Shown: positions 1 through 64,000, counted from the first letter of the stretch. The stretch is 64,000 nucleotides of DNA from Macrostomum lignano (GCA_002269645.1 NIVC01001747.1:264386-328385); one strand, 5' to 3'. Made by a program: numbers and translations. The notes: generated from the sequence alone by a model not told the origin.

Positions 1-153
1 CAGCGAAAGCGGCGACTGCGGCAGCCGCAGCCTCCTGACCAGCTCGGATCGAATACTTGGCCAGCCGAACTCTGAACCAATGATTGATTTTCGAGCTCAC
101 GACCTGTTCTATCTGGCAGTGCAGTATGTGCCCGTGAAAGGTCGGCCGCACCT
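1..153 (+). CDS. Internal coding exon (5'-truncated) of an unidentified spliced gene ('gene 1')
   Basis: Frame 2 is open (SESGDCGSR...DLFYLAVQYVPVKGRPH) and ends at a strong donor CT|GTAAGT (154). Phase 2 matches the acceptor at 680, giving ...GRPHLLFQKYLMV. Confidence 0.7.
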
Positions 154-265
154 GTAAGTGAAGTTTCGTATCCTGAAAGTACATTGCCGCACAACTAGCG
201 CTGAATCTTAAGCGCCTTAGAAGGGCCATAGTGTTCACAGGCACGCCCCCGGTCAATTTAAGGTG

Positions 266-574
266 AGGGGTTGTAAGCCCAGTGGTCAGAGCGTCAGACT
301 CACGACTCACGACGGTCGGGGGTTCGATTCTCGATCCACTCGGAACAATTTGTGTCCTTGAGCAAGACACTTGACTCTGCATTGCTTCAGTTCACTCAGC
401 TGTAAAATGGGTGCCAGCATTAGCTGGGGTAATTGAGGGTGTGTGGCGACCCTCCCAGTCCTTGGACTGAACAGCCGTACGCAGCCTTCAGATGCGCCTC
501 GCAATAGCTGCGGCTGAGCTGTCGGTTGCACATCTGCCCATTGGGGCAAGTATAATCAATAATAATTATTAGTA
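266..574 (+). mobile_element. tRNA-derived CORE-SINE (MIR-like core) in an intron
   Basis: A-box-like AGCCCAGTGGTCAGAGCG (~276-293) and B-box GGTTCGATTC (321-330). The central TGTGTCCTTGAGCAAGACACTT...CTCAGCTGTAAAATGGG (351-411) resembles the MIR/CORE consensus. AT-rich (AAT/ATT) tail; 8-bp TSD TTAAGGTG at 258-265 and 575-582. Confidence 0.85.
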
Positions 575-680
575 TTAAGGTGTCAAATGGAGCTCAAAAG
601 CGTTAGTTAAAGTACATGAACTTCAGAAGGCGCAAGATGCACTAAAAATGTGCACATGGCCTTACTATAAACAATTTCAG

Positions 681-1008
681 CTTATTTCAAAAATACCTGA
701 TGGTCTCCAAAAAGCAGACTGAGCAGCAAACGCAGAAGCAGCAGCAACCGAATTCTGAAGAAGCATTGTTGCCAATTGACAAACTGTTGACAATAATCGA
801 TATGAAAATTTATCGCAGCAGCAACCGGGAATTGATTGGCAGTCTGTCCCGTTGCGTTGAACTTCCCAACGCTCTGCCCAGTCTGCGAGTGCCCGGACTG
901 ACTCGAAGTGTTGAAACTGCAGCGGCTGGCGCTTCTAGCAGTGTGTTCTCGCTGGCTAACATTGTGACCGAGCGACTGGTGCAGGAGGCGAACAGTACAG
1001 CCGTTGGG
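681..1008 (+). CDS. Coding exon of gene 1
   Basis: Acceptor TTTCAG| at 680, in frame with ORF 700-1029. Proposed donor GGG|GTGTGT at 1009 (phase 0); unspliced read-through hits TAG at 1027-1029. Confidence 0.7.
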
Positions 1009-2405
1009 GTGTGTGCCACTGTCTCTTAGGTGACCGCCCCTGTCTCTTAGGTGACCACCTCTGTCTCTTAGGTGACCGCGCCTGTCTCTTAGGTGACCAC
1101 CCCTGTCTCTTAGGTGACCACCCCTGTCTCTTAGGTGACCGCCCGGCCCTGTCTCGTAGGTGACCATCTCTGTCTCTTAGGTGACCGCCCTTGTCTCTTA
1201 GGTGACCACCCCTGTCTCTTAGGTGACCACCCCTGTCTCTTAGGTGACCGCCCTTGTCTCTTAGGTGACCACCCCTGTCTCTTAGGTGACCGCCCTTGTC
1301 TCTTAGGTGACCGCGCCTGTCTCTTAGGTGACCACCCCTGTCTCTTAGGTGACCACCCCTGTCTCTTAGGTGACCGCCCGGCCCTGTCTCTTAGGTGACC
1401 ATCTCTGTCTCTTAGGTGACCGCCCTTGTCTCTTAGGTGACCGCCCTTGTCTCTTAGGTGACCACCCCTGTCTCTTAGGTGACCGCCCTTGTCTCTTAGG
1501 TGACCGCCCAGCCCTGTCTCTTAGGTGACCACCCCTGTCTCTTAGGTGACCGCCCCTGTCTCTTAAGTGACCGCCCCTGTCTCTTAGGTGACCGCCCCTG
1601 TCTCTTAGGTGACCGCCATTGTCTCCTAAGTGACCGCCCCTGTCTCTTAGGTGACCACCCCTGTCTCTTAGGTGACCGCCCTTGTCTCTTAGGTGACCGC
1701 CCGGCTCTGTCTCTTAGGTGACCGCCCGGCCCTGTCTCTTAGGTGACCACCCCTGTCTCTTAGGTGACCGCCCTTGTCTCTTAGGTGACCACCCCTGTCT
1801 CTTAGGTGACCACCCCTGTCTCTTAGGTGACCACCCCTGTCTCTTAGGTGACCATCTCTGTCTCTTAGGTGACCGCCCTTGTCTCTTAGGTGACCACCCC
1901 TGTCTCTTAGGTGACCACCCCTGTCTCTTAGGTGACCACCCTTGTCTCTTAGGTGACCGCCCGGCTCTGTCTCTTAGGTGACCGCCCGGCCCTGTCTCTT
2001 AGGTGACCACCCCTGTCTCTTAGGTGACCGCCCGGCCCTGTCTCTTAGGTGACCACCCCTGTCTCTTAGGTGACCATCTCTGTCTCTTAGGTGACCGCCC
2101 TTGTCTCTTAGGTGACCACCCCTGTCTCTTAGGTGACCACCCCTGTCTCTTAGGTGACCATCTCTGTCTCTTAGGTGACCGCCCTTGTCTCTTAGGTGAC
2201 CACCCCTGTCTCTTAGGTGACCGCCCCTGTCTCTTAGGTGACCGCCATTGTCTCTTAAGTGACCGCCCCTGTCTCTTAGGTGACCACCCCTGTCTCTTAG
2301 GTGACCGCCATTGTCTCCTAAGTGACCGCCCCTGTCTCTTAGGTGACCGCCCCTGTCTCTTAAGTGACCGCCCCTGTCTCTTAGGTGACCGCCGCTGTCT
2401 CTTCG
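1009..2405 (+). repeat. 21-bp minisatellite GTGACC(A/G)CCCCTGTCTCTTAG, about 65 units (some 25-bp variants)
   Basis: Direct reading. Units begin GT and end AG; first unit 1009-1029, last (TCG-ending) unit 2385-2405. Confidence 0.97.
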
Positions 2406-2428
2406 GTGGGCACCTTTTCTCTTGATAG
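2385..2428 (+). CDS. Candidate 44-nt exon of gene 1 (VTAAVSSVGTFSLD)
   Basis: Preceded by CTCTTAG and followed by donor AG|GTATGT (2429); in frame with exon 681-1008. It ends in phase 2 while the next exon needs phase 0, so a 1-nt error or exon skipping is required. Confidence 0.45.
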
Positions 2429-2487
2429 GTATGTAAACTCGTTAATACCCTGTTCAAGGGGTTGGTAACTAGAAAACTTCCATAAAA

Positions 2488-2720
2488 GTGTCTCTAGACC
2501 ATATTGATCATGCAGGAGTATTTTAAGAGTAGGACTGTGTCTCTAGACTACGAGTGTCTTTCGACAATAGACTACGAGTGTCTCGAGACCATAGAACAAG
2601 GAGTGTCCTTAGACTATAGATTAGGAGTGTCTATAGATCATAGATCAGTAGTGTCTCTAGACTACAGAACAGGAGTGTCTCTAGACCATAGATCAGGACT
2701 GTCTCTAGATCATAGAGCAG
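2488..2720 (+). repeat. Degenerate ~23-bp tandem repeat (GTGTCTCTAGACCATAGAACAGGA-like)
   Basis: Recurrent GTGTCTCTAGA(C/T) cores. Confidence 0.7.
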
Positions 2721-2838
2721 AAGTTTATCAGAGCAGAAGCGTCTTATGAAGCTTCCCTGTTCTTAGAGTTCTTAGATAGTTTAAGAACTGACACAGTGTA
2801 TCAATTAACAATAATTCCCGTAATTATCCCCTCAAAAG

Positions 2839-3144
2839 ATCCCCGGCTTCCATTCAATCTTCTTCGGCGTGTACAGTGTCCACCCTGGCGGCAAGTTTCG
2901 ACTTGTGTCGCGTCGAGTCCAACCAATCAGCAACAGTGACGCAGTCGGCGACTTCCTTGCCGAGGGTCTGATCACCACGGACCATCGCACGGAGACCTGG
3001 ACTGAGCCCAACCAGCTTCACCTGGTCTTCCCGGCTCCTCCGATTGCCACCAGACGGGAGAGTCTTCTGCGCCAGAAGTTGCAACAACAGCAACAGCAAA
3101 AGCAACAGTTTCAAGCGTCGAGACTGCAGCAACCAATGAAGTAG
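2839..3144 (+). CDS. Terminal coding exon of gene 1 (IPGFHSIFFGVYSVH...QKLQQQQQQKQQFQASRLQQPMK*)
   Basis: Acceptor CAAAAG| at 2838, open frame with many C-ending codons, polyQ, stop TAG at 3142-3144, AT-rich sequence after. Family not recognised. Confidence 0.65.
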   Translation: MPGFHSIFFGVYSVHPGGKFRLVSRRVQPISNSDAVGDFLAEGLITTDHRTETWTEPNQLHLVFPAPPIATRRESLLRQKLQQQQQQKQQFQASRLQQPMK

Positions 3145-3949
3145 TTAAGACAAATGCGATTGAACTGACGTGCAATAACGGTACGGTTTTTCCCCGCAAA
3201 GTTTTTGATTTAAAAAAACTCATTTAAAAATGTTTTTTGTTACATTTTTTTATAAAAATGATACTGAGTACTTTTATTGAATATGTCCAGAGACAGAGAG
3301 AGAAAAGTGCCGCTAAACTATGCTTTAAATAGATTCTAATGCACTTTTCTGCCGAAACTCAGAAAGGACGTAATGTCCTTTGTTGCCTTGCTTTGTGAAC
3401 AAAATTGCTTAATTTTTACTGCTGGGAAAACGCTTACATCTTTACTGTAAGTAGAAATGTACAAAAATTGTAGCATCTTTTCTCATTGTTTTGAAAGAAA
3501 GGGAAACTGTTTGCTTTTAAAAAGAAAACTCCAATCAGATTCTAATATCGACTTAATTTTCGATTTATTTACAAATTTTTTGTTAAAACTATGTTAGCTA
3601 AAAACGAGAGTGGCTGTTGGAAAAAAGAATTAATGCTAAGTCAACATGAGATTATAAGATATAGTAATGAAAATATTTTGCTCTGAAATGCAAAACCTGA
3701 CAAGATGTAGAAATAATAATGCGATCTGCTTTGCAGTGAAAATCAGCTAAATTAATATTGAAAATTTACAATAGCAACGGGTATTGTTCGAACCCGGTCG
3801 GAACTCAGTATGTTATCTAAGAAGAATTCAAGGTGCTGCATGTACTTTTAAATAAAAACTAACTAAAAGTCAAACATAACAAGCAAGAAATATTTGTTTT
3901 CGGCAATTCTTGTCTTAAGCGCTAAACCGTGAGCAAACCCAATTATTAG

Positions 3950-4325
3950 AGAGCCAGGTGCCAGAGTGGCGCCAACCCAGGTGTCAGAGTAGCACCACCC
4001 CAAGTGTCAGAGTGGCACCACCCAGGTGTCAGAGTAGCACCAACCCAGGTGTCAGAGTAGCACCAACCCAGGTGTCAGAGTGGCACCAACCCAGGTATCA
4101 GGGAGGTGCCAAGCCAGGTGTCAGGGTGGCACCAACCCAGGTGTCAGAGTGGCACCAGCCTAGGTGTCAGAGTGGCACCAGCCCAGGTGTCAGAGTGGCA
4201 CCAGCCCAGGTGTCAGAGTGGCACCAGCCCAGGTGTCAGAGTGGCACCAACCCAGGTGTCAGGGTGGCACCAGCCCAGGTGTCAGAGTGGCACCAACCCA
4301 GGTGTCAGGTGTCAGGGTGGCGCCA
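3950..4325 (+). repeat. 23-bp minisatellite ACCCAGGTGTCAGAGTGGCACCA
   Basis: About 16 tandem units; explains ORFs 3958-4437 and 4106-4330. Confidence 0.95.
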
Positions 4326-4636
4326 AGTAAAAATAAATAAAGCACTAATACTAATAAAGAAACCAAACTACGAACTAATAAAGAAACCGTTTATAAAGTA
4401 CAGATGGTACTTTGGGCTGTTATTACACGGTGTCTAATACATAATTTTCATAGTTTAGACCCATATGTCTGATAAAAATGACAGATTCAAAGCTAAAAAT
4501 AATAATTCGTCCTTTTACTTCATCGCGAAATGGTCCGGGGCCATCAAAATTCCAAATTACGATGCATTTCGATAGTATAATAAGTAAAAAAATAAGTCAG
4601 GCATCCAAAGTTTTGTACTTGTAGAAGCTCACTAAA

Positions 4637-5443
4637 TCACCTACCAGACGAGTTCCTCGCCGAATCAATGGTAAATATATCGAAATTGGTCACTTTACCA
4701 ACATCGTTCTCAACAACCACGGCGAGCTCAGATTGCACTCGACTGTCGCTACGACTGGACAGTCTTAAATTGCTGCGGTGCCTCTGCGGACTCGACTGTT
4801 GGTCTCTGCTGGTTGGGCCGCTGTTCTCCTCAGGGAATTGTGTCTCATCCACGGCTTCGTTGTCGTAGTAGGCGTACCCGTCATCCAGGTGATGCTCCGT
4901 TGTTACAGCCGATGTTCCGGCTTCACCAGGGCTCGCAATGTACTGTTCTGACCGGTCTTTGACCAGGGATTTAATGCACAGAATCCCAGTAACCATGGCT
5001 AGCACGCTGATAACGCAGAACAGTATAATCTCGATGATGTCCGGCACAAGAGCCGGTACAATATTGAACCCGTGACGAAGACCGTTAAACAGCAGGTTCA
5101 ACAAGAAGCTGATGGTACATAGCAGGCAGCCAACAACAAATGTTGCAATGAACGACCATTTCAAGCCCCGTTTGGCCGCCACAATGGCAAATGAGCCGGT
5201 CAGGATGGCGCACAGAATCGGCAGAACGGAGCCGAGTACGCTGAATGCCGTCACACCGCAGGCCGATTCGTTAGTCTTGCAGAATTCCTGAGACTCACGG
5301 ATGCTCAGCAGAGCAACTGTGGCCGCCACACGCATCACAATACAGTTACCAGTCAGCACTAGGATGGCAATGCCTATGCGAAAGATGTGCCCAGCTGGGT
5401 AGGAGTTGTAGCTTAGACGTTCGTTGCCGTCTTTACAGCACAT
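4637..5443 (-). CDS. Intronless 268-aa four-transmembrane protein, CD20/MS4A/sarcospan-like topology
   Basis: ATG with upstream in-frame stop; four hydrophobic segments, Cys pair in the first loop, LTGSFAIVAAKR motif in TM2, polar C-tail with YAYYDNE. Family assignment rests on topology only. Confidence 0.7.
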   Translation of the reverse strand: MCCKDGNERLSYNSYPAGHIFRIGIAILVLTGNCIVMRVAATVALLSIRESQEFCKTNESACGVTAFSVLGSVLPILCAILTGSFAIVAAKRGLKWSFIATFVVGCLLCTISFLLNLLFNGLRHGFNIVPALVPDIIEIILFCVISVLAMVTGILCIKSLVKDRSEQYIASPGEAGTSAVTTEHHLDDGYAYYDNEAVDETQFPEENSGPTSRDQQSSPQRHRSNLRLSSRSDSRVQSELAVVVENDVGKVTNFDIFTIDSARNSSGR

Positions 5444-6379
5444 GGCATTGCTTGGTTATAGCGGTCTCGATGCTGTGCCGTGCTACTCGCTTTGCGTGTT
5501 GCCCATTTTTTATCTATGTGGATTTTCTTTCTTTTAAAGCTCCAGCGACCCTCCCTCCTCACTTCAGTCTCTATCTCTTTCCAAGCTTGCTCTGGCTGTA
5601 TTTGTTCATAGGTGTCTCCCGGCAACTCTGCATCAAAATATGCGCAAGCACCGCCTACAGCTCTCTCTCTCTTTCTCCTTTCTCTCTCTCTCTCTCTCGC
5701 TCTTTTTATTCAAAGTTGCATCGAACGAGCGAAGGCTTCGTCTTATACTCACAGCTAGCTGAAATCTATCTTTAATAAGAAGCTTAGACCTCCTACTGTC
5801 CTACCTTTCTATCTGTCTAAATTCTCTTTTTACTGAAGAAATTTGAACGCCACCCAGCCAACGGTGATTAGTTAATATCAAGCTCTCCGCGTCTGCACAA
5901 ACAGCCACCAAAAATAAGAGAGACAAAAATGAGCAGCCACTCTCGAGCCTCTCACGACTAGCTTGAAATCAAGCCAGCACAGACCCTTTAGTCTGAGCAA
6001 TGTGAACAATTTTAATGAGAAACTATTTTGATATTTTATAGTCCCATCTGTTTATCGTGTATGCCGCTCTGTCCTGCCATGGTAATGCTTGTTTTTGTTT
6101 TGGCCCTAGCCTAACGAAAAGTAGTTGCTGTGCGTGAGTGACAGCCACGGGTTTTCTGCGGTATTGACAGGTGTGCCCCAGTAAGAGGGGCCAGCGTTAA
6201 TTACGTTAGCTTTTTGTGCTAGAACTTTTCAGAAGGCTTCAAATGCCAAGGTATCTATTCTTGGAGAAACATCGGGTCTACTCCTAAGATGACAAAAAAT
6301 TCAAACAAAAAATTAATGAACTTCGTTATAAGGTGGTATGACAGTCTTAAATACTGAGGCGTAGCTATGGTCAGAGAAG

Positions 6380-7522
6380 TTAAGTAGAAAGACGGGTAGG
6401 GTGAGAGGTAGGTGAGAGAGGTAGGGCGAGAGGGGTAGGTTGAGGGAGGTAGGTGAGAGAGGTAGGGCGAGAGGGGTAGGTTGAGGGAGGTAGGTGAGAG
6501 AGGTAGGGCGAGAGGGGTAGGTTGAAAGAGGTAGGGTGAGGGAGGTAGGGCGAGAGAGGTAGGGTGAGAGAGGTAGGTGAGAGAGGTAGGGTAAGAGAGG
6601 TAAGAGAGGTAGCGTGAGAGAGGTAGGGTGAGAGAGGTAGGTGAGAGAGATAGGGTAAGAGAGGTAGGGTGAGAGAGGTTGGGTGAGAGAGGTAGGGTGA
6701 GAGGTAGGGTAAGAGAGGTAGAGTGAGAGAGGTACAGTAATTAGTGGAAGAGGTCGGTGATAAAGGTAGGTCAAGAGAAGTAAAGTGAGAGGTAGGATAA
6801 GATAAGATCCTTCTCTCTCCTTATCTCTCCTTCCCTCTCCTTATCTCTCCTTCCCTCTCCTTATCTCTCCTTCCCTCTCCTCTCTCCTTCTCTCTCCTTC
6901 TTTCTCCTTCTCTCTCCTCTCTCCTTCTCTCTCCTTCTTTCTCCTTCTTTCTCCTTCTTTCTCCTTCTTTCTCCTTCCCTCTCCTTATCTCTCCTTCCCT
7001 CTCCTTATCTCTCCTTCCCTCTCCTTATCTCTCCTTCCCTCTCCTCTCTCCTTCCCTCTCCTTATCTCTCCTTCCCTCTCCTTATCTCTCCTTCCCTCTC
7101 CTTATCTCTCCTTCTCTCTCCTTCTTTCTCCTTCTCTCTCCTCTCTCCTTCTCTCTCCTTCTTTCTCCTTCTTTCTCCTTCTTTCTCCTTCTCTCTCCTT
7201 TCTCCTTCCCTCTCCTCTCTCCTTCCCTCTCCTCTCTCCTTCCCTCTCCTCTCTCTCGTTCTCTCTCTATTTCTCTCTCGTTCTCTCTCTATTTCTCTCT
7301 CTTCTCTCTCTATTTCTCTCTCGTTCTCTCTCTATTTCTCTCTCGTTCTCTCTCCTTCCCTCTCCCCTCTCCTTCCCTCTCCTCTCTCCTTCTCTCTCCT
7401 TCCCTCTCCCCTCTCCTTCCCTCTCCTCTCTCCTTCCCTCTCCTCTCTCCTTCTCTCTCCTTCTCTCTCCCTCTCTCTCCTTCTCTCTCCTTCTCTCTCC
7501 TTCCCTCTCCTCTCTCTCTCCT
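6380..7522. repeat. Purine-rich GAGAGAGGTAGGGT-type repeat (6380-6800) followed by CT-rich CTCTCCTTCC-type repeat (6810-7522)
   Basis: Direct reading; source of low-complexity ORFs 6313-6774 and 7267-7584. Confidence 0.9.
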
Positions 7523-7955
7523 TGTTTCGTATCAAAGAAACGCTTCAATATTTTGGCCCTTTTGATTTTCCATTTGATTTTCAATGGCCAGACATCATTA
7601 AAAATAAATCAAGATTATATATATTAAATAACTATCAAGTATGCTTAAAATCTCGTTCATAAGGTGCTACTATAAAGGAAAAAGTAGCATAGTCAAGGAA
7701 GATATGGATTCCTGGGCCATCCCATCCCCATTGGCCCAGCCAATAGGAGCGTGTTTTGTTGTGGTTCTTTCGAGAGTCTTTGCTCCCACGGTTACTTTAT
7801 ATTTCTTTTGGCTTAAATTGCCAGCTTTGTCTTTTTACATATAAATCTTATTTAACGTACAGTGTGGCTCACATTAAGTCATAGACATGGACAAGTCTGC
7901 TGTGGCCGATAAATAAAACTAAATCCACAGCACTTTTATGAGACAGTCCTCAGAG

Positions 7956-10040
7956 TCAAACCCAATAGTTTACTCGCGGCTTCTGAGCGAGCCGAGTACT
8001 TTGTCGTAGCGATACAGTTGGTGTGGGCTGCTCTTGCATGCTCTGCTCCGTTCCGGTCAACTCGGTCGGGCTGTCAACAGCTTCAGGAGGTTTTGCTGGA
8101 GGTTCTTGTACTGCGGCTGATTCTTGCTTAAATTCCGTCTCCTCGACAGCCGCATCTTTCCCCTGGACCGGGTAGAGTCGCAACTGATCACGATGGGCCT
8201 TCTTGCACTGTCCATCGGCTAACCTGACCACCGCGGTGGTGCTTCCGGTTGGAAAAACAATCTTGGCCAGAGCAGCGGTGTTGCCCGCCTTGTACACCAC
8301 GTCGTCACCTGAAGACCCACAGGAACTGAGTAGAGGTACTCGAATGGTCCTGCCCATCAGCTTCTCTGTCGGCGTGACTCCAAGCTTTCCACGTGTGGCT
8401 CGTTAGAACAGCAGAAACCGATCTAGATTTTGTTGACTCAGTCCAGTGGCTCGCATCGCCTCCTTCACTGTTCGGACGAACCTTTCTGCGAGCCCGTTGC
8501 TTTGCGGGTGGTATGGCGGGGTTGTTACATGCTGGCAACCAACACTCTTCAGCCTATTGGTTGTCTCAGCAGATACAAAACTGCGTCCATTGTCAGTCAC
8601 CAGAGTCCTGGGAATTCCGAGCTGCGAAAAAGTTCGTCGTAGCCGAGACACCACTGTGGCTGATTCCATGTCGTTAGTCAGATGGACTTCTGGGTAGCTT
8701 GAGAAAGAATCTACCAACACCAATAGGTACTGGCCATTTATTGGTCCTGCAGAGTCTGCATGTATACGATCCCACGGCTCTGTAGTATCTGGCCAGGAAC
8801 TGAGGTGATTCCGGTTGCTTGATTTGACCATCTTGCACATTGTACACCTGCTGATGTAGTCCATGACTTCCTTGTCCAAAGCTGGCCACCAGTATTGTGA
8901 GCGTATTAAAGACTTAGTCCTTTCCATGCCCAGGTGCGTCGAATGAGCTTCCTCCATGATCGTTTGTCTCAACGCACGCGGTGGAACTACTCTCAATCCT
9001 CTAATCACCAGTCCGTCTTCCATAGTTAGTTCGCTGGACACCATCTTGTAAGGCCGTAGGTCCTGGTGGTTGAAATTTCCAGTTCGGATCGCTTCTTGGA
9101 GTGGTTGTAACTCCGGACATTGCTTGGACTGAATCCGCAATTGCTCAATAGTTGAAGTCGGGTGAGCCAGTTCAATACTACCAATGCTGAGTGTTTGCCC
9201 CTGTCCGGGTCCAAGAAGTCGAGACTGATACTGATACTGATACTCGTGCCGGTAACTCTTGGTCTGGTCCAAATACAAAAGTGAGCGGACGATTGTCGGT
9301 TATCAAAGCGAAATGCCTCCCTGCCGCCCCGTGTATAGTTGACACTGAATCGGGATTTTCTTGTCCTCGTGCACAAACTGTAGTGTGACGCAGATGGCAT
9401 CCTGAGTCGGGCCTGTAATTGCTCCAATTGTGAACAGGTCGCTCATCGCTGGGTTGTGAACAGGTCCATTCATCGCTGGGGACTTGCTGGACACAAACTG
9501 CACTGAGTCGACGCGGCCTGCAGCGTCTGTCTTCGTCCGACACACCTTTTGAAAATGATTCAGCTTGCCGCACTTGCGACAAGTCTTCCCAGTTGCCGGG
9601 CACTGCATTTTTCCATGCGATGACCCACATCGAGGACAAGTGGTGCTAGTGCTACGTTTGAACTTGCCGCGACTTTGCCCTTTCGACGATTGTCCTTTTG
9701 ACTTGAGCACGCCGATCTTTATGACGGCCGTACTCTCTCCTTTTGGTGCGCACTTCATGATCTCCGTGGCTATTAAGGTGGAATGAGCCTCCGCCTCGGC
9801 AACCGCGTCCTTGAAGTTCAAGCTATGATGGTCCTTGACCAAAAGCTTGCCTACGATCTGTTGATCCATCAGACCGCAGATAAGTTGGTCCCGCAGGCGC
9901 TCGTCCTTGTTATCGAATTTGCATTTCTCCGCCGCCCGCAAAAGCCGTTCAGCGAACGCCCGCACTGACTCTCCAGGCGTGCGCGTGCACTATTGGAACG
10001 TGTACTGTTCAGCCAATACAAAGGTTGCCGGTACTGTAGT
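7956..10040 (-). mobile_element. Degenerate Ty3/Gypsy (Mag-like) LTR retrotransposon, internally deleted gag-pol
   Basis: Gag ERLRDQLICGL and two Zn knuckles (CPRCGSSHGKMQC; CRKCGKLNHFQKVC); protease start (QLYTG for LDTG); RNase H tail (GRHFALITDNRPL); integrase HHCC (HSTH...CTMC) and D,D35E core (HADSAGP, VTDNG, AERFVRTVK). RT is absent; in-frame stops and frameshifts; no LTRs recognised. Confidence 0.92.
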
Positions 10041-10198
10041 AGGGCATTATTTTAGGAACGGGAACTAGTTGCGGGGAAATATGCTTTTTGCCTACTATCA
10101 GTAGTTTCAACCCGGGGAAATAATTAGAGCTATTACCCCTATTAGGGGTAAATCGCTAGTTTTGGGGTTTCTCCAGAACTACAGAGCAGTTGGGCTCT

Positions 10199-11056
10199 GG
10201 TTTTGTCTCGCATAGAGGCGCCTAACCGCAGTACCTCTGTGAAACTTGTCTGCCTGGCTGAAAGCTTGTAATGAGTGAGTAGGCTGGGTTGGAGGGTAAT
10301 AGTGGATCGGGAAGGGCTGTGGGTAGCTGTATAGGAAGGCAGGCCTATACCTGTACCAGTTGGTGCTCTGACGGTCCCCCTCGGAGTGCCCTCTGAGCGT
10401 ACAGCCAGCGACCCTATTAAAGCAGGAGTGTGCCAGAACCAGGACTGAGTCTGAGCAGGACGAGACCGTTGGCACGGTCACTATAGAAATGGCGGGTTGG
10501 CGAAGCAAAGGGTGAAATAGTCCCGGCGATTAGCCCTCCTGCCGCTTCAAAGATAAGAGGCTGTCTTGGCAAGAGTACCCGGGGTCTAGTTGGGGGGGGG
10601 GGAGGCTCCTCGAGGGTTGCCACGGCCGTGGGGGCGGTCATATGACCGGTTTTTTGGCTTTTCTAACCCGGAAAAGGCACGGGCTTCCCTGATTGGTTCA
10701 CTCAACCCCCTCTGGCCCCGGGGAGGTTTATGTACGTTTGGCAGAGTACCCGGGGGTGGTGGGTGGTCGGCCCCGGCATGGTAGCCACGGCCCTCGGCCT
10801 TCGGGCCAACCCTAATAGGCATGGGGTCCATCTAACCTGGTTTTTTGGGCACGGGCTTCCTGACTGGTATGTCGTTCCGCTGTCACTGTCCCCCGGGGAG
10901 GTTTTGATTTGTCATTTGCCCTTTGTACAGTCCTCTTAGCTCCAATTAGGATCTCAGTGTACATAAGTACACTCCCAACCTGGAATTAATATTTATCTAG
11001 TGGCGTAAGAGCCTGATCAATGGCTGAGGCGCCGAATTACTTATTACTGTTACTGT
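10199..11056 (+). mobile_element. ORF-less ~860-bp putative non-autonomous retroposon flanked by 19-bp direct repeats
   Basis: TACAGAGCAGTTGGGCTCT at 10180-10198 and 11057-11075; TTATTACTGTTACTGT simple-repeat tail abuts the right copy; internal diverged dimer at 10568-10915. Confidence 0.65.
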
Positions 11057-11561
11057 TACAGAGCAGTTGGGCTCTTGGGAAAGCATCTTCTCCCGTCCTC
11101 CGACATGTTTGTTGCTGCTACACGTACTTAAAGTAATATAATTGAAAAATCTGCACGAAAAAAGAAAATAACAGCAATCCTTCTACAAGCTTTCAGGCTA
11201 TTATATTTTAAGAATTGATTTCTAGTAATTAGCAGCAACAGTCGAGCTTGTGTATTTGGTGATAAAATGATCCAACATCACAGATGGAAGCAGAGAAAGC
11301 ATGCACATGCGAAAAATGGATTTTTTAAATGAATCTTATTTACAAAGAAAGAGTCACGAACTGTAGTGTTAACTAATCAAACAGATTAACACAATAATCC
11401 TTTCATTGTAAAATCATTTTTAAAAAAAGACTAAATTGATCGGTTGACAAAGAAGAGACAAATTTGAGACAAAAAATGCTAGATATTTTACTCTCCTTGA
11501 CATCCGACTACTTGACCAGCATTTTCTCTACTGCAACCCTAAATTTTACTATTTTATTTTC

Positions 11562-11753
11562 GGGCCGTGCAGAAAGCTCTGTCTAGGGTAGTCCGGTCTT
11601 GAAAAGCTAGTCTGGACTTGGATTTGGTGTGCAGAAACACAAAGTTAGACCGGTCTACTATAGACAGAACTAAGGTAGCTAGACCATAGACTATAGACTG
11701 AACTACCCAAGTCCGGACTAGCTAGTCTAGACTAAGCTTTCTGCATTTGGCCC
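11562..11753. mobile_element. PIF/Harbinger-type MITE
   Basis: TIRs GGGCCGTGCAGAAAGCT / AGCTTTCTGCATTTGGCCC, 3-bp TSD TTC on both sides, further internal inverted match CTAGTCTGGACTTGG / CCAAGTCCGGACTAG. Confidence 0.75.
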
Positions 11754-11854
11754 TTCATGTTTTACCATAGACAGTCAATCGAGATAAAAGCGCCAAACAG
11801 ACAGGGAAAACTCCGTTAGCATTTGTTGACAACATTTGGTTGTAGAGTCCTTCT

Positions 11855-12232
11855 GCTTTTGTACTTTCTGTTTGTACTTTCTGCTATTGTACTCTCTGTT
11901 TGTACTTTCTGCTATTGTACTTTCTGCTATTGTAATTTCTGTTTGTACTTTCTGCTATTGTACTTTCTGCTATTGTACTTTCTGTTTGAACTTTCTGCTT
12001 TTGTACTTTCTGTTTGTGTACTTTCTGCTATTGTACTCTCTGTTTGTACTTTCTGCTATTGTACTCTCTGTTTGTACTTTCTGCTTTTGTACTTTCTGTT
12101 TGTGTACTTTCTGCTATTGTACTTTCTCTTTGTACTTTCTGATATTGTACTTTCTGTTTGTACCTTCTGCTTTTGTACTTTCTGTTTGTGTACTTTCTGC
12201 TATTGTACTTTCTGTTTGTACTTTCTGTTTTT
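11855..12232 (+). repeat. 13-15-bp minisatellite TGTACTTTCTG(CTAT/TT)
   Basis: Direct reading; explains ORFs 11823-12248 and 11836-12234. Confidence 0.95.
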
Positions 12233-12501
12233 GAAACGAAAATTTTAGGGGCAACCCATACACAGACAGTTCACATCCATGAGGGCCCATGAGGAGTGTA
12301 TATGCTTTAAAGATTTGAAAGTCTGTGCCGCTCTACACCCTGTGTGAGGGTGAGTGCGAGTGCGTGTGCTATTATCACGTACATGTAGGTGGGCGCCCCT
12401 GTCTCTTGATGAGCGTCCCTAACTTTATCTCCTAAGCCGATAGAAAAGCTTGAGCTCCCGTCATTTTAAAATTACGACAATTGATAACTCAAATAGTACT
12501 T

Positions 12502-26872
<14,371 letters not shown>

Positions 26873-27069
26873 CCCAGCTCAGCTTGGGGGCAGGGAGATG
26901 TGAATTGGCTGAAATTAAAAAAAATGCACGAATATTAGGGTGCATGAAAGTTTGACGCTTCAATCATCAACTGTGGCCTACTGTGGTTAATAAAATGTTT
27001 TCTAAATACAATGCAATTAAAAGAAATAACCATCGTCACGGACTACATACTGTGCTCACAGAGTACATG

Positions 27070-27730
27070 TTGTGTTCACACAGTATATTCTTTGCTCACA
27101 CAATCTATCCTATGTTCACATAATAAATTTTCGTGTTCACACAATCCATTCCATGTTTACACAATGCATTAGCTGTGTTCACACAATCCATCCCCTGTTC
27201 ACACAATGCATTAGCTGTGTTCACACAATCCATCCCATGTTCACACAATGCATTAGCTTTGTTCACACAATCCATCCCATGTTCACACAATGCATTAGCT
27301 GTGTTCACACAATCCATCCCATGTTCACACAATGCATCCTATGTTCACACACAATACATCCCGTGTTCACACAATGCATCCAATGTTCACACAATACATC
27401 CCATGTTCACACAACGCATCCTATGTTCACACAATACATCCTATGTTCACACAATGCATCCAATGTTCACACAATACATCCTATGTTCACACAATGCATC
27501 CAATGTTCACACAATACATCCTATGTTCACACAATGCATCCAATGTTCACACAATACATCCCGTGTTCACACAATACATCCCGTGTTCACACAATACATC
27601 CCATGTTCACACAATACATCCCGTGTTCACACAATCCATCCCATGTTCACACAATACATCCCGTGTTCACACAATCCATCTCATGTTCACACAATACATC
27701 CCATGTTCACACAATGCATTCCATGTTCAC
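27070..27730 (+). repeat. ~20-bp minisatellite TGTTCACACAATACATCCCA (second copy ~36575-37235)
   Basis: Direct reading. Confidence 0.95.
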
Positions 27731-28079
27731 ATATAAGCTTCGCAAGTCCAGTTGACGTGAAAATAAAAATTTGGAAGGTTCCTCAATGGAAATCGGCAGT
27801 GGTGTCTGCTTTATACAGTGACTAATATAACCTGCTGGTGGGTTGAAAAACAGCGATAAAACCTTGCACTTTTAACGACGCCAACTAAGCCGGTCTTGAT
27901 CTCTACTCGTAACTAGCTGCGCAGGTAGCTGAAAAAAGACCCCTGCCTGAGGTTCGGCCATGCGGTTATATTATTTTGCACTTGTCCGACTCATAAGTAG
28001 ATGCCCAATTGTTATCTTTTCGCTGATAGCAACCTGCAGTAACACACCAGAAAAAGCTCCTGACTATAGTTTTGATTAG

Positions 28080-28430
28080 ACTACATCAGATCAGATTGGA
28101 TTGGATTAGATTCAATTTGATTAGAGTAGATTAGATTAGATTTGATTTGATTAAATTAGATTAGATTAACTAAGACTAGATTTGATTTGATTGGGTTAGA
28201 TTAGATTAAACAATTTTACATTAGATTACATTAGATTGGATTAGATCGGATTGGATTAGATCAAATTAGACTAGATTAGATTATATTAGTTTGGATTAGT
28301 TTAAATTAGACTAGAATATATAGGATTATATTAGACTAGATTATAATAAATTAGATTGAATTAGATCAGATTAGATCGGATTTGATAGATTGGATTAGCT
28401 TAGATTAGATCAGATTAGATCAGATTAGAT
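28080..28430 (+). repeat. Degenerate (ATTAG)n repeat (second copy ~37585-37935)
   Basis: Direct reading. Confidence 0.85.
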
Positions 28431-29009
28431 TGGGGCGAAATGTAGATCTATATTCACGATTTAAACAAAAAATTCTAAAACTTTAACCAGCAACTTTTAA
28501 CCTGAAAATAACCTGCTTCGCTGTTACCCACTCAGAGTAAAAGATTATCATCGCTACAAGCGAGCTGCGCAGCGAGAAAGAGGCTGACTTCGCTACATTG
28601 GACCGGTAATAACTACTGCCTTATTACCGTAGACCTTAACCGGAATTTCTGCGCTATCAATTCCTACTGATTCCCACGCTGCATTCTCCCCCCCCCCAAA
28701 AAAAAGTGATAAGCAACAGGTTAGAAGGCCGAGGTCAAGGTGTCCGGCATGTTGGCCGGAAACTGATGAAGCAAAAGAAAAGATATGAAGAAAAATGGCA
28801 GCAGTTCCTGTGGATAGAGGATTGTATTGCTTTCTTCTCCGCATTGGGGTATCGCATCAGAAGGTATCGCCAGCATTCAATGCTAGTTTAGACTGCCAGT
28901 CAGTTAACTTCCCAGATTGCTAGAATCGAAATCCCCTTTTTAGTCTAAAGTTGAAATTATCCTTTAGATGTTTGCGTGGAACTGCGGCTCAAATAACCAA
29001 ATCGAACAG

Positions 29010-32000
29010 TACTAGATGACCTTCAACTGACCAAAATCAATCAGCACTAAATGACCAGCAACTGACCAAAATTAATCAGTACTAAATGACCAGCAACTGA
29101 CCAAAATCATTCAATACTAGATGACCAGCAACTGACCAAAATCAATCAATACTAGATGACCAGCAACTGACCAAAATCAATCAGCACTAAATGACCAGCA
29201 ACTGACCAAAATTAATCAGTACTAAATGACCAGCAACTGACCAAAATGATTAAATGCTAGATGACCAGCAACTGACCAAAATCAATCAATACTAGATGAC
29301 CAGCAACTGACCAAAATCAATCAATACTAGATGACCAGCAACTGACCAAAATCAATCAGCACTAAATGACCAGCAACTGACCAAAATTAATCAGTACTAA
29401 ATGACCAGCAACTGACCAAAATGATTCAATGCTAGATGACCAGCAACTGACCAAAATCAATCAATACTAGATGACCAGCAACTGACCAAAATCAATCAGC
29501 ACTAGATGACCAGCAACTGACCAACTTCAATCACTACTAGATGACCAGCAACTGACCAAAATCAATCAGTACTAAATGACCAGCAACTGACCAAAATCAA
29601 TCAGCACTAGATGACCAGCAACTGACCAACTTCAATCACTACTAGATGACCAGCAACTGACCAAAATCAATCAGCACTAGATGACCAGCAACTGACCAAA
29701 ATCAATCACTACTAGATGACCAGCAACTGACCAACTTCAATCAATACTAGATGACCAGCAACTGACCAAAATCAATCAATACTAGATGACCAGCAACTGA
29801 CCAACTTCAATCAATACTAGATGACCAGCAACTGACCAAAATCAATCAATACTAGATGACCAGCAACTGACCAACTTCAATCAATACTAGATGACCAGCA
29901 ACTGACCAAAATCAATCAGTACTAGATGACCAGCAACTGACCAACTTCAATCACTACTAGATGACCAGCAACTGACCAAAATCAATCAGCACTAGATGAC
30001 CAGCAACTGACCAACTTCAATCAATACTAGATGACCAGCAACTGACCAAAATCAATCAATACTAGATGACCAGCAACTGACCAACTTCAATCAATACTAA
30101 ATGACCAGCAACTGACCACAATCAATCAATACTAGATGACCAGCAACTGACCAACTTCAATCAATACTAGATGACCAGCAACTGACCAACTTCAATCACT
30201 ACTAGATGACCAGCAACTGACCAAAATCAATCAATACTAGATGACCAGCAACTGACCAACTTCAATCACTACTAGATGACCAGCAACTGACCAAAATCAA
30301 TCAGTACTAGATGACCAGCAACTGACCAACTTCAATCACTACTAGATGACCAGCAACTGACCAAAATCAATCAGCACTAGATGACCAGCAACTGACCAAC
30401 TTCAATCACTACTAGATGACCAGCAACTGACCAACTTCAATCAATACTAGATGACCAGCAACTGACCAAAATCAATCAATACTAAATGACCAGCAACTGA
30501 CCAACTTCAATCAATACTAAATGACCAGCAACTGACCACAATCAATCAATACTAGATGACCAGCAACTGACAACAATCAATCAATACTAAATGACCAGCA
30601 ACTGACCACAATCAATCAATACTAGATGACCAGCAACTGACCAAAATCAATCAATACTAAATGACCAGCAACTGACCAACTTCAATCAATACTAAATGAC
30701 CAGCAACTGACCACAATCAATCAATACTAGATGACCAGCAACTGACCACAATCAATCAATACTAAATGACCAGCAACTGACCACAATCAATCAATACTAG
30801 ATGACCAGCAACTGACCACAATCAATCAATACTAAATGACCAGCAACTGACCAACTTCAATCAATACTAAATGACCAGCAACTGACCACAATCAATCAAT
30901 ACTAGATGACCAGCAACTGACCACAATCAATCAACACTAGATGACCAGCAACTGACCAAAATCAATCAATACTAGATGACCAGCAACTGACCAAAATCAA
31001 TCAATACTAGATGACCAGCAACTGACCAAAATCAATCAGCACTAAATGACCAGCAACTGACCAAAATTAATCAGTACTAAATGACCAGCAACTGACCAAA
31101 ATGATTCAATGCTAGATGACCAGCAACTGACCAAAATCAATCAATACTAGATGACCAGCAACTGACCAAAATCAATCAGCACTAGATGACCAGCAACTGA
31201 CCAACTTCAATCACTACTAGATGACCAGCAACTGACCAAAATCAATCAGTACTAAATGACCAGCAACTGACCAAAATCAATCAGCACTAGATGACCAGCA
31301 ACTGACCAACTTCAATCAATACTAAATGACCAGCAACTGACCACAATCAATCAATACTAGATGACCAGCAACTGACCAAAATCAATCAATACTAGATGAC
31401 CAGCAACTGACCACAATCAATCAATACTAGATGACCAGCAACTGACCAAAATCAATCAGCACTAGATGACCAGCAACTGACCAACTTCAATCACTACTAG
31501 ATGACCAGCAACTGACCACAATCAATCAATACTAGATGACCAGCAACTGACCACAATCAATCAATACTAGATGACCAGCAACTGACCACAATCAATCAAT
31601 ACTAAATGACCAGCAACTGACCACAATCAATCAATACTAGATGACCAGCAACTGGCCAAAATCAATCAACACTAGATGACCAGCAACTGGCCAAAATCAA
31701 TCAGTACTAAATGACCAGCAACTGGCCAACTTTAATCAACACTAGATGACCAGCAACTGACCAAAATCAATCAACACTAGATGACCAGCAACTGACCAAA
31801 ATCAATCAACACTAGATGACCAGCAACTGGCCAAAATCAATCAACACTAGATGACCAGCAACTGACCAAAATCAATCAACACTAGATGACCAGCAACTGA
31901 CCAAAATCAATCAATACTAGATGACCAGCAACTGGCCAAAATCAATCAACACTAGATGACCAGCAACTGACCAAAATCAATCAACACTAGATGACCAGCA

Positions 32001-32250
32001 ACTGACCAAAATCAATCAATACTAGATGACCAGCAACTGGCCAAAATCAATCAGTACTAAATGACCAGCAACTGGCCAACTTTAATCAACACTAGATGAC
32101 CAGCAACTGACCAAAATCAATCAACACTAGATGACCAGCAACTGACCAAAATCAATCAACACTAGATGACCAGCAACTGACCAAAATCAATCAACACTAG
32201 ATGAGCAGCAACTGACCAAAATCAATCAACACTAGATGACCAGCAACTGG
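29010..32250 (+). repeat. 35-bp minisatellite ACTAGATGACCAGCAACTGACCAAAATCAATCAAT, ~3.2 kb (second copy ~38515-41755)
   Basis: Period 35 measured directly; variant order appears the same in both copies. Confidence 0.98.
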
Positions 32251-32719
32251 CAAAACAATCAATTTTAATAACTTACCTTTAACTATATGCACTTGGCCTC
32301 TGGCTTATACAGTTCAATTAGTCCGAACAGATTAATGCAGATTAATGCCCTTCGGATGGGGAAATTGCTTACGGCTAGCTGGGCTGGGGCGGCATCGCTC
32401 CTCCTGTTTATGAACCCATACTATAAGCTGGTGCAGCCTATGTGGGAAACGTTGGAAAAACCTCCCATAAGCTTAGCAAATCCAACCCCACCACCCCCTA
32501 CTATCTATCTTCTTACCGAATTCTGCTGCATCCTCTCCTGTTTGATTCGTAAAGCTATCCAGGCCTAGCAGTGGCATGTGTGTGTGCCCGCCTCTCGTCC
32601 CATCCCTCAGCCCCTCTCTGGCCAGCCAACTCCATATAGATAACCGTTTGTGTGCAACAAGGAGATTTAAAGTAACGGAATCTGGCTGTGGGAACTCTGC
32701 GCGGCTTTAGCGAGGCTTT

Positions 32720-33144
32720 AGCGCCCAGGGGCTTTAGCGCCCAGGGGCGCCAGCACCAGGGGCTTTAGCGCCCAGGGGCGCCAGCACCTGGGGCGCCAGC
32801 ACCAGGGGCGCCAGCACCAGGGGCGCCAGCACCAGGGGCGCCAGCACCAGGGGCGCCAGCACCAGGGGCGCCAGCACCAGGGGCGCCAGCACCAGGGGCG
32901 CCAGCACCAGGGGCGCCAGCACCAGGGGCGCCAGCACCAGGGGCGCCAGCACCAGGGGCGCCAGCACCAGGGGCGCCAGCACCAGGGGCGCCAGCACCAG
33001 GGGCGCCAGCACCAGGGCGCCAGCACCAGGGGCGCCAGCACCAGGGGCGCCAGCACCAGGGGCGCCAGCACCAGGGGCGCCAGCACCAGGGGCGCCAGCA
33101 CCAGGGGCACCAGCACCAGGGGCGCCAGCACCAGGGGCGCCAGA
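32720..33144 (+). repeat. GC-rich 15-bp minisatellite GGGGCGCCAGCACCA (second copy ~42225-42650)
   Basis: Direct reading. Confidence 0.97.
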
Positions 33145-33825
33145 ACCCAAGCTGTTTCGGTTTGGTTCAGTTTGCTCTCAGGCTAAGCTAAGTAGGTCAG
33201 TTTCCACTATTTACTCTCCAATCTCTATATCTAGAACTTCTTGAATGTAGGAAAGCAACCTGCAGTTTCGGGAAAATTGTATAAAAATGCCAAAAAAGTC
33301 TGCCTGTCCGCCTCCACCCCGCCTCGTCAGCGCGCATGCGATGACGGAAAGAAACACCTAAGCGCGAGCGGATAGCGCGCAGAGATGAAATGCGCGCTCG
33401 AATTTGACTTTAACTGAGCCGGGCAAAGCAGTTTGATGGATGAACTGACAGTGAATCAAAAATGTAGCTCTTTAATCCCAAGCCTCTTGGGAATCCAATG
33501 ATGCCAAGTTCTAATTTGCAAAAACTCTACAGCAAAGAAACAAATAAAAATGATTTAAGTGAAGCAGTGAGAAAATTAACACTAACTTACCTGTTAAAAT
33601 TATAATTTAATCAAGATTAATCTGAATGAAACAGCTTAGAAAAATAAGAGACACCCCTTCTCCGTCTGGTATAAGCGCGAGTCTGGACAAGCGAACCTAA
33701 ATAGTTTTGTACGGCAGAAACTGCGTTCTGTGTTTAAAGCTGTGCATGCCTTTTGATTTTGGAAACCTCGGTATTTCTGCGGGCCACGCACAGGGTGGGG
33801 GAGGGCTCAAAACGCAATTACTCAC

Positions 33826-33924
33826 GAAGGCATGCATCGGCAGCTGCGGGAGACGGGAGGCTGCCGCGGGCAAGGGTCTCACAGTTTATTGTCTGCCTTG
33901 GACTGTCCATATTTCCTGCCGGCT
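33826..33924 (-). other. Candidate upstream (5'UTR/uORF) exon of the ANKRD6-like gene (second copy near 43332-43430)
   Basis: Long polypyrimidine tract and CCCTGCAG| acceptor, TTC|GTGAGT donor; contains an ATG (MDSPRQ...). Confidence 0.45.
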
Positions 33925-34145
33925 CTGCAGGGCAAAAGAGAGCAGAAGAAAATGTAAAGAAATAGAAAACTAGAGTAGCACTACGGGTTGATCCAAGGTC
34001 GCTGAGCATGGCACAGTGCCGCAGTTGCGCCTGGTGACGCCAGGGGCGGCTGGAGGTGACTGACAAGTAGAAAAAACAGTTCTTGATTAGCGAGTCGGTG
34101 TTGCTTTGTTGAGCCGCGGCCGAAAAAGCTAGACAAGATAAGTGC

Positions 34146-35013
<868 letters not shown>

Positions 35014-35020
35014 CTCTCAC

Positions 35021-35297
35021 CTGCCCTGCAGAGGATATCCACAGTCATGCTGAACCCATTGAAAGCGGCTTCGTGCAGTGGTGAGTTCATGTTGAGTCGC
35101 TCTCGGTGATTGACATCAGCGCCCAGGCTGATGAGCACCTGGGTGCACTGCATGTGACCGGCGGCAGCGGCCAGGTGCAAAGCAGTTTTACCGCCGGCGT
35201 CGGTTTGATTCACCGGTGACAGCTGGTTGTCGAGGATCATCTTCACTATCTGCGTGTGACCGCAGGCTGCGGCGTGATGGAATGCTGACCGGCCCTC
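35021..35297 (-). CDS. Duplicate ANKRD6-like exon 2 (copy B)
   Basis: Same sequence and splice sites as 25517-25793. Confidence 0.7.
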
Positions 35298-36275
35298 CTG
35301 TTAATGGGGTGAGGCAATCGGTTGCTGGGAGTACCGCGTTGCCCCAGATTGAAGTTTTCCTACGGTTTTGCTATGGTAATCGTTGCTATGGGAATTGTTG
35401 CTATGGGGATTGTCGCTATGGGAATTGTTACTATGGGGATTGTTGCTATGGAGATTTTCGCTATGGGAATTGTTGCTATGGCAATTGTTGCTATGGGAAT
35501 TGTTGCAATGGGGATTGTTGCTATGGTGATTTTTGCTATGGGAATTTTCGCTATGGGGATTGTTGCTATGGGGATTGTTGCTATGGGGATTGTTGCTATG
35601 GGGATTGTTGCTATGGGAATTGTTGCTATGGGGATTGTCGCTGTGGGGATTGTTGCTATGGGAGTTGTTGCTATGGGGATTGTCGCTATTAGCTGTAGTT
35701 ACTATGCTGTAACAATTTACCAGCCTGATGGCCACACAGGAGCAGGGCAGTCTAGTCACGGTTGCGTAACTAAAACTGCCTGTAAATGTTTCTTCAAAAT
35801 TTTTACTGACCAAAGTTGAAGCTCTTCTAGACATGGTCAATAAACTCGCAGAGCTGCTAAGAAAGATGAAAAGCCTGGTGAAAAAAGGTAGCAATCCGAA
35901 GGTGAGAGGCTGCAAGCGAAGGATGATGGGGGAGAGAGGAGGAACCTGCTCACAGCGCTGGCTTATATATCCCGCCCTACAAACGGGGATTTTCTTCCCC
36001 TACCCCAAAGCTTTCAAGCGTTTTCCTTCTTTGTCTCCACTTCGCCTCAGGCTGTTTTTAACGGGGCGGCAGCTTTAAAGAGATTGATTTCACACGGTAA
36101 GCCGATACTCTCAAGCTTAATTCCTTTCCCACCTCAATGCGGCAGAAGGTGTTAGCAAGGCTGCCCCTATAAAAGTCTGCATCCAGACAGAGAGACTCTA
36201 TTAGCTGCTCATGTACCCGCTGAGACGGTTTCATATGTCGGTACAATTATTCTGTAGTTATCATCTCTCGCTCAC

Positions 36276-36377
36276 CTGATCGGGCGTGACTGGCACTTTA
36301 GCTCGGATCAGCTCGCCAACCTGTCCCACATCGCCTCGGGCAGCTGCCAGTCGCAGCTTCCCAGCCTGGCTCAGCAT
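36276..36377 (-). CDS. Duplicate ANKRD6-like exon 1 (copy B)
   Basis: Same sequence as 26771-26872. Confidence 0.7.
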
Positions 36378-39300
36378 CCCAGCTCAGCTTGGGGGCAGGG
36401 AGATGTGAATTGGCTGAAATTAAAAAAAATGCACGAATATTAGGGTGCATGAAAGTTTGACGCTTCAATCATCAACTGTGGCCTACTGTGGTTAATAAAA
36501 TGTTTTCTAAATACAATGCAATTAAAAGAAATAACCATCGTCACGGACTACATACTGTGCTCACAGAGTACATGTTGTGTTCACACAGTATATTCTTTGC
36601 TCACACAATCTATCCTATGTTCACATAATAAATTTTCGTGTTCACACAATCCATTCCATGTTTACACAATGCATTAGCTGTGTTCACACAATCCATCCCC
36701 TGTTCACACAATGCATTAGCTGTGTTCACACAATCCATCCCATGTTCACACAATGCATTAGCTTTGTTCACACAATCCATCCATGTTCACACAATGCATT
36801 AGCTGTGTTCACACAATCCATCCCATGTTCACACAATGCATCCTATGTTCACACACAATACATCCCGTGTTCACACAATGCATCCAATGTTCACACAATA
36901 CATCCCATGTTCACACAACGCATCCTATGTTCACACAATACATCCTATGTTCACACAATGCATCCAATGTTCACACAATACATCCTATGTTCACACAATG
37001 CATCCAATGTTCACACAATACATCCTATGTTCACACAATGCATCCAATGTTCACACAATACATCCCGTGTTCACACAATACATCCCGTGTTCACACAATA
37101 CATCCCATGTTCACACAATACATCCCGTGTTCACACAATCCATCCCATGTTCACACAATACATCCCGTGTTCACACAATCCATCTCATGTTCACACAATA
37201 CATCCCATGTTCACACAATGCATTCCATGTTCACATATAAGCTTCGCAAGTCCAGTTGACGTGAAAATAAAAATTTGGAAGGTTCCTCAATGGAAATCGG
37301 CAGTGGTGTCTGCTTTATACAGTGACTAATATAACCTGCTGGTGGGTTGAAAAACAGCGATAAAACCTTGCACTTTTAACGACGCCAACTAAGCCGGTCT
37401 TGATCTCTACTCGTAACTAGCTGCGCAGGTAGCTGAAAAAAGACCCCTGCCTGAGGTTCGGCCATGCGGTTATATTATTTTGCACTTGTCCGACTCATAA
37501 GTAGATGCCCAATTGTTATCTTTTCGCTGATAGCAACCTGCAGTAACACACCAGAAAAAGCTCCTGACTATAGTTTTGATTAGACTACATCAGATCAGAT
37601 TGGATTGGATTAGATTCAATTTGATTAGAGTAGATTAGATTAGATTTGATTTGATTAAATTAGATTAGATTAACTAAGACTAGATTTGATTTGATTGGGT
37701 TAGATTAGATTAAACAATTTTACATTAGATTACATTAGATTGGATTAGATCGGATTGGATTAGATCAAATTAGACTAGATTAGATTATATTAGTTTGGAT
37801 TAGTTTAAATTAGACTAGAATATATAGGATTATATTAGACTAGATTATAATAAATTAGATTGAATTAGATCAGATTAGATCGGATTTGATAGATTGGATT
37901 AGCTTAGATTAGATCAGATTAGATCAGATTAGATTGGGGCGAAATGTAGATCTATATTCACGATTTAAACAAAAAATTCTAAAACTTTAACCAGCAACTT
38001 TTAACCTGAAAATAACCTGCTTCGCTGTTACCCACTCAGAGTAAAAGATTATCATCGCTACAAGCGAGCTGCGCAGCGAGAAAGAGGCTGACTTCGCTAC
38101 ATTGGACCGGTAATAACTACTGCCTTATTACCGTAGACCTTAACCGGAATTTCTGCGCTATCAATTCCTACTGATTCCCACGCTGCATTCTCCCCCCCCC
38201 CAAAAAAAAAGTGATAAGCAACAGGTTAGAAGGCCGAGGTCAAGGTGTCCGGCATGTTGGCCGGAAACTGATGAAGCAAAAGAAAAGATATGAAGAAAAA
38301 TGGCAGCAGTTCCTGTGGATAGAGGATTGTATTGCTTTCTTCTCCGCATTGGGGTATCGCATCAGAAGGTATCGCCAGCATTCAATGCTAGTTTAGACTG
38401 CCAGTCAGTTAACTTCCCAGATTGCTAGAATCGAAATCCCCTTTTTAGTCTAAAGTTGAAATTATCCTTTAGATGTTTGCGTGGAACTGCGGCTCAAATA
38501 ACCAAATCGAACAGTACTAGATGACCTTCAACTGACCAAAATCAATCAGCACTAAATGACCAGCAACTGACCAAAATTAATCAGTACTAAATGACCAGCA
38601 ACTGACCAAAATCATTCAATACTAGATGACCAGCAACTGACCAAAATCAATCAATACTAGATGACCAGCAACTGACCAAAATCAATCAGCACTAAATGAC
38701 CAGCAACTGACCAAAATTAATCAGTACTAAATGACCAGCAACTGACCAAAATGATTAAATGCTAGATGACCAGCAACTGACCAAAATCAATCAATACTAG
38801 ATGACCAGCAACTGACCAAAATCAATCAATACTAGATGACCAGCAACTGACCAAAATCAATCAGCACTAAATGACCAGCAACTGACCAAAATTAATCAGT
38901 ACTAAATGACCAGCAACTGACCAAAATGATTCAATGCTAGATGACCAGCAACTGACCAAAATCAATCAATACTAGATGACCAGCAACTGACCAAAATCAA
39001 TCAGCACTAGATGACCAGCAACTGACCAACTTCAATCACTACTAGATGACCAGCAACTGACCAAAATCAATCAGTACTAAATGACCAGCAACTGACCAAA
39101 ATCAATCAGCACTAGATGACCAGCAACTGACCAACTTCAATCACTACTAGATGACCAGCAACTGACCAAAATCAATCAGCACTAGATGACCAGCAACTGA
39201 CCAAAATCAATCACTACTAGATGACCAGCAACTGACCAACTTCAATCAATACTAGATGACCAGCAACTGACCAAAATCAATCAATACTAGATGACCAGCA

Positions 39301-42300
39301 ACTGACCAACTTCAATCAATACTAGATGACCAGCAACTGACCAAAATCAATCAATACTAGATGACCAGCAACTGACCAACTTCAATCAATACTAGATGAC
39401 CAGCAACTGACCAAAATCAATCAGTACTAGATGACCAGCAACTGACCAACTTCAATCACTACTAGATGACCAGCAACTGACCAAAATCAATCAGCACTAG
39501 ATGACCAGCAACTGACCAACTTCAATCAATACTAGATGACCAGCAACTGACCAAAATCAATCAATACTAGATGACCAGCAACTGACCAACTTCAATCAAT
39601 ACTAAATGACCAGCAACTGACCACAATCAATCAATACTAGATGACCAGCAACTGACCAACTTCAATCAATACTAGATGACCAGCAACTGACCAACTTCAA
39701 TCACTACTAGATGACCAGCAACTGACCAAAATCAATCAATACTAGATGACCAGCAACTGACCAACTTCAATCACTACTAGATGACCAGCAACTGACCAAA
39801 ATCAATCAGTACTAGATGACCAGCAACTGACCAACTTCAATCACTACTAGATGACCAGCAACTGACCAAAATCAATCAGCACTAGATGACCAGCAACTGA
39901 CCAACTTCAATCACTACTAGATGACCAGCAACTGACCAACTTCAATCAATACTAGATGACCAGCAACTGACCAAAATCAATCAATACTAAATGACCAGCA
40001 ACTGACCAACTTCAATCAATACTAAATGACCAGCAACTGACCACAATCAATCAATACTAGATGACCAGCAACTGACAACAATCAATCAATACTAAATGAC
40101 CAGCAACTGACCACAATCAATCAATACTAGATGACCAGCAACTGACCAAAATCAATCAATACTAAATGACCAGCAACTGACCAACTTCAATCAATACTAA
40201 ATGACCAGCAACTGACCACAATCAATCAATACTAGATGACCAGCAACTGACCACAATCAATCAATACTAAATGACCAGCAACTGACCACAATCAATCAAT
40301 ACTAGATGACCAGCAACTGACCACAATCAATCAATACTAAATGACCAGCAACTGACCAACTTCAATCAATACTAAATGACCAGCAACTGACCACAATCAA
40401 TCAATACTAGATGACCAGCAACTGACCACAATCAATCAACACTAGATGACCAGCAACTGACCAAAATCAATCAATACTAGATGACCAGCAACTGACCAAA
40501 ATCAATCAATACTAGATGACCAGCAACTGACCAAAATCAATCAGCACTAAATGACCAGCAACTGACCAAAATTAATCAGTACTAAATGACCAGCAACTGA
40601 CCAAAATGATTCAATGCTAGATGACCAGCAACTGACCAAAATCAATCAATACTAGATGACCAGCAACTGACCAAAATCAATCAGCACTAGATGACCAGCA
40701 ACTGACCAACTTCAATCACTACTAGATGACCAGCAACTGACCAAAATCAATCAGTACTAAATGACCAGCAACTGACCAAAATCAATCAGCACTAGATGAC
40801 CAGCAACTGACCAACTTCAATCAATACTAAATGACCAGCAACTGACCACAATCAATCAATACTAGATGACCAGCAACTGACCAAAATCAATCAATACTAG
40901 ATGACCAGCAACTGACCACAATCAATCAATACTAGATGACCAGCAACTGACCAAAATCAATCAGCACTAGATGACCAGCAACTGACCAACTTCAATCACT
41001 ACTAGATGACCAGCAACTGACCACAATCAATCAATACTAGATGACCAGCAACTGACCACAATCAATCAATACTAGATGACCAGCAACTGACCACAATCAA
41101 TCAATACTAAATGACCAGCAACTGACCACAATCAATCAATACTAGATGACCAGCAACTGGCCAAAATCAATCAACACTAGATGACCAGCAACTGGCCAAA
41201 ATCAATCAGTACTAAATGACCAGCAACTGGCCAACTTTAATCAACACTAGATGACCAGCAACTGACCAAAATCAATCAACACTAGATGACCAGCAACTGA
41301 CCAAAATCAATCAACACTAGATGACCAGCAACTGGCCAAAATCAATCAACACTAGATGACCAGCAACTGACCAAAATCAATCAACACTAGATGACCAGCA
41401 ACTGACCAAAATCAATCAATACTAGATGACCAGCAACTGGCCAAAATCAATCAACACTAGATGACCAGCAACTGACCAAAATCAATCAACACTAGATGAC
41501 CAGCAACTGACCAAAATCAATCAATACTAGATGACCAGCAACTGGCCAAAATCAATCAGTACTAAATGACCAGCAACTGGCCAACTTTAATCAACACTAG
41601 ATGACCAGCAACTGACCAAAATCAATCAACACTAGATGACCAGCAACTGACCAAAATCAATCAACACTAGATGACCAGCAACTGACCAAAATCAATCAAC
41701 ACTAGATGAGCAGCAACTGACCAAAATCAATCAACACTAGATGACCAGCAACTGGCAAAACAATCAATTTTAATAACTTACCTTTAACTATATGCACTTG
41801 GCCTCTGGCTTATACAGTTCAATTAGTCCGAACAGATTAATGCAGATTAATGCCCTTCGGATGGGGAAATTGCTTACGGCTAGCTGGGCTGGGGCGGCAT
41901 CGCTCCTCCTGTTTATGAACCCATACTATAAGCTGGTGCAGCCTATGTGGGAAACGTTGGAAAAACCTCCCATAAGCTTAGCAAATCCAACCCCACCACC
42001 CCCCTACTATCTATCTTCTTACCGAATTCTGCTGCATCCTCTCCTGTTTGATTCGTAAAGCTATCCAGGCCTAGCAGTGGCATGTGTGTGTGCCCGCCTC
42101 TCGTCCCATCCCTCAGCCCCTCTCTGGCCAGCCAACTCCATATAGATAACCGTTTGTGTGCAACAAGGAGATTTAAAGTAACGGAATCTGGCTGTGGGAA
42201 CTCTGCGCGGCTTTAGCGAGGCTTTAGCGCCCAGGGGCTTTAGCGCCCAGGGGCGCCAGCACCAGGGGCTTTAGCGCCCAGGGGCGCCAGCACCTGGGGC

Positions 42301-43651
42301 GCCAGCACCAGGGGCGCCAGCACCAGGGGCGCCAGCACCAGGGGCGCCAGCACCAGGGGCGCCAGCACCAGGGGCGCCAGCACCAGGGGCGCCAGCACCA
42401 GGGGCGCCAGCACCAGGGGCGCCAGCACCAGGGGCGCCAGCACCAGGGGCGCCAGCACCAGGGGCGCCAGCACCAGGGGCGCCAGCACCAGGGGCGCCAG
42501 CACCAGGGGCGCCAGCACCAGGGCGCCAGCACCAGGGGCGCCAGCACCAGGGGCGCCAGCACCAGGGGCGCCAGCACCAGGGGCGCCAGCACCAGGGGCG
42601 CCAGCACCAGGGGCACCAGCACCAGGGGCGCCAGCACCAGGGGCGCCAGAACCCAAGCTGTTTCGGTTTGGTTCAGTTTGCTCTCAGGCTAAGCTAAGTA
42701 GGTCAGTTTCCACTATTTACTCTCCAATCTCTATATCTAGAACTTCTTGAATGTAGGAAAGCAACCTGCAGTTTCGGGAAAATTGTATAAAAATGCCAAA
42801 AAAGTCTGCCTGTCCGCCTCCACCCCGCCTCGTCAGCGCGCATGCGATGACGGAAAGAAACACCTAAGCGCGAGCGGATAGCGCGCAGAGATGAAATGCG
42901 CGCTCGAATTTGACTTTAACTGAGCCGGGCAAAGCAGTTTGATGGATGAACTGACAGTGAATCAAAAATGTAGCTCTTTAATCCCAAGCCTCTTGGGAAT
43001 CCAATGATGCCAAGTTCTAATTTGCAAAAACTCTACAGCAAAGAAACAAATAAAAATGATTTAAGTGAAGCAGTGAGAAAATTAACACTAACTTACCTGT
43101 TAAAATTATAATTTAATCAAGATTAATCTGAATGAAACAGCTTAGAAAAATAAGAGACACCCCTTCTCCGTCTGGTATAAGCGCGAGTCTGGACAAGCGA
43201 ACCTAAATAGTTTTGTACGGCAGAAACTGCGTTCTGTGTTTAAAGCTGTGCATGCCTTTTGATTTTGGAAACCTCGGTATTTCTGCGGGCCACGCACAGG
43301 GTGGGGGAGGGCTCAAAACGCAATTACTCACGAAGGCATGCATCGGCAGCTGCGGGAGACGGGAGGCTGCCGCGGGCAAGGGTCTCACAGTTTATTGTCT
43401 GCCTTGGACTGTCCATATTTCCTGCCGGCTCTGCAGGGCAAAAGAGAGCAGAAGAAAATGTAAAGAAATAGAAAACTAGAGTAGCACTACGGGTTGATCC
43501 AAGGTCGCTGAGCATGGCACAGTGCCGCAGTTGCGCCTGGTGACGCCAGGGGCGGCTGGAGGTGACTGACAAGTAGAAAAAACAGTTCTTGATTAGCGAG
43601 TCGGTGTTGCTTTGTTGAGCCGCGGCCGAAAAAGCTAGACAAGATAAGTGC

Positions 43652-44837
<1,186 letters not shown>

Positions 44838-45824
44838 AAGTAAACAAAAAATTAAAGACATTTTCCTTCCACTCTACTGAAAGTAGCACATAGCTTTTAA
44901 GTAGCGAATTAGAACTTAGCGAACGTTTCCGTATCCTGTAGCTACACCTGCCAAAAAAGTGCTTTTGCATTGGAGCCGGGCAAAAAACGATGTTTAGGGG
45001 GTGCAAATTTATGACTTAACCTGTGCCACTTGCTGGTGACAGTGCAATCCAAGCTGCCAGCAGAGACCACAGCCTGGTTCCTCTGTGACGTCCACTGAAG
45101 CCCCCACACTGACAAGTTTCAGGAAAGAGTCAGCCAAAACAGTGAAACAGCCCGGCAAGCAAGCAAAGATATTAGCGTTTTGCAAACATTGTCAACACTT
45201 GCTGATGGGGCAGACAAGAGAAGAAAATTCTGCTTTTAGTGGCCAACACACCATGGCTTCAGACTGGCTTCTCCTGCGCCAGGTCCGTTTTATAATGCAG
45301 CGATAATTATTTTAGCAGAGGCTTATAAGTCCGGGTTGGAATAAGAACTGGCTCTGGAAATATCCCATGACAAACTGGTTCCTAATCTATGGGAGCTGGA
45401 AATGGGAGAAAAATCCCAAATAAAAGAGACACGCGACTGCAGAACTGATCCAACAATAGATCTTTATTTAGTGGATTTCAATTCTAGACTAAGAAAAAAA
45501 GGTAGTCTCTTTTTATCAGAAAAGTCTAAAAAACATTCGCAAACATTTCGTAGGGGAAGTGGAGAACTTCTAGGACCCGGCAATTCTCCCCTGCACTCCC
45601 AGTCCCAGCTGCCACCAACCCCTTCCAGCTCCATCCCCGCATGCAGCTCCGCACAATAGACAACAGGAAATTAACCGTAATTCAATTTTCGATTCAAGTT
45701 TTTCAGCAGGTCCCATAACTCTCCACATGGACTGAGCCAAGGACACCTGGAAATAACCTCTGGAGTTTGTCAGCTCTTCCCAAAGCTGTCATTTTAAAGC
45801 AGAATAAACTGTCCTCTAGCCTTG

Positions 45825-47060
45825 GCATCTCAGCAACTCCCCATTGAGCTAATTGGCATCTCAGCAACTCCCCATTGAGCTAATTGGCATCTCAACAACT
45901 CCCCATTGAGCTAATTGGCATCTCAGCAACTCCCCATTGAGCTAATTGGCATCTCAGCAACTCCCCATTGAGCTAATTGGCATCTCAGCAACTCCCCATT
46001 GAGCTAATTGGCATCTCAACAACTCCCCATTGAGCTAATTGGCATCTCAGCAACTCCCAATTGAGCTAATTGGCATCTCAGCAACTCCCCATTGAGCTAA
46101 TTGGCATCTCAGCAACTCCCCATTGAGCTAATTGGCATCTCAGCAACTCCCCATTGAGCTAATTGGCATCTCAACAACTCCCCATTGAGCTAATTGGCAT
46201 CTCAGCAACTCCCAATTGAGCTAATTGGCATCTCAGCAACTCCCCATTGAGCTAATTGGCATCTCAGCAACTCCCCATTGAGCTAATTGGCATCTCAGCA
46301 ACTCCCCATTGAGCTAATTGGCATCTCAACAACTCCCCATTGAGCCAATTGGCATCTCAGCAACTCCCCATTGAACTAATTGGCTTCTCAGCAACTCCCA
46401 TTGAGCTAATTGGCATCTCAGCAACTCCCCATTGAGCTAATTGGCATCTCAGCAACTCCCCATTGAGCTAATTGGCATCTCAGCAACTCCCCATTGAGCT
46501 AATTGGCATCTCAGCAACTCCCCATTGAGCTAATTGGCATCTCAGCAACTCCCCATTGAGCCAATTGGCATCTCAGCAACTCCCCATTGAGCTAATTGGC
46601 ATCTCAGCAACTCCCCATTGAGCTAATTGGCATCTCAGCAACTCCCCATTGAGCTAATTGGCATCTCAGCAACTCCCCATTGAGCTAATTGGCATCTCAG
46701 CAACTCCCCATTGAGCTAATTGGCATCTCAGCAACTCCTCATGGAGCTAATTGGCATCTCAGCAACTCCTCATGGAGCTAATTGGCATCTCAGCAACTCT
46801 CCATTGAGCCAATTGGCATCTCAGCAACTCCCCATTGAACTAATTGGCATCTCAGCAACTCCCCATTGAGCTAATTGGCATCTCAGCAACTCCTCATGGA
46901 GCTAATTGGCATCTCAGCAACTCCCCATTGAGCCAATTGGCATCTCAGCAACTCCCCATTGAACTAATTGGCATCTCAGCAACTCCCCATTGAGCTAACT
47001 GGCATCTCAGCAACTCCTCATGGAGCTAATTGGCATCTCAGCAACTCCCCATTGAGCCTT
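45825..47060 (+). repeat. 31-bp minisatellite ATTGGCATCTCAGCAACTCCCCATTGAGCTA
   Basis: About 40 units. Confidence 0.98.
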
Positions 47061-47429
47061 AATAATGAGAGTTTGCTAAAATGTATAGGCAATCCAGACA
47101 ATCGCTCTTAAGTCTCCCTGGCCCGGGCCTCCAAGCCTGATAATAATCCCCAACGAGTCAAAGCCCCGGCCCTCATTGTGCCACAGTCTCCTCATTCTAT
47201 TTCCGGCCGGGCTCAGCCAGTGCCTCAGAGTTCATAAGGAAGCGCCGGAGCAAAACCATCTGGAGAAGAGCTCTTATGCTCTGGCTCCTCAGCTGGGACT
47301 TGGCTATGATTAGCTGGGTTGCCGGCTGCAAAAGGGATTAAGAATAACAACAGGAAACCATCGTTTAAGTGGATTTTCAAGAACATTAATATAACCTTCT
47401 CTGTTATTTTGTTACGCTAAATTGACACC

Positions 47430-48290
47430 TTGTCTGACACTAAATTTACTTAGGCCCACTCTGACACTAAAATTTAATGAGGCAATCTCTGACACTAAAT
47501 TTGATGACGGTTTCTCCGACACTAAATTTGATGACGGTTTTTCTGACACTAAACTTACTGACGATTTTCACTGACACTAAACTTACTGACGATTTTCACT
47601 GACACTAAACTTACTGACGATTTTCTCTGACACTAAACTTACTGACGATTTTCACTGACACTAAACTTACTGACGATTTTCTCTGACACTAAACTTACTG
47701 ACGATTTTCTTTGACACTAAACTTACTGACGATTTTCTCTGACACTAAACTTACTGACGATTTTCACTGACACTAAACTTACTGACGATTTTCACTGACA
47801 CTAAACTTACTGACGATTTTCTCTGACACTAAATTTTTTTGACACAATCTCTGACACTAAATTTGATGACGATTTCTCTGACACTAAATTTGATGACGAT
47901 TTTCTCTGACACTAAATTTGATGACGATTTTCTCTGACACTAAATTTGATGACGATTTCTCTGACACTAAATTTGATGACGATTTTCTCTGACACTAAAT
48001 TTGATGACGATTTTCTCTGACACTAAATTTGATGACGGTTTCTCTGACACTAAATTTACTGACGATTTTCTCTGACACTAAATATGATGACGGTTTTCTG
48101 ACACTAAATTTGATGACGGTTTCTCTGACACTAAATTTACTGACGATTTTCTCTGACACTACATTTTTTTGACACAATCTCTGACACTAAATTTGATGAC
48201 ACAATCTCTGACACTAAATTTGATGACACTATTTCTGACACTAAATTTGATGACACCATTTCTGACACTAAATTTACTGACGCCTTCTCT
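47430..48290 (+). repeat. ~28-bp minisatellite CTGACACTAAATTTGATGACGATTTTCT
   Basis: Direct reading. Confidence 0.95.
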
Positions 48291-48734
48291 GAAAGAAAGT
48301 TTGACAGAAATGGCTAAACTATGCAGACAATTATTATTTAATAATTTTATTGATTCGATTGGAAATTTTACCTCTATCAGCTCTATGCGCTTGGCATAAA
48401 ATCCCTACAAAAAGAGATAGAAAATCCTATTTGAGGTGTAAAGAATTAGTTTTATAAGCCAAGTCGGGGGCATTAGTATCAAGGAGTAGCTGAAATGCTG
48501 ACTCACATTTTTCTCTTTCAGTTCTGTAGAGAGGCCAGTTTTTCCGCAATTTGCAATTAGCCAAATTATTTTCTGACAAGAAATTGAGCCAAAAGTGATT
48601 TCCTTTCCTTTCATCATCTTTCTGAAAAGCTTTTCCGTCTTACCTGTTGAGCTGATTGGGAATAGCCGCGTCTTCTGCAATATATTTGACTATTTTAATA
48701 TTTTTGCTGCCCCATGTCATTTTGTTGCATTTCT

Positions 48735-49275
48735 AATCGTTGCTATGCGGTTTATTACCGCTGCTTTATGGTTTCTTACTGTTGCTATGCGGTTTCTTCC
48801 TGTTGCTATGCGGTTTCTTACCGCTGCTAAATGGTTTCTTACCGTTGTTCTATGGTTTCTTACTGTTGCTATGCGGTTTCTTATCGTTGCTATGCGGTTT
48901 CTTACTGTTGCTATGCGGTTTCTTACTGTTGCTATGCGGTTTCTTACTGTTGCTATGCGGTTTCTTACTGTTGCTATGCGGTTTCTTACTGTTGCTATGC
49001 GGTTTCTTACTGTTGCTATGCGGTTTCTTACCGTTGTTCTATGGTTTCTTACTGTTGCTATGCGGTTTCTTGCTGTTGCTATGCGGTTTCTTACTGTTGC
49101 TATGCGGTTTCTTACTGTTGCTATGCGGTTTCTTACTGTTGCTATGCGGTTTCTTACTGTTGCTATGCGGTTTCTTACTGTTGCTATGCGGTTTCTTACC
49201 GTTGCTATGCGGTTTCTTACCGTTGCTATACACAATTTCTAACCGTTGCTAGACTGTTTCTAACCGTTGCTATGC
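48735..49275 (+). repeat. 21-bp minisatellite TGCTATGCGGTTTCTTACTGT
   Basis: Source of the (TVAMRFL)n ORFs. Confidence 0.97.
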
Positions 49276-49739
49276 GCTTATATCTGCTACTATGTAGTAC
49301 TTAACCCCAACTATGAGTTCAAACCGTGACTATGCGGTTTTTTACCGTTGCAGCTTATAAACTCCAAAATCCTTCTTATCTAACGTGACTAGAATTAATT
49401 TCATTAAAAATTAATTGAGCATCTCGTTAACCTTTCTGCCTAGCCTTTGTGTCTTGTTAGCTTCGACTAGAACGAGAACCCCGGCAGAGGGAATTGAGAC
49501 TGCCGCGGGAGGAAAAAGGTGAACCTATTAACCAAAATCGATCTCACGGATGTGCTCACACTGGGAAAAATTCCTGGTTCGGGATAAGGATTAGAAGGCC
49601 ACCCCCGCACTTCAGAGCACCCCATTTGTCCCATCGGGCTCGAGCTCAACTCTCTACTGCCTACTCTGCTCAAATTTATTCTTAGTCCGACATTTCTTTA
49701 AAGCTGTTTTTCAAACATTGCGATACACTCCGAAGCCGC

Positions 49740-51445
<1,706 letters not shown>

Positions 51446-52782
51446 ATGAAGAGAGAGTCATTAAGGCACAGAGGAACAACTAAACAGAGATGGACAGAGG
51501 GCAAAGTGTTACATAAATTTGCGCTATAAACTCAAGCAGCCCTGCACTAAGGGGTCGCACGGTTTTAATCTAAAAAGTTTAATCTAGAAAGTCTCAGCAC
51601 AACAAGCCTCAAAGAAGATTAGGCTTCGAACACAGGGGATAAGGTGGTTCTAAGCGATGCATTTTACTTCATCAATAGGCAACCAGCAGCTTGCAGTACT
51701 GTGAGTTCTTTTATCCCTAGGGGAAATTCTTCCCTAGCTGCTCAGCAGGGAGGCGAAATGGCGAACTTCTCTGTTGCTATGCTCTCCGCCTTGGAGTTAT
51801 TTTTGCAATTTTCGACCGTCCATCCGACTGATAAAACTATGATTAAAGATATGAAGTATGGATCTCCTTGGTGTGCTCTATGAATACTAAATATTTATTA
51901 ATAATCTGACTAGGTCTGGGCAGGTTTGCACTCTATGGGGCTGCCAACCTACCCCAGTATCTACCCGTCAGTCTGCTCCGCTGTCTGCGAGAATCACAAT
52001 TTACTCAACTATCCACCACAACTATCCACCACAACTATCCACCACATCCACCAAACCACCTACCGAACTATCTACCAAACTACCTACCGAACTATCTACC
52101 AAACTATCTACCGATCTGTCTACCAAACTACCTACCGAGCTATCTACCGAGATATCTACCGAACTATCTACCAAACTACCTACCGAGCAATCTACCGAGA
52201 TATCTACCGAGCTATCTACCCAGCTGTCAACCAAGATATTTTCCGAGTTACTTGCATCCACCGGTAACCAGACGATAACCCCATGCTCTTCTCTCGTTAG
52301 TGACTAATTACCTCTTAGCTACCAGAAATTTCTCATCTGTCTCAGTACGCAGTAAAACAACAGCTAATCCAGCTTGGCCAATTACAAAGCACTCAGAGCA
52401 GCCATCAACAATTGTGAAAGACCTCATTCTGCCAGTATAGTTGCTATAGCGAATTTAGCAACCCGCCAATTTCCTATCGCTTGACAATTCACATCTGGCT
52501 AAAGCTGCCTCCTCTCTCTGCCTCTCCCCCCTCCACTGCTCCCTCCCTCTCTCCCCAGCAAATCCCGTCGGGCAGATGAAGCTGCATCAACCCCCCATAC
52601 TCCCTAGCCTCCCTTAACTGTGAGGAGAGGATGCGGGAAGCGACGCCAGTCGACAGAGACAGAAATTCGTGTCGTTGACGAGGGTACGGTAGCTGCAGAT
52701 TTAATTCTCTTTATTAGGATTTCTTTTAATAAAATAGTCATTTTTTCTGTACAAAAACATGGGACTCTAGCTGCCAACTGAG

Positions 52783-53064
52783 ATGGCAGACGCTGACAAC
52801 AGAGTTATCCTGAATGTCGGCGGCATCCGGCATGAGACCTACAAAGCGACGCTGAAAAAGATCCCAGCAACCAGGCTGTCGCGGCTGACCGAGGCTTTGG
52901 CTAACTACGATCCAATACTGAACGAATATTTTTTCGACCGACATCCCGGAGTGTTCGCCCAGATACTCAACTATTACCGCTCTGGGAAGCTGCACTACCC
53001 TACGGATGTCTGCGGCCCGCTGTTCGAAGAGGAACTCGAATTTTGGGGACTGGATAGCAACCAG
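52783..53064 (+). CDS. Shaw: Shaw/Kv3 voltage-gated K+ channel, first coding exon (T1 tetramerisation domain)
   Basis: [52 protein letters not shown]...[24 protein letters not shown] closely matches Drosophila Shaw as I recall it; acceptor CTCTAG| at 52770; donor CAG|GCGAGT. Confidence 0.96.
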
Positions 53065-53083
53065 GCGAGTTTTCTTTGGTTAG

Positions 53084-53612
53084 ACAATTTGGCGAATCTC
53101 ACTCCCTTGTTGGCGCATCTCACACCCAATATGGCGCCTCTCACGCCCAATTTGGCGCCTCTCACACTTAATTTGGCGCATCTCACACCCAATATGCCGC
53201 CTCTCACACCTAATTTGGCGCCTCTCACACCCAATATGGCGCCTCTCACACCCAATATGGCGCCTCTCACAACCAATATGGCGCCTCTCACTCCCAATAT
53301 GGCGCCTCTCACTCCCAATATGGCGCCTCTCACACCCAATATGGCGCCTCTCACACCCAATATGGCGCCTCTCACACCTAATTTGGCGCATCTCACACCC
53401 AATATGCCGCCTCTCACACCTAATTTGGCGCATCTCACACTCATATGGCGCCTCTCACAACTAATTTGGCGCCTCTCACACCCAATATGGCGCCTCTCAC
53501 TCCCAATATGGCGCCTCTCACTCCCAATATGGTGCCTCTCACACCCAATACGGCGCCTCTCACAACCAATATGGCGCCTCTCACACCCAATATGGCGCCT
53601 CTCACACCCAAT
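53084..53612 (+). repeat. 21-bp minisatellite ATGGCGCCTCTCACACCCAAT
   Basis: Starts about 20 nt into the Kv3 intron and falsely extends ORF 52783-53652. Confidence 0.95.
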
Positions 53613-53967
53613 TCAACGCCTCTCATGCCTCGAAAAAGCCGAAGCATGTTGAGGTTATGTTGTGTTGAGGCAAAAGTGAAGTCGGTGATTTAAAGAGGCA
53701 GCAGAAAGTGGCAAACTCAAAGTCGCACAGAAACTGAACACCCCCCATGTCTCGGTCAAGTTATAGAAAAGCCTCTTAATGACTTTAAGTCAAAGATTTT
53801 ACTGATGACAACTCGAAATGGCCCTAATGAGTTTTGCTTTATTTTAGCAGTGAAATCCTATGAATTTGATCTTGCACCAGCTTTCGTGTCTTTCATCTTG
53901 ATAAGAGACTCGAAAAAGATTGAGGTTAACGCTTCGCATAACTTTGACAAGACCTACTCGGGCTGCT

Positions 53968-54525
53968 TATAGATTAGCAATCCATTCTATAGATTAGCAA
54001 TCCATTCTATAGATTAGCAATCCAGTCTATAGATTAGCAATCCATTCTATAGATTAGCAATCCATTCTATAGATTAGCAATCCATTCTATAGATTAGCAA
54101 TCCATTCTATAGATTAGCAATCCATTCTATAGAATAGCAATCCATTCTATAGATTAGCAATCCATTCTATAGATTAGCAATCCAGTCTATAGATTAGCAA
54201 TCCAGTCTACAGATTAGCAATCCATTCTATAGATTAGCAATCCATTCTATAGATTAGCAATCCATTCTATAGATTAGCAATCCATTCTATAGATTAGCAA
54301 TCCAGTCTATAGATTAGCAATCCAGTCTATAGATTAGCAATCCATTCTATAGATTAGCAATCCATTCTATAGAATAGCAATCCAGTCTATAGATTAGCAA
54401 TCCATTCTATAGATTAGCAATCCATTCTATAGATTAGCAATCCATTGCATAGATTAGCAATCCAACCTTAAGATTAGCAATTCATTTGATAGATTAGCAA
54501 TCCATTGTATAGATTAGCAATCTAC
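53968..54525 (+). repeat. 20-bp minisatellite TATAGATTAGCAATCCATTC
   Basis: Direct reading. Confidence 0.97.
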
Positions 54526-56080
54526 TGTATTCCCGCATCGGGTAGAATACTCAATGGAGCATAGCTTTGAGTACTTTAAGACTGACTGTCACCTTTCAAT
54601 TGAACCCAGCCAGCGCAGCTTCGGCTTTTATAACGGACTGATTTTGAATGCCATATTTGACTGACACGGGTAAACAATGGCTCTGAGGAATGCAGGAGAT
54701 TGGCATGCTCCATGTCACAATGGACCTAAGCAGAAAGCAATATTTAAGAGAAAGAGAAATTTTCGTTAAGAGAAATATCGTCTCGAATAACTGGAGGATA
54801 AATTCACAGAACAAATTTCTATATAGAATAGGAAAAGCTGCTCAAAGCACAGGAGAGTACATGAGGATTAAAAAATTTTCCGCTTTAGTTAAGGTTAGAC
54901 AGAGAAAGAGACAAAGTGAGTCTCCGGGTCTGGGATGATGCTACAAGAGCACGAATGACTGCTCTCAAAAACTGATGCCGCATCCAGAATGGTTTTGGAT
55001 TACTGTGCCTCCCTGTCCTAATGATGGCCGCGGATTTCACTTGTCTGTAGCTTTGAGTATGCGATGGGCCATGTAGGGTGGGGGGAGCTACCACCCCCTC
55101 CCCCTATGCAGGTGCATGACTTGAGACCCTTCGAACTATGCTCGAAAGGTCTCAGTTGTCATCGCCATCTCTTCGCTCTCCTCCCCTCTACCCTCCTTCT
55201 GTCTTCCTTCCCCCCACACCGTCTTCTCCCCTCAGTCCCTCTTCCCATTTCCCTTCCTTTAGTAGTAGAACGTCTTCACGAGACCGCAAAGCTGCAGGCC
55301 TTTCAATCCTCCCCACCTCTCTGGGGGCATGGGGGATGACACAGGCAGAGATGGCAATTGACTCCCCAGTTGCAGTACAGCTCTACACCTGCCCGTAGCT
55401 ACGACGTATTAACCATTAAGAGCCCTGGGAAGTTCAAGCTGTTGTATCCTTTGCCTTTAGTTAACAGGTAAATTACAGGCGCTACGAAGTCAGTTGCGGG
55501 TATAGTGACCAGTCTGAAATTAGCAATTTTCATGCTCGCTTAGTAGAGCTTCTAAAAATATATCGCAGCTTCCTTCCCCATCAGCAGCTGTGCAGTAAAA
55601 TCATTTGGTTAGAACTGGCTGACTAATTGATTGATTGATTGATTGCTTGATTGATCGCTCCGCCGCGGGGTCCGAGATGTCCATATACATAACAGAAACT
55701 GCTAAATAGTCTAAACTTTCCTGTAAATTAGAACTTTGAAGGTCAGAAATGCTGTGCTTGATTGCAGACAGGTCAATTCACTTTTGATCCGATGAACAAA
55801 AATTGGCCCAGGTGGGGGTTGTCTTTGAGGCTGACACCCATGAGGACCAGCTCCCAAGGCACAGAAAGTGTAACCTGCCTGACGATTAGAATGTCAGGGC
55901 CGCTGTCAGGCGAGTGCCAGTCAGAGCTGGATGTTGGAAAATGTCTGTGTCCACAGATCAGCCCTCCTGCAAATGTGTATCTTTTCTAATCCGCATGGTC
56001 TCAAATTAGTATAGAGCCTACTCAGGAAAGATTAGACCCAGCTTTACTTTTCTGTAAGAAAATAACTTCGGCTGGTACTC

Positions 56081-56095
56081 GTTGCCCATAGCAAC
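56081..56095. promoter_or_regulatory. RFX X-box-like palindrome GTTGCCCATAGCAAC
   Basis: Fits GTNRCC(N0-3)RGYAAC; binding not demonstrated. Confidence 0.4.
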
Positions 56096-56160
56096 GGATC
56101 AAGATGCGAGAAAAATCAGTTTGAATTAAAAGAACGCAACATTGGCAGAGTAGAGTCCTC

Positions 56161-56250
<90 letters not shown>

Positions 56251-56499
56251 ATTCCTCTTCTTCGCTCTTCCACTCTCTCAGTTTGCCCAATCTTTGCAGA
56301 ACCGCGGAGCTGGCGAATTCCGCGGGTATGATTGGTTTTCTAGGAAAATTGGTATATAGGATTCAGCTACAAATTTCTGTGCTCGGTAAATTTGCTTTGC
56401 AATCAATTTTATACTTTTGCAGATTGTAATGTCCCGTTTGAGAGGATTAGCAGTTTCTAACTTTATAATATTGGTTTTGAGCAGCTCCGGGCAGCAGCC

Positions 56500-56808
56500 A
56501 ATAGGCATAGCAACTAACTGGGCCATAGAAACCAACACGCGTAGCAACAAACTCCCATAGCAACTGGTATAGCAACCAGTTGACATAGCAATCAAATCAC
56601 ATAGCAACCAACTGGCATGGCAACCGAATAGCATAGCAACCAAATCACATCGCAACCAAATCGCATAGCAACCAAATCGCATCGCAACCAAATCGCATAG
56701 CAACCAAATCGCATAGCAACTAAATCGCATCGCAACCAATTAGTATAGCAACCAACTAGCATAGCAACCAACTAGCGTAGCGACCAACTTGCATAGCAAC
56801 CAACTCGC
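56500..56808 (+). repeat. ~15-bp degenerate minisatellite CATAGCAACCAAATCG
   Basis: Direct reading. Confidence 0.85.
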
Positions 56809-57377
56809 AGTACGGTCACTTTCACTTCTTTCTCTCAACGTCCCTTCGCAGCCACTTCTGCAGTCCATTCACGCGCTAGTTGCTACCCGAAAGACTGCCA
56901 CTGCCGGGCAAAAAGTGCTTAATTCCGAAACTTGAAAATCACTTCTCCCACCTCCCCTATAGCTATTCGAGTTCGATTCGGCCTTCTCTACTCAACTATG
57001 AGGAAGCGAATCAGGATCTGGTGTATGCAGTATTTGAGCTGATATCCTTCTTGATCTCCATCCCCAGGTCAGAGTGGCGCGAAGCGAAGTGGACGGAGGG
57101 GGGCGCAGCTGAAGAAGGGGCTCAAGGCTCAGCTGGGGGGATTTTATAAGGACTCTCACGAACCCATTTCTATCCCCCCTCTCTCACTCTGGGTGGCGCG
57201 AACTTTGTTGCTATAGGGTAAGTTTTGCCCCATCTCCCAACTAGCCTTCGTCTGAGCAGCCTGAGCGCTCCATTGAATCCAGAATTAATTGACTTTTTTT
57301 TTCAAAACTCAACTCATATGGTGCGGCTGACTGGGCCGCCCATAGGTCCGGCCTTTTATTTACGGCTATTTCAGTCT

Positions 57378-58257
57378 TGTATCCAGCCTGTATCTAGCCT
57401 GTATCTAGTCTGTAACTAGCCTGTAACTAGCCTGTATCTAGCCTGTATCCAGCCTGTAACTAGCCTGTATCTAGCCTGTATCTAGCCTGTATCTAGCCTG
57501 TATCTAGTCTGTATCTAGCCTGTATCTAGCCTGTATCTAGCCTGTATCTAGCCTGTATCTAGCCTGTATCTAGCCTGTATCTAGCCTGTATCTAGCCTGT
57601 ATCTAGCCTGTATCTAGTCTGTAACTAGCCTGTAACTAGCCTGTATCTAGCCTGTATCCAGCCTGTAACTAGCCTGTAACTAGCCTGTATCTAGCCTGTA
57701 TCTAGCCTGTATCTAGCCTGTATCTAGCCTGTATCTAGCCTGTATCTAGCCTGTATCTAGCCTGTATCTAGCCTGTATCTAGCCTGTATCTAGCCTGTAT
57801 CTAGCCTGTATCTAGCCTGTATCTAGCCTGTATCTAGCCTGTATCTAGCCTGTATCTAGCCTGTATCTAGCCTGTATCTAGCCTGTATCTAGCCTGTATC
57901 TAGCCTGTATCCAGCCTGTGTCTAGCCTGTAACTAGCCTGTATCTAGTCTGTATCCAGCCTGTAACTAGTCTGTATCTAGCCTGTATCTAGCCTGTATCT
58001 AGCCTGTATCTAGCCTGTATCTAGCCTGTATCTAGCCTGTATCTAGCCTGTATCTAGCCTGTAACTAGCCTGTATCTAGCCTGTATCTAGCCTGTATCCA
58101 GCCTGTGTCTAGCCTGTAACTAGCCTGTATCTAGTCTGTATCCAGCCTGTAACTAGTCTGTATCTAGCCTGTATCTAGCCTGTATCTAGCCTGTATCTAG
58201 TCTGTATCCAGCCTGTAACTAGTCTGTATCCAGCCTGTAACTAGCCTGTGTCTAGTA
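57378..58257 (+). repeat. 11-bp minisatellite TCTAGCCTGTA
   Basis: Direct reading. Confidence 0.98.
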
Positions 58258-58648
58258 TGTATGAGGCTACATCGTATTAAGGATTTTCCTCCCTTTTTTT
58301 ATCTAATAATCGTGAAAAGGACTTATGACGCATCCGATAATTAATTAAGGCAAATTTCGTTTTGACCGCTGCCTATAGAAGATGTGAAAAATGATTTTTA
58401 AGACAATTTTTTTATCGCTAGCAATTAATCTCAGTATCCATCATCAGACATCTATTGAAGTGTTAAAGCTGCTCTATTCCGAAAAGCAATTAACCTCCCT
58501 GAGGGAGTGACAGAGACTACAGCCTGGGCAGAAAATTCAATTTCCTGAGCTGGCCACAAATGCAATACACGGGTTTTAATAGAATAGGCACATACTCTGG
58601 TCGTTTATCAATTTCGACATCAATTCAAAATTGGCCCTCTGAAACCGA

Positions 58649-59503
<855 letters not shown>

Positions 59504-60104
59504 AGATTTGCAGACAATTTAGTGCAGCGAGTCCGGCAACAGCTTGTGTTTAATGTTTTCCTGTCACAAAATCATTCTTATTGACGGTCAGCAATAATTA
59601 TCGCATTAACGCCTCTGTATTTCCTTCCCAATCAATAATTAAAAATCTTTTTGCGTCGGAAATTCAGTTGACTTTACAGCTGATGCTGAGCTGAAACAAT
59701 TGCCCAGGTCAATAAATGGCAAACATTTCCTGTTAGCAAAGCTGTATTAGATTACTAATTATACATTATGCATACACATTTTTACGACATGTTTTCCCGT
59801 TAAACTGTCACTGCACATCCAGCTGCGCGAAACACGCCCTGAAAGGAATTCTGGGATCTACACAGAATGCTGATGGCTAAAACTGTGAATAATTTATCCC
59901 AAACTGCTTCTGTGGGATTTTGGCTGCTTAAGCTTTGGGTGATGAGAGACACAAAAAGGGATTCAAGATCCAGAGGATCGGACAGACATGGGAATCCCTG
60001 CGTCTGAGGCAGTTTTTTCCCTTCATCTATAATTCTCTATCTGCTTCTGTGGCGTCCGTTCTCTGGGGTTCTTCCCCTATCTTCTGCAGTTGCGATTCTC
60101 AACA

Positions 60105-62236
60105 AACAAATGCAGCTAGATCCACAAACAAATGCAGCTAGATCCACAAACAAATACAGCTAGATCCACAAACAAATACAGCTAGATTCACAAACAAATA
60201 CAGCTAGATCCACAAACAAATACAGTTAGATCCACAAACAAATACAGCTAGATCCACAAACAAATACAGCTATATCCACAAACAAATACAGCTATATCCA
60301 CAAACAAATACAGCTAGATCCACAAACAAATACAGCTAGATCCACAAACAAATACAGCTAGATCCACAAACAAATACAGCTATATCCACAAACAAATACA
60401 GCTACATCCACAAACAAATACAGCTAGATCCACTAACAATTACCAGCTAGATCCACTAACAATTACCAGCTAGATCCACTAACAATTACCAGCTAGATCC
60501 ACTAACAACTACCAGCTAGATCCACTAACAAATACAGCTAGATCCACAAACAAATACAGCTAGATCCACTAACAATTACCAGCTAGATCCACAAACAAAT
60601 ACAGCTAGATCCACAAACAAATGCAGCTAGATCCACAAACAAATACAGCTAGATCCACAAACAAATACAGCTAGATCCACAAACAAATACAGCTACATCC
60701 ACAAACAAATACAGCTAGATCCACTAACAATTACCAGCTAGATCCACTAACAATTACCAGCTAGATCCACAAACAAATACAGCTAGATCCACAAACAAAT
60801 ACAGCTAGATCCACAAACAAATACAGCTAGATCCACAAACAAATACAGCTAGATCCACAAACAAATACAGCTAGATCCACAAACAAATACAGCTATATCC
60901 ACAAACAAATACAGCTAGATCCACAAACAAATACAGCTAGATCCACAAACAAATAGAGCTATATCCACAAACAAATACAGCTAGATCCACTAACAATTAC
61001 CAGCTAGATCCACTAACAATTACCAGCTACATCCACAAACAAATGCAGCTAGATCCACTAACAATTACCAGCTAGATCCACTAACAATTACCAGCTAGAT
61101 CCACAAACAAATAGAGCTATATCCACAAACAAATACAGCTAGATCCACAAACAAATACAGCTAGATCCACAAACAAATACAGCTAGATCCACAAACAAAT
61201 ACAGCTAGATCCACAAACAAATAGAGCTAGATCCACAAACAAATACGGCTAGATCCACAAACAATTACCAGCTAGATCCACAAACAAATACAGCTAGATC
61301 CACAAACAAATACAGCTAGATCCACAAACAAATACAGTTAGATCCACAAACAAATACAGCTAGATCCACAAACAAATACAGCTAGATCCACAAACAAATA
61401 CAGCTAGATCCACAAACAAATAGAGCTATATCCACAAACAAATACAGCTACATCCACAAACAAATACAGCTAGATCCACAAACAAATACAGCTAGATCCA
61501 CAAACAAATACAGCTAGATCCACAAACAAATAGAGCTATATCCACAAACAAATACAGCTACATCCACAAACAAATACAGCTAGATCCACAAACAAATACG
61601 GCTAGATCCACAAACAATTACCAGCTAGATCCACAAACAAATAGAGCTACATCCACAAACAAATACAGCTAGATCCACAAACAAATACAGCTAGATCCAC
61701 AAACAAATACAGCTAGATCCACAAACAAATACAGCTAGATCCACAAACAAATAGAGCTATATCCACAAACAAATACAGCTACATCCACAAACAAATACAG
61801 CTAGATCCACTAACAATTACCAGCTAGATCCACAAACAATTACCAGCTAGATCCACAAACAAATACAGCTAGATCCACAAACAAATACAGCTAGATCCAC
61901 AAACAAATACAGCTAGATCCACAAACAATTACCAGCTAGATCCACAAACAATTACCAGCTAGATCCACAAACAAATACAGCTAGATCCACAAACAAATAG
62001 AGCTAGATCCACAAACAAATACAGCTATATCCACAAACAAATAGAGCTAGATCCACAAACAAATACAGCTAGATCCACAAACAAATAGAGCTAGATCCAC
62101 AAACAAATACAGCTAGATCCACAAACAAATAGAGCTAGATCCACAAACAAATACAGCTAGATCCACAAACAAATAGAGCTAGATCCACAAACAAATACAG
62201 CTAGATCCACAAACAAATAGAGCTAGATCCACAAAC
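60105..62236 (+). repeat. 22-bp minisatellite CAGCTAGATCCACAAACAAATA
   Basis: About 95 units, with a CACTAACAATTAC variant. Confidence 0.98.
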
Positions 62237-62899
62237 AGAACCCAGGCTAGGAGAGAGAGACGAGAAAAGAGGAGATGAGAGATGATAGGAGAGGGGAGAA
62301 GAGACATAAACGAGTCTGAGTTGTCCGAGCTGAAATTTAAAGAGTCGGTTCTTTATAAGAAAATTATTACATACACAGCTTCAGCTTCAGCCTCATTCTC
62401 AGACTCAACGGTTTCATAGCTTGAGCCTCAATAGCCAATTCAAACTATACATCCTGAAGGGGGGGGGGGTTGGCTGTAGTTTGTTCCCGACAAACGGAAC
62501 TCTCTTCCCCCACACACGCACCTGCCCCCATTTAAGCTAAGCAGCTGTTGCAGCGGCCAAGGTAACACTCGCTGTATAGCCGTAGAAGGCCTCTCTAGAA
62601 GTGTTTTTTCCACTCCGGCTCCATCCTCCACACTGAAAAGCGTACGCATAAGCTCTGGGTGAGAGGCAGTGCAGCAGGTTGGCCCGCTAAAAATTCTATA
62701 ATTTTTTTGTCTCGTCTGATGAATAGGCAAAACTGCAATTGCCGAGCCATTTTCATTATTGCCTCTCCCAGAGAACCGATGGGGAACAATGGGATTCTTT
62801 TTATCGGCTTCACTCCCGATGCGATGCAGTTGGAATTACTATGAAGTAAGAGCTTTTTATAGCTTTAGAGAGGCTATCAGTTCCTCAAGTATCCTGATC

Positions 62900-63470
62900 A
62901 TTTACCTGTCTGTTAATCCATCTGAATCTTCATCTGTCTGTTAATCCACTTAGTTCCTGACCTTCATCTGCCTGTTAATTCACCTGGTTCTTGACCTTCA
63001 CCTGTCTGTTAATTCACCTGGTTCTTGACCTTCATCTGCCTGTTAATTCACCTGGTTCTTGACCTTCATCTGTCTATTAATGCTTCCACCTGGTTCTTGT
63101 CCTTCATCTGTCTGTTGATCCACCTGGTTCTTGTCCTTCATCTGTCTGTTGATCCACCTGGTTCTTGACCTTCATCTGTCTATTAATGCTTCCACCTGGT
63201 TCTTGACCTTCATCTGTCTGTTGATCCACCTGGTTCTTGACCTTCATCTGTCTGTTGATCCACCTGGTTCTTGACCTTCATCTGTCTGTTGATCCACCTG
63301 GTTCTTGACCTTCATCTGTCTGTTGATCCACCTGGTTCTTGACCTTCATCTGTCTGTTGATCCACCTGGTTCTTGACCTTCACCTGTCTATTAATGCTTC
63401 CACCTGGTTCTTGTCCTTCATATGTCTGTTGATCTACCTGGTTCTTCACCACCTGTCTGTTAATCCACCT
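62900..63470 (+). repeat. ~34-bp pyrimidine-rich minisatellite TCCACCTGGTTCTTGACCTTCATCTGTCTGTTGA
   Basis: Runs to within about 20 nt of the Kv3 exon-2 acceptor. Confidence 0.92.
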
Positions 63471-63490
63471 GCCTTCAACGCTGTCCGCAG

Positions 63491-64000
63491 GTGGAGCCGT
63501 GCTGCTGGATGACGTACACCCCACCGTGAGACCCAGGAGACGCTCACTATTCTGGACAGACTCGACCTGGACACGACAAGCTCGCGGAAGAAGATCTCTA
63601 CAAAAAGTTCGGCTTAGAAGAGAAATTCATTAACAACGAGTTGAACATCTGGCAGAGGTTGAAACCGAAGCTCTGGCCCTGTTCGACGAGCCCTACTCCT
63701 CGGCCGCGGCAAAAATTGTCGCTGTAGTCTCAGTGTTCTTCATCGTGATCAGCATCCTGTCCTTCTGTTTGAAGACTTTTCCCGGCTTGCGAGTGCCGAT
63801 CATCTCGAATGAGACGGTGGTGCTGGACCTGCTGGGCAATCAGTCCTTCGCCTTCTACAAGCACCGCAGCGAGCCCCATCAGGCGTTCTTCTTCGTCGAG
63901 TGCGTCTGCAACTCGTGGTTCACCTTCGAGATCGTCACAGATTTGCCGTGACTCCAAGTAAGCTGGAGTTCCTAAAATCGCCAGTGAACATCATCGATTT
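63491..64000 (+). CDS. Shaw: Shaw/Kv3 exon 2 (end of T1, S1, S1-S2 loop, S2), with four apparent frameshifts; runs off the window
   Basis: CCGCAG|[10 protein letters not shown]...LDRLDLD...LFDEPYSS...[16 protein letters not shown]...[15 protein letters not shown]...RF...[13 protein letters not shown] when frames are switched near 63521, 63575, 63676 and 63938. Confidence 0.9.

What the first reader, a model, noticed from the sequence alone, without database searches (positions are those of the whole stretch)
1009..2428. Minisatellite amplified from a coding exon appears to have become (or created) an intron: GT...AG units in exact codon register
Seen: the 1.4-kb array is built of 21-nt (7-codon) units that start GT and end AG (GTGACCGCCCCTGTCTCTTAG). 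The first unit (1009-1029, GTGTGTGCCACTGTCTCTTAG) starts exactly on a codon boundary of the coding exon and carries a more donor-like GTGTGT. The last unit (2385-2405, GTGACCGCCGCTGTCTCTTCG) has TCG instead of the TAG stop and runs into GTG GGC ACC...GAT AG|GTATGT, a real-looking donor. Splicing 1008->2385 removes all stop-carrying units and leaves exactly one in frame (TAVG-VTAAVSS-VGTFSLD), the same length as the inferred ancestral exon. Established: tandem duplication of exonic sequence with a cryptic AG|GT is a proposed but rarely observed route to intron gain. Inference: slippage at the G|GTG microhomology plus a C->A change produced an acceptor in every unit. The ~60 internal AG|GTGACC junctions could be removed recursively, since any earlier acceptor retains a TAG. 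Caveat: 2428 is phase 2 and the next exon (2839) needs phase 0. Either one base is missing in the assembly (e.g. GAT AAG), or the gene now splices 1008->2839, which is in frame, and has sacrificed 15 codons.
Basis: partly seen in the sequence, partly recalled or inferred. Interest (0 to 1): 0.85.

Follow-up and report, generated by a model that had tools for sequence, protein, structure and literature searches.

The report
Ordinary intronic minisatellite in a flatworm gene
The 1.4-kb repeat is a real 21-base minisatellite sitting at the start of an intron of a species-restricted Macrostomum lignano gene, one of about 35 such arrays in this window, and nothing found here shows that it came from an exon or created the intron.

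Summary
The array is real: TRF finds 1015-2408, period 21, 64.9 copies. The window is the last 64 kb of Macrostomum lignano contig NIVC01001747.1.

Three points weaken the special reading:
- 8 of the 65 units are 25 nt, so codon register is lost after unit 6.
- 55.8% of the window is tandem array. 7 of 35 array families carry AGGT and 10 of 35 have a period divisible by 3.
- Three other introns in the window also start with an array 7 to about 45 nt after the donor.

The GenBank gene models for three about 97-99% identical copies of the locus all use donor 1008|1009. The paper behind that annotation describes it as RNA-seq guided. The acceptors are 2838|2839 (in frame) or 2876|2877. No model includes 2385-2428.

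The copies carry 15, 15 and 65 units with conserved edge units, which is typical minisatellite behaviour. Exon 2 resembles the unit no more than background does. No homologue exists outside this species, so the ancestral state cannot be tested.

That route is not excluded, but nothing supports it.

Verdict: an ordinary intronic VNTR, of low interest.

The parts
1..153 (+). 3' part of coding exon 1 of the host gene (..SESGDCGSRSLLT..VPVKGRPH, phase 2 end)
   Evidence: Matches P0002, P0003, P0005 and P0006. The sequence was read.
154..680 (+). Intron 1 (CCT|GTAAGT ... TTTCAG|C), which holds a tRNA-like fragment at about 265-345
   Evidence: The junction GRPHL|LFQKYLM in P0002, P0003, P0005 and P0006, with the sequence. 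ARAGORN and Rfam do not call the fragment.
681..1008 (+). Coding exon 2, which ends on a complete codon (..NSTAVG, GGG)
1009..1029 (+). First, degenerate array unit (17/21 to consensus). Its first bases GTGTGT are the annotated 5' splice site.
   Evidence: The donor position follows from the NSTAVG|IPGFHS and NSTAVG|CPPWRQ junctions in P0001, P0003, P0005 and P0006.
1009..2405 (+). Minisatellite array of 65 units (57 of 21 nt, 8 of 25 nt), consensus GTGACC[A/G]CCCCTGTCTCTTAG, with 59 AG|GTGACC junctions
   Evidence: TRF, unit dissection, pattern search with 62 hits against 0 expected, junction count.
2385..2428 (+).
   Evidence: It is absent from all six protein models. Between copies it differs by 1 substitution, and a 4-bp indel sits at 2429-2432.
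2429..2838 (+). The non-array remainder of intron 2, which includes a second minisatellite at 2552-2724 (24-nt unit GAGTGTCTCTAGACCATAGATCAG)
2837..2838 (+). Acceptor AG (CTCAAAAG|ATCCCC, A at -3) used by the in-frame models
   Evidence: P0001 and P0006, frame check, sequence context.
2875..2876 (+). Alternative acceptor AG (GTGTACAG|TGTCC, C at -3) used by the GenBank models of two copies, one of them this window's copy. It shifts the frame when joined to 1008.
   Evidence: P0003 and P0005.
2839..3144 (+). Last coding exon (IPGFHS...QQPMK, then stop)
12388..12412 (+). Solo, unamplified sequence that resembles a unit/tail hybrid (GGTGGGCGCCCCTGTCTCTTGATGA)
   Evidence: It has the top score among 27,150 non-array positions (15.5, against 11 for the next unrelated site). 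It shares an exact 14-mer with the unit and is conserved in L001 and L003.

Best explanation
This is an ordinary intronic minisatellite (VNTR).

A 21-nt motif next to the 5' splice site of intron 2 was amplified in place. The intron runs 1009-2838, or to 2876 with the alternative acceptor. The host is a small, taxonomically restricted Macrostomum lignano gene. Amplification most likely happened by replication slippage and unequal exchange. The array is transcribed and removed with the rest of the intron. Splicing goes from the GT at 1009, which lies in the first, degenerate unit, to an AG 410-450 nt beyond the array.

The splice-site look of each unit (pyrimidine run, then TAG|GTGACC) follows from which motif happened to be amplified and from the register in which it is read. 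The terminal 'exon-like' 44 nt are the two decayed edge units of the array.

Shown here: the array, its variable copy number, the intron boundaries in the annotation, and how common such arrays are locally. Inferred: slippage as the mechanism, and the absence of a function.
For: - The array is real.
- The window is M. lignano Mlig_3_7 contig NIVC01001747.1. L002 is identical to the window, and the accession prefix is tied to the species.
- Wudarski et al. 2017 (PMC5730564) attribute 15% of this genome to simple and tandem repeats. Here 55.8% of the window is array, in about 35 families.
- All six protein models keep the array out of the mRNA. The three GenBank models use donor 1008|1009. By the paper's account they come from RNA-seq-guided StringTie/TACO assembly.
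- The three copies of the locus carry 15, 15 and 65 units. The first unit and the TCG-bearing last unit are kept in all three, apart from one base in the last unit. The interior differs by block duplications, for example IAANEBAAB against IAADEBBAB.
- 25-nt and 20-nt unit variants break triplet periodicity, so the array is under no coding constraint.
- Three other exons with Pfam support (ankyrin, ankyrin, BTB_2) are followed by arrays that start 7, 16 and about 25-45 nt after their donors.
- Exon 2 resembles the unit no more than background does.
Against: - The array starts 0-6 nt from the donor, closer than random placement in a roughly 430-nt ancestral intron would usually give.
- Each unit is a good acceptor mimic: 14 of 20 pyrimidines and TAG, against AAG at the annotated 2838 acceptor. 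How the spliceosome skips 59 of them is unexplained.
- The combination 1008->2385 with 2428->2877 happens to be in frame.
- The GenBank annotation was filtered against transcripts that overlap repeat annotations, so a repeat-derived micro-exon isoform could have been dropped.
- I saw no RNA reads myself.
Confidence: 0.8

Rival explanations
1. The unit was once coding sequence of a longer exon 2 (..TAVG-VTAAVSS-VGTFSLD). Its tandem amplification, together with a C->A change, created stop-bearing AG|GT units that are now spliced out. The last unit plus tail (2385-2428) survives as a 44-nt relic exon, or was recently given up.
For: - The last unit has TCG in place of TAG in all three copies, and GT follows GATAG in all three.
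- 1008->2385 with 2428->2877 is in frame and reaches the normal stop. It replaces IPGFHSIFFGVY with VTAAVSSVGTFSLD.
- 2877 is an acceptor used by two GenBank models.
- The 2838 acceptor is weak-looking, AAG. That would fit a recently recruited site.
Against: - No protein model contains the 44 nt.
- Joined to 2839, the frame breaks in all copies.
- An in-frame combination has a 1 in 3 prior, and an open 15-codon stretch about 1 in 2 (my own estimates).
- The tail reads as a decayed unit.
- The proposed donor carries a 4-bp indel between copies, and the one substitution in the segment is non-synonymous, Ala to Pro.
- Exon 2 shows no excess similarity to the unit.
- The upstream exon ends GGG, not AG.
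- A solo unit-like copy sits 10 kb away in non-coding sequence.
Confidence: 0.06
2. The array acts on splicing. As a run of juxtaposed acceptor/donor sites it could be removed stepwise, because each use of an internal AG regenerates GGG|GTGACC. Alternatively it could act as a decoy or protein-binding platform (pyrimidine-rich UCUCUU motifs) that tunes splicing efficiency or the choice between the 2839 and 2877 acceptors.
For: - There are 59 copies of Y-rich-TAG|GTGACC, each with a TGAC branch-point-like motif 16 nt upstream of the next AG.
- Two acceptors 38 nt apart are both used in the models, although the local sequence of the copies L001 and L003 is identical there.
- Copy number differs fourfold between copies.
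Against: - The unit's donor half lacks G at +5, which the bona fide donors in this window have: GTAAGT, GTGAGT, GTGAGA, GCGAGT, GTGTGT.
- The intron is only 1.8 kb, whereas known recursive splicing serves very long introns (my knowledge).
- Dozens of unrelated arrays fill the neighbouring introns, so no special role is needed.
- Copy number is not conserved.
Confidence: 0.06
3. An origin variant, which does not exclude the best explanation. The unit was seeded from a short dispersed sequence of about 25 nt (GGTGGGCRCC..TCTCTTGAT) that also occurs as a single copy elsewhere. It did not come from sequence unique to this gene.
For: - The solo copy at 12388-12412 is the top-scoring site of 27,150 non-array positions. 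It joins features of the unit (the exact 14-mer CGCCCCTGTCTCTT) and of the tail (GGTGGGC....TCTCTTGAT). It is conserved in all three copies of the locus.
- The neighbouring 24-nt array shares the CTGTCTCT(T)AGA core, with up to 13 of 21 matches.
Against: - Only one extra copy turned up in about 100 kb.
- The flanks of the two sites do not align.
- The unit was not found in the metagenome collection.
- The rest of the genome could not be searched.
Confidence: 0.15
4. The 65-unit length is an assembly artefact of a repeat-rich contig end, and the true array has about 15 units as in the other two copies.
For: - The window is the terminal 64 kb of its contig.
- It contains an 8.7-kb segment repeated at 99.93% identity.
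- The other two copies both have 15 units.
Against: - The 65 units form a non-periodic string of 16 unit variants. That is not the pattern of a collapsed or looped assembly.
- The window copy also differs from the other two at unique flanking sites.
Confidence: 0.05

Closest known systems
Intronic minisatellites / VNTRs (the general class; tandem and simple repeats make up 15% of the M. lignano genome, Wudarski et al. 2017, PMC5730564)
   Same: - Head-to-tail units of 21 nt.
- Interspersed unit variants and block duplications.
- A fourfold copy-number difference between copies of the locus.
- Decayed edge units.
- Location inside an intron and removal with it.
   Different: Nothing essential. 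The array lies unusually close to the 5' splice site (0-6 nt), and its unit happens to mimic an acceptor followed by GT.
Intron gain by tandem duplication of an AGGT-containing exon segment (Rogers model; Hellsten et al. 2011, PMC3265369; potato RdRp case, PMC4974935)
   Same: - Tandem copies carry AG|GT.
- The array begins at an exon end.
- Splicing removes the repeats.
   Different: - In that model the intron runs from the GT of one copy to the AG of the next, and the mRNA keeps exactly one copy.
- Here the upstream exon ends GGG.
- The annotated acceptors lie 410-450 nt beyond the array in unrelated sequence.
- The mRNA models keep no copy.
- The flanking exon is not homologous to the unit.
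Alternatively spliced human introns derived from tandem arrays (Zhuo et al. 2007, PNAS 104:882). I saw it only as a citation and could not read it; its content is from my own knowledge.
   Same: A repeat array whose units supply splice-site-like sequences within a gene.
   Different: As I recall them, in those cases both splice sites lie inside repeat units of a coding or UTR array and splicing is alternative. Here at most the donor lies in a degenerate unit, the acceptor is outside the array, and no isoform that retains units is annotated.
Recursive splice sites / ratchet points of long Drosophila and vertebrate introns (my knowledge; not checked in the library)
   Same: A juxtaposed polypyrimidine-AG|GT motif that would regenerate a 5' splice site after ligation to the upstream exon.
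   Different: - Known sites are single, conserved, and lie in introns of tens of kilobases with a strong GTRAGT half.
- Here there are 59 tandem copies in a 1.8-kb intron, with GTGACC (no G at +5) and an unstable copy number.

Membership tests
Intronic minisatellite (VNTR) | Head-to-tail array of a 10-100 nt unit, well above chance | tested here: met
   TRF gives period 21, 64.9 copies and score 2003. The 17-mer core is found 62 times against 0 in 100 shuffles.
Intronic minisatellite (VNTR) | Lies within an intron according to transcript-based gene models | tested here: met
   P0003, P0005 and P0006 (GenBank; RNA-seq-guided annotation) and P0001 all join 1008 to 2839 or 2877. I did not see the reads themselves.
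Intronic minisatellite (VNTR) | Copy number varies between copies of the locus while the flanks stay conserved | tested here: met
   65 units in the window (= L002), 15 in L001 and 15 in L003. All three share the first unit and the TCG-bearing last unit, and the flanks are about 97-99% identical.
Intron gain by tandem duplication of an AGGT-containing exon segment | The intron is bounded by the GT of one copy and the AG of the next copy of the duplicated segment | tested here: not met
   The donor may lie in the first unit. The annotated acceptors at 2838 and 2876 lie 410-450 nt past the array in non-repeat sequence.
Intron gain by tandem duplication of an AGGT-containing exon segment | The spliced mRNA retains exactly one copy of the unit, restoring the ancestral coding sequence | tested here: not met
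   None of the six protein models contains a unit-encoded peptide. A one-copy mRNA is in frame only through 2877, and no data seen here support it.
Intron gain by tandem duplication of an AGGT-containing exon segment | The unit is homologous to the flanking exon sequence | tested here: not met
   Exon 2 has 3 windows with at least 11 of 21 matches, against about 5 expected from the background rate of 1.5%. The start of exon 3 at 2876 scores 9.5, within the top 0.4% of positions, which is suggestive at most.
Intron gain by tandem duplication of an AGGT-containing exon segment | Orthologues or paralogues that lack the intron carry a single uninterrupted unit | not testable with these tools
   HMMER against 1.84 billion representative proteins finds only this species' own protein. 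All three copies of the locus already carry the array.
Recursive splice site (ratchet point) | A juxtaposed strong 3' splice site and strong 5' splice site (Yn-AG|GTRAGT) | tested here: inconclusive
   The acceptor half is good (14 of 20 pyrimidines, TAG). The donor half GTGACC lacks the A/G at +4/+5 seen in the window's real donors.
Recursive splice site (ratchet point) | Splicing intermediates or lariats that end at the internal site | not testable with these tools
   No RNA read data were available.

The most novel reading that the evidence does not exclude
The array could be a caught-in-the-act intronization. A 44-nt remnant (2385-2428) of a formerly longer exon 2 would still be spliced in through 1008->2385 and 2428->2877, which is in frame. 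The 59 internal AG|GT units would be cleared, possibly stepwise. The weak 2839 acceptor would then be a recent rescue site. The GenBank set was filtered against transcripts that overlap repeat annotations, so it could have missed such an isoform.
Probability: 0.06. Interest if true: 0.7.

Novelty: new member of a known kind. Interest (0 to 1): 0.17.

Why it matters
As it stands, the finding matters little. It is one more intronic minisatellite in a genome already reported to be unusually rich in simple and tandem repeats.

Two things are mildly useful:
- Introns in this region are almost wall-to-wall concatenations of unrelated arrays that begin within a few bases of the donor site. That raises a practical question: how does the M. 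lignano spliceosome ignore dozens of good acceptor mimics?
- Had the intron-creation reading held, it would have been a rare young example of intron gain from tandem duplication. The evidence here does not carry that claim.

Tried and rejected
- Distant orthologues, needed to polarise the intron's origin. The word-indexed search found only this species' own models. The full HMMER search of 1.84 billion representatives found one protein, the same gene. Pfam gave nothing above threshold.
- cDNA-like contigs that encode P0001, P0002 or P0004: none on record.
- The unit in other collections: no exact match in metagenome contigs. Within the roughly 100 kb held, the array motif occurs only in this intron, apart from the solo copy at 12388.
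- Known RNA families in 1-6000: none credible, with one hit at E = 0.34 below its gathering score. No tRNA was called.
- Fetching the neighbouring minus-strand gene's annotated protein, to map all its exons against the arrays. Two searches returned nothing, so I used Pfam-supported exons instead.
- Coding constraint from comparing the three copies. They are too similar to discriminate: 6 differences in 328 nt of exon 2, 1 in 306 nt of exon 3, and 1 in 44 nt of the proposed micro-exon.
- Sequencing-adapter contamination, considered and rejected. CTGTCTCTT is also the start of the Tn5 mosaic end (my knowledge), but the units diverge from it after 9 nt, and the array sits in three long contigs with different copy numbers.
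- Zhuo et al. 2007 and Wasik et al. 2015 could not be read.

Full report
**What the sequence is.** The window matches locus L002 base for base across the gene: same 1830-nt intron, same 65 units. L002 is taken from contig NIVC01001747.1 of assembly GCA_002269645.1. The offsets place the window on the last 64 kb of that 328,385-bp contig. The accession NIVC00000000 is the Mlig_3_7 assembly of the flatworm Macrostomum lignano (Wudarski et al. 2017, PMC5730564). That paper reports that simple and tandem repeats make up 15% of the genome. It also reports that the sequenced DV1 line carries large recent duplications: 180 Mb in non-repetitive blocks at least 95% identical. Recent whole-genome duplication is described in PMC7053086. 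Consistent with this, the assembly holds two further copies of the locus. These are L001 on NIVC01001552.1 and L003 on NIVC01000755.1, about 97% identical overall and about 99% in unique sequence.

**The host gene.** The gene structure follows from the protein models P0001-P0006:

| Feature | Coordinates | Notes |
|---|---|---|
| Exon 1 | to 153 | |
| Intron 1 | 154-680 | CCT\|GTAAGT ... TTTCAG\|C |
| Exon 2 | 681-1008 | ends on the complete codon GGG |
| Intron 2 | from 1009 | |
| Last exon | 2839-3144 | |

- The three GenBank models all use donor 1008|1009. One (P0006, on L003) joins it to 2839, giving NSTAVG|IPGFHS, in frame, 304 aa.
- Two (P0003 on L001, and P0005 on L002, which is this window) join it to 2877. 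That gives NSTAVG|CPPWRQ.., a frameshift with a stop at about 2937.
- L001 and L003 are identical around both acceptors. If the models reflect reads, both junctions therefore exist in the RNA data.
- By the paper's account, the GenBank annotation was built from STAR-mapped RNA-seq with StringTie/TACO plus a de novo transcriptome. It was then filtered, among other things, against transcripts that overlap repeat annotations.
- UniRef models add 963->2839 (P0002, P0004).
- The protein has no Pfam domain.
- It has no homologue outside this species, either in the word-indexed search or in a full HMMER scan of 1.84 billion representative proteins.

**Checking the observation.** The array is real (TRF: 1015-2408, period 21, 64.9 copies, score 2003).

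- There are 59 AG|GTGACC junctions.
- The claim of exact codon register fails. 8 of the 65 units are 25 nt long, so the array is 1397 nt. The exon frame is kept only through the first six units, and the last unit starts at frame offset 2.
- L001 also has a 20-nt unit. The array is therefore under no triplet constraint.

**Is the GT...AG unit special?** Any unit that contains AGGT can be written to start GT and end AG.

- Of the 35 distinct array families in this window, 7 contain AGGT on one strand or the other (4 on the + strand). 10 have a period divisible by 3. One array with both properties per window is about what chance gives.
- Arrays cover 55.8% of the window.
- Three other exons with Pfam support (two ankyrin exons on the minus strand, one BTB_2 potassium-channel-type exon on the plus strand) are each followed by an array close to the donor. 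The distances are 7 nt (GCAG|GTGAGA, then (TCTA)n), 16 nt (AAAA|GTGAGT, then a 21-mer array) and about 25-45 nt (CAG|GCGAGT, then a 21-mer array).
- Introns here are concatenations of arrays, so an array that abuts a donor is the local norm.

**Is the unit derived from the exon?**

- In exon 2, 21-nt windows with at least 11 of 21 matches to the unit occur 3 times, against about 5 expected from the background rate of 1.5%. The shared GTGACCG at 964 is not significant.
- The upstream exon ends GGG rather than AG.
- The intron continues for 410-450 nt beyond the array through unrelated sequence that holds a second, 24-nt array. That array shares only the CTGTCTCT(T)AGA core with the first.
- The 23-nt tail (2406-2428) reads as a decayed unit. 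I counted 13 of 21 matches with one gap by eye, and 11 of 21 ungapped.
- The proposed exon is therefore simply the two edge units of the array, one of which lacks TAG.
- Fifteen codons without a stop have a chance of about one half (my own estimate).
- Between the copies, this 44-nt stretch carries one substitution, which would be Ala to Pro. A 4-bp indel sits exactly at the proposed donor (GTATGTAAAC against GTAAAC).
- The copies are too similar for any test of constraint.

**An unexpected solo copy.** The best unit-like site outside the array, among 27,150 positions, is GGTGGGCGCCCCTGTCTCTTGATGA at 12388-12412.

- It scores 15.5, against 11 for the next unrelated site.
- It joins the unit's core (an exact 14-mer) with the tail's ends.
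- It is conserved in L001 and L003.
- This hints that the motif is not unique to this gene, but its flanks do not align with those of the array.

**The phase question.**

The same GAT AG|GT occurs in all three copies, so an assembly error is not the explanation.
- However, 2428 joined to the alternative annotated acceptor at 2877 is in frame (AG+T = AGT, Ser) and reaches the normal stop. Phase alone therefore does not exclude the micro-exon.
- No model contains the micro-exon. The repeat-overlap filter weakens that negative evidence.

**Array dynamics.** Written as unit-variant strings:

| Copy | Unit string |
|---|---|
| L001 | GHBDLBSACTAAFCM |
| L003 | GUBDLBDABDAAFCM |
| Window | GCHIAANEBAABABIAADEBBABOAFCCJCABKDABAAAEBAAPKDADAEBAAEBACQCAJCFCR |

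The edges are shared (G..H at the start, ..F-C-M/R at the end). The interior differs by multi-unit block duplications. This is classical minisatellite behaviour: slippage and unequal exchange with decaying edges.

**Splice-signal anatomy.**

- Each unit is a good acceptor mimic, with 14 of 20 pyrimidines and TAG|G. The annotated 2838 site is AAG|A, and the 2876 site is CAG|T.
- The unit's donor half, GTGACC, lacks the G at +5 that the real donors in the window have.
- How 59 acceptor mimics are skipped is unexplained. Stepwise removal is possible in principle, because ligation to GGG regenerates GGG|GTGACC. Nothing here tests it.

**Comparison with known systems.**

- The feature meets every test for an intronic VNTR.
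- It fails three defining tests of intron gain by tandem duplication (Hellsten et al. 2011, PMC3265369; PMC4974935): intron ends inside adjacent copies, one copy kept in the mRNA, and unit-exon homology. The fourth test, an intron-less orthologue, cannot be run.
- It resembles recursive splice sites only in the juxtaposed AG|GT.

**Verdict.** This is an ordinary intronic minisatellite in a repeat-rich flatworm genome. The exon-origin and intron-creation story is unsupported, though not strictly excluded (about 6%). Interest is low.

Noticed in passing
window 1-64000: 55.8% of the window is tandem array, in about 35 different unit families with periods from 2 to 45 nt. The genome-wide figure reported is 15%. 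Introns here look like end-to-end concatenations of unrelated arrays.
   Followed up: partly
window 25517/25516 (-), 18791/18790 (-), 53064/53065 (+): Three further exons with Pfam support (ankyrin, ankyrin, BTB_2) are followed by arrays that start 7, 16 and about 25-45 nt after the donor. The BTB_2 exon appears to use a GC donor, CAG|GCGAGT. Whether arrays are enriched just after 5' splice sites genome-wide is untested.
   Followed up: partly
window 12388-12412 (+); L001 21184, L003 21906: A solo, unamplified 25-mer, GGTGGGCGCCCCTGTCTCTTGATGA, joins the array unit's core with the ends of the array's 3' tail. It is the top-scoring site outside the array and is conserved in all three copies of the locus. 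Its flanks are unrelated to those of the array.
   Followed up: partly
window 25500-34200 and 35004-43703: An 8.7-kb segment is repeated in tandem at 99.93% identity with a period of 9,504 nt. It includes an ankyrin-repeat exon and five arrays, and a (GATA)n/(AGAT)n array separates the copies. It could be a real segmental duplication or an assembly effect near the contig end.
   Followed up: partly
window 2839 and 2877: Two acceptors 38 nt apart are both used in GenBank models of near-identical copies of the locus. 1008->2877 shifts the frame (219-aa product) and 1008->2839 is in frame (304 aa). The in-frame site has an unusual AAG.
   Followed up: yes
window 2552-2724: A second minisatellite in the same intron has a 24-nt unit, GAGTGTCTCTAGACCATAGATCAG, in 7 copies. 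It shares the CTGTCTCT(T)AGA core with the 21-mer (up to 13 of 21 matches), and one unit is missing in L001 and L003.
   Followed up: partly
window about 265-345 (intron 1): A tRNA-like fragment (..GGTCAGAGCGTCAGACTCACGAC..GGGGGTTCGATTCTCGATCC..) suggests a tRNA-derived SINE remnant. Neither ARAGORN nor Rfam calls it.
   Followed up: partly
window 7956-9965 (-): Retroelement remains: an ORF with integrase zinc-binding and rve core domains (8403-9278), and neighbouring ORFs without Pfam hits. One of those (9303-9965) carries what looks by eye like a gag-type CCHC zinc knuckle.
   Followed up: partly
window about 3090: There is a 12-nt in-frame length difference in the CAA/CAG (poly-Gln) run of the last exon between the window copy and L001/L003.
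   Followed up: no
window 4637-5443 (-): An intron-less 268-aa ORF that looks multi-pass membrane-like is called as a gene in all three copies of the locus. It has no significant Pfam family.
   Followed up: no
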